Assembly (NCBI GenBank): GCA_001805965.1
Contig: MHHG01000005.1
Span: 5,279-69,278 of the forward strand
Length of the DNA stretch: 64,000 nucleotides
Direction: 5' to 3'
From: Omnitrophica WOR_2 bacterium RIFOXYA2_FULL_38_17
Lineage (GTDB): Bacteria; Omnitrophota; Gorgyraeia; Zapsychrales; Zapsychraceae
The translations under genes and the position numbers were made by a program. Below the pieces are notes generated by a model, which saw only the letters and a list, made by a program, of their open reading frames with translations, searched no databases and was not told the DNA's origin. Shown here piece by piece: positions 1 to 64,000 of the stretch (position 1 is its first letter; the number at the start of each line of letters is the position of its first letter).

Positions 1-1
1 T

Positions 2-919
2 GCTAAATGTAATTATTGTTATGCTACTTACTATGAACGTCCTGGTAATGATTTACCATTAATTGATATTAATAGGATAATAGACGATTTATCAGCAGCC
101 GGAACATTCAGGATCAATTTTGTTGGTGGAGAACCGTTAGTCAGAGATGATATCCACCAAATTATTTCTTATGCCAAAGATAAAAATATCAATTGTGCTC
201 TTACCACAAATGGACTATTAGTTAAACAAAATATCAAAACGCTTAAATTGCTTGACTCATTATGTTTCAGCATTGATGGCTGTGAAATAAATAATGACCT
301 TAACAGGGGGAAAGGTTCCTACAAAAAGGCTATCGAAGGATTGGAAATATGTAAAAATGAGAACATAAAAGTACAATTAAGCGCCGTACTAACAAAACAT
401 ACAGTAAATGATGTTGAACATATGGTAAACCTTGCTAGAAAGTATGATTGCAAAGTAGGATTTACAACATTAATTAGCCAGAATAGAGGACATAAAACTT
501 TTGATAATGATCTTCAGGCTGATATTGAACAGACAAAAAGTGCACTTAGACAGATAATTTTGCTGAAGGAAAATAATGCCCCGATATTGTTCTCTGTCGA
601 AACGTATAAAAACAGTTTATTATGGCCGGATTATAAGAAGGATATTTATTTCAAAGAAGAACCGGATTTTAAATATCCAAAATGTTATGCAGGAAAATAT
701 TTTTGTATTATTGATTACAACGGAGATATTTATCCTTGTCCTCAATTGATCGGAATATTTAAACCAAATAATATTCTAAAAAACGGATTTAAAGATGCTT
801 TTGATACTGCATCAAAGCATAGTTGTAATGCATGCTCAATGCCTTGTTCAAACGAATTTAGCATGTTTTTTGATCTTAACCCAAGAGTAATGTTCGACCT
901 ATTCATCAACAGGGAATGA
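2..919 (+). CDS. Radical SAM/SPASM-domain protein, 5' partial (start lies upstream of the window)
   Basis: The reading frame runs in from position 2 (AKCNYCYA..., the CxxC remainder of the CX3CX2C motif). It has the FVGGEPLV motif and a Cys-rich C-terminal SPASM-like segment (CYAGKYFC...YPCP...CNACSMPC). It is the same frame as track ORF 248..919 with no stop before it. Confidence 0.7.
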   Translation, partial: AKCNYCYATYYERPGNDLPLIDINRIIDDLSAAGTFRINFVGGEPLVRDDIHQIISYAKDKNINCALTTNGLLVKQNIKTLKLLDSLCFSIDGCEINNDLNRGKGSYKKAIEGLEICKNENIKVQLSAVLTKHTVNDVEHMVNLARKYDCKVGFTTLISQNRGHKTFDNDLQADIEQTKSALRQIILLKENNAPILFSVETYKNSLLWPDYKKDIYFKEEPDFKYPKCYAGKYFCIIDYNGDIYPCPQLIGIFKPNNILKNGFKDAFDTASKHSCNACSMPCSNEFSMFFDLNPRVMFDLFINRE

Positions 920-925
920 ATCAGT

Positions 926-1909
926 ATGTCTTTTTATAATAGAATAAAATCAGTTAATAGTTATATTAACGGTAAAACAACATCAGGCAATGTTTACCGC
1001 CTCGTAATAGAAATCAGCAATGCATGCAATCTGAAATGTTCAATGTGCCCAAGAAATAACATGGAACGTAAAGTTGAATTTATGACCAGCCAAGCATTTG
1101 AATCTATTATTAAAGACAATAAAGAAACTCTTGAATTTGTAAGCTTAAATGGTTACGGTGAACCTTTAATGCACCCGGAACTTTCAAGGTTCTTGAATAT
1201 TTGCAAGACATATAAGATTAAATCTGGCATTTCAACAAACTGCACCTTGCTTGATGAAAAAAGATCAAGAGAACTGCTAGAAAATCCCCCTGATTTAATT
1301 ATTCTTGCAATTGATGGAGCCACATCTGAAACTTATGAGGAGGTAAGGGTTGGTGCAAAATTTGACATTGTAATTAAAAATGTTAAACGTTTCCTGGGTA
1401 TGCGGAAAGGATACAACAAGAAACCTTTCGTAGTTCTCCAGTTTATTTATATGACAGAAACAAAATCACAAATTAACAAATTCAAAGGACTTTTTAACGG
1501 ATATGATTATGATTCGATTAGAATACGACAGTTAACACATTCCGGACGGAACAGGACAGATTCAAACTATAACAATTCTATGGGTTCTTGTTCATGGATA
1601 TGGAACGAACCAATGATATTGAGCGATGGAACTCTTGTCCCTTGTTGCCAAGATGTTAATGGCATTCTTAAATTAGGGAACATATTTAATGATCCCTTAA
1701 GTACGCTGTGGAATACTGGCTCTATTAATTCATTAAGGGAGAAGCATTCTTGTAATTTGCGCAAAACAATAAATTTATGCGAGCAATGTAATATGTATCA
1801 GCCCAGCTGGCCATTATTATTATGCAGCACCTTGTTTAACACAAAAGACCTAAATATGATCTTACCCTATGTTGAAACAATGCTTTCAATGCACAGATAT
1901 TGCAAATAA
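926..1909 (+). CDS. Radical SAM/SPASM-domain protein
   Basis: ISNACNLKCSMCPRN is a CX3CX2C motif. The GYGEPL motif is present. The C-terminal Cys cluster (LVPCCQDVNG, CNL...CEQCNMY) is SPASM/twitch-like. Confidence 0.7.
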   Translation: MSFYNRIKSVNSYINGKTTSGNVYRLVIEISNACNLKCSMCPRNNMERKVEFMTSQAFESIIKDNKETLEFVSLNGYGEPLMHPELSRFLNICKTYKIKSGISTNCTLLDEKRSRELLENPPDLIILAIDGATSETYEEVRVGAKFDIVIKNVKRFLGMRKGYNKKPFVVLQFIYMTETKSQINKFKGLFNGYDYDSIRIRQLTHSGRNRTDSNYNNSMGSCSWIWNEPMILSDGTLVPCCQDVNGILKLGNIFNDPLSTLWNTGSINSLREKHSCNLRKTINLCEQCNMYQPSWPLLLCSTLFNTKDLNMILPYVETMLSMHRYCK

Positions 1910-1918
1910 GGAACTTAA

Positions 1919-3283
1919 TTGAAACAAAAAGTCTTATTAGTTACTTCTCCGGCTATTCAAAAGAACAATTTTTGGACTTGTTCAATAACCAGCCCAATTG
2001 GCAGCATAATGCCTCCATGTGACTTGGCTTCAATAGCAGCTGTTTTACGTAAGAATAATATCGAGCCCAAAATACTCGAGATGCGTCATTTTAAAGACCC
2101 AATTCAAGCATTAAAGAATGAGGTCGCCGTTTTTCAACCTGATGCAATAGTCACTAATATTGGAACTGCCTCCGCAATTGAGGATTTTGAGATATTAGCA
2201 GCAGCTAAAGATACTGTTGAAAAACGTATTTGTTTCTGCTTTCATGCAATGGCGCTACCGGATGAACTGTTTGAAAAAGGGGCTACACATATTCTTGCCG
2301 GAGACCCTGAATATAGCATTGTAGCGGCAGTTCGTGGAGAGACCCTTGAAAAAGGCCTTTGGACAAAAGAAACAATCAAGAGAGAACCTGCCTGGATATC
2401 AGACCTTGATTCACTTCCTTTCCCGGCTTTAGACCTGATTGATATTGATGCATATCATGCACTTATCATGGGTAAAAATAGATTTGCGATATTGCTAAGC
2501 AATAGGGGGTGCCCTTATGAATGTCCGTATTGCGTTCTTCCGTTTCTATTTGGGCATAAGTTTAGAACAATGTCTGTTGATCGAGTAATTTCTGAGATCG
2601 AGCACAACATAAAGGAATTCGGCATCCGCTCATTTTTCTTTATTGATTCTGCCATCAATATAAATCCTCAATGGACCATGGAATTCTGTAAAGAAATACA
2701 AAGAAGAAACCTTAAGATACGCTGGTGCAGCAATATGAGAATTCCCCCTGTAACGAAAGAACTTTTGTATGAAATGAAAAAAGCAGGTTGTTTTCGTCTA
2801 TTCTATGGAGTAGAGGACCTTGACCTTTTAGAAAGATTGGACCGAAGAACAACAACAACTGCAACAAAAGAAGCTTTTGCATTAACTAGATCAGCAGGCA
2901 TAGAAACTGTTGCGTTTATAATTTTATTTCCAGATATTGATACAAATGAGAAAGTTATGGCGAAACGTATTATAAAAATGGTCTCAGACCTAAAAGCAGA
3001 TGCTATTCAGTGCAATATTGCAATTCCATATCCCGGCTCAAAAATGTATAATGAGTATATTGATAAATACAATATGTCAAAAAACTGGCAATTATATGAT
3101 CCTGCGGGAAATAAATACCCTTATAAAAGCAAACTGGATCTAGTAAAAACCAGACAATTGATATATTTGGGATTTTTCTTAAAAAATCCGATATATGTTT
3201 GGAATATAGTCAAGAACGCTAGCCTGCGCTCAATATTTACTTTTTTAAAAAATGCAACAATAGTGCTTTTCAATAGAAAATAA
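1919..3283 (+). CDS. Class B (B12-binding domain) radical SAM protein
   Basis: The N-terminal region looks like a B12-binding domain. The radical SAM motif is LSNRGCPYECPYC (CX3CX2C). A TTG start is supported by an AAGGA RBS 6 nt upstream. Confidence 0.65.
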   Translation: MKQKVLLVTSPAIQKNNFWTCSITSPIGSIMPPCDLASIAAVLRKNNIEPKILEMRHFKDPIQALKNEVAVFQPDAIVTNIGTASAIEDFEILAAAKDTVEKRICFCFHAMALPDELFEKGATHILAGDPEYSIVAAVRGETLEKGLWTKETIKREPAWISDLDSLPFPALDLIDIDAYHALIMGKNRFAILLSNRGCPYECPYCVLPFLFGHKFRTMSVDRVISEIEHNIKEFGIRSFFFIDSAININPQWTMEFCKEIQRRNLKIRWCSNMRIPPVTKELLYEMKKAGCFRLFYGVEDLDLLERLDRRTTTTATKEAFALTRSAGIETVAFIILFPDIDTNEKVMAKRIIKMVSDLKADAIQCNIAIPYPGSKMYNEYIDKYNMSKNWQLYDPAGNKYPYKSKLDLVKTRQLIYLGFFLKNPIYVWNIVKNASLRSIFTFLKNATIVLFNRK

Positions 3284-3287
3284 TATA

Positions 3288-4685
3288 ATGCGAATTATTC
3301 TACTATCACCACCATATTTACCGGAATACATGAGAAACGCCCGCTGTGATTTTGTTTCCATCTCTGCAACGCAATGGTACCCAATATTACTTGGTTATTG
3401 CGGAGCCTATCTGGAATACGAAGGACATACTGTAAAACTTATTGATGCCCCTGCCGCAGGATTAAACCATTCTCAAACAAAAATAATGATAGAAGAATGG
3501 TGCCCCAATCTTATCGTTCTTTATACCGGCAGAATGAGCGAAGACAATGACATCGCATTTGCTGAATCAATTATTGGATCAGTTAAATGTGACTGTGTTA
3601 TTGTGGGCCCTTATGCAAATATTGATCCTAAGGCTACTTTATCAAAATCAAAGATCATTAATAAGCTGGTAGCTGGAGAATTTGAACATCCTGTCGGGGA
3701 AATAGCTGGAGGCGTTGATCTTGGAAGCATTAAAAATCTGATATTCCGGAATGATGATACTATTCAAATAAACCCTACAAGAGAATATCTCACTACTGCA
3801 CAGCTTGATGAAATACCTTTCGTTTCAAGATTTTTTAGCAAGCAGCTCGATGAAAAATGGTACAAAACCCCATCTGAGTATTATCCTTATATTGACATTC
3901 TGACAGGAAGAGGCTGTAAATATGGACAATGCACTTACTGTTTGTGGGTTAATAGTTACGTTAAAGGCTCCACATATAACACAAGAAGCATAAACAATGT
4001 AATTGAAGAGTTTAAATATATTGAAAAAGAACTTCCTCATATCAGATCAGTTATGATACAAGATGATACTTTTACTGAAACAAGAGCAAGAGAGTTTAGC
4101 GATCAAATAATCAATTATGATATAAAGCTCCCATGGTCTTGTTATGCCCGAGCAAACATGAGCTACGGAACGATGCTCCTCATGAAAAAAGCTAATTGCA
4201 GGAATATCCACGTTGGTTATGAATCTGGCGACCCAAACATCCTGACCAGAATAAAAAAGGGGATTAGCATTGAAAGAATGATACGCTTTTCTCAAGATGC
4301 AAAAAAAGCCGGCTTACGAGTTCATGCTGATTTTGCGTTTGGATTTCCCGGAGAAACACCTGAAAACGCAAAAAAAACTGTTGAGTTAGCTTATAGAATG
4401 AACCCTCACACTTGCCAATTTCAAATAATGATACCCTTTCCAGGTACTCCATTTTATGACGAAATGAAGAAAAATGGATGGCTCAATAAGGATGGGCAAC
4501 CAGACATGCCGCAGTTCACAAATGACCAGATCAGAGAAGTTGCTAAATATGCATACAAAAGACTTTATATAAGTCCTAATTATTTGATCAAATGCATATG
4601 CCACCCATATGAGCACTTTTTTGCTAGAATAAAAGCCATTTCGCGAGCGATACCTGCATTATTCTGGAAAAAGTGGTCTTTATAA
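3288..4685 (+). CDS. Class B (B12-binding domain) radical SAM protein, variant CX4CX2C motif
   Basis: The motif ILTGRGCKYGQCTYC has C-x4-C-x2-C spacing. It is preceded by an N-terminal B12-binding-like domain. It is a paralog of 1919..3283 and of 43366..44805. Confidence 0.6.
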   Translation: MRIILLSPPYLPEYMRNARCDFVSISATQWYPILLGYCGAYLEYEGHTVKLIDAPAAGLNHSQTKIMIEEWCPNLIVLYTGRMSEDNDIAFAESIIGSVKCDCVIVGPYANIDPKATLSKSKIINKLVAGEFEHPVGEIAGGVDLGSIKNLIFRNDDTIQINPTREYLTTAQLDEIPFVSRFFSKQLDEKWYKTPSEYYPYIDILTGRGCKYGQCTYCLWVNSYVKGSTYNTRSINNVIEEFKYIEKELPHIRSVMIQDDTFTETRAREFSDQIINYDIKLPWSCYARANMSYGTMLLMKKANCRNIHVGYESGDPNILTRIKKGISIERMIRFSQDAKKAGLRVHADFAFGFPGETPENAKKTVELAYRMNPHTCQFQIMIPFPGTPFYDEMKKNGWLNKDGQPDMPQFTNDQIREVAKYAYKRLYISPNYLIKCICHPYEHFFARIKAISRAIPALFWKKWSL

Positions 4686-4775
4686 AATACTTTGTTTTTA
4701 TTATACGAATGATCATCACAAAATTACCTCATATATTCCTTGCATAGATTTTAATAATAGTAATAATATTAATTA

Positions 4776-6449
4776 ATGTTAAGTAAACTCATCCAAAAAC
4801 ACAAATTGATCATTGTTACATTAGCTTTAGTTCTTTCAACAATATTGCTAAAAAGAATATCTTATAGCTTTATTTTTCCTATTTTGTTCTTTTTGGGAAT
4901 TTCAAACAAAAAAGATATCTCTTACAGAAGAGGGCTGATCTTGCTAGCTTTCACAATTGTAGCAATAGGAATGTTCTCTTATGTAATGAACAATTCATTA
5001 GGCCGAGATGAAAACATGTATCTAACTTCATCCAAACTAATGGCATCCCAATCTTTGTACACTGATTTCGCATATTTCCAAATGCCCTATTTCCCGATCA
5101 TCACAGGCAATCTTTTTAAATTATTTAAAATTACCCATTATTTACTATTTGGAAGAATAATTGCTTTTGCCGCCATATTTTCATCTTCAATATTTATTTA
5201 CCTGATCTCAATTAAGCTTACAGGAAGTAAGTTCATATCGCTTACAAGCATGCTGATATTTTCTTTGAATGAAACAATTGTTAGGGCCTGCGGCTATGCA
5301 TGGAATCATGTTATGCCGATTACTTTTCTTTTAATTGCTTTACATTTTTATTTGAACAGCTACGTTGAGAACTCAAGATACAGGAGATTGTTTTTTTGCG
5401 GATCCTTTGCTGCTCTAGCTTCTGGAACAAAACTTTTCTATATTTCAACAACAATACCACTATTAATTTTTACTATATTCTATCCAAAGAAAATATCATA
5501 TAAGAATTATCTTAGAACTGAACTAACATCATTTATTTCTGGATTATTTGTTGGGTCATTTCCTATTTTTTATTATCTGTTTCGTAACCCCGAGATATTT
5601 ATTTTTAATAATTTCAAATATCACGATCTAAATTCACTATGGTACAAAGAAATTGGAACTTTTTCGCCAATATCCTTAAAACAAAAATTATACGCCGCAA
5701 AAGTTCTTTTGTTAAACAACTCAAATTTTTTTCCAACAGCAATAACAATCTTTTTTATAATAACCCTCTTGGTTTCTTTGACAAAACGAGAGAAGCCTAA
5801 TCTAAATTTTAAAATTAATTATATTGGCCTTTCTGCTTCAATGCTTATATTTGCGATAATTGTCGTATTTTTGCCTTCACCAATCCAAGAACTGTACTTT
5901 ATATTGCCATTTACTTTAATGCTATTCTTAACATTATGCTTTTACAACTCAATACCAAACCACTGTAATATTTATTTCAGAAGCATTTTTCTAGCAACAT
6001 CAATTATAGTTATGTTTTCTGGTGGACCTAGGCTCTTTCGTTATGCAGATGGGAGAACTTTTAGAACAGAGGGTTGGCGGGGCATGATAGTGCACCAAAC
6101 AGCAAATGAGATCAAAAAGAACATTCCTAACATGAAATCAATTGACTGCATCGCAACATTATCGCCTTTATACGCAATAGAATCTCAAACAAATATATAT
6201 AATGAATTTTCAACTGGACCCTTTTTGTATCGTGTCGGCCATTTTATTGATAAAAAGCTATTAGCAAGATATAAAGGAACATCAAAGATCCATTTGAATA
6301 CTTTTTTAGATGCTCAAGAACCTAAAGCTATCCTCGTCGGACACGATAAGCTAGTTGAGCAGCCCTTTATCGATTATGCTAATTCAAGAGGATATTTAAA
6401 GGTCGACAAGGATTTTGATGGCTTAACTTTATACATTTTAAACAAATAA
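4776..6449 (+). CDS. Polytopic membrane protein, GT-C-fold glycosyltransferase-like (ArnT/PMT-like)
   Basis: It has at least 10 predicted TM helices and an early loop with GRDENMY (a DE-type motif). Its size and topology resemble GT39/GT83 enzymes. Confidence 0.45.
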   Translation: MLSKLIQKHKLIIVTLALVLSTILLKRISYSFIFPILFFLGISNKKDISYRRGLILLAFTIVAIGMFSYVMNNSLGRDENMYLTSSKLMASQSLYTDFAYFQMPYFPIITGNLFKLFKITHYLLFGRIIAFAAIFSSSIFIYLISIKLTGSKFISLTSMLIFSLNETIVRACGYAWNHVMPITFLLIALHFYLNSYVENSRYRRLFFCGSFAALASGTKLFYISTTIPLLIFTIFYPKKISYKNYLRTELTSFISGLFVGSFPIFYYLFRNPEIFIFNNFKYHDLNSLWYKEIGTFSPISLKQKLYAAKVLLLNNSNFFPTAITIFFIITLLVSLTKREKPNLNFKINYIGLSASMLIFAIIVVFLPSPIQELYFILPFTLMLFLTLCFYNSIPNHCNIYFRSIFLATSIIVMFSGGPRLFRYADGRTFRTEGWRGMIVHQTANEIKKNIPNMKSIDCIATLSPLYAIESQTNIYNEFSTGPFLYRVGHFIDKKLLARYKGTSKIHLNTFLDAQEPKAILVGHDKLVEQPFIDYANSRGYLKVDKDFDGLTLYILNK

Positions 6450-6468
6450 TATTTTTCAGGAGATCTTC

Positions 6469-7335
6469 ATGAAACACTTGTTTATCGCATTACGGCCAAA
6501 GCACTGGATAAAAAATATGTTTATTTTTTTACCGCTTATATTTGGAAAAAAATTATTCATAAGCCCCTTGAACACTAATACTGTGCTGGCATTTTTCTTA
6601 TTTTCTATAGCAGCTAGTGCTGTATACCTGATGAATGACATAATTGACTGCGAAAAGGACAAAAAACATCCCGCAAAAAAAATGAGGCCCATTGCTGCAG
6701 GAAAGGTCAGCACTAATAAAGCAGTTATAACCTCAATTCTTCTGGGCTCAATAGCTATAGCAGGAGCATCTTTATTAAGCATTAAATTCTGTTCTATTAT
6801 CATGATCTATTTGATCGCAAATATAATATATTCAAAATTATTAAAAGAAGCTGTCATCATTGACGTATTTTGCATCGCTATATTCTTTTTTCTTCGTGTT
6901 TTAGCGGGAGGCATCATAGCAGAGACTGAAATATCTCATTGGCTTTTAATAATGACCACTTTAATAGCTTTGTTTTTAAGTTTGAACAAAAGAAGGCAGG
7001 AGCTGTTGATCACTGACCAAAATCTACAAGACAGAAGAGTCGTTCTTGATAAGTACAACACATATTTTATAGATCAAATGATCGCCGTTATTACTTCATC
7101 AGTTGTTATTTCATACATGCTTTACACTGTTGATGAAAGAACTGTAAGCGTATTTGGCACTAAAAATTTAATTTATTCTGTGCCGTTCGTATATTATGGC
7201 ATTTTTAGATATTTATATTTAATTCACAAAGCAAACGCTGATGGTGACCCTACAAAATTGTTTTTATCTGATTTTAAAATGCAGTTAAATGTTATATTGT
7301 GGCTTATCGTTTGCTCAGTTGTGATATATTTTTAA
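6469..7335 (+). CDS. UbiA-family prenyltransferase, decaprenyl-phosphate phosphoribosyltransferase-like
   Basis: The N-terminus LRPKHWIKNMFIFLPLIFG and the NDIIDCEKD (NDxxDxxxD) motif are typical of the Rv3806c/DPPR synthase subfamily. An AGGAG RBS sits upstream. Confidence 0.6.
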   Translation: MKHLFIALRPKHWIKNMFIFLPLIFGKKLFISPLNTNTVLAFFLFSIAASAVYLMNDIIDCEKDKKHPAKKMRPIAAGKVSTNKAVITSILLGSIAIAGASLLSIKFCSIIMIYLIANIIYSKLLKEAVIIDVFCIAIFFFLRVLAGGIIAETEISHWLLIMTTLIALFLSLNKRRQELLITDQNLQDRRVVLDKYNTYFIDQMIAVITSSVVISYMLYTVDERTVSVFGTKNLIYSVPFVYYGIFRYLYLIHKANADGDPTKLFLSDFKMQLNVILWLIVCSVVIYF

Positions 7336-7369
7336 AATGGTCTTAAAACTAACTTTGTAAGGAGAAAAT

Positions 7370-8407
7370 ATGAAGGTGCTTGTAACAGGTGGTTCAGGAT
7401 TTTTAGGCATAAACATGATAAGAAAACTTCTAGAGAAGGGCATAGAAGATATAGTATCTTTAGATCTGATCAAATTTGACTATCCGGAAATAGATAAGAT
7501 CAAAACCATAGTTGGAGATATCCGGAACATTGTTGATGTAGAAAAAGCTATGTCTGATATTGATATAGTAATTCACACTGCTGCCGCATTACCTTTATAC
7601 ACAAAAGAGGAGATTTACACAATTGATGTCGAGGGCACTCGAACACTCCTAAAAACTGCTCATAAGTTCAATGTCGATAGATTCATCATGATATCTTCAA
7701 CAGCAGTTTATGGAATACCAGACCATCATCCTTTGTATGAAGACGATAAACTTATTGGAGTTGGCCCATATGGTGAAGCTAAAATTAAAGCAGAAGAAGT
7801 CTGTTTTGAATTTAAGAAAAAAGGCATGTGTATCCCTATTCTTAGGCCAAAGTCCTTTATTGGCCCTGAAAGGCTTGGAGTTTTTGCACTCTTCTATGAT
7901 TGGGCCAAAGATGGCAAAGGTTTCCCCATGATCGGAAGCGGAAATAACAGATACCAACTCTTTGATGTAGAGGATCTTTGTGATTCAATTTATCTTTGCA
8001 TGACCAAAGAAAAATCTATAGTTAACGACATCTACAATGTTGGCGCTAAGGAATTCACTACAATGAAAGAAGATTACCAGGCAGTATTGGATAAAGCAGG
8101 CTTTGGCAAGAAGATCATAGGTTTTCCTGCCTGGCCAATGATAACCATATTAAGAATACTTGAATTCTTCAAATTGTCCCCATTGTATAAATGGGTGTAC
8201 GAAACTGCTTGTGAAGATTCATTTGTTTCAATAGAAAAAGCCGAACAAAAGCTCGGGTTCAAACCAAAGTATTCCAACAAAGATGCATTATTGAGAAATT
8301 ACAAATGGTACCTTGATAACTTTAAGAATTTTGAAGGTGCTTCGGGTATCTCCCATAGGGTTCCTTGGAAACAGGGGATATTGAGATTTTTTAAAATCTT
8401 TTTTTAA
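7370..8407 (+). CDS. NAD-dependent epimerase/dehydratase (extended SDR)
   Basis: The Rossmann motif VLVTGGSGFLG is present, with a YxxxK region and a strong AAGGAG RBS. Confidence 0.7.
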   Translation: MKVLVTGGSGFLGINMIRKLLEKGIEDIVSLDLIKFDYPEIDKIKTIVGDIRNIVDVEKAMSDIDIVIHTAAALPLYTKEEIYTIDVEGTRTLLKTAHKFNVDRFIMISSTAVYGIPDHHPLYEDDKLIGVGPYGEAKIKAEEVCFEFKKKGMCIPILRPKSFIGPERLGVFALFYDWAKDGKGFPMIGSGNNRYQLFDVEDLCDSIYLCMTKEKSIVNDIYNVGAKEFTTMKEDYQAVLDKAGFGKKIIGFPAWPMITILRILEFFKLSPLYKWVYETACEDSFVSIEKAEQKLGFKPKYSNKDALLRNYKWYLDNFKNFEGASGISHRVPWKQGILRFFKIFF

Positions 8408-8417
8408 AATATTATTT

Positions 8418-9968
8418 ATGCAAAAAAACATTCTTTATAAAATTGATAAAAACAGTTATTCAATATTAAATTTGTTTTTATTGTCAATTTGCGGAATACT
8501 TCTTGTTTTATTCTTAACACCATCTGGCCTGTATCTTTCCAACGATTCTGTTTCCTATATATGCACCTCAAGGAATATTCTAGCTGGCAAAGGAATAATG
8601 ATCGCTAATAAATCAAATATATTAGTACCCTTACCGTATTTTCCTCCGCTTGTTCCAATGACATTCTCTTTGTTCGGATCGTTAAACAATGATCTGCTGT
8701 ATGTTGCCAGAATATTAAATGCCTTTTGTTTTGGATCAACTATCTTTTTAGTAGGTTTTATTGTTAATAAATTCTCAAATTCGAGAATATTATATCTACC
8801 GGCCTCACTGTTTATCTTGCTCTCTTTGCACCTTGTAAGAATCCACACTTGGCTTTGGAGTGAACCACTTTTCTATATATTCATGACATCAAGCTTTCTG
8901 TCCCTAGCAATTTATTATGATGAAAAATCATTAAAGGCATTTTATATATCAGCAATTTGTGCATCTCTGGCATTCTCAATACGTTATGCAGGTGTCATGG
9001 TAGTCATATCTAATTGTTTAGCTATTATGCTTATAACAACTAAAAAACCTTCTAAAAGATTTAAACAATCCTTCCTTTACGGATTGATTGGCGTTTCCTT
9101 TACATTCACATGGGTTATTTTTAGTAAATATTTTCAAACCATGCACTCAGGCAAAAAATTGATAGTTGATTCATCGTACTTGTTTAATTTCGAAAGCGGA
9201 TTATCTGTTATAAGCGAATGGTTCTTGCCTGGCAGAATTTCATTTCCAATATTTGGAGCTATTTTATTCTTATTATTCCTTATCATATTTTTTAAACAAC
9301 TATACCTTAACTTTAAATCACCGAACAAAACAAATTTCATTACAATAATTTCTGGCTTATATATAATTTCTTATATTTCTTTTCTTTTGATAATTAACCT
9401 TTATACTTTAATACTTTTTGACCCTAGAATCGTATCTTCATTGTTTATAGCTTCAATAATATTCATTTTCACAATTAAATCTAACAATTCACAACCTTTA
9501 TTCAATGCTAGTTCAATTTTGATTTATATTATGCTGTCTATATTAATTTCTTATCCAATACGTATATTAAGGCATGTGAAATATGCACAAAATAAAAACA
9601 TGTCTGTTTTAAACAAGTACAAGAACAATCATAAAGTTCTTGAAGAACTTGACTCATTGCCAAACAATTCTTTGATCTACACGAATATCCCAGGATTGTT
9701 TAAGCTATTCACTTCAAAAGCAGTAAGACAAATACCAAATAAATCGATGACGATTTATGCTGCAGACAATAAGAGGATCCTTGGTGAAACAGATGAATTC
9801 TTGAGCTCTATAAGAAGCAAAAACGTTTTTATTGTATATTTTGAAGATATTGAGTTTAAGGAAACAATGTATTCAGAAGAATACCTAAGAAAACATTTAA
9901 ACATTGATTTTATTAAATCTTTTGATGGTGTTTCAATTTACAAATCAAGAACAAATCTACCGTTATGA
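8418..9968 (+). CDS. Polytopic membrane protein, possible GT-C glycosyltransferase
   Basis: It has many TM helices over a 516-aa length and sits in the glycan island. Its stop overlaps the next start in an ATGA arrangement. Confidence 0.35.
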   Translation: MQKNILYKIDKNSYSILNLFLLSICGILLVLFLTPSGLYLSNDSVSYICTSRNILAGKGIMIANKSNILVPLPYFPPLVPMTFSLFGSLNNDLLYVARILNAFCFGSTIFLVGFIVNKFSNSRILYLPASLFILLSLHLVRIHTWLWSEPLFYIFMTSSFLSLAIYYDEKSLKAFYISAICASLAFSIRYAGVMVVISNCLAIMLITTKKPSKRFKQSFLYGLIGVSFTFTWVIFSKYFQTMHSGKKLIVDSSYLFNFESGLSVISEWFLPGRISFPIFGAILFLLFLIIFFKQLYLNFKSPNKTNFITIISGLYIISYISFLLIINLYTLILFDPRIVSSLFIASIIFIFTIKSNNSQPLFNASSILIYIMLSILISYPIRILRHVKYAQNKNMSVLNKYKNNHKVLEELDSLPNNSLIYTNIPGLFKLFTSKAVRQIPNKSMTIYAADNKRILGETDEFLSSIRSKNVFIVYFEDIEFKETMYSEEYLRKHLNIDFIKSFDGVSIYKSRTNLPL

Positions 9969-10882
9969 CAAAAGACAATCCACTTATCAGTGTGATCATG
10001 CCCACTTATAACAGATCAACAATAGCTGGCAATGCTGCTATTAGCGTTCTACAACAATCATATAATAATATTGAACTTATCATCGTTGATGATGGTTCAT
10101 CTGATGGGACTAAAGATATCATAAAAGCCCTAAATGATACTCGGATAAAATATATAAGACACGAGACAAACAAGGGCGGCTCAGCCGCAAGAAACACTGG
10201 CATAAAATCATCTAAGGGTGATTATTTATCCTTTATTGATGATGACAATATTTGGATGCCTGAAATTTTAGAGCTGCAATACAAGACCTTTTCTAATTCT
10301 TCACCAGATATCGGCATAGTCTATGTTTGGCAAGAAGTTCGCTCGCTTGAAAACAATGAATTGCTTTGGAAAACTCAGCCAACATTAAAAGGCAATTTAA
10401 AAGGACAATTTCTTTACGGACAAGGAATTGGGGGAATGAACTTTTTAACAAGAAGAGAGTGCTTGAATAAAATAGGCCTTTTTGATGAAAATCTAAAAGC
10501 CTGTCAGGATTGGGACCTTCTTAAAAGGCTCTCTGAACATTATTCCTTTGATTTTATTCCTAAGGAACTTGTTGTTTATTATATCCATCCTGAGAGGATA
10601 TCAACCAATTTAGAGAGCTTGATCCTTGGAAGAACAAGAATGGTTGAGAAGTACTTAGATGAATTCAAATTACACCCTGAGGTTTTAACTACTCATTATA
10701 AGCGAATTGGAAAAATGCATTGCATTAATGGCACGTGGAAACATGGCTTTGAATGGTTCAGAAAGGCGATTGAGGTCAATATGCTTTCTATATTTAAAAT
10801 AATCGCATGGTTAGCAATTGATTATCCGCGGTTAAAACTTTTTTCAAGGGATAAGTACTTTAAAAAATACATAATAGATTAA
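9965..10882 (+). CDS. Family 2 glycosyltransferase
   Basis: ISVIMPTYNR...ELIIVDDGSSDGT is the GT2 signature. A DxD motif (IDDD) is present. Confidence 0.8.
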   Translation: MTKDNPLISVIMPTYNRSTIAGNAAISVLQQSYNNIELIIVDDGSSDGTKDIIKALNDTRIKYIRHETNKGGSAARNTGIKSSKGDYLSFIDDDNIWMPEILELQYKTFSNSSPDIGIVYVWQEVRSLENNELLWKTQPTLKGNLKGQFLYGQGIGGMNFLTRRECLNKIGLFDENLKACQDWDLLKRLSEHYSFDFIPKELVVYYIHPERISTNLESLILGRTRMVEKYLDEFKLHPEVLTTHYKRIGKMHCINGTWKHGFEWFRKAIEVNMLSIFKIIAWLAIDYPRLKLFSRDKYFKKYIID

Positions 10883-10923
10883 ATAAGACGCTAATTGTTA
10901 GCAGAACGTAAAAATACAACATA

Positions 10924-11940
10924 ATGAAAATATTATATATTTCTAATCATAACCCCCATTTTGATAATACTAATGTTTTCAGAGAAGACGCTATAAAGCA
11001 ACTCGGGCATGAATTGATATTTTTTGAAGATAGAAGCTTTTTGTTCCCTGGTAGGCTCAGGGACTCATGTGAATTTATAAGGAATATTGACTTAAATTTT
11101 ATCGGAAATAAACTTATCAAGACAATTAAAGAAAACTCACCTGATGTTTGTCTATTTGTGGGAGGGGGGGCTTTTAAAACCCAGGTCTTTAAAGATATTC
11201 AGGATTTAAATGTTAAGTCTATTTTATTGACAACTGATCCTTTAAATAGCTTGTATACTGAGCATATTAGCAAGAATGCATTTTATTTTGACCATATATT
11301 TTACTCTGGCACAGAAGCCAAAACCCTTCTTGATAAATTAGGATATTATAATTCTTCATGGCTGCCCTTTGCCTGTAGTCCAAACTTTCACAAACCAGTA
11401 CTTTTAAATGATGAAGAAAATAAAATATACAAGAAAGACATTGCTTTCGTAGGTTCATACTACAAAAACAGAGAACAAGTATTTGAATCAATAGCTGATC
11501 TTAATTTAGGTATTTGGGGCCCATCTTGGTCAAAAGTAAATAAAAGTTCAAAATTGGCCGTTAAGGCAATTGATACCCGGTTAAATTATACTGAGTGGAT
11601 AAAAATTTACAGCGCTGCCAAAATAGTTGTTGTTTCTCATTATAATGATGGCAAAACACCTTGCTTTCAAGCTAGCCCTAAAATCTTTGAAGCTTTAGCT
11701 TGTAAAAGCTTTCTCTTAGTTGATAAACAAAAGGACGTTTTAGATATTTTTAAAGACAGAAAACATTTAGTGTTCTTCGAGGATCCAAATGATCTAAGAC
11801 AAAAGATCCTCTATTACTTAGACAGCGATAAAGAAAGAAGTTTTATTGCTGAAAACGGCTATAAAGAAGTTTTAATGTCACACACGTATAAAAGAAGAAT
11901 TGAAGATCTATTAAAGATCATCGATACAGATCAATTATGA
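10924..11940 (+). CDS. CgeB-family / DUF3880-like glycosyltransferase-related protein
   Basis: A C-terminal region with FEALACKSFLL resembles the CgeB family. It sits between GT2 and GT4 genes. Confidence 0.45.
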   Translation: MKILYISNHNPHFDNTNVFREDAIKQLGHELIFFEDRSFLFPGRLRDSCEFIRNIDLNFIGNKLIKTIKENSPDVCLFVGGGAFKTQVFKDIQDLNVKSILLTTDPLNSLYTEHISKNAFYFDHIFYSGTEAKTLLDKLGYYNSSWLPFACSPNFHKPVLLNDEENKIYKKDIAFVGSYYKNREQVFESIADLNLGIWGPSWSKVNKSSKLAVKAIDTRLNYTEWIKIYSAAKIVVVSHYNDGKTPCFQASPKIFEALACKSFLLVDKQKDVLDIFKDRKHLVFFEDPNDLRQKILYYLDSDKERSFIAENGYKEVLMSHTYKRRIEDLLKIIDTDQL

Positions 11941-13052
11941 TCACAAAGAAAAACATAATACATTTAATCCCAACATTAGGTGTTGGCGGTGCCGAAAAGG
12001 TCATACTACACATATGCAAGAATTACGACAAAGAAAAATACAAAATAACTGTTATTTACTGGTTAGATTCTGAAGAATTACTGGACCAAATCAAAGAAAC
12101 AGGGGTTGAAGTAATAAAATTAACCATGAAAAAGACCATTTCATTTGAAATGGTCTTTAAATTAAGCAAAATTCTTAAAAACATATCCGCAGACTTACTT
12201 CATACTCATTTTTTTGATAGCGATCTAATTGGTTTTTTTTCATCATTATTATGTAATGTGCCACAAGTAATCCATATTCATTCGTATCCTTATCCAATAG
12301 AAACTAAACATTGTATTAGGTATAAAATCATATCTTTGTTTTGCAAGAAAATATTGTGTGTTTCTGAAATTGTTAAAGATCATGTAATTAAAAAAACCCG
12401 TATTAATCCTTCAAATGTTATGGTTATTCATAATGGCATTGAAATTGACGATATTTATGACAGTCTTAGCAATCAAAATATCTTAAAAACAAGGACCTCC
12501 TTTGGCATTGCAAAAGACGCAATCATCCTTGGAAACGTTGGCCGTTTGATTGCAAAAAAAGGACAAAAATATTTGATTCAAGCAATGCCACTTGTCTTAA
12601 AAAAATATCCTAATATTAAATTAATAATTGTTGGAGATGGCCCGTTAAAATCCGACTTAACACAATTAGTTAATTCGTTATCACTGGAAAATGTTGTGAT
12701 TCTGGCAGGAGAACTGAAGAACATACCCGTTCTTTTAAATGTCTTTGATTTCTTCATATTCCCATCTATCAATGAATCCCTTGGGATAGCAGTTATCGAA
12801 GCTATGGCAGCTGGTAAACCTATCATAGCAATTAAGGATACCGGCGTATCCGAATTAATCGCTAACAACGAAGAAGGCTTATTAATTAATCCAGAGAATG
12901 AAAATGAAATTGCAGATGCAATAATTTATATGATCGAGAATCCTGTAAAAACAAAAGAATTCGGGTTAAAAGCGAAAGAAAAAGCAAAAATGTTCAGTGC
13001 TGCTATAATGGTATCTAAAATACAAAATGTTTATGATGAAATTTTATCTTGA
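11937..13052 (+). CDS. GT4 family glycosyltransferase
   Basis: TLGVGGAEKV is at the N-terminus. The C-terminal motif ESLGIAVIEAMAAGKPIIA is the GT4 EX7E motif. Its start overlaps the previous stop (ATGA). Confidence 0.8.
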   Translation: MITKKNIIHLIPTLGVGGAEKVILHICKNYDKEKYKITVIYWLDSEELLDQIKETGVEVIKLTMKKTISFEMVFKLSKILKNISADLLHTHFFDSDLIGFFSSLLCNVPQVIHIHSYPYPIETKHCIRYKIISLFCKKILCVSEIVKDHVIKKTRINPSNVMVIHNGIEIDDIYDSLSNQNILKTRTSFGIAKDAIILGNVGRLIAKKGQKYLIQAMPLVLKKYPNIKLIIVGDGPLKSDLTQLVNSLSLENVVILAGELKNIPVLLNVFDFFIFPSINESLGIAVIEAMAAGKPIIAIKDTGVSELIANNEEGLLINPENENEIADAIIYMIENPVKTKEFGLKAKEKAKMFSAAIMVSKIQNVYDEILS

Positions 13053-13061
13053 ACCTGAAAT

Positions 13062-14183
13062 ATGAACATATTATACATTCATAACAAAGCACAAATCAGT
13101 GGAGGGGAAAAGAGCCTTATTAATCTTTGGGAAAATATGGATAGGGAAACCTTTAATCTATTCTTAGCTATACCAGAAGAAGGCAAGTTATCTGAATACG
13201 CAAGATCTTTAAATATAAAGGTCTTTCTATTAAAAATACCTCAACTAAACCTATTGCATTGCTTCTCAATTTTTCGTGCACATAATAGCTTGATTTCATT
13301 AATAAAAAAAAACAAAATCGACTTAATACATTCCTATTCACCGAGAAACAATATTTTGGGCGCAATAGCTGCAAAGCTGCTTAGAAAACCAATAATCTGG
13401 CATGAAAGAAATCTACCCTTTGATAATGAAAAAGACATATCAAGACAATTACTGTTCTTACCTGATATAATAATCTGTAATTCCGGAGCGGTTGCTAAAC
13501 GTTTTGAAATAAAAGACAAGGTCCCGGACAAAGTAAAAACAATATTGAATGGCGTCAATGTAAAAAGATTTTCAGCAAACAGCGATACTATGACATTTCG
13601 CCACAAATTTAATCTTGATAAAAGAAAAGTTGTTGGCATTATTTCAAATCTTAATAAAAGAAAGAATGTCGAATATTTTATTGATATCGCAGCAAAGCTT
13701 GCTCAAAAAAGGAAGGATGTTCAATTTGTTATTGTCGGAGACACTTTTGAGGAGCAAAATAACAGATTTGAAGAGCTTAATAAACTAATATCAAATTTTG
13801 GGCTGGAAGATCAATTTACTTTAACAAAGTTTGTTGATAACACTTATGAAATATTGTCTTGCTTCAATATTGCAGCACATGTTACCGAAAGAGAAGCATG
13901 CTCAAGAGCTATTCTGGAATCCATGGCCTGCGGAAAGGCAGTAGTTGCACTGAATGAAGGCGGCAACCCTGAACTTATTGAAAATAATATATCAGGGATC
14001 TTAGTTGAACCAAGGAATTTAGATAAATTTACTGATACACTTAACAAGCTTTTAGATAATGATGTTTTATGCTCACAATTAGGAGAAATGGCCAGAAAAA
14101 GGATCACTGAGTTGTTCGATATAAATATAAACACTAAACTAACTGAAGATCTATATAAACAGCTTTATAAGGACAATGAATGA
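13062..14183 (+). CDS. GT4 family glycosyltransferase
   Basis: GGEKS is at the N-terminus. The C-terminal motif is REACSRAILESMACGKAVVA. Confidence 0.75.
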   Translation: MNILYIHNKAQISGGEKSLINLWENMDRETFNLFLAIPEEGKLSEYARSLNIKVFLLKIPQLNLLHCFSIFRAHNSLISLIKKNKIDLIHSYSPRNNILGAIAAKLLRKPIIWHERNLPFDNEKDISRQLLFLPDIIICNSGAVAKRFEIKDKVPDKVKTILNGVNVKRFSANSDTMTFRHKFNLDKRKVVGIISNLNKRKNVEYFIDIAAKLAQKRKDVQFVIVGDTFEEQNNRFEELNKLISNFGLEDQFTLTKFVDNTYEILSCFNIAAHVTEREACSRAILESMACGKAVVALNEGGNPELIENNISGILVEPRNLDKFTDTLNKLLDNDVLCSQLGEMARKRITELFDININTKLTEDLYKQLYKDNE

Positions 14184-15307
14184 AATTAGGAATCGACGCA
14201 AGAGAAATACAGGATGGGGTTTATACAGGTATTGGCCGTTCTCTCTACAACTTCATAAAATACTTTTTATCGCAGAATAATGATGACCAACTAGTTTTAT
14301 TCTCTAGTAAGAAGTTAAGGCTAGGGCCCAATAAGAGGTTCAAAAATATTGTAATACCTGGGAACATTATTATTTTATGGGATCAAGTTGCCCTGCCAAT
14401 GGCAATTAATCAAGAACAAATAGATATTTTCTATTCGCCTTATTACAAAGTGCCTCTTAATGCAAAATGTATCGTTGTAAGCGCCATACTTGACCTTATG
14501 TATATCATTTATGAAAAATATAAAAACAATTTGAATTTCTTTTCGGAATCTTATTATAAGCATTTTGGAAAGCTTTATGCAGACAGGTCAGATATTATAT
14601 TAACTTGCTCTGAGTATTCAAAGAAGGACATTATAAATATTTTTTCTGTTGATCCTGAAAAGATAAAGGTAATACCTTTGAGCGTTAGTGATATTTATAA
14701 AACAGAAAATGAGTCCGGGAAGATCTCAGCAGCTAAAGCAAAGTACGGAATAGAAGGCAGATATATCTATTATATAGGCAACTTCAAGCATCATAAGAAT
14801 GTTGAAAACCTCATAATTGCCTTTAGAAAGATTTTACCTAAATTTAAGGACCTGAAACTTGTTTTAGCTGGTCCAAAAACCCATCTATATCAACAATACT
14901 TGTCATTAATACATGTGCTTTCGATTCAGGATAGCGTAATATTTACTGGAAAGATACTCCCGGAAGATGAGCCGCACCTTCTTTACAATGGTGCTGAAGT
15001 ATTTGTATTTCCTTCGCTTTATGAGGGATTTGGGATACCCCCAATTGAAGCAATGGCATGCGGAACACCTGTTATTTCCTCAAATTTAACTTCACTGCCG
15101 GAAGTTATCAGTAGCGCCGGCATTCTGGTTGATCCTTTCAACACTGATGATCTTGCAGCAGCAATTTCTAGCATATTAAGCAACAATAGCCTTAAAGATG
15201 TTTTAATTGAAAAGGGGTTCAAACTTGCTGAGAAATTCTCTCAGGAAAATGTTTCAAAACAATATTATGAGTTCTTTAAAAAACTGTTAAGGAATAAGGA
15301 TAATTAA
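14180..15307 (+). CDS. GT4 family glycosyltransferase
   Basis: The motif EGFGIPPIEAMACGTPVISS is present. Its start overlaps the previous stop (ATGA). Confidence 0.8.
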   Translation: MKLGIDAREIQDGVYTGIGRSLYNFIKYFLSQNNDDQLVLFSSKKLRLGPNKRFKNIVIPGNIIILWDQVALPMAINQEQIDIFYSPYYKVPLNAKCIVVSAILDLMYIIYEKYKNNLNFFSESYYKHFGKLYADRSDIILTCSEYSKKDIINIFSVDPEKIKVIPLSVSDIYKTENESGKISAAKAKYGIEGRYIYYIGNFKHHKNVENLIIAFRKILPKFKDLKLVLAGPKTHLYQQYLSLIHVLSIQDSVIFTGKILPEDEPHLLYNGAEVFVFPSLYEGFGIPPIEAMACGTPVISSNLTSLPEVISSAGILVDPFNTDDLAAAISSILSNNSLKDVLIEKGFKLAEKFSQENVSKQYYEFFKKLLRNKDN

Positions 15308-15320
15308 CCACATATAAACC

Positions 15321-16457
15321 ATGAAATCACTGTTTATTGTCAATGATTTTCCGCCGATATTGGGTGGCCAATCAACATATTACTACAACTTGTGCAGAGC
15401 CTTACCAAAGGATTCCTTTATCGTTCTTGCTCCTAAATGGGGCAAATACAAAGAATTTGATTCTAATCAAGATTTTACAATTATTAGAAAATCTTATTTA
15501 ACAAAGATACCTTTTTTAGAAAAAGCTTTTAAGATCATCCTTCCATTTTTTTATGCATTACCAATAATTTCCAAAAAAGATATAAAACGGATCCATTGTG
15601 CCCATGTCTTATCTACAGGGGTAGTAGGCTTATTGTTAAAAATACTCTTTAAAAAAGAATATTTTCTGTATACTCATTCTGCGGATATCATGTCTTATCA
15701 ACACATTCCACTAATTAAAAAGCTGCTTGTTACTATCTTGAAGAATGCATCTAAAATAATGGCCAATAGCAATTTTACACATGACAAACTGATTGAACTT
15801 GGCGTAGAAAAGGAAAAAATAATCATTTCTCATCCGTTAATAGACTTCAATGACTACACTAAAGAGACTAATTTAAGCAATATCGTGCAGAAATATGACC
15901 TGAAAGGGAAAAAAGTTATTCTTAGCGTAAACCGCCTTATTGAAAGAAAAGGCAATGATATGGTAATCAGGGCTATTCCTATCATTAAAAGGGAAATAGC
16001 AAATGTAGTTTACCTTATTGTTGGATCAGGACATTATTTATCGACCTTGAAGTCCTTGGTTAAAACATATAATTTAGTTTGTACTGTTATTTTTCTTGAA
16101 TCAATTACCAACTTGGAAATAATAGATCTCTATAAGGCATGTAACGTCTTTGTTATGCCTAGCAGGATTAGCGAAAAAAAGGGCGACGCAGAAGGTTTTG
16201 GTATCGTATTTTTAGAAGCAAATGCCTGCGGGATCCCGGTTATAGGGGGGAGATCAGGAGGGATTCCCGATGCTGTTATTGATAATAAAACCGGAATACT
16301 TGTAGATCCTCTAAGTGTTGATGAAATTGCTAAGGCAATAATTCAACTGCTAAAAGACGAGCATTTAGCAAAACAACTTGGCGAATTCGGGAAGAACAGG
16401 GTTAAAGAAGAATTCGATTGGAGAAACGGGGCAAAAGAAGTATCAAATCTTTTCTAA
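15321..16457 (+). CDS. GT4 family glycosyltransferase
   Basis: The motif EGFGIVFLEANACGIPVIGG is present. Confidence 0.75.
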   Translation: MKSLFIVNDFPPILGGQSTYYYNLCRALPKDSFIVLAPKWGKYKEFDSNQDFTIIRKSYLTKIPFLEKAFKIILPFFYALPIISKKDIKRIHCAHVLSTGVVGLLLKILFKKEYFLYTHSADIMSYQHIPLIKKLLVTILKNASKIMANSNFTHDKLIELGVEKEKIIISHPLIDFNDYTKETNLSNIVQKYDLKGKKVILSVNRLIERKGNDMVIRAIPIIKREIANVVYLIVGSGHYLSTLKSLVKTYNLVCTVIFLESITNLEIIDLYKACNVFVMPSRISEKKGDAEGFGIVFLEANACGIPVIGGRSGGIPDAVIDNKTGILVDPLSVDEIAKAIIQLLKDEHLAKQLGEFGKNRVKEEFDWRNGAKEVSNLF

Positions 16458-16467
16458 TTAATATTTT

Positions 16468-17619
16468 ATGATAAAAGTTCTGCACATAATCACTAGGCTT
16501 GATATCGGAGGATCTGCTACAAATACTATAGACACTGTAGCTAGATTAGATAAATCTAAATATCATGTATCTCTTGTCAGTGGAAAAACCATTGACCCTG
16601 ATGGTGTAATTGAAGAAAAGCTCATCAATTATAATATGGATTATACTTTTATTAATGAACTGCGTCGTGAAATCAATCCCTTCCTGGATATCATATCCCT
16701 TATTAAGCTTTGCGATCATATAAAGAAAGGGAACTACGATATTGTTCATACCCATTCATCAAAAGCTGGAATACTGGGCCGCTGGGCTGCTAAGTTAGCA
16801 GGGGCTAAACATATAGTTCACACTCCGCATGGGCATGTTTTTCATAGTTACTTCAGCAGGCTTTTAACTGCAGTATTCTTGTTAGTTGAAAAATTTACCG
16901 CAAAATTCACAGACAAAATCATTACATTGACAATAAAAGGAAAACTTGAACACATTAAATATGGTATCGCAAAGCCAAGCAAATTTGTTCAAATATACAG
17001 CGGTGTGGATTTCAATAGAATAAGCATTAACAATGATTTTTCACAAAAAATTAAAAATGATCTAAAAATCGATAATGACAATATAGTTTTCGGAACTGTA
17101 ACTAGATTAGAGCCTATTAAAGGAAATGATTGCTTAATCGAGGCAATGGCTGAAGTTGTTAAAAACATCCCAAATTCACTATTAGTAATTGTTGGGGATG
17201 GCGCTGAGAGACAAAACCTCATTGAGCTAGCAGAATCATTAAATATTATTGATAAAGTGAGGTTTGCTGGATTCAGGCATAATAAATATGACTTTATAAA
17301 TATTTTTGACATTTTTGTTCTAAGCTCGCTTAACGAGGGAATGGGAAGAGCAATACTTGAAGCTATGTATTTAAAAAAACCGGTTATTGCAAGCGATACG
17401 GGTGGGATTCCAGAGCTGGTAGCTGAAGGTAAAACTGGTATGCTAGTTACACCTGGCGATTCTAATGCTTTGTCAGAAGCAATGATCACTTTAGCAAAAA
17501 ACAAAGAGCAGATTGTGGATTTTGGTGACAGCGGAAATAAATTAGCAAATGATTTGTTCAGCCTAGATACAATGATATCCAAAATTGAGGATTTATACGA
17601 AAGCCTTTTAAACAAATGA
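16468..17619 (+). CDS. GT4 family glycosyltransferase
   Basis: DIGGSATN is at the N-terminus. The C-terminal motif is EGMGRAILEAMYLKKPVIASDTGGIPE. Confidence 0.75.
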   Translation: MIKVLHIITRLDIGGSATNTIDTVARLDKSKYHVSLVSGKTIDPDGVIEEKLINYNMDYTFINELRREINPFLDIISLIKLCDHIKKGNYDIVHTHSSKAGILGRWAAKLAGAKHIVHTPHGHVFHSYFSRLLTAVFLLVEKFTAKFTDKIITLTIKGKLEHIKYGIAKPSKFVQIYSGVDFNRISINNDFSQKIKNDLKIDNDNIVFGTVTRLEPIKGNDCLIEAMAEVVKNIPNSLLVIVGDGAERQNLIELAESLNIIDKVRFAGFRHNKYDFINIFDIFVLSSLNEGMGRAILEAMYLKKPVIASDTGGIPELVAEGKTGMLVTPGDSNALSEAMITLAKNKEQIVDFGDSGNKLANDLFSLDTMISKIEDLYESLLNK

Positions 17620-18305
17620 TCGTTTCAATACATCAGCCACAATACTTGCCCTGGTTAGGATATTTTGACAAACTTATCCGTTCAGATGTTTTTATTTTGC
17701 TTGATAATGTACAGTTTAAAAAGAACGATTGGCAGAACAGAAATAGAATAAAGACCTCTCAAGGTGCTAAGTGGATAACTGTCCCTGTAATTCATGATTT
17801 CGGGCAAGTTATTTCTGAAACGAAGATAAACAATACTGTTAACTGGAAAGAAGAGCACATAAAAACACTAACTGTTAACTATAGTAAAGCTATGTATTTT
17901 AAAAAATACATACCTTTATTTGAAGAAGCATATAGTCAAGATTGGGAATTTTTATCTGACATAAATATTTATTTTATTAAAAAGCTTGCTAAAGTATTAT
18001 GTATTGACACAAAGATCGTAAGAGCCTCTGATTACGATACAACTGATGATAGAACGGTCAGGCTTGTGGACCTGTGCAAGACTTTTAAGGCAGATACATA
18101 TTTATCTGGCATTGACGGAAAAAAATACATGGATTTTGAAATATTTGAGCAAAACAATATAAACATTGTGACTCAGGAATATAATCACCCGGTTTATTCA
18201 CAACTATTTTGTAAAAAAAACACCAATGCTTTTGAGCCAAATATGTCAATAGTAGATCTGATCTTTAACTGCGGCGAAGAGAGCAAAGATATAATATCAA
18301 CATAA
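17616..18305 (+). CDS. WbqC-like family protein
   Basis: The N-terminus MIVSIHQPQYLPWLGYFDKL is diagnostic of the WbqC family. Its start overlaps the previous stop (ATGA). Confidence 0.75.
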   Translation: MIVSIHQPQYLPWLGYFDKLIRSDVFILLDNVQFKKNDWQNRNRIKTSQGAKWITVPVIHDFGQVISETKINNTVNWKEEHIKTLTVNYSKAMYFKKYIPLFEEAYSQDWEFLSDINIYFIKKLAKVLCIDTKIVRASDYDTTDDRTVRLVDLCKTFKADTYLSGIDGKKYMDFEIFEQNNINIVTQEYNHPVYSQLFCKKNTNAFEPNMSIVDLIFNCGEESKDIIST

Positions 18306-18324
18306 TGCGTTTTGGGAGACAGGA

Positions 18325-19365
18325 ATGAAAATATTAATTACAGGCGGCGCAGGAATGGTGGGTTCTCATTGTGCTGAATATTTCGTTAAGAAAAAACATA
18401 AAGTAACGATTATTGACAATTTAATGCGTTCTAAAATATTCGGTTCCGACACAAAGTCAGTTGAATATAATTGGAATTACTTAAAAACGATTAAAAATAT
18501 AAAACTGATAAAAAAAGACGTGAGAGATAGTGCCTCAATGGCCAGAATATTCAAAGATGAAAAGCCGGATGTTGTTATTCATGCCGCTGGACAGCCCGGC
18601 GTAAGATATTCCCTGGATAATCCTCTTGAAGACTGCACAATAAATTCTAATGGCACGATCTCGGTACTTGAAGCTTTGCGCAACGCAAACAAGAAAGGAA
18701 TATTCATATACACATCTTCTAACAAGGTTTATGGCAACAATGTCAATAAAGTACCTCTAAAAGAGAGCAAAATGCGTTATGATTTCAAGCTCTCGCAAGG
18801 CATAAATGAATGTTTCAGCATTGATCTTACTGGGCACACTCCATATGGTGTATCAAAGCTATCTGGCGATCTCTATGCTCAAGACTATGCCCATGCTTAC
18901 GGTCTTAAAACAGGCGTCTTTAGAATGAGCTGCATATATGGGACACGTCAGTTTGGATTTGAGGACCAGGGATGGCTTGCATGGTTTGCAATAAGGTACT
19001 TTCTTGGGAAGCCGATCACAATTTATGGGAACGGAAAACAGATACGCGATATTCTTTGGGTTGAAGACCTTGCAAAAGCTTTTGACTCATTTATAAAAAG
19101 TGAGCATAAAAGTGAAGTTTTCAATATGGGCGGCGGAACAAAAAATACGCTTTCCCTTCTAGAATTAACGAACATTTTAGAGGATATTTCCGGTAAAAAA
19201 ATTAAAATAAAATATGCTGATTGGAGAAAATTCGATCAAAAGGTTTACATTTCGGACATATCAAAAGTAAATAAACTTTTAAAATGGAGACCTTCTGTAT
19301 CACCTCGTGAAGGAGTCGCGAGACTTTATAATTGGGTTTCTCAAAACCCAAGACTTTTCAAATAA
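18325..19365 (+). CDS. NDP-sugar epimerase (extended SDR, CDP-paratose 2-epimerase / UDP-Glc 4-epimerase family)
   Basis: The Rossmann motif ILITGGAGMVGSH is present, with a YxxxK motif (YGVSKLSGD). Confidence 0.7.
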   Translation: MKILITGGAGMVGSHCAEYFVKKKHKVTIIDNLMRSKIFGSDTKSVEYNWNYLKTIKNIKLIKKDVRDSASMARIFKDEKPDVVIHAAGQPGVRYSLDNPLEDCTINSNGTISVLEALRNANKKGIFIYTSSNKVYGNNVNKVPLKESKMRYDFKLSQGINECFSIDLTGHTPYGVSKLSGDLYAQDYAHAYGLKTGVFRMSCIYGTRQFGFEDQGWLAWFAIRYFLGKPITIYGNGKQIRDILWVEDLAKAFDSFIKSEHKSEVFNMGGGTKNTLSLLELTNILEDISGKKIKIKYADWRKFDQKVYISDISKVNKLLKWRPSVSPREGVARLYNWVSQNPRLFK

Positions 19366-19408
19366 TCTTTTATGAAAAAGCCTTGGCAAAAATACAGGAG
19401 ATAAACAT

Positions 19409-20026
19409 ATGAACATATTAGCCATTGGTGCACACCCAGATGATATTGAATTAGGTTGTGCCGGGACTCTGTTGAAATACACAAGATCAGGAGACAATGT
19501 TTATTTGCTGGTTCTTAGTGACGGGTCCAAGGGAGGGGATTGCTCGGTCAGAAAACTAGAACAAATAGAAGCCAGCAATATTATGGGTGCTAAAGAATTG
19601 ATATGGGGCGATTGGAATGATACTGAATTTGACGTGACAAATGAGAATGTTGAATATATTGAGAATATCATAAAGAGGCTACAGCCGGATGAGATCTATG
19701 TCAACTATTTCGACGATTCTCACCAGGATCATAGAGCCCTTGCGCAGTGTGTAATATCTGCAACCAGATATTGCAAAAGAGTCCTTTTTTACGAGGATTA
19801 CACCTCTCAAAATTTTGAACCTAATATTTTCGTTGATATTAGTGAGGTGCTTAATGAAAAATTCAGACTAATGAAAACCTTTAAATCCCAGCTAGAAAAA
19901 AATACATCTGATGAGCCAACAATGCTTGAAAATATAAGATCCGTAGCAAGATTCAGGGGCTTTCAGGCAAAGATAAATTTCGCAGAAGGATTTATGCCTC
20001 TAAGATACATTAAGTTAATAAACTAA
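19409..20026 (+). CDS. PIG-L / LmbE family N-acetylglucosaminyl deacetylase
   Basis: ILAIGAHPDDIELGCAGTL is the PIG-L signature. An HQDH motif is present. Confidence 0.8.
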   Translation: MNILAIGAHPDDIELGCAGTLLKYTRSGDNVYLLVLSDGSKGGDCSVRKLEQIEASNIMGAKELIWGDWNDTEFDVTNENVEYIENIIKRLQPDEIYVNYFDDSHQDHRALAQCVISATRYCKRVLFYEDYTSQNFEPNIFVDISEVLNEKFRLMKTFKSQLEKNTSDEPTMLENIRSVARFRGFQAKINFAEGFMPLRYIKLIN

Positions 20027-20038
20027 TAATTTCTGATC

Positions 20039-21097
20039 ATGAAATATAATATCCCACATTCTAAACCCACTATAAGTTCAAAAGACATATCCTCAGTACT
20101 GAAAACTCTTAGGGCTAAACAAATATCTCAAGGCCCTATGGTAGAGAAATTCGAGAAGTCTTTCTCAAAATATCATAATTTAAAAGGTTCCGTTGCTTTA
20201 AGCTCCGGAACTGCAGCAATTCACTTATCGCTATTAGCATTAGGGATACAAGATGAGGATGAAGTTATTGTCCCTTCTTTCGTATGCAGCGCTCTTCTGA
20301 ATGCTGTCCTGTATACTGGTGCAAAGCCCGTTCTTGCTGATGTCAACAATCATGATTTTAATTTATCAATAGACTCGGCCAAAAATGCCCTAACGAAAAG
20401 AACAAAAGCTATTATTGTTCCTCATATGTTTGGTCTTCCAGCGGACATAAAAGACCTTGTTAGGCTAGGGATTCCGGTTATTGAGGATTGCGCTCAATCA
20501 TTAGGGGCAGAATACAACAAACAGAAAGTCGGCAGCTTTGGCGCGGTCAGTGTTTTCTCTTTTTATGCAACAAAGGTGATCGCAACTGGAGAGGGAGGAA
20601 TGGTTTCCTCTAACAATGCAAGATTATTAAGTAAGATCTCAGATATGCGAGAATACGATAAAAAGAAATTTTGTAAATTAAGCTTTAACTATAAAATGAC
20701 TGATATACAAGCAGCTCTTGGCCTATCTCAAATGGAAAAGCTTCCTACGTTCATTAGAGGACGTAGATCAATTGCCAGAAAATATAATAATGCCTTTACT
20801 GACTGCCATTTGCAAATACCAACAAGTTTGCCTGGCAAAGACCATATATATTATAGGTATGTTATTAATCTCGGAAGATCTTCTGCAGACACAATAAGAA
20901 CTCTGAATAAAAAAGGGGTCCATTGTGCCTGTCCAATCTTTGAGCCTTTACACAAACAAATGAACATGGATGCAAAATATTTTCCAAATTCCCAAGAGTT
21001 ATTTAAGAACACCTTATCCTTGCCGATATATCCATCTTTATCAAAGCAAGAAGTGGACTTCATTATTCAAAGTTTAAAAAACTCACTTGAAAAATAA
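20039..21097 (+). CDS. DegT/DnrJ/EryC1/StrS family sugar aminotransferase
   Basis: Typical length and motifs are present (…FYATKVIATGEGGMV…). It has a PLP-dependent fold. Confidence 0.8.
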   Translation: MKYNIPHSKPTISSKDISSVLKTLRAKQISQGPMVEKFEKSFSKYHNLKGSVALSSGTAAIHLSLLALGIQDEDEVIVPSFVCSALLNAVLYTGAKPVLADVNNHDFNLSIDSAKNALTKRTKAIIVPHMFGLPADIKDLVRLGIPVIEDCAQSLGAEYNKQKVGSFGAVSVFSFYATKVIATGEGGMVSSNNARLLSKISDMREYDKKKFCKLSFNYKMTDIQAALGLSQMEKLPTFIRGRRSIARKYNNAFTDCHLQIPTSLPGKDHIYYRYVINLGRSSADTIRTLNKKGVHCACPIFEPLHKQMNMDAKYFPNSQELFKNTLSLPIYPSLSKQEVDFIIQSLKNSLEK

Positions 21098-23684
21098 AAT
21101 GCCAAAGTTGCAAATTCAAACTAGATCAACAAAAACAACCTTTAAGCTTATAGCTTTCCTTTTTTTGATCCTTTGCGGGTTAGGCCTGATAATATATTCA
21201 GCCTCATTCAATGGTGAATTTGTATTTGATGACCTAGAATTTGTTTTGAACAATAACTATATTACAGATTACAGCAGAATAAGTAATTTCTGGGAAAGAG
21301 AAGCCTTTCCTAGAACAAGATTGCTTCCGATCTATTCTTTTGCCTTAAATTACCAAATCAATCAATTGAATGTTTTTGGTTATCACGTGTTTAATTTTAT
21401 TATTCATATAATTACAACAATTTTTGTCTGGTGGTTTTCATATTTAATATTTTCTTTGCCAGTTTTTAAAAATGAAGAGTTCTCAAAACATAAACACGCT
21501 ATTTCATTTATATCTGCATTACTGTTCTTGTCTCATCCAATCCAAACTCAAGCAGTCACATATATAACCCAACGATTTGCATCAATGGCAACTCTTTTTT
21601 ATATGGGATCAATGTGCTTTTATCTTAAAGGCAGGATGCTCAAGAATAGACCGCGTTTACCGATCGTTTTTTATTTATTATCGGCTTTTTTTGCAATTTG
21701 TGCAATGTTATCAAAAGAAATATCAATAACGATCCCTTTTAACATGTTGTTCGTTGAATATTTTTTAATTAATATCCCTAAATCCGGGATTTCTGTTAAA
21801 GATCCAAAATCTTTATCAAGCTTTCTGATTCCAATAAAAATCTTTGTTTTGCCCATTGCAGCATTTATTGCCGGGTTCAACTTTCTTTTTCGAAACACGA
21901 TATTCGGATTACTATCGATAGTTCTAAAATCTGAATCACATACCGGAGAGATTATAACCTTTGGAAAATATATTTTGACACAGCCACGGGTATTCGTTAA
22001 ATATTTAAGGTTACTTTTTCTCCCGATTTATCAGAATCTGGATTATGATTTTCAGCTATCAAAATCTATTTTTGAATTTTCCACTTTTTCTAGTTTTATA
22101 ATTCTTATTTGCTTATTAATATTTGCATTAAAAATCAGAAATAAATACCGGCTAGCTTCCTTCGGGATTTTCTGGTTTTTTATAACTCTTTGGGCGAATC
22201 TTGTCCCTAGATCAAACTTGATATTTGAGCATAAACTTTATTTGGTTTCTGTCGGGTTTTGTATTGCATTAAGTTTTTGCATCTTTAATTTTTTCAAAAA
22301 TCCCAAAACATCATTAACTGCCAGCATGGTTATAGTTATTATTTTTTCATTCATGACATTCAAGAGGAATGAAGTATGGAAAACCGAGATTTCTTTATGC
22401 AAGGATGTCGTATCAAAATCACCGAATAAACTAAGGCCTAATCAGAACATGGGCAGTGCTTATACTAAAAAAGGTTATTATGATGAGGCTCTTGTTTATT
22501 TAAGTAAATCCTTATCCATAGATCCAAAGGATGTTAAATCATACACAAATAGGGGAGCAGTTTATTACCACAAAAGACAATTTCAGCTAGCTTTAAACGA
22601 TCTAAACAAAGCTGTTGAGATCGATCCTGAATATTTTGGAAGTTATGTAAATAGGGGCTTGGTCTTTCAGGAGATTGGCAAGCATCAATTAGCATTCAAT
22701 GATTTCACTAAAGCCCTTCAAATAAAACCAAATTTAAGGCTGGGATATGTAAGCCGCGGCAACCTTTTAAACCTTACTGGCCATTATGATTATGCTATTC
22801 AGGATTTTAATCAGGCGATATCAATTTCCCCTCATTATGATGATGCTTACAACGGAAGAGGGGTGACCTATTTTAAACTGAACAGACATCAAGAAGCCCT
22901 TGCTGACTTTAATAAAGCCATCACTATTAATCCATATTCAAGCAAAGCGTACTTAAACAGGGGATATTTTTATTTTTTAAGAAATAATGACGATCAGTCC
23001 TTATCCGACTTAAACAGATCTATTGAGCTTAATGATAGCTATGCAATGGCATATAATAATCGAGGCATCTTATTCAGAAAAATGAAAATGTATAATGAAG
23101 CAATAAAAGATTTTAACAAATCAATTGATTTAGACCCTAATCAAGCCAATGCGTTCAATAACAGGGCAACAGTTTATTATATGCAGAATAAATACAGCTT
23201 AGCTCTATCAGATTATAACCAAGCTTTAAAAAATAATCCCGGGTATGACAGGACATACAACAACAGAGGGGTGCTTTTTGTTGCTGCAAAACAATATGAG
23301 AATGCTATTTCTGACTTTACCCAGGCAATTAAACTGAACAGTGCGGATTCGAACGCTTATCTAAACAGGGCAGCTGTTTACTATTATACAAAAGAGTATT
23401 CATCATCTGTTAATGATTACAGTCATATAATTAATAATAATCTTAATAATGTGATTGCACTTTTTAACAGAGGCGTTGCTTCATATTCTAACGGAGACTA
23501 CACTAATGCCGCATTAGATTTTGACAAAGCGATCGAGCTTAAAGGGGATTTTGCAAAAGCATTTTGGATGAGATCAAATACTTATAAATACTTAGGACTT
23601 ATGCAAAAAGCAGAAAAAGATCTAGATACTTCAAAAAGCTTAGGAATTAAGATTGAAGAGCAAAAAATAGATATTATTCACTAG
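21087..23684 (+). CDS. TMTC-like protein: N-terminal PMT_2/DUF1736 polytopic membrane domain plus C-terminal TPR repeats (protein O-mannosyltransferase-like)
   Basis: The first ~420 aa are TM-rich, with an FDD loop motif. They are followed by ~12 TPR units with repeated AxxNRG/AYxNRG patterns. An alternative start at 21099 lies just after the DegT stop. Confidence 0.6.
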   Translation: MKNKMPKLQIQTRSTKTTFKLIAFLFLILCGLGLIIYSASFNGEFVFDDLEFVLNNNYITDYSRISNFWEREAFPRTRLLPIYSFALNYQINQLNVFGYHVFNFIIHIITTIFVWWFSYLIFSLPVFKNEEFSKHKHAISFISALLFLSHPIQTQAVTYITQRFASMATLFYMGSMCFYLKGRMLKNRPRLPIVFYLLSAFFAICAMLSKEISITIPFNMLFVEYFLINIPKSGISVKDPKSLSSFLIPIKIFVLPIAAFIAGFNFLFRNTIFGLLSIVLKSESHTGEIITFGKYILTQPRVFVKYLRLLFLPIYQNLDYDFQLSKSIFEFSTFSSFIILICLLIFALKIRNKYRLASFGIFWFFITLWANLVPRSNLIFEHKLYLVSVGFCIALSFCIFNFFKNPKTSLTASMVIVIIFSFMTFKRNEVWKTEISLCKDVVSKSPNKLRPNQNMGSAYTKKGYYDEALVYLSKSLSIDPKDVKSYTNRGAVYYHKRQFQLALNDLNKAVEIDPEYFGSYVNRGLVFQEIGKHQLAFNDFTKALQIKPNLRLGYVSRGNLLNLTGHYDYAIQDFNQAISISPHYDDAYNGRGVTYFKLNRHQEALADFNKAITINPYSSKAYLNRGYFYFLRNNDDQSLSDLNRSIELNDSYAMAYNNRGILFRKMKMYNEAIKDFNKSIDLDPNQANAFNNRATVYYMQNKYSLALSDYNQALKNNPGYDRTYNNRGVLFVAAKQYENAISDFTQAIKLNSADSNAYLNRAAVYYYTKEYSSSVNDYSHIINNNLNNVIALFNRGVASYSNGDYTNAALDFDKAIELKGDFAKAFWMRSNTYKYLGLMQKAEKDLDTSKSLGIKIEEQKIDIIH

Positions 23685-23745
23685 AACAACGAACTGCTCA
23701 CAAAACCTTTTTTAATATTATTATTATAAATCTAATTCTTCCACC

Positions 23746-23774
23746 TTGCAAAAGTTGTTCTTTCATAATATAAT
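23746..23774 (+). promoter_or_regulatory. Sigma70-like promoter TTGCAA-N17-TATAAT upstream of citrate synthase
   Basis: The hexamers and their 17-nt spacing were read directly. It lies ~55 nt upstream of the gltA start. Confidence 0.45.
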
Positions 23775-23827
23775 ACCATCTCATTTGATTAGAATTAATT
23801 ATTTTTATGATAGTAACAGGAGAAATT

Positions 23828-25165
23828 ATGAAAAATACAGCAAAATTAATAGTTGATGGCAAAGAATATGAGTTACCAATAGTTGTTGGTACGCATGGAG
23901 AAAAAGGCATTGATATATCAAATTTACGCTCTGAAACCGGCTACATTACTCTTGATAGTGGTTTTGCAAACACTGGGTCATGCAAAAGTGCTATTACCTT
24001 CCTTGATGGTGAAAAGGGAATCCTTCGATATAGGGGAATACCTATTGAACAGTTAGCAAGTAAATCAACATTTATTGAAACAGCGCACCTGCTTATTTAC
24101 AATCATCTTCCTACACAAGATGAGTTGGACAATTTCTCAAGATTATTTACAAAACACGCTATGATTCATGAAGATATGAAGGATTTCTTTACAGGATATC
24201 CTTCAACCGGTCACCCTATGGGTATTCTTTCAGCACTTGTTGGAGCATTATCTGCTTTTTATCCTGAATTGGTTAAACCAAATCCTTCTAAAGAAGAGAT
24301 TGACATACTAATTGTTGAACTGCTTTCAAAAGTCAGAACGATCTGTGCTTTTTCCTATAAAAAATCAATAGGTGAACCAATCGTTTACCCTAGACATGAT
24401 CTGAGATATATACCTAACTTCCTTAACATGATGTTTTCATCACCTAATATTGATTATAAAATAGAAAAAGTTGTTGTTGATGCTCTTCAATCAATTCTTA
24501 TATTACATGCTGATCATGAGCAGAATTGCAGCACTTCAACAGTTCGAATGGTTGGAAGTTCCTGGGCGAATCTTTTTGCTTCCCTGTCAGCGGGAATTAA
24601 CGCTTTATGGGGTCCTTTACATGGTGGCGCCAATCAAAGCGTTCTTGAAATGTTACAACAAATTAAGGATGATGGCGGTGATTTAAAGAAGTATATTAAT
24701 AAAGCCAAAGATAAAAATGACAACTTTAGATTAATGGGATTTGGGCACAGAGTATATAAGAATTTTGACCCAAGGGCAAAGATCATTAAAAAAAGAGTGG
24801 ATGCCTTACTTAAAAAAATGGGCATTCATGATCCATTGTTGGATATTGCTGTACGCCTTGAGGAAATCGCTCTCAAAGACGAATACTTTATTGAAAGAAA
24901 GTTATATCCAAATGTTGATTTCTATAGTGGGATTGCATATCAGGCTATCGGAATTCCAGTCAAGATGTTCCCTGTAATGTTCGCAATAGGAAGACTTCCT
25001 GGATGGATCGCACATTGGAAAGAAATGATCGAGGATCCAACTTCAAGAATATGCCGTCCTCGACAAATATATACAGGCAACGATGTGAGGGATTATATTC
25101 CAATTGAAGCCAGACAATATCTAAAAGATCAAAAAACTAAAAACAAAAAAGAAAAAGCTAGCTGA
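23828..25165 (+). CDS. gltA: Citrate synthase
   Basis: GFGHRVYKNFDPRA and other citrate synthase motifs are present. The start is chosen at the ATG preceded by an AGGAG RBS (the track ORF begins at 23807). Confidence 0.85.
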   Translation: MKNTAKLIVDGKEYELPIVVGTHGEKGIDISNLRSETGYITLDSGFANTGSCKSAITFLDGEKGILRYRGIPIEQLASKSTFIETAHLLIYNHLPTQDELDNFSRLFTKHAMIHEDMKDFFTGYPSTGHPMGILSALVGALSAFYPELVKPNPSKEEIDILIVELLSKVRTICAFSYKKSIGEPIVYPRHDLRYIPNFLNMMFSSPNIDYKIEKVVVDALQSILILHADHEQNCSTSTVRMVGSSWANLFASLSAGINALWGPLHGGANQSVLEMLQQIKDDGGDLKKYINKAKDKNDNFRLMGFGHRVYKNFDPRAKIIKKRVDALLKKMGIHDPLLDIAVRLEEIALKDEYFIERKLYPNVDFYSGIAYQAIGIPVKMFPVMFAIGRLPGWIAHWKEMIEDPTSRICRPRQIYTGNDVRDYIPIEARQYLKDQKTKNKKEKAS

Positions 25166-25192
25166 TTATTTTAAGTTTATATAATAGTTACT

Positions 25193-25233
25193 TGGGTGAA
25201 CTTTAATAAAGATCACCCATAGCTTTTATTTAA
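25193..25233 (+). terminator. Possible intrinsic terminator after gltA
   Basis: Inverted repeat TGGGTGA...TCACCCA is followed by a T-rich tract (AGCTTTTATTT). Confidence 0.3.
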
Positions 25234-25256
25234 TTCACAAAAAAGGATTATTATTT

Positions 25257-26717
25257 ATGTTTAAACATGTATCATTCATTCCATATGCAACTTTTAAAAA
25301 AGATATATCAATAATCCTTATTACAGCCGATCAATTAAAGAACCGATCTTTTAATTTTACTGATAAAGACTTAAGCAGGTCTTTGATTGGCCTGTTTGAA
25401 TCAAAAATCTTTACAGGGGATCCTGGACAAACATATCCATTAGCCTTAAATAAAAGATTCTTTCTTTTAGTCTCATTAGGCGCCCAAAAAGACATCACAT
25501 CAACAAGCCTCAAAATTTTAATAAAAAATTCACTATTATCCCCAAATTTAAAAGATGCGAAAAATATCGAGTTAATTTGCCATGACCAGAAAGGATCAAC
25601 AATTAAATGCGCAATTGAGGGAGCCCTTCTAGGCACTTATTCATGGAACAAATATAAATCAAAAACAGTCGATAAAAATAATATTGATGAAAAGAACCTT
25701 TATATCATTTCTACTAAAAATAAAGATCTTGAATCTAATATCACGATATGCGAAAGCACTAATTTCACTCGCGATCTTGTAAATGATAACGCGGACTTTA
25801 TCACATCTGCATTCTTAGAAAAGACCATTCTATCTCTAGTTAAAGGTCGCAAGAATATTTCTGTCGAAATACTAAACAAAAAAGAACTTAAAGCCAAAGG
25901 CCTAAATCTTCTTTTAGGCGTTAACCAAGGCAGCAATAAAGAGCCCAAGTTAATTATAGTAAAATACACAGGATCAGATAAAAAAGATAAATATACTGCT
26001 CTTGTTGGAAAAGGAATAACTTTTGATTCTGGCGGCTTAAACCTAAAGCCAACAGGAAGCATTGAAACAATGAGAGAAGACATGGGTGGAGCTGCGGCAG
26101 TCATAGGCACTCTTAAGAATGCACTTGCTTTAAAGATCAAGAAAAATATTATATTTGCTGTTGGCTTAGCTGAGAATGCAATTGGTTCAGGATCCCAGAA
26201 ACCTGGCGATGTTGTTATAAGTTATTCAAAAAAATCAGTTGAAATTGCAAATACAGATGCTGAAGGCAGATTGGTTCTTGCGGATGCCATTTCATACATT
26301 ATAAAAAATTATGAGCCGGAGCGCTTAATTAATATTGCAACATTAACCGGAGCATGCGTGATCGCGCTTGGATATGATTATTCAGGGCTTATCTCAAATG
26401 ATGATATTCTTACAAAAAACATTTTAAAATCATCCATTGAAACAGATGATAGGGCCTGGCATTTACCAAATTATCCCGAGTTAAAGGATTCTGTTAAATC
26501 AAATATAGCAGATATAAAAAATCTGGGTTTTCCAAAAGGCATAGCCGGGACACTTACTGCTGCTGAATTCTTGAGACAGTTTGTTGGCGACACAAAGTGG
26601 GCTCACATAGATATTGCCGGAACAGCCTTTGTCGAAGGGACTTCAAGAATGTATTACGGGCACGGAGCAACTGGAGCTGGCGTTCGATTACTAACTAATT
26701 ATTTACAAAACAATTAA
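25257..26717 (+). CDS. pepA: Leucyl aminopeptidase (M17 family)
   Basis: NTDAEGRLVLADA is the M17 active-site signature. Confidence 0.85.
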   Translation: MFKHVSFIPYATFKKDISIILITADQLKNRSFNFTDKDLSRSLIGLFESKIFTGDPGQTYPLALNKRFFLLVSLGAQKDITSTSLKILIKNSLLSPNLKDAKNIELICHDQKGSTIKCAIEGALLGTYSWNKYKSKTVDKNNIDEKNLYIISTKNKDLESNITICESTNFTRDLVNDNADFITSAFLEKTILSLVKGRKNISVEILNKKELKAKGLNLLLGVNQGSNKEPKLIIVKYTGSDKKDKYTALVGKGITFDSGGLNLKPTGSIETMREDMGGAAAVIGTLKNALALKIKKNIIFAVGLAENAIGSGSQKPGDVVISYSKKSVEIANTDAEGRLVLADAISYIIKNYEPERLINIATLTGACVIALGYDYSGLISNDDILTKNILKSSIETDDRAWHLPNYPELKDSVKSNIADIKNLGFPKGIAGTLTAAEFLRQFVGDTKWAHIDIAGTAFVEGTSRMYYGHGATGAGVRLLTNYLQNN

Positions 26718-26754
26718 CAATACTTCAGTAATATCTTAATGTATGGAGATTTCC

Positions 26755-28158
26755 ATGAACTATAGAATAGAAAATGATTCTTTAGGTAACATAAAAGTCC
26801 CTGATAATAAATACTACGGGTCGCAAACCGCACGGGCAATTGAAAACTTTAAAATAGGCTCCGAGCAATTGCCGTATTCCTTTATAAAAGCTTTGGCTTT
26901 AATAAAAAAAGCTGCCGCAATCTCCAATGCAGAATTAGGCTTACTGTCAAAAACAAAATCGGAACTGATCTCAACGGCTGCTGATGAGATAATTGCAGGT
27001 AAACTTCGTGATAATTTTCCTATATTCGTATGGCAAACAGGCAGCGGAACTCAAACTAATATGAACGTTAATGAAGTCATTGCTAACAGGGCTATCGAAC
27101 TCTCTGGCGGGAAGCTTGGAAGCAAAGATCCGATTCACCCTAATGACGATGTAAACAAGTGCCAGTCTTCAAACGATGTTTTTCCAACAGCAATGCACTT
27201 ATCAAGTGTCGAAGAGATAATAACTAAACTTATTCCTTCAATTTCAAAACTACGTGACACACTTCTAAAAAAAAGTAAAAAATTCAAGGATATTATAAAA
27301 ATAGGCCGGACACATCTTATGGATGCAACACCATTAACCTTAGGAGATGAATTCTCAGCCTATGCACATCAGCTTTCAAATGCTTTAGACAGAATTAAAA
27401 GCACCCTACCAAGATTATATGAATTACCTATAGGCGGGACTGCTGTCGGGACAGGGCTTAACGCTCATCCTAAGTTCGCCGCTAAAGTAGTGAGCAAAAT
27501 TTCAAATTTTACTAGTTTGCCATTTGTAAGCTCGCCTAACAAATTCGAAGCGATCGCAGCTCATGATACTATTGTTGAATTTAGCGGAATACTGAAAACA
27601 ATTGCAGTTTCCCTCATGAAGATAGGAAACGATGTAAGATGGCTCGGCAGTGGCCCTAGATGCGCAATAGGTGAAATTAATTTGCCTGCTAATGAACCAG
27701 GCAGTTCGATTATGCCGGGTAAAGTCAATCCAACACAATGTGAAGCTTTGACAATGGTATGTGCGCAGGTTCTTGGAAACGATACTACGATAAACATTGC
27801 AGGTTCAAGCGGTAATTTTGAGCTTAATGTTTTTAAACCTGTAATAATATATAATCTTTTGCAATCTATCACTCTTATTTCCGATGCATCAATCAGCTTC
27901 AGTAAAAACTGCGTTGAGGGACTGACTGCAAACATTGCTAATATAAACAATAATTTAAATAAATCTTTAATGCTTGTGACTGCACTGAATCCTCACATCG
28001 GCTATGACAAAGCAGCTAAAGTAGCTCAAAAAGCGTATTGCGAAGGTATTACATTAAAAGAGGCAGCAATTTCTCTTAAATATTTAACTGCTGAAAAATT
28101 CGACAAACTTGTCAATCCTAAGGATATGATAAAACCTCTAAAAAACAAAAAGAAGTAA
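26755..28158 (+). CDS. fumC: Fumarate hydratase class II
   Basis: [28 protein letters not shown]...[11 protein letters not shown] is near-identical to the canonical FumC signature region. The start is at the ATG 7 nt after a GGAG RBS (the track ORF begins at 26743). Confidence 0.85.
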
Positions 28159-28171
28159 ACTATAAATTTCT

Positions 28172-28708
28172 ATGAATTTCCTCGAGTTAGTTAAAAAAAG
28201 ACAAAGCTGCAGAAAATACCTACCAGGTATAATTAAAAAAGAAACCATGGTTAGATGCCTTGAAGCTGCAAGACTTGCACCTTCAGCCTGCAATTCCCAA
28301 CCATGGCATTTTATAGTCGTAAACACTCCTGAAATTAAGGATAATCTTGCGGAAAAAGCATTTTCAGGAATTTACAAAATGAATGCTTTTGCAAAGCAAG
28401 CCTCTGCATTAATTGTTGTTGTACGAGAGCGTTCCCAATTTTCAGCAAAATTGGGATCTTATTTCAGAGGTGTTCAATACAGCCTTATTGATCAGGGAAT
28501 TGCATGCGAACACCTGATTCTACAGGCTGAAGAAGAGGGGCTAGCCACTTGTTGGATCGGATGGTTTAATGAAAAAGCTGTTAAGAAGTTCCTTGGTGTA
28601 CCCAAGATCCAGAAGATTGATACAATAATAAGTATCGGTTTCGCAGAAAACACTGAGATAAGAAATAAGATCAGAAAAGATATTTTGGAAATGGCTGACT
28701 TTAAATAA
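28172..28708 (+). CDS. Nitroreductase family protein
   Basis: Fold motifs RQSCRKY...APSACNSQPW are present. Confidence 0.7.
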   Translation: MNFLELVKKRQSCRKYLPGIIKKETMVRCLEAARLAPSACNSQPWHFIVVNTPEIKDNLAEKAFSGIYKMNAFAKQASALIVVVRERSQFSAKLGSYFRGVQYSLIDQGIACEHLILQAEEEGLATCWIGWFNEKAVKKFLGVPKIQKIDTIISIGFAENTEIRNKIRKDILEMADFK

Positions 28709-28743
28709 AACCAAATATTCTCTGTAAAGAATCAACATAATCC

Positions 28744-28788
28744 TTGACGAATCAATATCTTACAGCTAATATTGTATTCAATATTGAA
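28744..28788 (+). promoter_or_regulatory. Sigma70-like promoter TTGACG-N17-TAATAT with an adjacent perfect 12-bp palindrome TTCAATATTGAA
   Basis: The hexamers are at 28744-28749 and 28767-28772. The palindrome is at 28777-28788, ~45 nt upstream of the pilZ-like gene. Confidence 0.45.
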
Positions 28789-28831
28789 TGAGTAAACATA
28801 AATAGAAAACCTAAATAGCCAAAAATAATTA

Positions 28832-29209
28832 ATGTCTAAAATACAAAAATCAGGTCAAGAACGTCGATATTGCCCAAGAGCCAAGCGAATTATGAGCATT
28901 GAATATCGCCTGGTATCTACAAAAAGAAAATCTGCTGATAAAAATTGGCATCTTTCAATTACTCAAGACATGAGCTGTAATGGACTGACCTTTTATGCTG
29001 AACAAGAGTTTAAAAAAGATGAGCTTCTTGAAGTCCAGGTTATTATGTCTGGAATACTGGAAATATATAAAGGAAAATGCAGGGTCGTGCGAGCTGAAAA
29101 GAAGAATACAGGAGCCAATTTTTTGACAGCAATAACATTCGAACAAAAAGCATCAAAAGCTCCCGAAAAAGAAGCTAAACCCAAGAAAAAAAACGTCAAA
29201 AAGATTTAG
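28832..29209 (+). CDS. PilZ domain protein (c-di-GMP receptor-like)
   Basis: The RRYCPR (RxxxR) and DMSCNG (DxSxxG) motifs are present at typical spacing. Confidence 0.6.
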   Translation: MSKIQKSGQERRYCPRAKRIMSIEYRLVSTKRKSADKNWHLSITQDMSCNGLTFYAEQEFKKDELLEVQVIMSGILEIYKGKCRVVRAEKKNTGANFLTAITFEQKASKAPEKEAKPKKKNVKKI

Positions 29210-29239
29210 TTTATAAAATAATATTTAAAAGTCATAACA

Positions 29240-29269
29240 CCTTCGGATTTGTATCCCGGAGGTTTTTTT
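29240..29269 (+). terminator. Intrinsic terminator/attenuator hairpin between the PilZ gene and rseC-rnf
   Basis: The stem CCTTCGG / CCGGAGG (one G-U wobble) is followed by TTTTTTT. Confidence 0.45.
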
Positions 29270-29294
29270 AGGTCAAATCCTAAAACCAGTTCAT

Positions 29295-29723
29295 ATGAAT
29301 AAAAGGGACGCTAAGGTTAAGCACTCCGGCATAATTACAAAGATCGATAACGACCTTATTACTGTTAATATAGTTAATGCTTCCGCTTGTTCTAGTTGTC
29401 ACGCAAAAAGTCAATGTTCTTTATCAGAAAAACAAAACAAACTGATTAATGTTAAATATATTACCGATTACTCATCATTTAAAGTGGGCGATAGTGTTTC
29501 GGTATTAATAGAGCTATCAATTGGCTTTAAAGCCATATTTATCGGTTATTTATTACCATTTTTTATTTTATTGATAACTTTAATAGCATCTTTCATGTTC
29601 ACCCAAAATGAGGTAACTTCTGGACTTATATCTATATCCATGTTGATCCCTTATTATTTTGGTGTTTATTTTTTTAGAAATCGTCTTATTAAAAATTTTG
29701 AATTCAGCATAGAACCAATTTAA
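29295..29723 (+). CDS. RseC/MucC-family protein (SoxR-reducing system / Rnf-associated)
   Basis: There is an N-terminal Cys cluster (ASACSSCHAKSQC) followed by two TM helices. Its position directly upstream of rnf is typical. Confidence 0.65.
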   Translation: MNKRDAKVKHSGIITKIDNDLITVNIVNASACSSCHAKSQCSLSEKQNKLINVKYITDYSSFKVGDSVSVLIELSIGFKAIFIGYLLPFFILLITLIASFMFTQNEVTSGLISISMLIPYYFGVYFFRNRLIKNFEFSIEPI

Positions 29724-29744
29724 ATTTAATTATTTTATCGAAAT

Positions 29745-30626
29745 ATGCAAAGCACATTAAAATACGCAATTTTATCATTAAGTACCATTGGTACTGTATC
29801 CGCGATCATTCTTTATTTCATTGCACAAAAGTTCAAAGTTATAGAAGACCCGAGGATTGATGATGTTGAACAAGTTTTGCCTTTAGCGAATTGTGGTGGC
29901 TGCGGATATCCCGGATGCAGGAATTTTGCAGAAGCTTGTGTCAACAAACATGATCTTGCCTGTTTATATTGTCCAGTTGGTGGTCCTGCTACGATGCAAA
30001 AAATAGCTAAAATTCTGGGACTAGAAGCTGGCGAGCAAATACCAATGATAGCTGTAGTAAGATGTTCAGGTTCACCTGAAAATAGGCCAAAAACAACAAT
30101 TTATGACAGCGTAAAAAATTGTCTAATAGCTTCAAGTGTTTATAGTGGCGATACAGGCTGTGAATATGGGTGCTTGGGCCTTGGAGATTGTGTTGCTTCT
30201 TGTTTATTTGATGCAATACATATAAACGAAAAAACTAGTTTGCCAGAAGTTGATCAAGATAAATGCACCGCATGTAACGCATGTGTTAAAGCATGTCCAA
30301 AGAAAATTATTGAACTCAGAAAAAAAGGGCCTAAAGATAGGCGTGTTTTTGTATCTTGCATAAATAAAGAAAAGGGAGCCATTGCTAGAAAAAGCTGTAA
30401 AGTTGCCTGCATTGCCTGCATGAAATGCCAAAAAGAATGCCCTTTTGATGCAATCACTGTAGAGAATTTTCTTGCTTACATAGATTTTGAAAAATGTAAA
30501 CTGTGCAGAAAATGTGTCGCTGTCTGTCCAACTTCGGCGATCTTAGAAACAAATTTTCCACCAAAAAAAGATTCAGAGCTTAATAAAGAACCAATTGTTA
30601 CTCAAGAAAATAATACAAATGTCTAA
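29745..30626 (+). CDS. rnfB: Rnf complex subunit B (Fe-S)
   Basis: There is an N-terminal TM helix, CGGCGYPGC, and several CxxCxxCxxxCP ferredoxin motifs. Confidence 0.8.
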   Translation: MQSTLKYAILSLSTIGTVSAIILYFIAQKFKVIEDPRIDDVEQVLPLANCGGCGYPGCRNFAEACVNKHDLACLYCPVGGPATMQKIAKILGLEAGEQIPMIAVVRCSGSPENRPKTTIYDSVKNCLIASSVYSGDTGCEYGCLGLGDCVASCLFDAIHINEKTSLPEVDQDKCTACNACVKACPKKIIELRKKGPKDRRVFVSCINKEKGAIARKSCKVACIACMKCQKECPFDAITVENFLAYIDFEKCKLCRKCVAVCPTSAILETNFPPKKDSELNKEPIVTQENNTNV

Positions 30627-31962
30627 AGGTTTAAAAACATTTCCAGTCGGTGGTGTTCATTCATGTGATAACAAGCTTTCTGCGTCCAAGCAGATAGAAT
30701 CAGTCGCTTTGCCAACTATTGTAAGTATTCCGTTATCTCAACATATCGGTGCTCCTGCTATGCCTATAGTAAAACCTCTTGATAAGGTTAAAGTTGGCCA
30801 GCTTATAGCAAAGGCAAGCGGTTTTGTTTCGGCAAATATTCACTCCTCAGTTTCTGGAACTGTTAAGAAAATCGATGATGTTCCTGACTCATGTGGATAT
30901 AAAAGGCCTGCAGTTATTATCGATGTTGAAGGCGATATCTGGGAAGAAAATATAGATAGAACGGATTCTTTATTAAAGGAAATAATATTTGATCAAAAAT
31001 CCATTATAGAAAAGATCCAAGCGGCAGGAATAGTCGGCCTTGGTGGCGCAACTTTTCCTACACATGTCAAATTATCTGTACCAAAAGGAAAGACCTGTGA
31101 GTACCTTTTGATAAATGGTGTAGAATGCGAGCCGTATCTAACAAGTGATCACAGATTGATGCTTGAGAAGACAGAAGAGATTTTTGTAGGCATTATAATA
31201 GTAATGAAAGCACTTGGTGTTCCTAAAGCAATAATTGGCATTGAAAACAATAAAAAAGATGCAATTGATAAAATGTCAGCGATCTCTAATAATTATAAAG
31301 GCATTTCAGTGCAAGCATTAAAGGTTCAATATCCTCAGGGCGGAGAAAAGCAGCTTGCCAAAGCCTTAATTAATAGGGAAATCCCCGCACCGCCAGGATT
31401 GCCAATTGACGTTGGCTGTGTTATTCAAAATGTCGGTACAATTTATGCTATATATGAGGCCGTCCAAAAAAACAAGCCTTTGATAGAACGAGTTGTTACA
31501 ATTACCGGAAAATCGATTAAAAAGCCTTCAAATTTTTTAGCCAGGATAGGAACTCCCATAAGTATTTTAATTCAGGCTACAGGAGGACTTCCAGAAGATA
31601 CCGGCAAAATTATAAGTGGTGGCCCAATGATGGGCAAAGCAATAAACACTACGGATATTCCCGTATCTAAAGGTACTTCCGGCATCCTTGTTTTACCTGA
31701 GGAACTGTCAAACAGGAAAAATGCAAATAACTGCATACTTTGCGCAAAATGTGTTTCCGTATGTCCGCTCGGATTAGAACCGTATCTTTTATCAAAGCTT
31801 TCTTTAAAATCCTTGTTTGACAAAGCAGAAAATGAGCAGGTTGTAAATTGTATAGAATGCGGTTGCTGCAGTTATAATTGCCCGGCTAAGATACCTTTGT
31901 TAGATTTCATTAGATTAGCCAAGACAACTGTAATGAAAAATATTAGGAATAGAGTAAAATAA
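30619..31962 (+). CDS. rnfC: Rnf complex subunit C
   Basis: The RnfC/NqrA-like N-terminus is present, with two C-terminal 4Fe-4S motifs (CILCAKCVSVCP, CIECGCCSYNCP). The ATG at 30619 overlaps the rnfB stop (the track ORF begins at 30595). Confidence 0.8.
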   Translation: MSKGLKTFPVGGVHSCDNKLSASKQIESVALPTIVSIPLSQHIGAPAMPIVKPLDKVKVGQLIAKASGFVSANIHSSVSGTVKKIDDVPDSCGYKRPAVIIDVEGDIWEENIDRTDSLLKEIIFDQKSIIEKIQAAGIVGLGGATFPTHVKLSVPKGKTCEYLLINGVECEPYLTSDHRLMLEKTEEIFVGIIIVMKALGVPKAIIGIENNKKDAIDKMSAISNNYKGISVQALKVQYPQGGEKQLAKALINREIPAPPGLPIDVGCVIQNVGTIYAIYEAVQKNKPLIERVVTITGKSIKKPSNFLARIGTPISILIQATGGLPEDTGKIISGGPMMGKAINTTDIPVSKGTSGILVLPEELSNRKNANNCILCAKCVSVCPLGLEPYLLSKLSLKSLFDKAENEQVVNCIECGCCSYNCPAKIPLLDFIRLAKTTVMKNIRNRVK

Positions 31963-32960
31963 TGAATAATAACCTTTTAAAAGTATCCTTATCGCCACAT
32001 ATTTCAGGAAAAGGATCTGTAAAATCCATAATGTACGGGGTAATTATAGCTTTAATGCCTGCATTTATAGCAGGCTTGTACTTTTTTGGTATAGGGGCGC
32101 TTAGGGTCACTTTAACTGCAGTAGTTGCATGCGTGCTTTTTGAATACGTTATACAAAAATATCTTCTCAAAGTAGAATCAACAATTTCCGATGGATCCGC
32201 AATTATTACTGGCCTGCTTCTGGCATACAACGTCCCAAGTAATTTACCTCCAAATATCATAATACTTGGAAGCTTAGTAGCTATTGGAATAGCAAAGATG
32301 TCTTTTGGAGGATTAGGCAACAATCCGTTTAATCCCGCTTTGGTCGGCAGAGTTTTCTTGCTGATATCTTTTCCAGTCGATATGACTAGCTGGCCAAAAC
32401 CTATTCTGACAAGGGCATCTGCTATCGACGCTGTTACTGCAGCAACACCGCTTGCAATAGTAAAAGAAGGACTTGCTGGCGGTACACCTTATTCAAAACT
32501 GCTAACACAAATACCATCATACTGGGATCTGTTCATCGGCAACGTAGGTGGATGCATCGGTGAGGTTTCTGCCTTAGCATTGATAATTGGCCTTTTTTAT
32601 ATGTTGTACAAAAAAATTATTACATGGCATATTCCAGTCTCAATGACCGGTTCAATTTTTATTTTTACAGGAATTATGTGCCTGATAAATCCACAGTCTA
32701 ATGCAGACCCGTTTTTTCATATCCTGACTGGTGGTGTTTTGCTAGGTGCTATCTTTATGGCAACAGATATGGTTACTTCGCCTATGACCCCTAAAGGTAT
32801 GCTTATTTTCGGATCAGCCATTGGTATTTTAACTGTGATTATTCGAGTATTCGGAGCATATCCTGAAGGGGTATCTTTTTCTATCTTGATCATGAATGCC
32901 TTCGTGCCGTTAATAAATAAATTTTGCAAGCCAAAACGCTTTGGAGAAATAATAAAATAA
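31962..32960 (+). CDS. rnfD: Rnf complex subunit D (NqrB-like)
   Basis: It is a polytopic membrane protein with the conserved FMATDxVTSP motif. Confidence 0.8.
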   Translation: MNNNLLKVSLSPHISGKGSVKSIMYGVIIALMPAFIAGLYFFGIGALRVTLTAVVACVLFEYVIQKYLLKVESTISDGSAIITGLLLAYNVPSNLPPNIIILGSLVAIGIAKMSFGGLGNNPFNPALVGRVFLLISFPVDMTSWPKPILTRASAIDAVTAATPLAIVKEGLAGGTPYSKLLTQIPSYWDLFIGNVGGCIGEVSALALIIGLFYMLYKKIITWHIPVSMTGSIFIFTGIMCLINPQSNADPFFHILTGGVLLGAIFMATDMVTSPMTPKGMLIFGSAIGILTVIIRVFGAYPEGVSFSILIMNAFVPLINKFCKPKRFGEIIK

Positions 32961-33538
32961 TGGCTAATAAAGAATCAACATTTATAAATATGGTAGCTAC
33001 ACTGTTCATCGTGACATTCATTTCATCAGCGGCTGTAGGCTATGTATATGAAGCTACCAAAGAGCCTATTGCGCAAGCAAGGCTTGAGAAAAAAACTATT
33101 GCTATACGGGCAGTCGTGCCTGATTTTGACAATAAACCCATTGATGAAACATATACTATAAATTCCAATGTCGGGCCATTATCCTGTTACCCTGCAAAAC
33201 AGGGAGGTCAATTAGTCGGAACTGCTATTGAAGCAATTACGAATAAAGGCTTTGGGGGAACAGTGAAATTAATGGTAGGTCTTCTTCCAAACGGCGTAAT
33301 TAAAGATATTGCTGTTCTTGAGCACAAAGAGACTCCGGGCCTTGGGGATAAAATGGATAAAAGCAAATCTGATTTTAGTATTCAATTTAACGGCAAAGAT
33401 CCCTCTAAAATGAAATTAACCGTATCAAAAGATGGTGGTGATATAAACGCAATAACTGCCGCTACGATCAGCTCTAGGGCCTTTTGTGATGCTGTTCAAA
33501 CAGCATACACTTCATATATGAAAGAAGGAAAACAATGA
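32960..33538 (+). CDS. rnfG: Rnf complex subunit G (FMN-binding)
   Basis: An FMN-binding domain is present with the …ITAATISSRA motif. The in-frame ATG at 32960 overlaps the rnfD stop (the track ORF begins at 32924). Confidence 0.75.
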   Translation: MANKESTFINMVATLFIVTFISSAAVGYVYEATKEPIAQARLEKKTIAIRAVVPDFDNKPIDETYTINSNVGPLSCYPAKQGGQLVGTAIEAITNKGFGGTVKLMVGLLPNGVIKDIAVLEHKETPGLGDKMDKSKSDFSIQFNGKDPSKMKLTVSKDGGDINAITAATISSRAFCDAVQTAYTSYMKEGKQ

Positions 33539-34143
33539 ACCAGTGGGATAATTTTAAAAAAGGTTTTTTAAAAGAAAATCCTGTTTTTGTATTGTTGCTT
33601 GGATTGTGCCCTACTCTAGGGGTGACCACATCAGCCTTAAACGGCCTTGCAATGGGTCTTGCAACAGCCTTTGTACTAGTAATGTCAAACAGTGTAATTT
33701 CCCTGATTAAAAACCTGATCCCTAGTAAAGTCAGAATTCCATCTTTCATTGTTGTAATAGCTTCTTTTGTTACTATTGTTGACCTTGTTATGGCAGGCTA
33801 TGCTCCGGCACTGCATGCAAAATTAGGATTATTTATTCCCCTTATAGTTGTCAATTGCATTGTTCTTGGAAGAGCCGAAGGCTTTGCATCAAAGAACAAT
33901 TTACTTTCATCTTTAATTGACGGAGCCAGCATGGGCCTTGGTTTCGCATTTGCATTAACAATTTTAGGCGGAATAAGAGAGCTGCTGGGAGGGGGAGCTT
34001 TCTTCGGGCATAAATTTATAACAGGTGATGGGATACTTATCTTTGTTTTGGCCCCGGGAGCATTTATTGTTTTGGGATATTTGATCGCAATAGTTAATAT
34101 AATCAACAAATCAAAAGCGAAAGCTCATTGCAGCACTGACTAA
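33535..34143 (+). CDS. rnfE: Rnf complex subunit E
   Basis: It is NqrD/RnfE-like, with LGLCPTLGVTT. Its start overlaps the previous stop (ATGA). Confidence 0.8.
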   Translation: MNQWDNFKKGFLKENPVFVLLLGLCPTLGVTTSALNGLAMGLATAFVLVMSNSVISLIKNLIPSKVRIPSFIVVIASFVTIVDLVMAGYAPALHAKLGLFIPLIVVNCIVLGRAEGFASKNNLLSSLIDGASMGLGFAFALTILGGIRELLGGGAFFGHKFITGDGILIFVLAPGAFIVLGYLIAIVNIINKSKAKAHCSTD

Positions 34144-34153
34144 GGAATATTAA

Positions 34154-34726
34154 ATGGAATATTTTTCAATAATAATATCTGCGATATTCGTAAACAATAT
34201 AGTCCTTACACAATTCTTAGGGATATGTCCCTTTTTAGGCGTCTCAAATAAAGTTGAAACAGCTTTAGGAATGGGTGGTGCTGTTTTATTCGTAATGACC
34301 CTTTCAACAATAGTCACCTATTTAGTCCAAAATTACATTCTAGTACCTTTAAACATCGGATATCTTCAGACGATCACTTATATTCTTGTAATAGCTGCGC
34401 TTGTCCAAATGGTCGAAATCATACTTAAAAAAGTTAGTCCCGCATTATATCAAGCGTTAGGCGTATTTTTGCCCTTAATAACAACAAATTGCACCATTCT
34501 GGGAGTTGCTATTCTTGTCATTCAAAAAGAATATAATCTTATTGAAAGCGTATTATTTGCTATCTCAAATGCCTGTGGCTTTGCTTTAGCCCTTATTATC
34601 TTCTCAGGACTCCGTGAAAACCTGGATCTTGTTGAGATTCCTGAAGCTTTAAAAGGGGTTCCCATAGCTCTAATTATAGCAGGCCTCTTATCATTGGCTT
34701 TCATGGGTTTTGCAGGCATAGTATAA
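34154..34726 (+). CDS. rnfA: Rnf complex subunit A
   Basis: It is NqrE/RnfA-like, with FLGICPFLGVS. Confidence 0.8.
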   Translation: MEYFSIIISAIFVNNIVLTQFLGICPFLGVSNKVETALGMGGAVLFVMTLSTIVTYLVQNYILVPLNIGYLQTITYILVIAALVQMVEIILKKVSPALYQALGVFLPLITTNCTILGVAILVIQKEYNLIESVLFAISNACGFALALIIFSGLRENLDLVEIPEALKGVPIALIIAGLLSLAFMGFAGIV

Positions 34727-34751
34727 ATTTCTATTATAATTAATAACTATC

Positions 34752-35597
34752 ATGAATAAAATTATTGAGAAAATCCAATTATCCGAATTAGTCTATCAAT
34801 TAAAAGTAGAAGCACCACTTATTGCAACTGAGAGAAAACCTGGACAATTTATACTGCTTTTGCTATCTGAGGAGGGAGAGCGCATTCCTTTAACTATATC
34901 TGATGCAGACCCCAAAAAAGGATCTATAACATTGATCTTTCAGGTCGTTGGAAAGACAACCCACCTTCTGGCAGAGCTCAACAAAGGTGATTTTATAGCA
35001 AATTTAGTTGGGCCACTGGGAACACCAACTCATATTGAAAACTTTGGTTCAGTTGTTTGTGTCGGAGGCGGGATTGGGGCTGCTCCATTATATCCAATTG
35101 TGCAAGGCCTAAAAAATGCTGGAAACAAGGTCACTGTTATTTTAGGTGCAAGAAACAAAGAACTTTTAATATTAGAGAATAAAATGAAAGCATCTTCTGA
35201 TGAACTAATTATATGTACAGATGATGGCTCATATGGCAGAAAATGTCTTGTTACAGAACCATTAAAAGAGCTTTGTGAACAAAACAATAAACCTGACCTG
35301 GTTGTCGCTATCGGTCCTCCTATAATGATGAAGTTTTGTTCAGAAACCACACGGCCTTTTAACGTATCAACAGTAGTATCATTAAATACAATAATGGTCG
35401 ATGGCACGGGAATGTGCGGTGGCTGCAGGGTCATTGTTGGTGATAAAACAAAATTCGTTTGCGTTGATGGCCCTGAATTTGATGGCCATTTAGTCGATTT
35501 TGATAATATGATGAACCGGCTGAACGCTTATAAAAAACATGAAAACTCAGACCATCATCAATGCCATATTGATCTAAAAATTAAAGATAAAGAATAA
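34752..35597 (+). CDS. NfnA/SudB-like ferredoxin-NADP oxidoreductase small subunit (PyrK-like FAD/2Fe-2S)
   Basis: It has an FAD/NAD-binding fold and a C-terminal CGGCRV...C cluster motif. It is paired with a GltD-like subunit downstream. Confidence 0.65.
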   Translation: MNKIIEKIQLSELVYQLKVEAPLIATERKPGQFILLLLSEEGERIPLTISDADPKKGSITLIFQVVGKTTHLLAELNKGDFIANLVGPLGTPTHIENFGSVVCVGGGIGAAPLYPIVQGLKNAGNKVTVILGARNKELLILENKMKASSDELIICTDDGSYGRKCLVTEPLKELCEQNNKPDLVVAIGPPIMMKFCSETTRPFNVSTVVSLNTIMVDGTGMCGGCRVIVGDKTKFVCVDGPEFDGHLVDFDNMMNRLNAYKKHENSDHHQCHIDLKIKDKE

Positions 35598-35599
35598 CT

Positions 35600-37087
35600 A
35601 TGGCTTACGTACCACCTAAAAAATTAGCCCATGATGCAAAATTACTGCTTGAAGAATTGAAATCAAAAAAAGAACCTTTAACTCCAAAAGACAGAATTTC
35701 AATTCCACCTCAAGAAATGCCTGCTCAAAACCCAAATGATCGCAATGAAAATATGAACGAAGTTGCTCTTGGATATTTTGCTGAGCAAGCAAAGCTAGAG
35801 GCTATGAGATGTCTACAATGCAAAAATGCACCTTGCATTGAAGGCTGTCCAGTAAGAATAGATATACCGGCATTTATCAAAGCCATAACTCAGGAAGACT
35901 TTAAAAAAGCTATCGGAATAATAAAGAACAACAGCTTACTTGCAGCTGTATGTGGAAGAGTATGTCCACAAGAAACACAATGCCAAGAACCATGCACTGT
36001 AGGAAAATCCCTAAAAGACGTTAATAAAGCTGTTTCAATCGGCAGATTGGAAAGATACGTCGCAGATTGGGAAAGACTCCAAAAAAATATAGCTGAGCCT
36101 GTAATCAAGCCAACTACTGGGAAAAAAGTAGCAATAGTCGGCTGCGGTCCTGCAGGCATTACAGTTGCCGCGGATGTAAGAAGAGAAGGCCATGCAGTGA
36201 CAATATTCGAGGCTTTTCACAAAACAGGCGGTGTTCTTGTTTACGGTATACCTGAGTTCCGACTTCCAAAGAAGATCGTCCAAGAAGAAGTGGATTTTTT
36301 AAAAAAAATGGGTGTTGTAATTAAAACTAATTTTATTGTAGGAAGAACAAGAAAACTGACTGACCTTATGGGAAAAGATGGTTATGATGCTGTCTTCATC
36401 GGCTCGGGTGCCGGATTACCAAGATTTATGAATATTGAAGGAGAGAACCTTGTCGGCGTTTTTTCAGCAAATGAATATTTAACCCGATCTAATTTAATGA
36501 AGGCTTATGATAGAGAACATGCTGATACTCCAATTTTTGATTCAAAGATAGTCGCCGTATTAGGGGGCGGAAATGTTGCGATGGATGCTGCAAGAACAGC
36601 TTTAAGGATCGGAGCAAAAGAAGTTCATCTTATATATCGCAGGACAGAATCCGAAATGCCGGCAAGAGTTGAAGAGGTAACCCACGCAAAAGAAGAAGGC
36701 GTGATATTCCACATTTTACAGAATGCTAAACGAATTATTGGCGATCAGACCGGCAATGTAAAAGCGATCGAATGTTTAAAATATAAACTTGGTGAGCCAG
36801 ATGATTCAGGCAGAAGAAGGCCTGTTGTAATTGATGGCAGTGAATTCATTATTGACGTTGATACAGTTATTGTTGCAATTGGCAATGATTCCAATCCATT
36901 GATCAAACAAACAACTCCATCGCTTGTAACAAATAAGTGGTGCAATATTGTTGTTGACGAAAACTGTAAAACATCAATTGACGGCATTTATGCCGGTGGC
37001 GATATTGTATTGGGTGCTGCAACAGTAATTCTGGCAATGGGACAGGGCCGCATAGCTGCTAGGTCTATTAATGAATATTTAAAGTAG
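35600..37087 (+). CDS. NfnB/SudA/GltD-like NADPH-dependent oxidoreductase large subunit
   Basis: Two N-terminal 4Fe-4S motifs are present (CLQCKNAPC..GCP; CGRVCP). The Rossmann motif is VAIVGCGPAG, and a second FAD/NAD site is also present. Confidence 0.75.
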   Translation: MAYVPPKKLAHDAKLLLEELKSKKEPLTPKDRISIPPQEMPAQNPNDRNENMNEVALGYFAEQAKLEAMRCLQCKNAPCIEGCPVRIDIPAFIKAITQEDFKKAIGIIKNNSLLAAVCGRVCPQETQCQEPCTVGKSLKDVNKAVSIGRLERYVADWERLQKNIAEPVIKPTTGKKVAIVGCGPAGITVAADVRREGHAVTIFEAFHKTGGVLVYGIPEFRLPKKIVQEEVDFLKKMGVVIKTNFIVGRTRKLTDLMGKDGYDAVFIGSGAGLPRFMNIEGENLVGVFSANEYLTRSNLMKAYDREHADTPIFDSKIVAVLGGGNVAMDAARTALRIGAKEVHLIYRRTESEMPARVEEVTHAKEEGVIFHILQNAKRIIGDQTGNVKAIECLKYKLGEPDDSGRRRPVVIDGSEFIIDVDTVIVAIGNDSNPLIKQTTPSLVTNKWCNIVVDENCKTSIDGIYAGGDIVLGAATVILAMGQGRIAARSINEYLK

Positions 37088-37134
37088 AGCTGCATCAAAA
37101 CACAAAGGCTTTTAAGATAGCATCCTTAAAAACT

Positions 37135-38163
37135 ATGAATTCAAATAATAAATCTAAACTCGCAAGATTTTGGGAACAAATTGAAAAAGATACAATAAAG
37201 TGCACTCTATGCCCAAGACATTGTATTTTGAAGAATGGCCGATCTGGATTCTGTTTTGTAAGGCAAAACCTATCAGGAAAAATGGTCCTTATAACATACG
37301 GAAGAAGCAGCGGATTTTGTATTGATCCTATTGAAAAAAAACCTCTTAATCATTTCTATCCTGGAAGTAAAATCCTTTCATTCGGCACGGCCGGTTGCAA
37401 TTTAGGATGTAAATTCTGCCAGAATTGGGACCTAAGCAGATCCAGGGAATTTGACAGAATGACTGAAAAAGCTTCACCTGCAGAAATAGCTTTAGCAGCA
37501 AAAACCCATGATTGCAAAAGTGTTGCTTTTACATATAATGACCCAATTATATTTGCAGAATATGCAAGTGACACAGCAATTGAGTGCCATAAACTTGATA
37601 TAAAAACAGTTGCTGTAACTGCCGGATATATCACCGATGAGGCAAGGCCTTATTTTTTTGAACATATTGATGCCGCAAATGTGGATCTAAAGAGCTTTTC
37701 TGATGATTTTTATGAGAAATACTGTTCGGGACAGATTGAGCCTGTGTTGAAAACATTAGTATATCTTAAGGAAAGAACTGATGTGTGGTTTGAGATCACT
37801 AATTTGATAATTCCAGGCTTAAATGATACTGACCAAGAAATCAAGAATATGACAAAATGGATATTTACGAATCTGGGGAAGAATGTTCCACTGCATTTTA
37901 GCGCTTTTCATCCAATTTATAAAATGACCGATAGAAAAGCAACTCCAGAGGAAACTCTGATAAAAGCTAGGGATATTGCCCTGGATTCGGGATTACAACA
38001 TGTATATACCGGCAATATCCATCATAAAGAAAGCTCCAGCACTTATTGTTCAAATTGTAAGAACCTCTTAATTGAAAGAGACTGGTACACGATCGGAGAA
38101 TATAATTTAGTTAATAATAACCATTGTCCAAACTGTTCAACTGTTTGTGCCGGCATATTTTGA
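37135..38163 (+). CDS. AmmeMemoRadiSam-system radical SAM enzyme (PFL-activase-like)
   Basis: The N-terminal motif CTLCPRHC is followed by the radical SAM motif CNLGCKFCQNW. The C-terminal Cys pairs are CSNC...CPNC. Confidence 0.7.
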   Translation: MNSNNKSKLARFWEQIEKDTIKCTLCPRHCILKNGRSGFCFVRQNLSGKMVLITYGRSSGFCIDPIEKKPLNHFYPGSKILSFGTAGCNLGCKFCQNWDLSRSREFDRMTEKASPAEIALAAKTHDCKSVAFTYNDPIIFAEYASDTAIECHKLDIKTVAVTAGYITDEARPYFFEHIDAANVDLKSFSDDFYEKYCSGQIEPVLKTLVYLKERTDVWFEITNLIIPGLNDTDQEIKNMTKWIFTNLGKNVPLHFSAFHPIYKMTDRKATPEETLIKARDIALDSGLQHVYTGNIHHKESSSTYCSNCKNLLIERDWYTIGEYNLVNNNHCPNCSTVCAGIF

Positions 38164-38174
38164 GAAAACAAATA

Positions 38175-38936
38175 ATGAGAATATTAAGCTGGAACGTCAA
38201 CGGAATAAGGGCAATTGAAAAGAAGGGTTTTCTTGATTTTCTGCAAAAGGAATCTCCCGACATTTTATGCCTTCAAGAAACAAAATGTAACCCAGAGCAG
38301 CTAACAGACAAGCTTTTAGCTCCCAAAGAATACAAGAGCTATTGGTCATCAGCTGAAAAGAAAGGTTATAGCGGGGTCTGTATTTATACAAAGGAAGAAC
38401 CTGTTTCTGTAAAACACGGCTTTGGGATTGAAGAATTTGACTCAGAAGGAAGGATTTTAATTTTAGAGTTTAAGGACTTTGACCTGTTTAATATTTACTA
38501 TCCCAATGGCGGCGCAGCGAACAAACGTGTTCCTTACAAACTGGATTTCTATAAAGCTTTTCTTGATCATGCAAATAAACTCAAGAAGAAAGGCAAAAAG
38601 CTTATTATTTGTGGTGATGTTAATACTGCTCACAATGAGATAGACCTAGCCAGACCAAAGAGCAATGAAAATAATACCGGATTCCTTCCAGAAGAAAGAG
38701 CTTGGATAACAAAGTTCATTGATAATGGATTTATTGATACTTTTCGCCAATTCAACAATGAGCCTGGACATTATACCTGGTGGGACTATAAGACAAAAGC
38801 CAGGGAGCGCGACGTAGGATGGCGTATAGATTACTTTTTTATAACTGAAAATTTACTTTCAAAATTAAAAAAAGCATTTATAATGAAATATATTCTTGGC
38901 TCTGACCACTGTCCGACAGGAATTGAGCTCCAATAA
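38175..38936 (+). CDS. xth: Exodeoxyribonuclease III
   Basis: MRILSWNVNGIRA and the ...GDVNTAHNEIDL... catalytic motifs are present (the track ORF begins at 38124). Confidence 0.85.
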   Translation: MRILSWNVNGIRAIEKKGFLDFLQKESPDILCLQETKCNPEQLTDKLLAPKEYKSYWSSAEKKGYSGVCIYTKEEPVSVKHGFGIEEFDSEGRILILEFKDFDLFNIYYPNGGAANKRVPYKLDFYKAFLDHANKLKKKGKKLIICGDVNTAHNEIDLARPKSNENNTGFLPEERAWITKFIDNGFIDTFRQFNNEPGHYTWWDYKTKARERDVGWRIDYFFITENLLSKLKKAFIMKYILGSDHCPTGIELQ

Positions 38937-38991
38937 TTAACAGAAAAACAAATCAAGCTTCTTATAAAACCAGCAATCAAAAGAATACAAT

Positions 38992-39564
38992 ATGCCAGCT
39001 AAATCAAATGAATCTGATCTTAAATCACTTGCAAAGAAACTATCAGAATATGTTGAATCAACTTTTGAACAACTATGCAAAACATCTTTCATCGGTGAAC
39101 CAGAGATAATCGTTAAAGATATTATTGAATACAAAACCCGCATGCGGTTATTTGGCCTTGAAAAATTTAATGGTCCTTGCTATATCTCAGCTGTAAATCT
39201 ATATTTAAACGATAATGAACTGAAAAAGGACCATGCCCTTGGAGCAGTTATTCTGTATATTGAGGAATCAGTTGCTTCAGGCCTACTTAAAGCAACCGGA
39301 CAAAAAGGCATAGATTGTGAGGATTTTGACTCTATAACAAACTATACTGGGGAATTCTGCAGCAATATTGTCAGTCAGTTCAAGAATCACCTTATATCCT
39401 CAGGTTACACCAACATAGTTATGTCTGCACCTTCTAATCATCAGGATGATATACCCCTAGGTGTTAATTTTAAATTTTCTGAGAACAAGTATTGCGAACT
39501 TAGCTTTGTCTTGAAAAAAGAACCGGCAATAAAAGTAGATTTCACAATAGGGCCAGCGAAATAA
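38992..39564 (+). CDS. Hypothetical protein (possible CheX/CheC-like fold)
   Basis: It is a 190-aa ORF with no firm motif. The assignment is weak. Confidence 0.3.
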   Translation: MPAKSNESDLKSLAKKLSEYVESTFEQLCKTSFIGEPEIIVKDIIEYKTRMRLFGLEKFNGPCYISAVNLYLNDNELKKDHALGAVILYIEESVASGLLKATGQKGIDCEDFDSITNYTGEFCSNIVSQFKNHLISSGYTNIVMSAPSNHQDDIPLGVNFKFSENKYCELSFVLKKEPAIKVDFTIGPAK

Positions 39565-39598
39565 TTAAAATAAAAATAAATTAATTAGAGAATAACAA

Positions 39599-39772
39599 AT
39601 GTCAATATTTTATGATCCCCTTAAAAAAAAGCCGCGTAAATGGGTATTTATCACTTTAGTATCAATACCATTTATTCTAATGCTTATTACCTTGGTAATA
39701 GGTAAATACAAAATTAAAAAGAATTCAAACAAGCCTGAAGAACAAGTAGAAGATATTTTAGAAAAATTTTAA
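39599..39772 (+). CDS. Small hypothetical single-pass membrane protein (57 aa)
   Basis: An ATG ORF is not in the track. It has a central hydrophobic helix (WVFITLVSIPFILMLITLVIG) flanked by Lys-rich segments. Confidence 0.3.
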   Translation: MSIFYDPLKKKPRKWVFITLVSIPFILMLITLVIGKYKIKKNSNKPEEQVEDILEKF

Positions 39773-39847
39773 TTTCTATATGCAAGATTCGCGCATAAAG
39801 AAAATAATTCCCTTCCTAAATCCATTATTAATCAATGATACTAAGTC

Positions 39848-40177
39848 ATGTTAACATATAAAACAGTTTTAGCTTTAATGTTGTTTGGCATGATTTATCC
39901 ACTTATTTTCCTTTTCTGGCATGCAAAAAAAAGCAGTTACAGAAAGCATATAACATATGCAAACATAGCTTCTGGCTTAACAGTGGTATATTTGCTATTA
40001 TCACACATTCCGTTTAACTTCAAACTATGGGTTATCTTCTGGAAAATCACACTTTTAGCATCATCAAGCTATAATTGGAGAAAAAAGACCATTACAGCTC
40101 AGTTATTTTTAGTGCAATTCTTTGCAGGTATTTATGTGTTTTACCTGCTTTTTACTCATAAACCCTTATATTTTTAG
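39848..40177 (+). CDS. Hypothetical small membrane protein
   Basis: It has three predicted TM segments and no homology motif recognised. Confidence 0.35.
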   Translation: MLTYKTVLALMLFGMIYPLIFLFWHAKKSSYRKHITYANIASGLTVVYLLLSHIPFNFKLWVIFWKITLLASSSYNWRKKTITAQLFLVQFFAGIYVFYLLFTHKPLYF

Positions 40178-40204
40178 CAAATCATTGTTATTTTTTACTT
40201 TTTT

Positions 40205-40232
40205 TGTAACTTTTCTTTTCAAATTGCGTTTA
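40205..40232 (+). promoter_or_regulatory. ECF-sigma-type promoter motif TGTAAC-N16-CGTTTA upstream of the ECF sigma gene (possible autoregulation)
   Basis: A -35 AAC core and a -10 CGT core with a 16-nt spacer resemble SigW/SigE-class promoters. Confidence 0.35.
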
Positions 40233-40234
40233 AA

Positions 40235-40855
40235 ATGTTGGAGAGAGGGGAACAAAGCAAACTAGAGAGCTTTATGGAGAAAAAAGACGAACAACTGATA
40301 ATAGAATATCAGCAAGGTAATGATGAGAACGCTTTAGTAACACTCTTTAACCGCTATAAAACTCATATATTGAACTTTGCTTTAAGAATATTGGGCAATA
40401 GGGCTGATGCTGAGGATGTTACAAGTGATTGCTTTTTAACGCTCTTTAAAAAAAGATACATATATCGGGCAAAAGTAAAATTTTCAACTTGGCTTTTTAC
40501 TGTTGCGAGAAATTTATGTATCAATAGAATCAGAAAACGAAAAAAGCTTGGTTCTATGTGGTTTAAAAAAGACAGTAACAATTACGAGCAGTGGGATGTA
40601 ACTGATGAAAAAGACGCTGCAGATACTGAGCTTGAAAAAACAGAGGCTTCAATAATGGTAAGAAAGGCCATCCTAAAACTTGCTGAAGAACAAAAAGAGG
40701 CTCTCATTTTACGAGAATATCATAATATGAACTATGCTGAGATATCACAAATAATGAACTGCTCTTTAGAAAAAGTTAAAATCCTTATATTCAGGGCTAG
40801 AGAACAGCTAAAAATCGAACTATCATCCTTCGTATTGGAGGGAGAAAATGACTGA
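40235..40855 (+). CDS. ECF (sigma-70 family) RNA polymerase sigma factor
   Basis: Region 2 (…LFNRYKTHILNFALRILGNRADAEDVTSDCFL…) and region 4 (YAEISQIMNCSLEKVKILIFRAREQLK) are present. The more likely start is the ATG at 40274, preceded by a GAGAG RBS, because the first ATG sits only 3 nt after the putative -10 element. Confidence 0.8.
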   Translation: MLERGEQSKLESFMEKKDEQLIIEYQQGNDENALVTLFNRYKTHILNFALRILGNRADAEDVTSDCFLTLFKKRYIYRAKVKFSTWLFTVARNLCINRIRKRKKLGSMWFKKDSNNYEQWDVTDEKDAADTELEKTEASIMVRKAILKLAEEQKEALILREYHNMNYAEISQIMNCSLEKVKILIFRAREQLKIELSSFVLEGEND

Positions 40856-43223
40856 ACATATAGAATATAAAAAAATAATATCTATTTATTTTGATGGAGA
40901 AGCAACCCCTCAAGAAAAAACAATAATAGAGAAGCACATATCAGAATGTGAAGATTGCAGAAAGTATCACGAAGAGCTCCATAAACTCTCCAAAAAAATA
41001 AAAAAATGGGGCAATGAATCCCTCTCTCCCGATCTGGAACAAAAAATCAATAGTAATATGATAAATATTACAAATCGGGAGGTCAAGAAAATGAAAACAC
41101 CAAGTTCAATGCTTAAAACAAGTGTCGGCGGTGGAGTAGTAGTTACCTTATTAATTTGTGTTTTTGCCCTTCATAACTACTCACAAAGAAGCCTTCAGGC
41201 CAGAGTTAGAGATGCTTCAATTTATCTGGCTGCAGAAAGATCAGATGCAGCAAAAACAAATCAGTACGAGCCCTATTATCTAGAGGTAGACACCAAGCTA
41301 AAAAAAGATAATCTCAGCGCAATAAAGCCATTCAAAAAAGCATCACCTATCATTAAAGAGGAAGAAAAGACTATCAATTTTAAGTCCGAAAAACCAGTTT
41401 CTCAAAAAGGATCAGATAAATATGAGCCGTATTACCTGGCAACTGATTATGATATTGTCAAAAATGAAACTATTACCGAAACATATTCTATGCCAGGCGA
41501 AAGTGATAAATTGACCTTATCTGAAAAACAAGTATATAAGGTCAAGGATTTGGGTGCAGGCAGTATAAGCCCGTCACAGCCTGCATTTGCTTTTGGAAGT
41601 TCTGATGAAGGAAGAGCGGTTGCAAGAACACGAAGCTCAGCCGGAATGCAAACAATGATGTATGGTTCAGCTGCCATTGCAGATCATGAAATGGGAATTT
41701 CTGACGGTTATTATTATAGGCAAAAATCAATTATGCCTTATCCTGTTAATCCTTACGTTCAACAGCCATACAATACCGAGCAATATGATAGTATCGTGGA
41801 AAATGAGTTTCTTGACGTTTCTGAAAATCCGCTTTCAACTTTCTCTATTGATGTGGACACTGCATCATACAGTAATGTCAGAAGGTTCCTGAATTCAAAT
41901 CAAATGCCACCCGAAGATGCGGTCAGAATAGAAGAGATGATCAACTATTTTTCATATAATTATCCGGCGCCTCAAGGCAACAAGCCATTTTCAATTAATA
42001 CAAATGCCTCAGTATGTCCATGGAACACAAACCACCAATTAGTATCAATTGGATTGCAGGGAAAAGTTTTTGAAGGCAATGAAATCCCCCCCAGTAATTT
42101 GGTATTCCTTATAGATGTGTCCGGGTCAATGAACCAGCCTAACAAATTACCTTTATTAAAATCAGCTTTTTTAATGATGGCTAACCAACTGTCATCAAAT
42201 GAAAGGGTAGCTATTGTTGTATATGCTGGAGCCGCTGGAATAGTTCTTGAATCAACACCAGGCTCAAACAAGCAAAGAATAACTCAAGCCATTAACGACC
42301 TTTCTGCAGGGGGTTCAACTGCCGGCGGCGCAGGGATCCAGCTTGCGTATAAAATAGCTAGAGAGAATTTTATCGATGGTGGAAATAACCGTGTGATTCT
42401 GGCAACCGATGGTGATTTCAATGTGGGAGTTTCATCAAATTCTGAGCTAGTACGTATGATAGAAAAGGAAAGAGAAGCGGGCATATTTTTAACGATCCTT
42501 GGGTTCGGAACAGGCAATTATAAAGATTCGAAAATGGAACAAATTGCCAATAAGGGTAATGGGAACTATTACTATATCGACACACAGAAAGAGGCAAGGA
42601 AAGTGCTTGTCAATGAACTGGGTTCAACACTTTTTACAATTGCTAAGGATGTTAAGATCCAGATAGAATTCAATCCGGCACAAATCAGATCTTATAAACT
42701 TATTGGCTATGAAAACAGATTGCTTGCAAAAGAGGACTTTAATGACGACACAAAAGATGCAGGCGAGTTAGGCGCGGGGCATACAGTAACTGCACTTTAT
42801 GAAATCATCCCTGTTGATCCTGAAAAGGAGACCAGAAAAGTCGACGAACTTGCTTATCAAGTGAAAAAGATCATACCAAGCGCTGATCTTATGACCGTTA
42901 AATTAAGATACAAAGAGCCTAATGGCGTTACTAGCAACTTAATTAAACAAACAGTAAACAAGAATGATATCGCACCAAGTCCTAGAGGTGATCTTCAGTT
43001 TGTTTCAGCAGTTGCCGAATTTGGATTGATATTAAGAAATTCAAAGCACCGAGCAAATGCTTCATACGAGAATGCACTAAGAAATGCCAGAGAAGCAATC
43101 GGAAAAGATGTTTATGGGTACAGGGCTGAGTTAATAGACCTTATTGAAAAAGCCAAGATGATCGATTCAAGGGTCTACAGCGATGATTATGAATCTAACA
43201 CCGGAATGCAGTTTAAAAGGTGA
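40848..43223 (+). CDS. Anti-sigma factor (zinc-finger ZAS N-terminus, single TM) fused to an extracytoplasmic VWA domain (YfbK-like)
   Basis: The N-terminal ZAS motif HISECEDCRKYHEEL is followed by a TM helix (VGGGVVVTLLICVFAL). The VWA MIDAS motif LIDVSGSM is present downstream. The start overlaps the sigma gene by 8 nt. Confidence 0.7.
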   Translation: MTEHIEYKKIISIYFDGEATPQEKTIIEKHISECEDCRKYHEELHKLSKKIKKWGNESLSPDLEQKINSNMINITNREVKKMKTPSSMLKTSVGGGVVVTLLICVFALHNYSQRSLQARVRDASIYLAAERSDAAKTNQYEPYYLEVDTKLKKDNLSAIKPFKKASPIIKEEEKTINFKSEKPVSQKGSDKYEPYYLATDYDIVKNETITETYSMPGESDKLTLSEKQVYKVKDLGAGSISPSQPAFAFGSSDEGRAVARTRSSAGMQTMMYGSAAIADHEMGISDGYYYRQKSIMPYPVNPYVQQPYNTEQYDSIVENEFLDVSENPLSTFSIDVDTASYSNVRRFLNSNQMPPEDAVRIEEMINYFSYNYPAPQGNKPFSINTNASVCPWNTNHQLVSIGLQGKVFEGNEIPPSNLVFLIDVSGSMNQPNKLPLLKSAFLMMANQLSSNERVAIVVYAGAAGIVLESTPGSNKQRITQAINDLSAGGSTAGGAGIQLAYKIARENFIDGGNNRVILATDGDFNVGVSSNSELVRMIEKEREAGIFLTILGFGTGNYKDSKMEQIANKGNGNYYYIDTQKEARKVLVNELGSTLFTIAKDVKIQIEFNPAQIRSYKLIGYENRLLAKEDFNDDTKDAGELGAGHTVTALYEIIPVDPEKETRKVDELAYQVKKIIPSADLMTVKLRYKEPNGVTSNLIKQTVNKNDIAPSPRGDLQFVSAVAEFGLILRNSKHRANASYENALRNAREAIGKDVYGYRAELIDLIEKAKMIDSRVYSDDYESNTGMQFKR

Positions 43224-43302
43224 TCATATAAATAATTAAGGGGAACGCGTCTTCGAAATGACGCATTCCGCAATATTAAACATTATTATAAACCTCCAAG
43301 CT

Positions 43303-43338
43303 AAAAAAGGGGAAGAGCCGAAAACTCTTCCCCTTTTT
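43303..43338. terminator. Bidirectional intrinsic terminator between convergent genes
   Basis: An A-run is followed by a perfect 9-bp stem GGGGAAGAG / CTCTTCCCC with a 7-nt loop and then TTTTT. Confidence 0.7.
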
Positions 43339-43365
43339 AATCTATTAAAACAGGCAAAACTATTT

Positions 43366-44805
43366 CTAAAAGAAGCTTAAAAGCTTAGACGCAAAATAAC
43401 TAATAAATGCTTTGAACCCATAAAGCTTACGAAGCAGATCCCCAAAAGAACGGATTGAAATAAGCATCTTCCACATTTGCGATGGTCTTAAATAAAATTC
43501 TTTAAGTGCTATATCAATAAAGCCATCAATTTCTTTATTGCTTAACTGAGGATAACTGACCAAAGTTTTTTGTTCGCGCCCTTCAGTAAGCCATTGTTCC
43601 CAATCATCCACTAATAAATATTTATTTTTTTTTGCCCAATCATACATAACAGTACCCGGATAAACAGCTATTCCCGTAAATTGAACAGTATCCATTGGTA
43701 TTGATTTTGCAAAATCAACTGTCGCCCTAGCTGTTTCGCGAGTTTCACCAGGAGCACCAAACATAAAACACCCATGTACAGTAAATCCTAGTTGCTCGGC
43801 CCTAACTGCAAATTTTCGGGCCATATCGACGCTCACACCACCTTTACAAACAGCTTTTAAGCCTTCATCATAACCAAATTCAAAACCCACCATAAGCATT
43901 CTGCAGCCAGCTTTTTTCATTAATGGAAGAATTTCCAGGTCCGTATCGACTCTAGCATTACAGGACCATGATATCTTTCTATTTAGTCCCCGATTTAAAA
44001 TCTCATTACAAACATCAACAACATGCTGTTTGTCTGCAGTAAAAGTATCCGTTTCAAACATTATTTCCCTGATCTTAGGATGAACCTTAAGGTCATATTC
44101 CATTTCATCAACCACTTTTTTGGCATCTCGCATTCTAAGCGTATAACCATACATTGTGCGAGGATCACGGCAAAAAGTACATCCGTTGTTACATCCTCTA
44201 CCGGTAAGAATAGTCAAAAAAGGATATTTCTTTCCCGCATCTGGATACCATTCAGGCTCAATTAATTGCCATGCTGGAAAAGGAAGAAGGTTTACATCAA
44301 TCTGAGGCCTGTTTGGATTGTTTACAATAATGTTCTGGTCAAAATAGGATAGCCCTGGGATTTTCTTTAAATCAACTCCTTGGGCCAGGTCTCGCAACGT
44401 GAAATCATATTCAGCTCTTAATATATAATCAACGACGCCTTTGCCTAATTCAAATGTATTATCAACCTCTGCAGAAACATGCTGCCCGACAAATGCCACT
44501 TTACAACTGATCTGATCCTTGATAGCTTTTGCCTGTCCAATATCGTTATATATTGATGGGGTTGTGGCATGTACGACAAGTAGCTCTGCTCCAAATTCTT
44601 TTACTACTGAATAAGATTGCTCCGGTGTTAGATTTCTTGCAGCTGCTTCGACAAATAAAACTTCATGCCCATTGTCTATAAGAATTTGAGCAGCTATCAA
44701 TAAATATTCTGGATGCCTTTGCACTCGTCCACGCGATTTTGCAGCCCATCGTGCAACTCGGACAAAATCATCACCATAAGAAGGATTTAATATTGCAACT
44801 TTCAT
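43366..44805 (-). CDS. Class B (B12-binding domain) radical SAM protein
   Basis: ILTGRGCNNGCTFC is a CX3CX2C motif, preceded by an N-terminal B12-binding-like domain. It is a paralog of the two B12-radical SAM genes at 1.9-4.7 kb. Confidence 0.65.
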   Translation of the reverse strand: MKVAILNPSYGDDFVRVARWAAKSRGRVQRHPEYLLIAAQILIDNGHEVLFVEAAARNLTPEQSYSVVKEFGAELLVVHATTPSIYNDIGQAKAIKDQISCKVAFVGQHVSAEVDNTFELGKGVVDYILRAEYDFTLRDLAQGVDLKKIPGLSYFDQNIIVNNPNRPQIDVNLLPFPAWQLIEPEWYPDAGKKYPFLTILTGRGCNNGCTFCRDPRTMYGYTLRMRDAKKVVDEMEYDLKVHPKIREIMFETDTFTADKQHVVDVCNEILNRGLNRKISWSCNARVDTDLEILPLMKKAGCRMLMVGFEFGYDEGLKAVCKGGVSVDMARKFAVRAEQLGFTVHGCFMFGAPGETRETARATVDFAKSIPMDTVQFTGIAVYPGTVMYDWAKKNKYLLVDDWEQWLTEGREQKTLVSYPQLSNKEIDGFIDIALKEFYLRPSQMWKMLISIRSFGDLLRKLYGFKAFISYFASKLLSFF

Positions 44806-45027
44806 ATTTTATTGGAGTTTTTAATGATACAAAAATAAAACTATAAACATAGTAAGAGTATAAATATATAAATGCAAGCACATTTTGATTTTCACAAGAA
44901 AACCAGCTTTATTGCGGCAATTTTTATCATATAGTGAACTTTATTATCTATTAATTGAACAGAATAATTATATTGCTATAATTAAACCTAGTAATTTTAT
45001 TAATACTTAAAAACCGGCTTTAAATAT

Positions 45028-45939
45028 ATGAATCGAACCAAGTTGACAATATTAATTTTGTTCTTGTTTGCATCCAACGTTAGCGCAGAAATAATCAAGC
45101 TTCATAATGGTGATATTATTGATGCTAAAGTCATAAGAAGAGATTCTGATTCTTTTACCGTAAATATTGGAGGGGTTGAAATAACTTACTGGCAGGATGA
45201 TGTTGAATCAACAGACAGTAATACTCAAGATCAGGGATATAAACAAAATTTAACTGACAATAAGGACACTAATTCTTTTTTAAATCCTGACGATATTTCC
45301 CAAATTTATGACGATTTTAATGATGAATCTGAAACAAGAGACCCATCTTCCGATATAGACATAATCATAAATGATGAAGTTGGCGATATATCAAGAAACA
45401 GTAAATGTTCACATGATATTAAAACGATCTACACAAAAACAGTGCCCGGATATTTAATTTTTAAAGCTGTTACTGAAACTAACATATCAAAATGTCTACA
45501 AGCGGCAAATATGGCTGGAGCAGTAATGGAAGTGTATATTGATGCCGATAATGATAGGTCAACAGGGCAGAATACTTTCTGGGGAAAAATTCCAGGCTTT
45601 GAGTTTCATATCAAACTTTTAGCAGGCATTGATTATGGGAATCAAGGATTCATAACAGAGGGCAGGTTAAATAATCAAGATCCAATAGATTTCTTTGCAA
45701 GCCATGATGTAGGGGATTGCACGGATAGCTCTTTGTGCTTTACAAAGATAATCAACAGCCTTGACAATGATGCGATCAGTAATTCTGAACTTGGTGATAA
45801 TTTTATATCCGCAAAAATACCTATTGAAAAACTTGGATTAACCCCCGGAAAAAAAATCAGACTTATCTTTAGAGAATCTGGCTCAAAAGATATTAAAGAA
45901 GGAAGCTTTTCTCAAGAAAAGTATTTGATTTTAAAATAA
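45028..45939 (+). CDS. Hypothetical secreted acidic protein
   Basis: A signal peptide MNRTKLTILILFLFASNVSA is present. The protein is Asp/Ser/Asn-rich and no domain was recognised. Confidence 0.4.
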   Translation: MNRTKLTILILFLFASNVSAEIIKLHNGDIIDAKVIRRDSDSFTVNIGGVEITYWQDDVESTDSNTQDQGYKQNLTDNKDTNSFLNPDDISQIYDDFNDESETRDPSSDIDIIINDEVGDISRNSKCSHDIKTIYTKTVPGYLIFKAVTETNISKCLQAANMAGAVMEVYIDADNDRSTGQNTFWGKIPGFEFHIKLLAGIDYGNQGFITEGRLNNQDPIDFFASHDVGDCTDSSLCFTKIINSLDNDAISNSELGDNFISAKIPIEKLGLTPGKKIRLIFRESGSKDIKEGSFSQEKYLILK

Positions 45940-46067
45940 TTATATAGTTCTTTTTAATACATTATTTACAGCATTAGTTGAAAAAAACGTTCAATTGCAT
46001 TAGAATACTTTTTCATAGAACTCATCAATAAGATCATCCATTAACTATTTTATTCAAGGGGTAAAAA

Positions 46068-46598
46068 ATGGACATGTTGAAAACAATTCTTGACCGCAGA
46101 AGCATTAGAAAATATACTGGAGACCCGGTAAGCCGCGATAAATTAATATCTCTAGCAAAAGCCGGGATGGCAGCACCAACCTCAAGAGATACACGCCATT
46201 TTAATTTTATAATTGTTGATGATGAATCAGTTATTAATAAATTGCTTGAAGGGTTGCCTTATTCAAAGATGATGGCAACTGCAAAACATGCAATTATTGT
46301 AACTAGTGACCTTTCAATAGCACATGGGGGCGCAGAAACAGATTATTGGATACAGGACTGTTCTGCTGCAGCTCAAAACATTACTCTGGCTGCAACTGCG
46401 CTTGGCCTTGGCGCATGTTGGACTGCAGCTCATCCCAGAGAAGAAAGAGTAAACTTCGTAAAGAAGGTTATTGAATTACCTCAGAATGTAAATCCATTGT
46501 GTGTAATTGCTGTCGGTATTCCAACAGGTGAAGAAAAGCCAAGAGATAAATTTGATCCATCACACGTCTTTTTTAACAAATGGGGGAAATTATCGTAA
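46068..46598 (+). CDS. Nitroreductase family protein
   Basis: ILDRRSIRKY…AAQNITLAATALGLGACW is the nitroreductase signature. Confidence 0.75.
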   Translation: MDMLKTILDRRSIRKYTGDPVSRDKLISLAKAGMAAPTSRDTRHFNFIIVDDESVINKLLEGLPYSKMMATAKHAIIVTSDLSIAHGGAETDYWIQDCSAAAQNITLAATALGLGACWTAAHPREERVNFVKKVIELPQNVNPLCVIAVGIPTGEEKPRDKFDPSHVFFNKWGKLS

Positions 46599-46635
46599 TT
46601 TTATAAAAAGTATTTTATTTATTAAATTTAAAAAT

Positions 46636-46673
46636 GGTCATGGCTTTCTAGGTGTTAAGGCCTGACCTTTTTT
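46636..46673 (+). terminator. Possible intrinsic terminator after the nitroreductase gene
   Basis: The imperfect stem GGTCA...TGACC is followed by TTTTTT. Confidence 0.35.
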
Positions 46674-46687
46674 CATCAAATAGAATA

Positions 46688-46716
46688 TTGACTCGTGAGC
46701 ACTATTTCCATATAAT
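46688..46716 (+). promoter_or_regulatory. Consensus sigma70 promoter TTGACT-N17-TATAAT upstream of acnA
   Basis: Both hexamers match the consensus exactly with a 17-nt spacer. It lies ~55 nt upstream of the acnA start. Confidence 0.55.
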
Positions 46717-46771
46717 ACGTTTCATTCAGCCATAAGTATAATGTAAATATCATGTTAGGAAACCATTTATT

Positions 46772-49453
46772 ATGAGCAGCTTTAATAAAAATAAAATCTT
46801 CAAATTATTAAACACGAAATCTGGAAAATATAAGATCGCTTCCTTTTCTAAACTAGACAAGCTTGTCTCAGGAAACATAGGCAAACTGCCTTTTTCTATA
46901 AAAATAATTCTTGAAAGTGCTTTAAGAAATTTTGATAATTTTCAAATAACAGAAAAAGATATTAAAAATATATTAAGCTGGACTCCAAAATCAAAAGCAG
47001 TTAAAGAAATTGCTTTTAAACCAGCTCGTGTAATCTTACAGGATTTTACAGGTGTTCCTTGTGTTGTTGACCTTGCAGCATTGCGTTCAGGAATGAAGGC
47101 GCTCGGAGGGGATATCAGCAAGATAAATCCTCAAGTACCTTGCGACCTTGTAATTGACCATTCTCTTCAAATTGATGCTTTTGGAAGCAAAAGTGCATTA
47201 GATAAAAATGTATCTTTAGAGTTTAAACGAAACAAGGAAAGATATGAGTTCTTAAAGTGGGGGCAAGAGACTTTTAAGAACTTTAGAGTTGTTCCGCCTT
47301 CAACTGGAATTATTCATCAGATAAACCTTGAATATATAGCCAAAGGCATAATAAAGAAAATTGATGAAAAAGATGATACATTGATCTATCCGGATAGCTG
47401 CATAGGAACGGATAGCCACACTACAATGATAAATGGGCTTGGAATCGTTGGATGGGGTGTCGGCGGGATAGAAGCAGAGGCTGTTATGCTGGGAGAGCCA
47501 ATTTACATGCTATTGCCTGAAGTCGTTGGATTCGAATTAACTGGCCGTCTTAACGAAAATGTAACAGCTACCGACATGGTGCTTACAGTGGTTGAAATGC
47601 TAAGAAAGAAGGGTGTTGTTGGTAAATTTATTGAATTTTATGGTAATGGCCTTAAACATTTAAGCCTGCCGGATAGGGCAACAATATCGAACATGTGCCC
47701 TGAATATGGCGCAACCATAGGGATTTTCCCTATTGATGATGAAACATTAAAATATTATAGGCTTACTGGAAAAACTGAGCTTGAAGTTGACTTAATTGAG
47801 CATTACTTCAAAGAACAACAAATGTTCTATTATGAAAATTCTAAGCCTCCCAAATATAGTGAGAACGTTACCTTAGACCTATCGACCGTACAGTTGAGCC
47901 TCGCAGGGCCACGCCGACCACAGGATAGGATTCTTGTTGGAAAGCTGAAAGATTCTTTCAATAAGACAGTTAATGACATAGGCGTTAAAGCACCAATTAC
48001 AGAAGAAAGCAAAAAAGAAACACCTTTGAACCTGAAAAATGGATCAGTAGTTATTGCATCCATAACAAGCTGTACGAACACTTCAAATCCATCTGTTTTG
48101 ATTGGTGCAGGATTACTTGCAAAAAAAGCTTGTGAAAAGGGTTTAACAGTCCCAGATTTTGTTAAAACAAGTTTTGCCCCTGGATCACAAGTCGTTGAAG
48201 AGTACTTGAGCAGCTCTGGCTTATTAACATATCTTGAAAAATTAAAATTCCATATCGTCGGATATGGATGTGCAACTTGTATAGGAAATAGCGGGCCGCT
48301 AGCAGATCCAATCGTTAAAGAGATCAACCAGAAAAAGTTAATTGTTTCAAGTGTTTTGAGCGGGAATAGGAATTTTGAAGGACGTATAAACCCGCATACA
48401 AAAGTTAATTATCTAGCTAGCCCCGCTTTAGTCGTAGCTTATGCGCTTGCAGGAACGGTTGATATTAATTTGGAAATTGACCCCTTGGGTAAAAACAAGA
48501 ACGGTGAAAACATTTTCCTAAAAGATATATGGCCGGAACAGTCAGAGATAAATTCAGTAATTTGCAAGAATGTAAAACCTTCGTCATACAAAAAAAGGTA
48601 CAAAAATATAGATCATAGCAATTTGAAATGGAACACTATTAAAACAAGCAAATCAAATCTTTATCCCTGGAAAAAAACAAGCACCTATATCCAGGAACCA
48701 CCATTTTTCATAGAAATGGAAAAGTCACCAGGCCCTATAAAACCCGTAGAAGGGGCGCGAGTACTTGTAAAAGTCGGTGATTCAATAACAACAGACCATA
48801 TATCACCAGCTGGTTCAATTTCAAAAGATTCTCCAGCAGGAAAATATTTATTAAGTCTGGGGGTCAAAGAAAGTGATTTTAATAGTTATGGCTCTCGAAG
48901 AGGAAATGATAAGGTCATGACAAGAGGGACTTTTGCTAATATAAGATTAAAAAATGAACTCGCTTTAGGGACTGAAGGTTCATGGACAACCCATTTCCCA
49001 TCAAAGACCGTAATGAGTATTTACGATGCTTCATGCAAATATAAGGAAGCCCATACCCCTCTTTTGGTCCTGGCTGGAAAAGAGTATGGTACTGGTTCAT
49101 CCCGTGATTGGGCAGCAAAAGGCACTGCCCTATTAGGAGTCAGAGTTGTACTTGCTCAAAGCTACGAGAGGATTCATAGGAGCAACTTAGCTGGAATGGG
49201 CATACTGCCACTTGAATTCATAGAAGGAGAATCCGCTTCCTCGCTTGGGCTAGAAGGTGATGAAGTTTTTAACTTTATGGGAATAAATGACAACCTTAAG
49301 CCGCGAAGCATATTAAAAGTCGTTTCAGAATCGCCTTCAGGTAAAATAAATAATTTCAAAGCGATTGTTCGTCTCGATACACCAGTTGAAATAGATTATT
49401 ACAGGAATGGCGGAATCCTACAGACCGTTCTAAGAAAGCTAAGCAAGGCGTAA
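46772..49453 (+). CDS. acnA: Aconitate hydratase A
   Basis: Its 893-aa length and aconitase motifs (…[10 protein letters not shown]…, CATCIGNSG, …[10 protein letters not shown]…) match the AcnA/IRP class. Confidence 0.85.
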
Positions 49454-49482
49454 ACCAATATTTCACAAACCGGAGAATCATT

Positions 49483-50883
49483 ATGGCTAAAACAATGTAT
49501 CAAAAAATATGGGATTCACATTTAGTAAAAGAATCTCATGGGGATATTTGCATAATATATGTAGATAGACAACTAGTTCATGAAGTTACAAGCCCGCAAG
49601 CCTTTGAGGGCTTAAGGCTTTCTGGCAGAAAAGTGCGTCATCCGGAAAATACTTTTGCGACAATGGACCACAACACATCGACAAAAACAAAAGAGCTCTC
49701 TGATATGGAAGAAACTTCTCAGATCCAAATTAATGCTCTTGCAAATAATTGTAAAGAATTTGGTGTAAATTTATATGATCACTTACATCCAGACAATGGA
49801 GTGGTGCATATTTTTGCGCCAGAATTAGGGATAACACAGCCCGGCATGGTTATTGTTTGCGGCGATTCGCATACTGCAACACATGGAGCTTTTGGCTCTT
49901 TAGCCTTCGGTATCGGAACTTCCGAAGTCGAACATGTCCTCGCCACACAAACTTTACAGCAAAACCCTTCGAAGACAATGCTAATAAATGTAAAAGGTGA
50001 GCTAGCAAAAGGTGTGGGAGCAAAAGATATCATCTTATATATTATTGGATTGATCGGAACTGCCGGTGCAACAGGATATGTAATCGAATACGCGGGTGAT
50101 ACGATCGAGGCTCTTTCAATGGAAGAAAGAATGACAATTTGTAATATGAGCATTGAAGCTGGTGCACGTGCGGGAATGATAGCTCCAGACCAAACAACAT
50201 TTGATTACATTAAAGGTCGTGATCTTGCCCCTAAAGGTGATCAATATAAAAAAGCAGTTGAATACTGGAAGACACTAAAAACAGACAAAGGTGCTGTATT
50301 TGATAAGACTTTGGAAATAAATGCATCTGATATAAAACCCCAAGTAACGTGGGGAACAAGCCCTGGTCAAGTAGTATCTATTGATGATACTGTTCCATAC
50401 CCAGAGAATTTTAAAGATCCTACTGATGCTTCAGCAGCAAAAAAAGCGCTTGAGTACATGGGCTTAAAATCAGGATCAAAAATGTCTGATATTTCTATCA
50501 ATTATGTGTTCATTGGTTCATGTACTAACGGACGTATTGAGGATTTGCGAAAAGCAGCAAATATTCTAAAAGGCAAAAAAGTGTCAAACAATGTAACTGC
50601 TTTAGTTGTTCCCGGTTCTGGTAGAGTAAAACGCCAAGCGGAAGAAGAAGGGCTGGATAAGATTTTTATCGAAGCTGGCTGCCAATGGAGATTTGCTGGT
50701 TGCTCAATGTGCCTGGCAATGAACGATGATAAAATGAGCGCAGGTGACAGATGCGCTTCAACAAGCAATCGCAACTTTGAAGGCAGACAAGGTGCTGGTA
50801 GCCGCACTCACCTGGTAAGCCCGCAAATGGCCGCAGTTGCTGCAATTGAAGGTAAAATTGCTGACGTAAGAAAATATTTATAG
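49483..50883 (+). CDS. leuC: 3-isopropylmalate dehydratase large subunit
   Basis: It is collinear with E. coli LeuC, including the motif [12 protein letters not shown]…[37 protein letters not shown]. Confidence 0.85.
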
Positions 50884-50917
50884 AACTAATCTCTGAAAAA
50901 TATACGAGGATAATATT

Positions 50918-51532
50918 ATGGAACCTTTTAAAAAACATACCGGAATTGCTGCCCCATTAGATAGGGCCAATATCGATACTGACGCAATTATACCGAAACA
51001 ATTCTTAAGATTGATCAAAAGGACAGGTTTTGGCAAACATCTGTTTCATGAACTAAGATATCTTGATTATGAAGGCAAAAAAGATAATCCGGATTTCGTT
51101 TTAAACAAACCAGAATATAAAAATTCAACCGTTTTACTCGCAAGGGACAACTTTGGATGTGGATCTTCACGCGAACATGCGCCTTGGGCATTATATGACT
51201 ATGGTTTCAGGGTTATAATCGCTCCAAGCTTCGCTGATATTTTTTACAATAATTGTATTAAAAACGGCATTCTTTTGGTACGCTTAAAGGAAGAAGAGGT
51301 GGATTCTATCTTTGATGAGATCACTTCTAAGCCCGGGACCACAGTAACAGCAGATCTTGGATCTCAAGCAGTAACAACTTCAGGTCGAAAAAAATATACT
51401 TTTGATATACATCCTTTTGCAAAAGACTGTTTATTAAAGGGATTAGATCATATCGGATGGACCTTACAGTTCAGCGATCAAATTAACTCTTATGAAGAAA
51501 AAATAAAAAAAGAAAAACCCTGGATCGTTTAA
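50918..51532 (+). CDS. leuD: 3-isopropylmalate dehydratase small subunit
   Basis: LeuD motifs are present (GIAAPLDRANIDTDAIIPKQFL…GCGSSREHAPWAL). Confidence 0.85.
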   Translation: MEPFKKHTGIAAPLDRANIDTDAIIPKQFLRLIKRTGFGKHLFHELRYLDYEGKKDNPDFVLNKPEYKNSTVLLARDNFGCGSSREHAPWALYDYGFRVIIAPSFADIFYNNCIKNGILLVRLKEEEVDSIFDEITSKPGTTVTADLGSQAVTTSGRKKYTFDIHPFAKDCLLKGLDHIGWTLQFSDQINSYEEKIKKEKPWIV

Positions 51533-51556
51533 CTGTTTGATTTTAAGGAATTTTAT

Positions 51557-52621
51557 ATGTCAGGAAACACTTTCGGAAAAATTTTCAAAATAACGACCTT
51601 TGGAGAAAGTCACGGCCCTGCTATCGGCGTTGTCATTGATGGCGTCCCCCCAGATATAAAAATCTCTGAATCTGACATACAGCATGAATTGAATAGGAGG
51701 CGACCTGGTCAAAGCGATATTACCAGTCAAAGAGACGAACGTGACATTGCCGAAATACTTTCTGGCGTCTTTGAAGGAAAAACGACCGGATGCCCCATAG
51801 CAATTGTTATTCGTAACAAGGACCACAATTCTAATGACTACACCGATATTAAAGACGTTTTCAGGCCCGGACATGCAGATCACACATTCTTTGCAAAATA
51901 TGGCATAAGAGATTTTAAAGGCGGCGGACGCTCTTCAGGCAGAGAAACAGCTGCAAGGGTTGCCGCAGGAGCAATAGCTAAACAGATCCTAAGAGACCAA
52001 GGTATCAGCATTGTAGCTTATACTCTTTCTATTGCTGGTATTCGAGCAAACAATATTGACACTTCTGTAATTGAAAAGAATCCTGTTAGGGCTCCTGACC
52101 TTGAAGCAGCAAAATTAATGGTCGAAAAGATAAATGAAGCAAGAAAGAACAATGATTCTGTAGGTGGGGTCATTGAAGCAATCGTTCACGGATGCCCACC
52201 AGGCCTTGGAGACCCTGTTTTTGACAAGCTGACCGCGCGTTTAAGCTACGCAATCATGTCAATTGGAGCAACTAAAGGCATTGAATTCGGAACAGGCTTT
52301 GAAGCTACATCAATGCTAGGAAGCGAGCATAATGATAATTTGTATTTGGATGGAGATAAGATCAGAAGCACAACAAACCATGCAGGAGGGATCTCGGGTG
52401 GCATTTCAAACGGAGCTAACATAGTTCTGCGTGTTGCAATCAAACCCACATCTTCAATTGCACAAACACAACAAAGCGTTACAGTTTCAGGTAAAAACAC
52501 TAGCCTTGAAATAAAAGGACGTCACGATCCATGCATTTGTCCTAGAGTAGTATGCGTAATTGAAGCTATGATCGCAATAACGCTGCTAGATTCTTTATTG
52601 CTTCAGAAAACAATATCTTAA
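51557..52621 (+). CDS. aroC: Chorismate synthase
   Basis: The N-terminus [24 protein letters not shown] is present, with the [18 protein letters not shown] motif. Confidence 0.9.
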
Positions 52622-52642
52622 AACCAACATATATTTTATATT

Positions 52643-53500
52643 ATGTCAGACCCAAAAAATGTTTTAGTTACAGGCTGCTCTAGTGGTTTTGGTCTAATTA
52701 TAGCTACACATTTAGCCAGCTGCGGGCACAAAGTAATAGCTACCATGCGAAACCTTGAAAAACAAGGCGATTTATTAGAAACAGCCAAAGAACTTCAAGT
52801 AAACATAGAAACCCTTCATTTAGATGTAACTGACAACAGTTCTATTTCAGTAGTAAAAGATCATCTGGCTTCGAATTATGGGAACCTTGATGTCTTGATC
52901 AACAATGCAGGCTTTGGCATGGCTGGATTCTTTGAAGACCTTACAGAAAATGATATTCGCAATCAAATGGAAACAAACTTCTTTGGAGTTCAAAATGTTA
53001 CTCGCCAAATGTTGCCACTATTAAAACAAAAAGCAGGCTCAAAAATTATTAATATTTCGAGCGTTTCAGGATTTACAGCATCTCCGGCATTTAGTGCCTA
53101 TTGCTCGAGTAAATGGGCTTTGGAGGCTTTCACTGAAAGCTTAAGATTTGAATTACGATTCTTTGGTGTTGATGTCCTATTAATTGAGCCGGGATCATAT
53201 AAAACAAAGATATTTTTTGAAAACGCAAGGGTAGCAACTAATTTCTATAACAAAGAGAGTTCTTACTACCAATTGTCACAACATTTAAAGAATACAATTG
53301 ATTCAAGCATATCAAAGAACACTAAAGACCCAAAAGATATTGCAAGGCTTGCTGAGCAGCTTATTAATCAAAAAAATCCCCCTTTCAGGAATATTCCCGA
53401 TCTTTCATCAAAACTGATTTATATATTTAGGAAATACTCGCCTTTTTGGTTATATAGCTGGATAATTGAAAAGGCTATGCTTCAAAAATGCAAACAGTAG
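52643..53500 (+). CDS. SDR family oxidoreductase
   Basis: VLVTGCSSGFG is the SDR Rossmann motif. The YCSSK catalytic motif is present. Confidence 0.75.
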   Translation: MSDPKNVLVTGCSSGFGLIIATHLASCGHKVIATMRNLEKQGDLLETAKELQVNIETLHLDVTDNSSISVVKDHLASNYGNLDVLINNAGFGMAGFFEDLTENDIRNQMETNFFGVQNVTRQMLPLLKQKAGSKIINISSVSGFTASPAFSAYCSSKWALEAFTESLRFELRFFGVDVLLIEPGSYKTKIFFENARVATNFYNKESSYYQLSQHLKNTIDSSISKNTKDPKDIARLAEQLINQKNPPFRNIPDLSSKLIYIFRKYSPFWLYSWIIEKAMLQKCKQ

Positions 53501-53520
53501 GAATTTTGTAAACAAAATTC
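53501..53520. repeat. Perfect 20-bp palindrome GAATTTTGTAAACAAAATTC (9-bp arms)
   Basis: Read directly. It lies immediately after the SDR stop and upstream of a promoter-like element for the Na/Pi transporter gene. Confidence 0.6.
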
Positions 53521-53529
53521 TGTTAAATC

Positions 53530-53558
53530 TTGACTTGGCATTAAAATTAATATAATAT
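53530..53558 (+). promoter_or_regulatory. Sigma70-like promoter TTGACT-N15/17-TATAAT/TAATAT upstream of the Na/Pi cotransporter gene
   Basis: The -35 hexamer is at 53530-53535. The -10 hexamer is TATAAT at 53551 or TAATAT at 53553. Confidence 0.4.
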
Positions 53559-53614
53559 TACGCTGTTTTTCAACCAACTCAACGAAAACATATTGATCCA
53601 GATGGAGTGACTAA

Positions 53615-55285
53615 ATGACTGACAATTTTTTCTTTTTATTGATCGGTGGGCTTGGTTTTTTCTTCTTCGGGATGAAAACAATGTCTGAAGGCCTAAAAAA
53701 AGTTGCAGGTGAAAAACTAAAAGGCTTTCTTCACAATGCTACAAAGCTGCCGATTATTGGTGTCGCTGTTGGAGCTTTCGTAACATGCCTTATTCAATCC
53801 TCCAGCGCAACAACTGTTATGGTTGTTGGTTTTGTTAATGCCGGTTTACTATCATTAAAACAAGCCATATCTGTCATTATGGGAGCCAATATTGGTACAA
53901 CCTTTACAGCATGGCTGGTTTCTTCTATGAGCATCTTTGAAATAACAGCATATGCGCTTCCCTTTGTAGGAATAGGTTTTGCAATTATGACATTAGCACC
54001 CACAAAGAAGAATAAATCCTGGGGTGAAGTAATGTTAGGATTAGGAATTCTTTTTATCGGCCTTCATTTTATGAAGGATGCTTTTGGCCCGCTCAAAAGC
54101 AGCGAAACTGCTAAAAATATTATTATTTCGTTCAGTGGAAATCCATGGCTTGGAGGGTTAGTAGGAATGGTCTTTACTTTTCTTTTGCAAAGCTCCAGTG
54201 CTACCATTGCAATCGTCCAAGTCCTTGCATACAACGGTATTATTGATTTTAATGCAGCTGTTCCATTAATATTAGGGGGTAACATAGGCACAACTATCAC
54301 CGCACAACTTGCAGCCATTGGAACAAACCTTAACGCAAGGCGTTCTGCAATGTCCCACACATTATTCAATGTTATTGGTGTTCTATATATGCTTATTTTC
54401 ATATCAATGGGATTCCTTGATAAAGGCTTGAATATTTTTTTACCCGGAAAGATAAATGCCGCTAATATCATGTTCTGTATTGCAATCGCTCATAGCGCAT
54501 TCAACGTTATAAATACAATAATATTTCTGCCTTTTATTTCACTTTTGGAGAAAGCAAGCATTTGGCTGGTACCTAAAAAAGTGGACTCAATTGATTTCGG
54601 AACCCAATATCTTGAAAAGCATCTTCTTGATACCCCTCCTTTGGCACTAGAACAAATCTATAATGAAACAATCTATATGCTTAGCGTAGCTAAAAAAGCT
54701 GTCAGTGGGGCAGTAAACAGTTTCTTTAATAGTGACCTTAAGCTCGTTGATAAAGTTATTGAGCTTGAAACTGTAACAGATAATCTTCAGTCAGATATTA
54801 CACAGTATATAGTAGATCTTTCACAAAGAGATCTTTTACCTGAAGAATCTGCACAGTTACCAGTTTTGATACACAATGTAAACGACATAGAAAGAATCGG
54901 TGATCACTCTCAAGACTTTGCTCAGCTTGCAAAAAGGATCATAGATGACCAGCTCGTGTTCTCTGAAGCTGCGACAAAAGAAATAAAAATAATGTCTGAT
55001 CAAATTGAAGAAATGCTCGCTGAAACATCAAAAGCTCTCATCAATAACGATATTGATATTGCAAAAAGAATAGTATTAAGAGAAAGCCACATAAACAACC
55101 TTCAGGATGAATTCAAGCTATCACATATAGAAAGACTGAACGAAAACAATTGCCATCTAAATTCAGGTTTTATATTTTTAGAGTTAATCGACTCGCTTGA
55201 AAAGATAGGGGACAGGCTCACAAATATCGCGCAAAGTGTTATAGGCAGAATGAAATGGGTGCTTGTTCACAAAGAAGAGAATTGA
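53615..55285 (+). CDS. Na/Pi cotransporter family protein with C-terminal PhoU-like domains
   Basis: Two repeated Na/Pi-cotransporter TM modules are present (…QSSSATTVMVVGFVNAG…, …QSSSATIAIVQVLAYNG…). The C-terminal region is helical and PhoU-like. Confidence 0.75.
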   Translation: MTDNFFFLLIGGLGFFFFGMKTMSEGLKKVAGEKLKGFLHNATKLPIIGVAVGAFVTCLIQSSSATTVMVVGFVNAGLLSLKQAISVIMGANIGTTFTAWLVSSMSIFEITAYALPFVGIGFAIMTLAPTKKNKSWGEVMLGLGILFIGLHFMKDAFGPLKSSETAKNIIISFSGNPWLGGLVGMVFTFLLQSSSATIAIVQVLAYNGIIDFNAAVPLILGGNIGTTITAQLAAIGTNLNARRSAMSHTLFNVIGVLYMLIFISMGFLDKGLNIFLPGKINAANIMFCIAIAHSAFNVINTIIFLPFISLLEKASIWLVPKKVDSIDFGTQYLEKHLLDTPPLALEQIYNETIYMLSVAKKAVSGAVNSFFNSDLKLVDKVIELETVTDNLQSDITQYIVDLSQRDLLPEESAQLPVLIHNVNDIERIGDHSQDFAQLAKRIIDDQLVFSEAATKEIKIMSDQIEEMLAETSKALINNDIDIAKRIVLRESHINNLQDEFKLSHIERLNENNCHLNSGFIFLELIDSLEKIGDRLTNIAQSVIGRMKWVLVHKEEN

Positions 55286-55286
55286 C

Positions 55287-55943
55287 CTAGTACGCCATTC
55301 CCATCCTGTTCCTCAAGAATTCTTCTTTGCTTTTACAAGTCAAATAAATGTTTGATTTCTTTTGTTCTCCTAAAGAATCATATCTCCTTGAGCCATATTC
55401 ATGACCGGAAAATATAATAGTTGAATCATCCAATTTCAACAATTTTTTATAAAGAGTATTATACATCTGATTGGCATCACCTCCATAGAGGTCACATCTT
55501 CCACACCCATCAATAAACAAGGTATCACCAGTAATTAATATATTTTCATGTTTGATACATTGCGAACCTGGAGTATGCCCGGGAGTATGAATAAATTCAA
55601 ATTCAATGCTGCCTATTGCAATTATTGCCCCATCATCAAGGCATTTGACATTTTTATGTTGAGAGCCTAAGAAAGATGATTCGCTCTTTGAAATATAAAT
55701 AGGGACATTGCATTTGGATTGAAGATCGTCAACTGCATTTACATGGTCCGCATGATCATGTGTAACAAAAATAGCTATTATTTTATAACCTTTATCTTTT
55801 GCCTTGTTTAAAATATATTCTGCATCCCAAGCAGGGTCAACAACTGCAATTTCCTTCGATTTTTGATCACCAAGAAAATATAAAAAATTCGACATTGGTC
55901 CCACTTCAAATTGCTCTAATATCATGCCTTGTGGTAATTGCAT
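55287..55943 (-). CDS. MBL-fold metallo-hydrolase (glyoxalase II-like)
   Basis: THDHADH is the HxHxDH metal-binding motif. The length is typical. Confidence 0.75.
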   Translation of the reverse strand: MQLPQGMILEQFEVGPMSNFLYFLGDQKSKEIAVVDPAWDAEYILNKAKDKGYKIIAIFVTHDHADHVNAVDDLQSKCNVPIYISKSESSFLGSQHKNVKCLDDGAIIAIGSIEFEFIHTPGHTPGSQCIKHENILITGDTLFIDGCGRCDLYGGDANQMYNTLYKKLLKLDDSTIIFSGHEYGSRRYDSLGEQKKSNIYLTCKSKEEFLRNRMGMAY

Positions 55944-56098
55944 TTAACCTCCAATTATCCTATCTAGTTGTAAATTTAACAATATTATATATATCATAAT
56001 GTTTTCAGTAAACACACAATATTTAAATATTGTTCTTTTTTTAAGTTGACACTAATATATACTTATCTATAATGTAAAAAATTGTAATAATTACATAA

Positions 56099-57817
<1,719 letters not shown>

Positions 57818-57840
57818 ACACCTAACTAGAAGGAGAACAT

Positions 57841-59019
57841 ATGCGAAAAATTTCAATCTCCGATCTCATAACAAAAAGTATAGACCGGACAAAATTCATC
57901 CTTTTTGATCCGATTTCTTTAAAGAAATGGCTCTATTTGTTATTTATCGCTTACATGGCAGGTGCAATTGGCGGTGGAAGCGGTAGTGGAGGAGGTAATA
58001 ATTTTAGCCCAAGAGAGCGGAACTCAGAAGCTTCCACTAAACAAGAATTTGTAGTTGTTCAAAATAGTAATGTTGATTATAGTCAGCCTATTACGGAAAC
58101 GCAGCAAGTAGAATATCTCGACGAAGAATCTGGATCTTTAAACATGCAGAATAGATCCAAAAATTTTAATTTTGCCAATATGTTTTCGGGAATGTCTCTA
58201 ATCGGCTATATTTTTATATTTATTGGGATCATTATTATTATAGCCCTTATCGTTCTATTTACCTGGCTTTCATCAAGATTCAAATTTATCTGGTTTAATT
58301 CCATTCATAACGACGTTTATGATATTGTTGAACCATTCGGAAGATATCGCGTAGCAGGAAATTCTTTGTTTAAAGTAATGCTTGTTATATCAGTAATTGG
58401 CCTGTTATCTTTTGCAATAATAACTTTTATAACCCTATTCTCAATTCACTCAGCAGGGGCTTTTGATAAGAATTTTGATTGGACATTTTTAATTGGCCTC
58501 AAAATATTTATTGCCCCAATTTTGATATTACTCTCAGTTATTGTGTTTTTTGCGATTTTAACAGTCTGTATTGACCATTTTGTTGTAACTATTATGGCTA
58601 TGGATAAGTGCTTATTTGGTGAGGCCTGGGGGAAATTTGCCAGAATATATAAAGAAAACACTAAAGATTTCTGGCTATATATTCTTGTCCTTATAGGTTT
58701 AGGCATTGCAACCGGAATAATTGCTACAATAATTGCAGTGATCGTGATCATTGCCTTAATGCTGATAGCTGTGATCGTTTTTGGGCTTCTGTTTGTTCTA
58801 TTCCAAATGATAATGAAGGCAAAAATTATATTCGCCATTGTAGCCTTCGCCTTAGGAGTTCCTTTTGCTTTAATAGCCTTTTTAATAATTACATCTATTG
58901 GCTTACCTTTTGCTGTTTTCTTTAGGAACTTTTCATTATATTTTATTTCAAGTCTTGACTGCGGTTATTCACCTTTGGCTTTAGACAATTTTGATGATAT
59001 TAAAACTATAAACTTGTAA
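57841..59019 (+). CDS. Hypothetical polytopic membrane protein with Gly/Ser-rich linker
   Basis: A strong AAGGAGA RBS is present. An N-terminal helix is followed by GGGSGSGGGNNF and then ≥6 TM helices. No family was recognised. Confidence 0.45.
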   Translation: MRKISISDLITKSIDRTKFILFDPISLKKWLYLLFIAYMAGAIGGGSGSGGGNNFSPRERNSEASTKQEFVVVQNSNVDYSQPITETQQVEYLDEESGSLNMQNRSKNFNFANMFSGMSLIGYIFIFIGIIIIIALIVLFTWLSSRFKFIWFNSIHNDVYDIVEPFGRYRVAGNSLFKVMLVISVIGLLSFAIITFITLFSIHSAGAFDKNFDWTFLIGLKIFIAPILILLSVIVFFAILTVCIDHFVVTIMAMDKCLFGEAWGKFARIYKENTKDFWLYILVLIGLGIATGIIATIIAVIVIIALMLIAVIVFGLLFVLFQMIMKAKIIFAIVAFALGVPFALIAFLIITSIGLPFAVFFRNFSLYFISSLDCGYSPLALDNFDDIKTINL

Positions 59020-59032
59020 AAAAGGAGAGACA

Positions 59033-59620
59033 ATGACAGGAACGCAAAAAAGAACTTTAGGCGTAGCTATAGCAAGTTTGGTTTGTGGCTGTTTTTTCAT
59101 TATTCCCTTATTAGGATTTCTACTATCCATTGCAGCTATTGTTCTTGGAATTGTTGCTTTGGTAAAAATAAATAAGAACCAAGAAATGTACCAAGGAAAA
59201 GGACTCGCAATAAGTGGTATTGTCCTTGGTGGGCTTGGTATCTTAATATTGCCTGTAATAGCTTTATTAGCCGCTATTGCAATACCAAATTTACTCAGAG
59301 CAAGAATATCAGCAAATGATGCGCTTGCACAAAGCACACTACGCTCCTTAGCAACTGCATCAGAAACTTACATGACAGCTAATAACGGTGCATATCCTCT
59401 AAGTATTTATGACCTGACCGATGCTGTTCCTCCTTACATCAACACAAATTATTGCGACCAAACCCTGGCAGGATATTCATATGATTGTAATTTTAATGCA
59501 GAAGAATATTCATTTAAGGCAATTCCTGTTAATGAAGGGACCTCAGGCTCTAAAACATATACTATTGTAACCGGGGGAATAATGTCTGAAGAGAATACCC
59601 CTTCAGAGTATTCTTATTAA
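59033..59620 (+). CDS. DUF4190-like membrane domain fused to a type IV pilin / T2SS pseudopilin-like segment
   Basis: The N-terminal DUF4190-like pattern is CGCFFIIPLLG…GIVALVKINKNQEMYQGKGLAISGIVLG. It is followed by AIAIPNLLRARISANDALAQSTLRSLATA, which matches the conserved pilin alpha-1 helix. The GFTLIE prepilin cleavage motif is absent. Confidence 0.5.
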   Translation: MTGTQKRTLGVAIASLVCGCFFIIPLLGFLLSIAAIVLGIVALVKINKNQEMYQGKGLAISGIVLGGLGILILPVIALLAAIAIPNLLRARISANDALAQSTLRSLATASETYMTANNGAYPLSIYDLTDAVPPYINTNYCDQTLAGYSYDCNFNAEEYSFKAIPVNEGTSGSKTYTIVTGGIMSEENTPSEYSY

Positions 59621-59639
59621 ACTTAATTCATAAGTTATA

Positions 59640-61469
59640 TTAGCTAGTTTTGGGAATAGGGACTAATTGAGGGAAAATAGAAGCATTCTCAGACATAAAT
59701 TGTTCTAGTTTTATCTTAAAATGTTTAAGTTCTTCAATAGCCTGTTCTCTGTAATCTTGAGTTTCTTTGACCATTTTAGGAAACAATTCAAAGTAATAGT
59801 TAATTCCATCAATAAGATTATCTTTAAACTCAACCAGGACATTCATTTTCTTTTCTGTAGGCTCACACAGGCATTTTTTAGATTCTTGAATAAAATTATC
59901 AACATACATTCTCAATTCCTGAATGAACATATTTGGTCGTACTTTTGAATTAAGAATGTTAATTCTTCCATAGATATGATCAACCATTTCAGTAAGAGTA
60001 AACACTTTTGAAAAATAGGCTAGGTTTGGCCCCGGACAAATAGCTGTATTAAATTTTGTATTATCCTTATCTAGTCCGCATTTCTTTAGCGCAGACGCTC
60101 CCAGATCATGACAGATGCATGCTTTTTCAACAATACTTTGAAATTTTTCTTTAAAGATCTCCGGCTCTAATTTTAAACCAATTAGTTCTTCTAGTTTTAA
60201 TTTCTGATACTGCCTTGAAGCCGTACAAATAGGCTTTTCAGTAAATTCCGTATTTGTAACTAAATGCCCTTTAAAACAGGGACTGCCGGGCTCACCTTTT
60301 TCAATACGTTCTTTTTTTGCTATTTCACTGAGAGAGCTCTTTAAGTTGTTAAAAAGAACCCCTAGTGGCGAAACATGGCTTAAAAATAGATCTTTTTCAT
60401 CAGCTTGAACCAATTTATCCAAAGTTACTTTATCAACAGTAGTAGCTTCTGGCACAAGAAGAAAGGGGGTACCCCAGCCAGTTTTTACCACATTATAATG
60501 ATCCGCTAAAAACTCATCCTCATTTGCTGTACCTATTCCGCCTTGGGCTGTAATTTTCAGTTCGTGAGGAGTTTGAAACGTTTTTCTATTGTTTAATTTT
60601 AAAGCTTTATTATAAATTTCGTGGAGATTAGCTACCAATTCATCTCTTTTGTTTTTAAACTCTTCTAATATTGGCCCTAATAAAAACCCGTTACTTGCAA
60701 AAGCATGTCCGCCGCAATTCAATCCGGACTCAACTCTATATTCAGATATCCAAAGACCTTTCTTCGCAAAGAACTTACCCTGGATGATAGAAGACCTGTA
60801 ATCGCTAACTTTAAGGATTATTTTCTTTTTTATAAAACCACTTGCATTAGCATAAAAATCTTCAAATTTTTCTACATAAGTATAAAGCGTCCTGTTGATT
60901 CCAGCAGAGAAGACTATGGCAGAATTTAATGTGCTTTTTGCATATCCTCTGAGGGCAGAAAGAGCATCAGAAAATTCATCTGGCAAGACAGCTGCATTCT
61001 TATCATAATTTATCCTATCAAGCTTTGTCATAATATTTACATCAATGCTTCCGGGCTCCATTGCTGACTTAAGCTCATCTTGAAGCTTCTTTTTTAGCTC
61101 AGGGTCTTGCTCACTTAGCATTTTCTTATATTTATTTTTAAGGTGGGATGTATCCTTAAGAAGTTCAAAATATTTTGTTATTTCACTATTTGGCTCAAAT
61201 ACACTTGAACGCACTTTTTCAAAATCACTTTTCACCATTTTATCAAGTAAGTTTAAATAAGCAGTGATTCTACGTGCACGATAGTCTTCATCAAATTTTT
61301 TAATAGGAACATACTCTTCTTTTATCAGGCCACTATAATATTTCCTCATTTCCTCGATCATAGAATCATCCACAAGAGAAATGACTGAGGATATGCCATA
61401 TTTAGCAACTTTGACAGGAGTGTCAATTGTGAAACCTGTACCCATTACAGGGATATGAAATGAATGCAT
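59640..61469 (-). CDS. Hypothetical 609-aa protein (possible TIM-barrel-like core with Cys-rich C-terminal half)
   Basis: It is a long uninterrupted ORF containing GLNCGGHAF and QGGIGT segments, plus Cys motifs (CICHDLG…C, CPGPN, CLCEP). No confident family assignment could be made. Confidence 0.4.
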   Translation of the reverse strand: MHSFHIPVMGTGFTIDTPVKVAKYGISSVISLVDDSMIEEMRKYYSGLIKEEYVPIKKFDEDYRARRITAYLNLLDKMVKSDFEKVRSSVFEPNSEITKYFELLKDTSHLKNKYKKMLSEQDPELKKKLQDELKSAMEPGSIDVNIMTKLDRINYDKNAAVLPDEFSDALSALRGYAKSTLNSAIVFSAGINRTLYTYVEKFEDFYANASGFIKKKIILKVSDYRSSIIQGKFFAKKGLWISEYRVESGLNCGGHAFASNGFLLGPILEEFKNKRDELVANLHEIYNKALKLNNRKTFQTPHELKITAQGGIGTANEDEFLADHYNVVKTGWGTPFLLVPEATTVDKVTLDKLVQADEKDLFLSHVSPLGVLFNNLKSSLSEIAKKERIEKGEPGSPCFKGHLVTNTEFTEKPICTASRQYQKLKLEELIGLKLEPEIFKEKFQSIVEKACICHDLGASALKKCGLDKDNTKFNTAICPGPNLAYFSKVFTLTEMVDHIYGRINILNSKVRPNMFIQELRMYVDNFIQESKKCLCEPTEKKMNVLVEFKDNLIDGINYYFELFPKMVKETQDYREQAIEELKHFKIKLEQFMSENASIFPQLVPIPKTS

Positions 61470-61639
61470 AAAACTAACCTTTTTATCTTATTGTAATAAA
61501 TAATTTATTATATATTACCTTGATTATTAATAATTTCAAGTTTTAAAAGTTTTAATAATATTTTATGGAAATTGCAATATTTGATTATTTGTATTAGAAT
61601 GTTTTCCTAGTCAAAACACAATAACACTATTTTTTTTAT

Positions 61640-62701
61640 ATGAAAACATTAAATTATGATCAACTAGCTGAAAACAGCATCAGAGAGGTATCTTTGGATA
61701 AAGAAACAGCTCTTTCTATATTATCATCCAAAGATATTGAACTGCTTTCTTTAATTAACGCCACATTTAAAGTAAGAAAAGAGTACTTTGGAAAAACAAT
61801 CTCAATACACATTATAAACAACATTCAAAATGGTTATTGCCCTGAAGACTGCAAATACTGTGCGCAATCAAAGAATTCCAATGCCAAAATAGATTCTTAT
61901 CCTATAAAATCTGATAAGGAAATTATAAACGAAGCTGAAGAAGCTTATCACAAAGGTGCATTTAGGTATTGCATGGTTTCATCGGGAAAATCACATAATG
62001 CTGAACGAATTGAACATATTGCGGCTTTGATAAAAAACATAAAATCATCATATAAAATTGAAGTATGTATTTCAGCAGGGATCCTAGATAAAAATAAATT
62101 GAGCATACTTAAAGCTGCCGGAGCGGATAGGATCAATCATAACATCAACACATCCGAAGCACTTTACCCAAGCATCTGCACTACACACAAATATTCAGAC
62201 AGATTGAACACAATACAGCTTGCCAAGGAAATAGGCCTTCAAGTTTGTAGCGGCATAATTATTGGAATGGGCGAATCCCCTGAAGATATAATTGAAATGG
62301 CTTTAACTCTTAACAAATTAAGAGTAGAATCTATTCCTGTAAATTTCTTTATTCCAATTGAGGGCACCAGAATAGATAACTCATCGCTGCTTGACCCTGA
62401 ATATTGTTTGCGCATTTTATGTCTTTTTAGATTATTGAATCCAAAAGCAGACATAAGAATTGCTGCCGGACGGGAATTGCACTTGAGAGATATGGAAACA
62501 ATGTCCTTTTATATCGCTAATTCCCTGTTCTTAGAAGGGTATTTAAATACGGCAGGATCAAAAAGGAACAAAACATATCAGATGATAAAGGATGCCGGCT
62601 TTACTTTAAACTCTGACATATCCTTAAATGAATTGTTAAAGAAAGAATCAAATTTTATTGAGGCGCATTCAATAGAATTTTCTAAAACTGTTAAGAATTA
62701 G
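61640..62701 (+). CDS. bioB: Biotin synthase-like radical SAM enzyme
   Basis: The motifs YCPEDCKYCAQS, FRYCMVSSG, INHNINTSEALY and VCSGIIIGMGE all align with BioB signature regions. Confidence 0.7.
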   Translation: MKTLNYDQLAENSIREVSLDKETALSILSSKDIELLSLINATFKVRKEYFGKTISIHIINNIQNGYCPEDCKYCAQSKNSNAKIDSYPIKSDKEIINEAEEAYHKGAFRYCMVSSGKSHNAERIEHIAALIKNIKSSYKIEVCISAGILDKNKLSILKAAGADRINHNINTSEALYPSICTTHKYSDRLNTIQLAKEIGLQVCSGIIIGMGESPEDIIEMALTLNKLRVESIPVNFFIPIEGTRIDNSSLLDPEYCLRILCLFRLLNPKADIRIAAGRELHLRDMETMSFYIANSLFLEGYLNTAGSKRNKTYQMIKDAGFTLNSDISLNELLKKESNFIEAHSIEFSKTVKN

Positions 62702-62725
62702 CTCGTCAAGGAGAATGAATAAATC

Positions 62726-63664
62726 ATGGAGAACGTTATTATCATAGGCTCCGGCCCAGCAGCTCACACGGCTGCCATTTATTGTGGCCGTGCAAACTTA
62801 AAGCCTTTACTTTTTGAAGGAATGATGGCGGGAGGCGTTGCAGCCGGTGGGCAACTAACAACAACGACTGAAATAGAGAACTTTCCGGGTTTCCCTGAAG
62901 GCATTGATGGCTCAGCATTAATGTTAAGAATGAGAAAGCAATCTCTCAATTGTGGAGCGACAATCCAAACATCAACTGTAGATAAAGTTGCACTGTCCAA
63001 GAAACCGTTCAAAATATATTCCGGAAAACAGATTTTTAATACAAAATCGCTGATTATAGCAACTGGTGCTACGGCAAAAAGGCTGAATATTCCGGGACAG
63101 GAGAAACTTTGGCAACGAGGTATCTCAGCCTGCGCGGTTTGCGACGGCGCCTTACCAATTTTTAGGGACAAAACCCTGGTTGTAATTGGAGGGGGTGACT
63201 CTGCTATTGAGGAAGCCATCCATTTGACGAAATTTGCATCAATCGTTAAGGTTGTTGTAAGAAGAGATGTTTTAAGAGCTTCCAAAGCAATGCAAGATAA
63301 GCTTTTTAAAAATGATAAAATAGAAGTTCTTTGGAATACAAACGTTCTTGAAGCATATGGGGACAAGGCCTTAAAAGAATTAAAGATATTAAACAACCAG
63401 ACAAATGAAGAGTCAATGATTGAAGCTAGTGGTTTATTCTTTGCCATTGGACACACTCCGAATACAAGTTTTATTGAAAACCAGATTAAAACAGATGCTT
63501 TAGGGTATATCGTCACAAAACCAGGCTCAACTGAAACGGATATTCCTGGTGTTTTTGCTTGTGGCGATGTTCAAGATAGTAAATATAGACAAGCCATTAC
63601 AGCCGCTGGTTCAGGTTGCATGGCTGCTCTGGAAGTTGAGAAATATTTAAATGAAGCAAGTTAA
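62726..63664 (+). CDS. trxB: Thioredoxin-disulfide reductase
   Basis: VIIIGSGPAAHTAAIY is the Rossmann motif. The redox-active site CAVCDG is present, with a second NAD(P)-binding GGGDSA. Confidence 0.9.
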   Translation: MENVIIIGSGPAAHTAAIYCGRANLKPLLFEGMMAGGVAAGGQLTTTTEIENFPGFPEGIDGSALMLRMRKQSLNCGATIQTSTVDKVALSKKPFKIYSGKQIFNTKSLIIATGATAKRLNIPGQEKLWQRGISACAVCDGALPIFRDKTLVVIGGGDSAIEEAIHLTKFASIVKVVVRRDVLRASKAMQDKLFKNDKIEVLWNTNVLEAYGDKALKELKILNNQTNEESMIEASGLFFAIGHTPNTSFIENQIKTDALGYIVTKPGSTETDIPGVFACGDVQDSKYRQAITAAGSGCMAALEVEKYLNEAS

Positions 63665-63665
63665 C

Positions 63666-64000
63666 ATGAACATTAAATTAGCCTTAAAAATATATTTTTC
63701 TACGTTTTATGTAGCATTGACCCTTGCGGCCACTTCATTTGCTTTAGATATAACTGACGAAGCGAAAGATCTGTACATTGAGAATAGAAATAGTGTTTAT
63801 CAAGTTCAGATAGTCAATGTTGCTACCGGTAAAAAATCTACAATCGGTTCAGGCTTTCAAATAAGCAAAGATGGGCATATTGCAACAAATTATCATGTCG
63901 TATCTTTAGCTATAAACTCCCCTGAGAGCTATCGCGTAGAATTCATAAAAAGTGACGACACAGTTGGTTCCGCAAAAATACTCGACATAGATATAGTCCA
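63666..64000 (+). CDS. Trypsin-like serine protease (HtrA/DegP family), 3' partial
   Basis: A signal peptide is followed by the …GSGFQISKDGHIATNYHVV… protease-domain start. The ORF runs off the window end. Confidence 0.6.
   Translation, partial: MNIKLALKIYFSTFYVALTLAATSFALDITDEAKDLYIENRNSVYQVQIVNVATGKKSTIGSGFQISKDGHIATNYHVVSLAINSPESYRVEFIKSDDTVGSAKILDIDIV

What the first reader, a model, noticed from the sequence alone, without database searches (positions are those of the whole stretch)
28832..37087. PilZ-domain gene, RseC, rnfBCDGEA and an NfnAB/SudAB-like pair in one cluster: a possible c-di-GMP-linked ferredoxin hub
The Rnf genes are in B-C-D-G-E-A order, with B first rather than the usual Clostridial CDGEAB or proteobacterial ABCDGE order. 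They are preceded by an RseC-family gene. They are followed directly by a ferredoxin-dependent NADP oxidoreductase pair, an FAD/2Fe-2S small subunit plus a GltD-like subunit. Co-localising the two main ferredoxin-coupled enzymes is notable for energy conservation in an anaerobe. A stand-alone PilZ receptor gene heads the cluster and is separated from rseC only by a short hairpin plus T-run. This hints that c-di-GMP could modulate or attenuate the redox module, which would be an unusual linkage.
Basis: partly seen in the sequence, partly recalled or inferred. Interest (0 to 1): 0.55.

Follow-up and report, generated by a model that had tools for sequence, protein, structure and literature searches.

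The report
Rnf and Nfn genes beside PilZ
An uncultured Omnitrophota bacterium carries the genes for two well-known ferredoxin-linked redox enzymes (Rnf and Nfn) side by side, with a small c-di-GMP receptor gene just upstream as what looks like its own transcription unit; the parts are ordinary, and nothing yet shows that the receptor controls the enzymes.

Summary
Window 28832-37087 encodes a single-domain PilZ protein, RseC, RnfB-C-D-G-E-A and an NfnA/NfnB pair, and a hairpin plus T7 lies at 29240-29269. The window comes from Omnitrophica WOR_2 bacterium GWF2_38_59.

Most of the claimed oddities are ordinary:
- rseC-rnfBCDGEA is the standard Chlorobi/Bacteroidetes arrangement. It appeared wherever the contig reached among the 80 best-matching loci in reference genomes.
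- The downstream pair is genuine Nfn type, not glutamate-synthase type.

What is specific to this lineage:
- nfnAB lies directly after rnfA. This was absent from 64 Bacteroidota loci and from 5 of 6 nearest NfnA contexts.
- The PilZ belongs to a small family whose named members are all Omnitrophota. The c-di-GMP-binding residues are invariant, the predicted fold is PilZ, and the C-terminal tail is basic.

The PilZ gene has its own conserved promoter-like block and a conserved terminator hairpin. In one distant relative rseC has a near-consensus promoter of its own. In another relative, pilZ-rseC-nfnAB occurs with no rnf genes. In a fourth lineage pilZ has no rseC beside it. In every lineage it sits downstream of fumC, directly or one gene away, inside a long syntenic block.

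A c-di-GMP link to the redox module is therefore not excluded, but it is not supported. I rate this a new member of known kinds, of low to moderate interest.

The parts
26743..28158 (+). fumC (class II fumarase). It is context only, but it lies upstream of this PilZ family in every lineage examined: directly adjacent in three, one gene away in the window clade.
   Evidence: Pfam Lyase_1 plus FumaraseC_C. fumC lies directly upstream of PilZ in L089, L097 and L095/L096. In the window clade one nitroreductase gene separates them.
28172..28708 (+). Nitroreductase-family gene lying between fumC and pilZ in the window clade only.
   Evidence: Pfam PF00881. Absent at this position in L089 and L097.
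28726..28779 (+). Nearly invariant 54-nt non-coding block holding a sigma-70-like promoter for pilZ (TTGACG 28744-28749, 17-nt spacer, TAATAT 28767-28772).
   Evidence: Promoter scan, 9 of 12 matches. The same hexamers occur in L001 and L003. Alignment A4 shows the block almost invariant while its flanks vary.
28832..29209 (+). pilZ: a 125-aa single-domain PilZ c-di-GMP receptor with a Lys-rich C-terminal tail.
   Evidence: PF07238 at 28.7 bits against 22.5. RRYCPR at residues 11-16 and DMSCNG at 46-51. R12, R16 and G51 are invariant in the 42-sequence family alignment. AF2 model pLDDT 85.5. Best structural matches are c-di-GMP-bound PilZ domains.
29239..29269 (+). Intrinsic-terminator-like hairpin (8-bp stem, 9-nt loop) followed by T7. 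It lies 30 nt after the pilZ stop and 25 nt before the rseC ATG.
   Evidence: Sequence. Folding energy -11.3 kcal/mol in the window and -13.8 to -14.2 in relatives. Stem and T-run are identical in four relatives while the loop and flanks vary. One of 3 such intergenic sites in 64 kb.
29295..29723 (+). rseC (RseC/MucC family; SoxR-reducing-system and Rnf-associated membrane protein).
   Evidence: PF04246 at 96.3 bits. CX2CX5C motif at C32, C35 and C41 (motif from PMC11729352). Detected in 60 of 80 Bacteroidota loci, immediately upstream of rnfB in most.
29745..30626 (+). rnfB (polyferredoxin-type subunit).
   Evidence: NF005504 at 448.4 against 437. FeS plus Fer4 domains and three CxxCxxCxxxC motifs.
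30619..31962 (+). rnfC (NADH/FMN-binding subunit). The start is corrected to ATG 30619.
   Evidence: TIGR01945 at 543 against 246. Called as 447 aa in relatives.
31962..32960 (+). rnfD.
   Evidence: TIGR01946 at 386 against 207. DAVTAAT flavinylation-type motif.
32960..33538 (+). rnfG. The start is corrected to ATG 32960.
   Evidence: TIGR01947 at 159.7 against 102. DINAITAAT motif, against DVDAITAAT as the commonest form in homologs.
33535..34143 (+). rnfE.
   Evidence: TIGR01948 at 264.6 against 213.4.
34154..34726 (+). rnfA.
   Evidence: TIGR01943 at 285.2 against 229.3. 68-78% identical to Bacteroidota RnfA.
34752..35597 (+). nfnA (small subunit with FAD and a [2Fe-2S] cluster). It starts 25 nt after rnfA with no hairpin between.
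   Evidence: Best solved relatives are P. furiosus NfnI 5jca_S (313 bits) and T. maritima NfnA 4ylf_A (288 bits). ERIPLT and DGTGMCGGCRx10CV motifs present (motifs from PMC6405883). Spacer sequence.
35600..37087 (+). nfnB (large subunit with two [4Fe-4S] clusters, FAD and an NADPH site).
   Evidence: T. maritima NfnB 4ylf_B scores 514 bits and P. furiosus NfnI 491, against 275 for GltD 6s6s_G. RCx2Cx4Cx3CPV and GRVCPQExQCx3C...Gx2ER motifs present.
37135..38163 (+). AmmeMemoRadiSam-system radical SAM gene, co-oriented 47 nt after nfnB. Probably the tail of the same transcription unit.
   Evidence: TIGR04337 at 563 against 220. Conserved at this position in L001, L003 and L089, absent in L097.
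38175..38936 (+). xth (exodeoxyribonuclease III), the last gene of the conserved block.
   Evidence: TIGR00633 at 326 against 99. Follows nfnAB, with or without the radical SAM gene, in all relatives.

Best explanation
The region is part of a long, vertically inherited block of central-metabolism and redox genes in one clade of Omnitrophota: gltA, pepA, fumC, (nitroreductase), pilZ, rseC, rnfBCDGEA, nfnAB, a radical SAM gene and xth.

**Shown.**
- rseC-rnfBCDGEA is a complete Rnf operon of the Chlorobi/Bacteroidetes type.
- The next two genes are a genuine NfnAB pair.
- pilZ encodes a canonical single-domain c-di-GMP receptor.

**Inferred.**
- Rnf couples electron flow between reduced ferredoxin and NAD+ to ion translocation.
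- Nfn uses reduced ferredoxin plus NADH to make NADPH, or runs in reverse.
- The two enzymes share ferredoxin and NAD(H). Placing nfnAB 25 nt behind rnfA, with no terminator between, lets a fermentative anaerobe co-express its NADH, NADPH and ferredoxin balancing machinery as one unit.
- pilZ is most likely its own transcription unit. It has a conserved sigma-70-like promoter and a conserved intrinsic terminator.
- Its position next to rseC is inherited synteny, not evidence that c-di-GMP controls Rnf or Nfn.

**Open point.** In the window genome only 25 nt separate the terminator's T-run from the rseC start, and no promoter-like site lies between them. Some rnf transcription may therefore come from read-through of this moderate hairpin or from an unrecognised promoter upstream of it. 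That would co-express the genes but would not itself involve c-di-GMP.
For: **Gene identities.**

**Source organism.** The RseC protein is 100% identical to a protein of Omnitrophica WOR_2 bacterium GWF2_38_59.

**The rnf order is ordinary.**
- All 80 best reference-genome loci, almost all labelled Bacteroidota, show rnfBCDGEA as far as each contig extends.
- RseC was detected in 60 of them.
- The order is described for Chlorobi/Bacteroidetes in PMC4014512.
- rseC directly upstream of rnf, and required for rnf expression, is described in Clostridium (PMC9124969).

**The pair is Nfn type.**
- The best solved relatives are NfnAB of T. maritima and P. furiosus, at 288-514 bits against 275 for GltD.
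- All four Nfn signature motifs are present (PMC6405883).
- In L090, a GltB-GltD pair and an NfnAB pair coexist. The window protein is 78% identical to the NfnB and 32% identical to the GltD.

**Tight spacing.**
- Spacings from rseC to xth run from -8 to +47 nt.
- The rnfA-nfnA spacers contain no hairpin.
- No strict terminator occurs on the + strand until 46668.

**PilZ is a separate unit.**
- Its upstream promoter-like block is conserved.
- Its terminator is conserved with an invariant stem.
- L089 has an 11/12 TTGACA-17-TATAGT site 28 nt upstream of rseC.
- L003 has a 9/12 site between the terminator and rseC.

**Adjacency is explained by synteny.**
- The whole block from gltA to xth is collinear in L001, L003, L089 and L097.
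- The Rnf proteins of the window clade and of L089 are sisters in a concatenated tree, which is consistent with one origin.

**Prior reports.** Rnf and Sud/Nfn co-occurrence in Omnitrophota genomes is already published (PMC8542988).
Against: - In the window and in L001 no sigma-70-like site lies between the terminator and rseC. The spacer is only 25-41 nt (41 nt in L001), so where the rnf promoter lies is not explained.
- PilZ-rseC adjacency survives in three lineages whose PilZ proteins are only 40-49% identical, despite nearby insertions and deletions (nitroreductase, NfeD/Band7, rnf, radical SAM). In L097 the gap is only 14 nt. This could reflect selection.
- Only four lineages of the PilZ family could be examined for context.
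- Promoter rules for Omnitrophota are unknown.
- No expression or biochemical data exist.
Confidence: 0.7

Rival explanations
1. Functional c-di-GMP link. The PilZ protein, when bound to c-di-GMP, docks on RseC or on an Rnf or Nfn subunit and tunes ferredoxin/NAD(P)H electron flow. The adjacency would then be maintained by selection.
For: - The c-di-GMP-binding residues are invariant across the family, and the fold matches c-di-GMP-bound PilZ adaptors such as PA0012, MapZ and MotI.
- pilZ lies immediately upstream of rseC in three divergent lineages: the window clade, L089 and L097. The gap in L097 is only 14 nt.
- When rnf is absent (L097), pilZ, rseC and nfnAB still stay together.
- RseC is reported as required for Rnf expression and function in C. 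ljungdahlii (PMC9124969).
Against: - The whole 14-15-gene block is syntenic, so adjacency is expected anyway.
- pilZ is linked at least as consistently to fumC upstream.
- L095/L096 have pilZ followed by a convergent gene and no rseC.
- None of the 82 other rseC-rnf loci fetched (80 reference-genome loci, nearly all labelled Bacteroidota, plus L086/L087) has a PilZ-like ORF.
- The window clade has a terminator between pilZ and rseC, and L089 has a separate promoter there.
- No GGDEF, EAL or HD-GYP gene occurs in the window.
- The two papers that mention both PilZ and the Rnf complex were not opened, and their titles concern other subjects.
Confidence: 0.12
2. Attenuation without c-di-GMP. In the window clade the rseC-rnf-nfn operon has no promoter of its own. 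It is transcribed from the strongly conserved pilZ promoter, and the hairpin acts as a leaky terminator that sets a high-PilZ, low-Rnf expression ratio.
For: - Only 25 nt (window) or about 41 nt (L001) separate the T-run from the rseC ATG, with no promoter-like site there or inside pilZ.
- Relative to L003, the window lacks about 40 nt of spacer, the stretch that holds L003's 9/12 promoter-like site.
- The hairpin is moderate: an 8-bp stem with one G-U pair, a 9-nt loop and -11.3 kcal/mol.
Against: - The stem and the T7 run are perfectly conserved, which argues for an efficient terminator.
- L003 and L089 have promoter-like sites directly upstream of rseC.
- The consensus scan is crude and Omnitrophota promoter rules are unknown, so a non-canonical promoter overlapping the pilZ 3' end cannot be excluded.
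Confidence: 0.3
3. The downstream pair is not a bifurcating Nfn. It would instead be a non-bifurcating ferredoxin:NADP+ oxidoreductase or sulfide dehydrogenase, or a glutamate-synthase-type small subunit with a partner elsewhere.
For: - TIGR01316 carries the legacy name 'NADPH-dependent glutamate synthase'.
- P. furiosus NfnII shows that close homologs can lack NAD+-dependent activity (PMC6405883).
- NfnB-like enzymes acting as plain Fnor have been described (PMC12221290, outline only).
Against: - All Nfn signature motifs are present, including the Asp-ligated [2Fe-2S] site.
- Scores against NfnI and T. maritima NfnAB are far higher than against GltD, and higher than against NfnII 5vj7 (172 and 455 bits).
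- No GltB-like gene was found among the window genes scanned.
Confidence: 0.1

Closest known systems
Chlorobi/Bacteroidetes-type rnf operon (for example Bacteroides thetaiotaomicron rnfBCDGEA)
   Same: The gene order B-C-D-G-E-A is identical. RnfB belongs to the same equivalog (NF005504). RnfA is 68-78% identical and RnfB 52-69% identical. RseC was detected in 60 of the 80 loci, immediately upstream of rnfB in most (PMC4014512; PMC12718326).
   Different: The host is Omnitrophota (PVC group), not Bacteroidota. nfnAB follows rnfA directly, which was seen in 0 of 64 Bacteroidota loci with enough flank. A PilZ gene lies upstream, which was seen in none of them.
Clostridium ljungdahlii rseC-rnfCDGEAB
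   Same: A small RseC_MucC gene lies directly upstream of rnf. In C. ljungdahlii a putative terminator between rseC and rnfC is reported, and RseC is needed for rnf expression (PMC9124969).
   Different: The subunit order differs (CDGEAB against BCDGEA). Here the terminator lies before rseC, not after it. In Clostridium, nfn is located elsewhere.
NfnAB of Thermotoga maritima (PDB 4YLF/4YRY) and NfnI of Pyrococcus furiosus (5JCA), formerly called sulfide dehydrogenase SudAB
   Same: The two-gene A/B architecture matches, all cofactor motifs are present, and the sequence matches score 288-514 bits (PMC6405883).
   Different: The spacer in the second NfnB cluster motif is 15 residues instead of 13. 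The genomic context is unusual, directly behind rnf. The activity is untested.
Stand-alone PilZ adaptor proteins (P. aeruginosa PA0012 8U0I, MapZ/PA4608 5XLY, B. subtilis MotI 5VX6)
   Same: A single PilZ beta-barrel with RxxxR and D/NxSxxG motifs. Structural matches reach probability 1.00 and TM-scores up to about 0.6.
   Different: There is no detectable sequence similarity to any solved PilZ, and identity in the structural alignments is only 11-17%. The protein has a Lys/Arg-rich C-terminal tail. Every named member of its family is labelled Omnitrophota. Its target is unknown.

Membership tests
Rnf complex (ion-translocating ferredoxin:NAD+ oxidoreductase) | All six subunits A, B, C, D, E and G are encoded together, and each passes its curated family cut-off. 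| tested here: met
   RnfB 448/437, RnfC 543/246, RnfD 386/207, RnfG 160/102, RnfE 265/213, RnfA 285/229.
Rnf complex (ion-translocating ferredoxin:NAD+ oxidoreductase) | Threonine acceptor motifs for covalent FMN in RnfD and RnfG ((S/T)-(G/A)-A-T preceded by Asp). | tested here: met
   RnfD has DAVTAAT at 156-162 and RnfG has DINAITAAT at 161-169. The same columns in Bacteroidota homologs read DA.TGAT and DVDAITAAT.
Rnf complex (ion-translocating ferredoxin:NAD+ oxidoreductase) | Fe-S cluster Cys motifs in RnfB and RnfC. | tested here: met
   Three CxxCxxCxxxC motifs in RnfB and two in RnfC. Fer4 domains.
Rnf complex (ion-translocating ferredoxin:NAD+ oxidoreductase) | Ferredoxin:NAD+ oxidoreductase activity coupled to Na+ or H+ translocation. 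| not testable with these tools
   Requires membrane biochemistry.
Chlorobi/Bacteroidetes-type rnf operon | Gene order rnfBCDGEA with rseC upstream. | tested here: met
   Window order. All 80 reference loci show the same order as far as the contig extends, and RseC was detected in 60 of them. PMC4014512.
[quoted passage not shown] | NfnA motifs ERxPxT (FAD) and DGTGMCGxCRx10CV (Asp/Cys3 [2Fe-2S]). | tested here: met
   ERIPLT at 43-48 and DGTGMCGGCRVIVGDKTKFVCV at 217-238. Motifs taken from PMC6405883.
[quoted passage not shown] | NfnB motifs RCx2Cx4Cx3CPV and GRVCPQExQCx3Cx13Gx2ER. | tested here: met
   RCLQCKNAPCIEGCPV at 70-85. GRVCPQETQCQEPC...GRLER at 119-152, with 15 residues instead of 13 in the last spacer.
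[quoted passage not shown] | Closer to characterised NfnAB than to the glutamate synthase small subunit or dihydropyrimidine dehydrogenase, with no GltB partner. | tested here: met
   514 and 491 bits to NfnB against 275 to GltD and 171 to DPD. L090 carries both a GltBD pair and an NfnAB pair; the window NfnB is 78% identical to the NfnB and 32% identical to the GltD. No Glu_synthase domain among the window genes scanned.
[quoted passage not shown] | Electron-bifurcating or confurcating activity (Fd_red + NADH + 2 NADP+). | not testable with these tools
   Needs an enzyme assay. P. furiosus NfnII shows that homologs can differ (PMC6405883).
PilZ-domain c-di-GMP receptor | Match to PF07238 above the gathering score. 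| tested here: met
   28.7 bits against 22.5, residues 11-103.
PilZ-domain c-di-GMP receptor | RxxxR and (D/N)xSxxG c-di-GMP-binding motifs. | tested here: met
   RRYCPR at 11-16 and DMSCNG at 46-51. R12, R16 and G51 are invariant and S48 is at least 90% conserved in 42 family members.
PilZ-domain c-di-GMP receptor | Six-stranded beta-barrel PilZ fold. | tested here: met
   AF2 with the 42-sequence alignment gave pLDDT 85.5 and six strands. Twenty-nine of the first 30 Foldseek PDB matches are PilZ domains, most solved with c-di-GMP.
PilZ-domain c-di-GMP receptor | Binding of c-di-GMP. | not testable with these tools
   Needs ITC, DRaCALA or a similar assay.
RseC/MucC family | PF04246 match and the conserved cytoplasmic CX2CX5C motif. 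| tested here: met
   96.3 bits against 24.4. C32-x2-C35-x5-C41. Motif from the abstract of PMC11729352.
RseC/MucC family | Two transmembrane helices. | tested here: inconclusive
   Kyte-Doolittle analysis gives one continuous hydrophobic stretch at 68-107. No dedicated topology predictor was available.
Rho-independent (intrinsic) terminator | G+C-rich stem-loop immediately followed by a U-run at the 3' end of a gene. | tested here: met
   Located at 29239-29269, -11.3 kcal/mol, T7. Stem and T-run invariant in four relatives. One of three such intergenic sites in 64 kb.
Rho-independent (intrinsic) terminator | Termination of transcription in vivo. | not testable with these tools
   Needs RNA 3'-end mapping.
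Known riboswitch or cis-regulatory RNA (including c-di-GMP riboswitches) in the pilZ-rseC spacer | Match to any Rfam covariance model. | tested here: not met
   No match at E <= 1 across 28500-29900 on either strand.
   pilZ is adjacent to rseC in 3 of 4 lineages and lies with rnf in 2 of 4, but always inside a syntenic block. A separate promoter precedes rseC in L089 and a terminator intervenes in the window clade.

The most novel reading that the evidence does not exclude
An Omnitrophota-restricted family of small PilZ proteins with basic tails is a c-di-GMP-dependent partner of the membrane protein RseC. Through RseC it would adjust the ferredoxin, NADH and NADPH balance set by Rnf and/or NfnAB. 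On this reading the pilZ-rseC pair is the conserved core, and it persists next to nfnAB even where rnf is missing (L097).
Probability: 0.12. Interest if true: 0.6.

Novelty: new member of a known kind. Interest (0 to 1): 0.25.

Why it matters
As it stands, the finding documents three things:
- An Omnitrophota lineage carries a Bacteroidota-type rseC-rnfBCDGEA operon.
- That lineage has placed nfnAB directly behind the rnf operon.
- It harbours a narrowly distributed family of stand-alone PilZ receptors.

This is useful for metabolic reconstruction of an uncultured phylum, but it is not surprising. Rnf plus Sud/Nfn has already been reported across Omnitrophota genomes.

It would matter more if the PilZ protein were shown to act on RseC, Rnf or Nfn. 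I know of no c-di-GMP effector that targets ferredoxin-linked energy conservation, and the function of RseC is still unclear.

Tried and rejected
- **Reference-genome scan with RnfA.** The scan defined the standard arrangement but returned no Omnitrophota relatives. Those came from exact-protein look-ups instead.
- **Metagenome scan with the PilZ alignment.** It found only one locus, the same contig as L089.
- **RseC homolog search.** Only 10 hits. The next-nearest, P0011 and P0013, had no PilZ and no nfn.
- **AF2 on the 4-sequence PilZ alignment.** pLDDT was 55.7, so the model was discarded. The 42-sequence alignment gave a usable model.
- **Sequence search of the PilZ profile against PDB.** No hit. 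Membership of the fold rests on Pfam, the motifs and the fold search.
- **Rfam scan of the spacer.** Nothing found, so the riboswitch idea was dropped.
- **Built-in terminator scan.** Its hits were mostly weak and inside coding sequence, and it missed the real hairpin because of the loop-length limit. I replaced it with a stricter custom scan.
- **'B-first order is unusual'.** Considered and rejected.
- **'The pair is GltD-type'.** Considered and rejected.
- **Literature searches for PilZ with Rnf, and for rnf-nfn adjacency.** Titles and abstracts showed no prior description. The papers were not read in full.

Full report
**1. What is in the sequence**

The + strand of window 28832-37087 carries ten closely spaced ORFs. 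Pfam and NCBIfam identify each of them:

| Gene | Coordinates | Evidence |
|---|---|---|
| PilZ (125 aa) | 28832-29209 | PF07238, 28.7 bits against a 22.5 cut-off |
| RseC/MucC | 29295-29723 | PF04246, 96.3 bits |
| RnfB | 29745-30626 | NF005504, 448 against 437 |
| RnfC | 30619-31962 | TIGR01945, 543 against 246 |
| RnfD | 31962-32960 | 386 against 207 |
| RnfG | 32960-33538 | 160 against 102 |
| RnfE | 33535-34143 | 265 against 213 |
| RnfA | 34154-34726 | 285 against 229 |
| PyrK/NfnA-like | 34752-35597 | see section 3 |
| GltD/NfnB-like | 35600-37087 | see section 3 |

Two listed ORF starts are mechanical. rnfC most likely starts at ATG 30619 and rnfG at ATG 32960. Those starts give the 447-aa and 192-aa products called in relatives.

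Spacings from rseC through the following radical SAM gene and xth run from -8 to +47 nt. The hairpin CCTTCGG-N9-CCGGAGG followed by T7 lies exactly at 29240-29269.

The RseC protein is 100% identical to a protein of Omnitrophica WOR_2 bacterium GWF2_38_59, so the window comes from that metagenome-assembled genome or a near-identical one.

**2. The rnf arrangement is the ordinary Bacteroidota/Chlorobi type**

A scan of one genome per species with RnfA returned 80 best loci, almost all labelled Bacteroidota, with RnfA 68-78% identical. Mapping the window proteins onto them gave three results:

- Every locus shows rnfB-C-D-G-E-A as far as its contig extends.
- RseC was detected in 60 of them, immediately upstream of rnfB in most.
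- None of the 64 loci with at least 2.5 kb downstream of rnfA has nfnA or nfnB.

None of these loci, nor the two L086/L087 loci, contains an ORF matching a profile of this PilZ or the RRxxxR...DxSxxG motif pair in a plausible frame.

The literature agrees. rnfBCDGEA is described as the order in the Chlorobi/Bacteroidetes lineage (PMC4014512) and is used as the operon name in Bacteroides (PMC12718326). rseC directly upstream of rnf, and needed for rnf expression and autotrophy, is documented in Clostridium ljungdahlii and its relatives (PMC9124969).

The subunits carry the expected cofactor motifs:

- Flavinylation-type threonine motifs in RnfD (DAVTAAT) and RnfG (DINAITAAT).
- CxxCxxCxxxC motifs in RnfB and RnfC.
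- The conserved CX2CX5C motif in RseC.

**3. The downstream pair is Nfn, not a glutamate-synthase subunit**

Against all PDB sequences:

| Subunit | Solved relative | Bits |
|---|---|---|
| Small | P. furiosus NfnI, 5jca_S | 313 |
| Small | T. maritima NfnA, 4ylf_A | 288 |
| Large | T. maritima NfnB, 4ylf_B | 514 |
| Large | P. furiosus NfnI | 491 |
| Large | GltD | 275 |
| Large | Dihydropyrimidine dehydrogenase | 171 |

The Nfn review PMC6405883 lists four signature motifs. All are present:

- ERxPxT appears as ERIPLT.
- DGTGMCGxCRx10CV matches exactly.
- RCx2Cx4Cx3CPV matches exactly.
- GRVCPQExQCx3C...Gx2ER is present, with a 15-residue spacer instead of 13.

In the Omnitrophota genome behind L090, a GltB-GltD pair and an NfnAB pair lie a few kb apart. 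The window protein is 78% identical to that NfnB and 32% identical to that GltD. No GltB-like gene was found in the window genes scanned.

Whether the enzyme actually bifurcates cannot be decided here. P. furiosus NfnII shows that close homologs can differ (PMC6405883).

**4. How common is nfnAB directly behind rnf?**

The arrangement is uncommon. It was absent from the 64 Bacteroidota loci. I also looked at the contexts of six of the nearest NfnA relatives outside the window's own clade. Five do not have rnf nearby:

- L088, Candidatus Aceula.
- L090, Candidatus Zapsychrus.
- L092.
- L093.
- L094.

In three of these, nfnAB is followed by a roughly 160-aa gene and by isocitrate dehydrogenase, glutamate dehydrogenase or both.

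Only L089, a Candidatus Omnitrophota MAG with about 52% G+C, has rnfA followed by nfnA, with a 29-nt gap. Aceula and Zapsychrus are reported to encode Rnf and 'Sud' elsewhere in their genomes (PMC8542988). Co-occurrence of the two enzymes in the phylum is therefore known, and only the contiguity is lineage-specific.

The rnfA-nfnA spacers in the window (25 nt), L001 and L003 (65-68 nt) are A+T-rich and contain no stem-loop. A strict scan finds no + strand hairpin-plus-T6 between 29263 and 46668. Co-transcription of rseC-rnf-nfnAB, and probably the AmmeMemoRadiSam radical SAM gene and xth, is the simplest reading, but it is an inference.

The metabolic logic is standard. Rnf and Nfn share ferredoxin and NAD(H), and together they set the NADH, NADPH and ferredoxin balance (PMC6405883).

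**5. The PilZ protein**

It has both canonical c-di-GMP-binding motifs: RRYCPR at residues 11-16 and DMSCNG at 46-51.

A word-indexed search found only five close homologs. A full HMMER profile search of 1.84 billion cluster representatives found 58 proteins at E <= 1e-3 and 41 at E <= 1e-10. Nearly all are 60-170 aa, and each is matched along most of its length. Every member that carries a source organism name is labelled Omnitrophota or Omnitrophica. The second look-up added no organism names.

In a 42-sequence alignment of the family:

- R12, R16 and G51 are invariant.
- R19, R26, W39, T44, S48, F54, G74, G81, V85 and R87 are at least 90% conserved.
- Nearly all members end in a Lys/Arg-rich tail.

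With this alignment AlphaFold2 gives a confident six-stranded model (pLDDT 85.5). Of its first 30 Foldseek matches in the PDB, 29 are PilZ domains, most solved with c-di-GMP: BcsA, PA0012, MotI, Alg44, MrkH, YcgR and MapZ. No solved PilZ is detectable by sequence alone.

This is a bona fide stand-alone PilZ receptor of a narrow, previously unremarked subfamily. Its target is unknown.

**6. Is pilZ tied to rnf?**

I could examine four lineages.

- **Window clade** (window, L001, L003-L005; PilZ 74-99% identical). The order is fumC, nitroreductase, pilZ, hairpin/T7, rseC-rnfBCDGEA-nfnAB, radical SAM, xth.
- **L089/L091** (PilZ 40%, RseC 39%, RnfB 63% identical; G+C 0.51-0.53). The order is fumC, a 35-nt gap, pilZ, a 163-nt gap, then rseC-rnf-nfnAB, radical SAM, xth. 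An 11/12 sigma-70 consensus site (TTGACA-17-TATAGT) lies 28 nt upstream of rseC, and the gap has no terminator-like fold.
- **L097** (PilZ 49%, RseC 29% identical). The order is fumC, 23 nt, pilZ, 14 nt, rseC, 20 nt, nfnA-nfnB-xth. There are no rnf genes and no radical SAM gene at this site.
- **L095/L096** (PilZ 53% identical). The order is fumC, 102 nt, pilZ, 10 nt, then a convergent minus-strand gene, with no rseC.

So pilZ lies downstream of fumC in all four lineages: directly adjacent in three, and separated by one gene in the window clade. It is upstream of rseC in three lineages and in the same cluster as rnf in two.

The block from gltA to xth is collinear in the window clade, L089 and L097. 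In L097 the synteny extends further upstream into the glycosyltransferase genes. In a crude neighbour-joining tree of concatenated RnfB/C/D/E/A, without bootstrap support, the window clade and L089 are sisters. That is consistent with a single origin of the arrangement.

Adjacency is therefore largely explained by inherited synteny. It still survives several nearby insertions and deletions, so selection for the pilZ-rseC pair cannot be excluded.

**7. Transcription signals around pilZ**

Upstream of pilZ, a 54-nt block (28726-28779) is almost invariant among the window, L001, L003 and L004, while its flanks vary. It contains TTGACG-17-TAATAT.

Downstream, the hairpin stem and the T7 run are identical in four relatives, while the loop and flanks differ. 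There is therefore conservation but no covariation. Folding energies are -11.3 kcal/mol in the window and -13.8 to -14.2 in relatives. In the window a T-to-C change removes the ninth base pair. Only three intergenic hairpin-plus-T6 sites occur in the entire window, and each lies at a gene end. No Rfam family matches the region.

By sequence criteria, then, pilZ is a promoter-to-terminator unit of its own.

The unexplained point is the rnf promoter in the window. Only 25 nt separate the T-run from the rseC ATG. No sigma-70-like site lies there or inside pilZ. Relative to L003, the window lacks about 40 nt of spacer, the stretch that holds L003's 9/12 promoter-like site.

Either the hairpin is leaky and rnf is partly transcribed from the pilZ promoter, or a promoter exists that the consensus scan does not recognise. 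I put about 0.3 on substantial read-through. Even if true, that is ordinary attenuation and does not involve c-di-GMP.

**8. Verdict**

The best-supported reading (confidence about 0.7) has four elements:

- A Bacteroidota-type rseC-rnfBCDGEA operon.
- nfnAB appended to it, probably co-transcribed.
- A separately transcribed c-di-GMP receptor gene of a PilZ family so far seen only in Omnitrophota.
- A conserved block of central-metabolism genes that contains all of these.

The 'c-di-GMP-linked ferredoxin hub' is neither refuted nor positively supported. I give a real functional PilZ-RseC/Rnf/Nfn link about 0.12.

All the parts belong to known families, and every membership feature that could be tested was met. 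The lineage-specific aspects are the rnf-nfnAB contiguity, the PilZ subfamily and its persistent position between fumC and rseC.

Novelty: new member of a known kind. Interest: about 0.25.

Noticed in passing
L097:10001-13051 (GCA_015233195.1): In this Omnitrophota relative, pilZ, rseC, nfnA and nfnB are packed with 14-nt and 20-nt gaps, and there are no rnf genes between rseC and nfnA. Either rnfBCDGEA was cleanly lost while rseC was kept, or it was inserted in the other lineages. An intact RseC without an adjacent Rnf is unexpected for an 'Rnf accessory' protein.
   Followed up: partly
window 28726-28779: A 54-nt non-coding block upstream of pilZ is almost invariant among relatives whose PilZ proteins are only 74-85% identical. 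It contains TTGACG-17-TAATAT plus conserved flanking bases that could be an operator or UP element.
   Followed up: partly
window 29745-34726, compared with L006-L085 and L089: The Omnitrophota Rnf proteins are about as similar to Bacteroidales Rnf (66-68% over five concatenated subunits) as to the other Omnitrophota lineage L089 (69%). In a crude NJ tree they nest among Bacteroidota sequences. This hints at horizontal acquisition of the operon, but the tree has no outgroup and no support values.
   Followed up: partly
L088:10001-15505, L090:10001-14180, L094:10001-13998: In three other nfnAB-bearing loci (two from named Omnitrophota genera, Aceula and Zapsychrus; L094 is unlabelled), nfnAB is followed by a conserved gene of about 160 aa with no family assignment, and then by NADP-linked isocitrate dehydrogenase and/or glutamate dehydrogenase. 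This may be the more usual nfnAB context in the phylum.
   Followed up: no
window 37135-38163: An AmmeMemoRadiSam-system radical SAM gene (TIGR04337, 563 bits) lies between nfnB and xth, with no AmmeMemo partner genes seen nearby. It is conserved at this position in L001, L003 and L089 but absent in L097.
   Followed up: no
window 38992-39564 and L091:3825-4385: A 190-aa ORF with no Pfam or NCBIfam match follows xth in the window. A 30%-identical homolog lies upstream of citrate synthase in L091, so it stays associated with the block but at the other end.
   Followed up: no
window 1-64000: All but three of the 56 gene-sized ORFs tabulated here are on the + strand. TCA-related genes are scattered through the window: citrate synthase 23807-25165, fumarase 26743-28158, AcnA 46772-49453, and an aconitase-family large and small subunit pair 49483-51532. 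No GGDEF, EAL or HD-GYP gene was found in any ORF scanned.
   Followed up: partly
window 926-4685 and 43366-44805 (- strand): Three consecutive radical SAM genes (one with a SPASM domain) lie at the start of the window. Another radical SAM gene on the minus strand is 69% identical to a B12-binding radical SAM gene in L097. Their functions were not examined.
   Followed up: no
window 40235-43223: An ECF-type sigma factor gene is followed, with overlap, by a 791-aa protein carrying an N-terminal zf-HC2 anti-sigma motif and VWA/YfbK_C domains. This is a sigma/anti-sigma pair 1.3 kb downstream of the redox block.
   Followed up: no
window gene starts 29295-38992: The 20 nt upstream of each start codon in the cluster are A+T-rich, and most lack a recognisable Shine-Dalgarno sequence.
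   Followed up: no

Follow-up and report, generated by a model that had tools for sequence, protein, structure and literature searches.

The SigW/RsiW pair of B. subtilis (PDB 5wuq) consists of an ECF sigma factor co-transcribed with a single-pass membrane anti-sigma factor, which carries an N-terminal zinc-binding class I anti-sigma domain with an HxxxCxxC motif and a small extracytoplasmic domain. RseA and MucA, like RsiW, are anti-sigma factors controlled by proteolysis, spanning the membrane once with the N-terminus inside and the anti-sigma domain in the cytoplasm. RsiW, whose zinc has a structural role, is controlled through regulated intramembrane proteolysis, first by PrsW and then by RasP. 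Sensory zinc sites occur in RsrA, ChrR, and RslA, which also have an HxxxCxxC motif and a four-helix anti-sigma fold; RsrA and ChrR are soluble. The YfbK family (E. coli YfbK), which has the domain order PF12450, VWA, and PF12034 (DUF3520), usually comprises secreted proteins or lipoproteins without an anti-sigma domain and without an adjacent sigma gene. For ECF289, Casas-Pastor et al. 2021 (PMC7826278) list anti-sigma factors in which a von Willebrand domain is joined to DUF3520 (= YfbK_C). Our literature search found no experimental study of an anti-sigma factor with DUF3520 and a von Willebrand domain.

In this study, we analysed a locus of this kind in a 64,000-nucleotide stretch of DNA (the window) from an uncultured Omnitrophota bacterium. 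Its parts can be named with high confidence as an ECF sigma factor and, within the neighbouring protein, an anti-sigma domain, a transmembrane (TM) helix, and a YfbK-type module. As a whole, the locus is probably best explained as a self-contained signalling cassette of two genes, one for an ECF sigma factor and one for an anti-sigma factor that spans the membrane once. The layout of a sigma factor beside a VWA anti-sigma factor is already catalogued and common; what is new here is the promoter, the sigma start, the closest solved relatives, the loss of zinc ligands, and the conservation of the module. All genes and protein features described below are on the plus strand.

The sigma gene (40274..40855), assigned by Pfam and TIGR02937, encodes an ECF (group 4) protein of 193 aa in which Pfam finds Sigma70_r2 and Sigma70_r4_2 but no region 3, and which scores 101.5 bits against the sigma70-ECF model TIGR02937 (cut-off 42.9). 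Although the mechanical ORF begins at 40235, the start at 40274 (MEKKDE...) is the most likely one, because the conserved -10 element extends to 40233, the closest relative has no ATG at 40235, and the genes called in relatives begin at the position matching 40274. Among solved chains, the nearest are AlgU (6in7/8z6g, E 3.7e-19), SigW (5wuq_A, E 3.9e-18), and RpoE (1or7, E 3.9e-15), and CnrH is absent among the PDB matches at E <= 1e-5. ECF289, as far as its published description allows comparison, resembles this locus in having an anti-sigma gene at +1 that encodes DUF3520 and a von Willebrand domain. In contrast, ECF289 derives from the original ECF20 (CnrH-like) group, and the closest solved relatives of the window sigma factor hint at an ECF group other than ECF289. 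Each of AlgU, SigW, and RpoE is kept in check by a single-pass anti-sigma factor that undergoes regulated intramembrane proteolysis.

Upstream of the sigma gene, a -35 element TGTAACTTT and a -10 element CGTTTAA separated by a 13-nt spacer (40205..40233, plus strand) are likely to form an autoregulatory promoter of the sigma operon, as predicted from conservation across loci. As in ECF promoters, an AAC-containing -35 and a CGT-containing -10 stand ~16 nt apart. The motif is invariant in seven loci (the window, L018, and L081-L085) whose sigma proteins are merely 52-84% identical, and L205 and L206 keep the -35 but have variant -10 elements. Even a relaxed form of the motif is expected by chance only 0.02 times per window, and in a metagenome scan exact matches were enriched upstream of ECF sigma genes, with 8/80 lying no more than 30 nt away. 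Promoter-motif searches found no regulon members beyond the operon itself. A conserved purine-rich element, GGAGAGAGG, marks the predicted 5' end of the transcript (40240..40248, plus strand), 6 nt past the -10 in 5/7 aligned loci, with a shifted variant, GAGAGAGGG, in L018. It is not the ribosome-binding site of the sigma gene, because it is 70-110 nt from the sigma start codon in L083-L085. The leader is predicted by RNA folding to be unstructured. At the other end, between convergent genes, lies a bidirectional intrinsic terminator (43304..43338) made of an A-tract, a 9-bp G+C-rich stem, and a U-tract, with a folding energy of -21.1 kcal/mol (z -5.3) that none of 200 shuffles equalled; a second hairpin (43242-43269) lies between the same genes. 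The operon is thus bounded by the promoter at one end and the bidirectional terminator at the other.

The anti-sigma gene (40848..43223), recognized by its ORF, Pfam matches, and motifs, encodes 791 aa followed by a stop codon. It overlaps the sigma gene by 8 nt (40848-40855), as the sequence-only reading had stated, the sigma ORF ending at 40855; the corrected sigma start leaves this overlap unchanged. Its Shine-Dalgarno sequence, GGAGGGAG (40837..40844, plus strand), can be read within the 3' end of the sigma gene, and the corresponding genes of relatives either overlap by 4-11 nt or are separated by a gap of 29 nt. As far as sequence can show it, the two genes are translationally coupled. 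An ECF sigma gene is directly upstream in all nine related loci examined, where the remaining neighbours vary and no partner gene is conserved beside the cassette.

The folded outer part of the protein has the domain order of the YfbK family: PF12450 'vWF_A' (aa 308-399; 41769..42044; E 7.5e-43, pLDDT 78-95), a VWA domain (aa 417-581; 42096..42590; Pfam VWA with E 1.2e-17, VWA_2, and VWA_3), and YfbK_C/DUF3520 (PF12034; aa 593-771; 42624..43160; E 1.3e-67), which in the AF2 model is a beta-sandwich followed by a helical part. The MIDAS motif D423-x-S425-x-S427 (DVSGS, aa 423-427; 42114-42128), with T491 and D521 as further ligands, is complete by sequence and forms a predicted metal site. All five of its residues are invariant in 79/79 sequences from many phyla and in alignment A1; the same 79 sequences also share invariant D335, D337, R345, R346, E362, E363, N366, and Y367 in the PF12450 domain, and 121 positions of the module reach 97% invariance or more across at least eight phyla. 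The module is 55-65% identical to stand-alone homologues from Bacteroidota, Cyanobacteria, Acidobacteriota, and Gemmatimonadota. Its best fold matches, ArnB (8s05, E 2e-17), 4fx5 (E 2e-15), and ITIH1 (6fpy, E 7e-15), together with the Sec23-Sec24 core, point to the combination of a vWA domain, a beta-sandwich, and a helical part seen in ArnB, Sec23/24, and ITIH1, and E. coli YfbK has been noted as a structural orthologue in the ArnB paper (PMC12852372). Unlike the present protein, however, the cytoplasmic ArnB and Sec23/24 and the eukaryotic extracellular ITIH1 have no link to sigma factors, and their identity to the module is 14-18%.

The VWA/YfbK-like domain with an intact DxSxS MIDAS, proposed by the sequence-only reading, is confirmed by Pfam and TIGR searches, two AlphaFold models, and fold searches. 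VWA, DUF3520, and anti-sigma domains were all matched above curated cut-offs, and taken together these searches and models support a ZAS-type anti-sigma domain, a TM helix, and an extracytoplasmic VWA/YfbK-like module; every statement of that reading about the sequence itself holds. The extracytoplasmic VWA-bearing part of ~650 aa proposed there holds for the module (~470 folded aa), whereas the remainder of the ~680 aa is a low-confidence linker of ~200 aa. To describe it as a sensory module of unusual size finds no support, since proteins with this architecture are abundant and one ECF group, ECF289, is already on record with it (PMC7826278). That metal-dependent ligand binding outside the cell is the trigger is a reasonable thing to infer, because the MIDAS is invariant in 79/79 sequences, but to call the outer module a sensor is an assumption.

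We give about even chances to an RsiW-like proteolytic relay gated by the MIDAS module, in analogy with the known single-pass systems. In the resting state, the N-terminal domain would hold the sigma factor at the membrane, its zinc site being structural. A change in the binding, folding, or assembly state of the MIDAS module in the periplasm would then expose the juxtamembrane and linker region to a site-1 protease, after which a site-2 intramembrane protease and cytoplasmic proteases would dispose of the anti-sigma domain, as happens with RsiW, RseA, and MucA. The released sigma factor would transcribe its own operon from TGTAACTTT-N13-CGTTTAA plus a regulon elsewhere in the genome. Among the ORFs scanned in the 64-kb window, there are no genes for site-1 or site-2 proteases (M50, PrsW, or DegS-type), and neither a PrsW-like nor a RasP-like gene was seen.

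The extreme conservation of the outer module would also be compatible with an enzyme, or with a structural partner that is fixed, as opposed to a receptor for a variable signal. On such a reading, the module may be mainly a working YfbK-type protein (an enzyme, adhesin, or envelope scaffold) whose assembly or occupancy is reported by the anti-sigma domain. The cassette would then be a checkpoint or feedback device instead of an environmental receptor, freeing the sigma factor when the module is unengaged or misassembled. We consider this rather unlikely, although several observations speak for it. The module homologues mostly stand alone, as periplasmic proteins or lipoproteins that often carry a CarboxypepD_reg-like domain (~72/80 species-representative loci); the 121 invariant positions across phyla are more typical of a fixed catalytic or structural role; and the structural relatives (ArnB, the Sec23/24 core, ITIH1, and pilus adhesins) act in protein assemblies. 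On the other hand, the related loci have no partner genes conserved beside the cassette, and at the sequence level a working module looks the same as ligand sensing, every anatomical step being common to both.

The modular distribution of the two halves bears on the role of the outer domain. The same cassette of anti-sigma domain, TM helix, and juxtamembrane stretch carries a different outer domain (DUF4349) in other proteins, and in Verrucomicrobiota, Acidobacteriota, and Planctomycetota this VWA module is carried by anti-sigma domains other than ZAS. Both domain swaps are consistent, as sequence comparisons go, with the outer domain being an exchangeable sensor. The window sigma factor has only distant relatives (E 1e-9 to 1e-15) beside the VWA anti-sigma factors of Verrucomicrobiota, Acidobacteriota, and Pirellulales, and therefore the fusion is present in more than one ECF lineage.

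The cytoplasmic part (aa 1-79; 40848..41084) is predicted to be a class I zinc-finger-type anti-sigma domain nearest to B. subtilis RsiW, an assignment for which sequence and structure prediction agree. Pfam zf-HC2 (PF13490) matches aa 9-38 with 28.6 bits against a gathering score of 22.2, and in phmmer searches the N-terminus matches RsiW (5wuq_C, E 6e-5) with ~20% identity over 60 residues. In the AF2 model, it forms four helices (2-15, 21-33, 35-53, and 61-78; pLDDT 82-92), and its best 20 Foldseek matches in the PDB are all ECF-sigma-bound anti-sigma domains (RsiW, MucA, RslA, ChrR, and RskA), with weak E-values (0.025 and above) owing to the short length of the domain. RsiW, the best match by sequence, is also the best by fold (probability 1.0, TM 0.64). 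The HxxxCxxC zinc-binding motif noticed near the N-terminus from sequence alone is indeed present as HISECEDC (H30-x3-C34-x2-C37, aa 30-37; 40935..40958), and His4 (40857-40859) is the probable fourth ligand, judging from an upstream His in homologues. The motif occurs in 86/120 close homologues, all 86 of which have a His 20-32 residues upstream. The resulting His-His-Cys-Cys ligand set resembles that of ChrR.

With such a site, the trigger might instead be cytoplasmic, the HxxxCxxC zinc site acting as a thiol or redox switch like that of RsrA, or in a ChrR-like manner, and the outer module merely anchoring or localising the protein. The intact motif with His4 as a candidate fourth ligand, the presence of ChrR and RslA among the fold matches, and a weak similarity to the RsrA model TIGR03988 agree with this possibility, which we nevertheless regard as very unlikely. 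The TIGR03988 score of 22 bits is far under the 62.5-bit equivalog cut-off, the domain has only two cysteines, and its closest solved relative is RsiW. Furthermore, ~30/120 close homologues have a homologous domain in which all four zinc ligands are replaced, while the TM helix, linker, VWA module, and upstream sigma gene are all kept, which disfavours a redox trigger. About a quarter of close relatives can do without the zinc ligands, a difference from RsrA, ChrR, and RslA with their sensory zinc sites; therefore, the conserved input would be outside the zinc site. The present protein also differs from RsrA and ChrR in being membrane-bound.

A single TM helix (~aa 91-109; 41118..41174), supported by hydropathy, AF2, and alignment A1, follows the anti-sigma domain, in accordance with the first reading, and corresponds to one hydropathy peak and an AF2 helix spanning aa 95-132. 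Its sequence is TSVGGGVVVTLLICVFALH. The sole strongly hydrophobic 19-mer of the protein lies at ~aa 88-111, and there is no signal peptide, so that a single-pass topology with the N-terminus inside, as in RseA, RsiW, and MucA, is predicted. The conserved juxtamembrane stretch extends to ~aa 125 with the pattern Q-x-Y-x-Q-R-x-x-Q-[GA]-R-x-R in alignment A1. The periplasmic linker (aa 110-307; 41175..41768), by pLDDT and alignment, is largely disordered and variable in length, with a pLDDT of ~30 over aa 129-309. In contrast to the small, unrelated extracytoplasmic domain of RsiW, the protein thus has a 200-aa linker and a 470-aa YfbK-type VWA module outside the membrane.

A TM helix, a long disordered linker, and a YfbK-like vWA head also make up putative vWA force transducers of PVC bacteria (PMC12204202). 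This shared topology raises the idea of a TolA/TonB-like, motor-coupled force transducer whose resemblance to an anti-sigma factor is incidental. We find this extremely unlikely, because the TM helix has neither the SHLS motif nor the transpore-helix aspartate of those proteins, because their adjacent tolQ/tolR-like genes have no counterpart (tolQ/tolR/exbB/exbD-like) at this locus or at eight related loci, and because a genuine anti-sigma domain, coupled to a sigma gene, forms the N-terminus. The poorly conserved linker and the stand-alone existence of both halves might suggest that misassembly or a frameshift has merged two genes, a short one for an anti-sigma factor and a YfbK-like one, into the long ORF. 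This has a negligible chance and was rejected: the ORF has no internal stop, including near aa 100-120 where the sequence-only reading had asked for a check for a missed one, and its frame is continuous; the identical protein is found on nine contigs from four sources (NCBI, JGI, ENA, and Logan), with a database record as hypothetical protein DDX37_00120 of a Candidatus Omnitrophica MAG; more than 100 homologues of the same architecture, which come from independent assemblies and show 48-78% identity, have both halves in a single frame even though the linker changes in length; the same gene pair is present in 9/9 related loci; and the VWA half lacks both a signal peptide and a start of its own.

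Within the linker, E193 is the only near-invariant residue in alignment A1, and the sequence contains two copies of a YEPYYL motif (41265-41282 and 41421-41438). A YEPYY-like motif is present in 85/120 homologues. Of 80 other genome loci checked, L018, which encodes a fused close relative, is the only one with such a motif; the stand-alone YfbK homologues at these loci all lack it. The C-terminal tail (43161..43220) ends in a clade-specific G-[IM]-x-F-K, with FK or FR within the last 14 residues of 97/120 close homologues, and this motif was not found in stand-alone or other fused homologues at the loci checked. The pLDDT of the tail is below 40, and the AF2 model has no confident contact of the linker or tail motifs with the folded module.

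These motifs suggest a more specific form of the MIDAS-gated relay, which we put forward as a long shot. The YfbK-type module would monitor a universal envelope component, and in the Omnitrophota/Planctomycetota clade an integrin-like pseudo-ligand switch would relay its state. At rest, the near-invariant Glu of YEPYYL, possibly with the G-I-x-F-K tail, would occupy the MIDAS; the real ligand would displace the Glu, opening the linker to the site-1 protease and freeing the sigma factor. If this is true, the cassette would offer the first way into the function of the uncharacterised YfbK family, since the regulon of the sigma factor would tell what the module reports.

The anti-sigma factor is encoded by a single 791-aa ORF at 40848..43223 on the forward strand, which in the ORF list shares 8 nt with the ORF of the ECF sigma immediately 5' of it (mechanically called as 206 aa from an ATG at 40235, ending at 40855 on the same strand). 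Direct translation gives zero internal stops, and a Shine-Dalgarno sequence (GGAGGGAG, 40837-40844, forward strand) can be read within the 3' end of the sigma gene. By Pfam matches above the curated thresholds, the protein contains, all on the forward strand, zf-HC2 at aa 9-38 (28.6 bits, cut-off 22.2), PF12450 'vWF_A' at aa 308-399 (E 7.5e-43), VWA at aa 417-581 (E 1.2e-17), and YfbK_C, i.e. DUF3520, at aa 593-771 (E 1.3e-67). The translation reads HISECEDC at aa 30-37 and DVSGS at aa 423-427, and the sole strongly hydrophobic 19-mer window in the protein lies at about aa 88-111. The sigma protein contains Sigma70_r2 and r4_2 domains and is also matched by the ECF superfamily model TIGR02937; its matches among solved structures are AlgU, SigW, and RpoE (E 4e-19 to 4e-15). 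The ORF overlap, the uninterrupted frame, the motifs, the supra-threshold Pfam matches, and the sigma domains together with TIGR02937 show that the observation is real at its stated coordinates and well outside what chance would give. The sequence-only reading, which had described an anti-sigma factor with a zinc-finger N-terminus fused to a large extracytoplasmic VWA domain, was correct, and its suggested interpretation, metal-dependent binding outside the cell as the trigger for sigma release, is supported to the extent that sequence allows.

An assembly or frameshift artefact joining two genes had been named as something that would refute the fusion, and the check on this came out negative. 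Besides the uninterrupted frame, an identical protein is found on nine contigs from NCBI, JGI, ENA, and Logan, its sole name in public collections being hypothetical protein of a Candidatus Omnitrophica MAG. The best 120 homologues (48-78% identity) are almost all 630-870 aa long with the Pfam set unchanged, and in a 35-sequence alignment both halves stay in one frame despite length changes in the linker. These findings rule out a fusion artefact.

Two AlphaFold models, one of the full-length protein and one of aa 1-135 built with a 75-row alignment, agree with this domain layout. The full-length model (mean pLDDT 68) consists of four N-terminal helices followed by a long transmembrane helix at 96-133, a region at aa 129-309 with pLDDT of ~30, and a confident folded module at aa 310-780 with pLDDT mostly 80-95. 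In the aa 1-135 model, helices 2-15, 21-33, 35-53, and 61-78 have pLDDT of 82-92, and all 20 of its best PDB fold matches are cytoplasmic anti-sigma domains in ECF sigma complexes, namely those of RsiW, MucA, RslA, ChrR, and RskA. RsiW (5wuq) is the top match (probability 1.0, TM 0.64), with E-values that are weak because the domain is short, and a sequence-only match of the N-terminus to RsiW reaches E 6e-5. The best fold matches of the outer module are ArnB (8s05), the Catenulispora VWA protein 4fx5, and ITIH1 (6fpy), which, like the outer module, are assemblies of VWA, beta-sandwich, and helical parts. E. coli YfbK has already been noted as a structural orthologue of ArnB (PMC12852372).

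Related loci comprise seven found by protein identity and retrieved with their flanks (L081-L085, L205, and L206) and one from a species-genome scan (L018). An ECF sigma gene encoding 155-205 aa lies directly 5' in each of them, overlapping the anti-sigma gene by 4-11 nt, with a short gap instead in L084 and L206. Since the sigma gene is always 5' while the remaining neighbours differ between all these loci, the conserved unit is a two-gene cassette. Downstream, it is limited in the window by a terminator and then a convergent radical-SAM gene. This terminator (43304-43338, both strands; A-tract, 9-bp stem, and U-tract; dG -21.1 kcal/mol, z -5.3) is of the textbook bidirectional type and was unlisted by the consensus scan, and another hairpin, at 43242-43269, lies in the same space between the anti-sigma gene and its convergent neighbour.

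Preceding the sigma gene, TGTAACTTT-N13-CGTTTAA stands unchanged in the window and in six relatives, even though their sigma proteins share just 52-84% identity and their flanks cannot be aligned. With AAC in the -35 and CGT in the -10 element, as is typical of ECF promoters, the motif has the look of an autoregulatory one; in L205 and L206 the -35 is retained and the -10 varies. The sigma gene most likely starts at 40274 and encodes 193 aa, which would make the mechanical ORF 13 codons too long: the last position of the -10 element is 40233, the closest relative, L081, lacks the ATG found here at 40235, and the sigma genes called in relatives begin at the equivalent of 40274. The 5' leader is predicted to be unstructured, and no Rfam match was found around the locus. 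At 40240-40248, 6 nt past the -10 and at the predicted mRNA 5' end, lies a purine-rich GGAGAGAGG, which is also present in L081, L083, L084, and L085. In some loci 70-110 nt separate it from the start codon, so it does not serve the sigma gene as ribosome-binding site; we speculate that it could act as an SD-like stabiliser of the 5' terminus.

A scan with the family alignment as query, taking a single genome for each species, gave more than 597 relatives, of which the best 80, from Bacteroidota, Cyanobacteria, Acidobacteriota, Gemmatimonadota, Verrucomicrobiota, Planctomycetota, and others, are 50-65% identical over aa ~302-775 of the window protein. Among these 80, an ECF sigma gene is directly 5' in seven, and in one further case an anti-sigma-like N-terminus lies at the end of a contig; in the remainder the protein opens with a signal peptide or lipobox, and a CarboxypepD_reg-like domain often comes next. 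Fused homologues at L002 and L018 have strong zf-HC2 matches, and those at L028, L042, and L076 show only sub-threshold RskA_N or zf-HC2 similarity, lack the Cys motif, and lie next to sigmas distant from the window sigma. Conversely, aa 1-135 as query against 1.84 billion representative proteins gave 440 relatives, some of which (P0132, P0136, P0138, and P0141-P0143, with 35-49% identity over aa 1-125) have the same anti-sigma, transmembrane, and juxtamembrane parts joined to DUF4349, with the VWA module absent, an example of sensor-domain swapping. Since the VWA module occurs with other N-termini and the anti-sigma part with DUF4349, the two are independent parts that can be exchanged. E. 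coli has a YfbK family member; our literature search found no experimental paper on YfbK function and no experimental work on a VWA/DUF3520 anti-sigma factor. The ECF classification (Casas-Pastor et al., PMC7826278) already lists this combination, for group ECF289, so the outer module, which had been called unusually large for an anti-sigma factor, is of a known and abundant kind rather than unusual. The relatives of the window sigma among solved structures suggest that it may itself fall outside ECF289.

From the anatomy described here we infer its most likely dynamics by analogy with RsiW, RseA, and MucA, the nearest characterised systems and the source of the proteolysis analogy. The N-terminal domain would keep sigma at the membrane; a change in what the MIDAS module binds, or in how it is assembled, would let a site-1 protease reach the juxtamembrane and linker region; and a site-2 protease and cytoplasmic proteases would then finish sigma release. 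The freed sigma would boost expression of its own operon through the conserved promoter and activate a regulon that is not locally encoded. Pfam scans of 50 ORFs outside the operon in the 64-kb window revealed no site-2 protease, PrsW, or DegS gene for such a relay. An RseC/MucC-family gene at 29295-29723 ('positive regulator of sigma E') directly precedes genes for an RnfB-like Fe-S protein, RnfC, RnfD, and FMN_bind/RnfG (region 29295-35597), and its probable role is that of an Rnf/SoxR-reducing accessory gene, not of a partner to the sigma factor 11 kb away. There is likewise no second promoter copy in the window: the relaxed motif (chance expectation 0.02 per window) matches only the operon's own promoter, and the exact motif with up to three mismatches gives only this and one chance-level match. 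The exact motif occurs in 80 metagenome contigs, in eight of which an ECF sigma gene begins within 30 nt, followed in two by a VWA anti-sigma factor; no target gene recurs among the rest. Nine of the contigs (L090, L096, L099, L108, L123, L128, L131, L133, and L147) carry a near-identical stretch of ~70 nt (TACGCAAGTTTGTAACTTTTGCATTTCAGAAGCGTTTAATGAAATAAAATCCAAAC...) with the -35/-10 pattern of the sigma promoter and no sigma gene 3'; these look like copies of one unrelated repeat, but could also be a promoter from the ECF regulon of a different organism.

One rival is a checkpoint, where the module would do separate work in the periplasm and the anti-sigma domain would report on it; sequence data cannot separate this from ligand sensing. 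The extreme conservation of the module favours it: the MIDAS residues (D423, S425, S427, T491, and D521) show no variation in any of 79 sequences from different phyla, and 121 module positions in total, MIDAS included, are at least 97% invariant in this set, among them acidic and His clusters in the N-terminal and DUF3520 domains. An identity of 50-65% between Omnitrophota and Bacteroidota, Cyanobacteria, Acidobacteriota, or Gemmatimonadota is unusual for a function-unassigned family, and the DxD-like and Glu/His clusters among the invariants outside the MIDAS hint at a catalytic or second metal site. The relatives without zinc ligands, together with an RsrA score below threshold, speak against a cytoplasmic redox switch. 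His-x25-HxxxCxxC is found in 86 of the 120 close homologues, and about 30 of the 120 have a clearly homologous domain with all four zinc ligands replaced; two of these (P0030 and P0067) keep the sigma gene and the -35 element 5'. The comparison argues that zinc is structural and the conserved input periplasmic. A motor-coupled vWA force transducer, a type described in PMC12204202, is excluded by the transmembrane sequence and the absence of motor genes from this locus and its eight relatives, and both it and the redox switch are rejected outright along with the fusion artefact.

The linker contains a conserved juxtamembrane motif, Q-x-Y-x-Q-R-x-x-Q-[GA]-R-x-R. Two copies of a conserved short linker motif, YEPYYL, follow on the forward strand at aa 140-145 (41265-41282) and aa 192-197 (41421-41438), with E193 of the second near-invariant, and a clade-specific C-terminal tail motif, G-[IM]-x-F-K, lies at 43161-43220 (forward strand). 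Some homologues repeat R-L-K-S-A-x-D-D-I-G-D-Q-[FY]-S in the linker; this repeat, the linker motif, and the C-terminal tail are all missing in stand-alone YfbK homologues. The full-length AlphaFold model does not dock the linker motifs and tail on the module. The FK tail is unlikely to be a PDZ-protease ligand of the DegS/OMP kind, as its distance to the true C-terminus varies among homologues.

Elsewhere in the window, a long same-strand cluster at 926-23684 looks like surface-polysaccharide or O-antigen biosynthesis, with three radical-SAM/SPASM genes, a UbiA prenyltransferase, two epimerases/dehydratases, a GT2, a GT1-like gene, WbqC, a PIG-L deacetylase, a DegT aminotransferase, an 865-aa TPR protein, and five consecutive GT4 glycosyltransferase paralogues at 11937-17619. 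Sizeable ORFs without a Pfam match include 38992-39564, 39848-40177, 45028-45939, 4776-6449, 8418-9968, and 59640-61469; among the Pfam-less ORFs are a 190-aa ORF, also gene-called at the syntenic position in L081, and, immediately 5' of the promoter, a hydrophobic ORF of 109 aa with a 3' end that L081 conserves at the DNA level.

In summary, few kinds of bacterial signalling device are as common as ECF sigma/anti-sigma pairs, and the main outcome is that the original annotation is right and the object ordinary. What the analysis usefully adds is the promoter, a corrected start for the sigma gene, the pair's affinities to RsiW and SigW, the finding that the zinc ligands are dispensable, and a modular history for the outer domain. 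A compact cassette with so sharply defined a promoter could be rebuilt in a heterologous host to ask what the MIDAS module senses, and the promoter matrix, run over complete Omnitrophota genomes, could read out the regulon.
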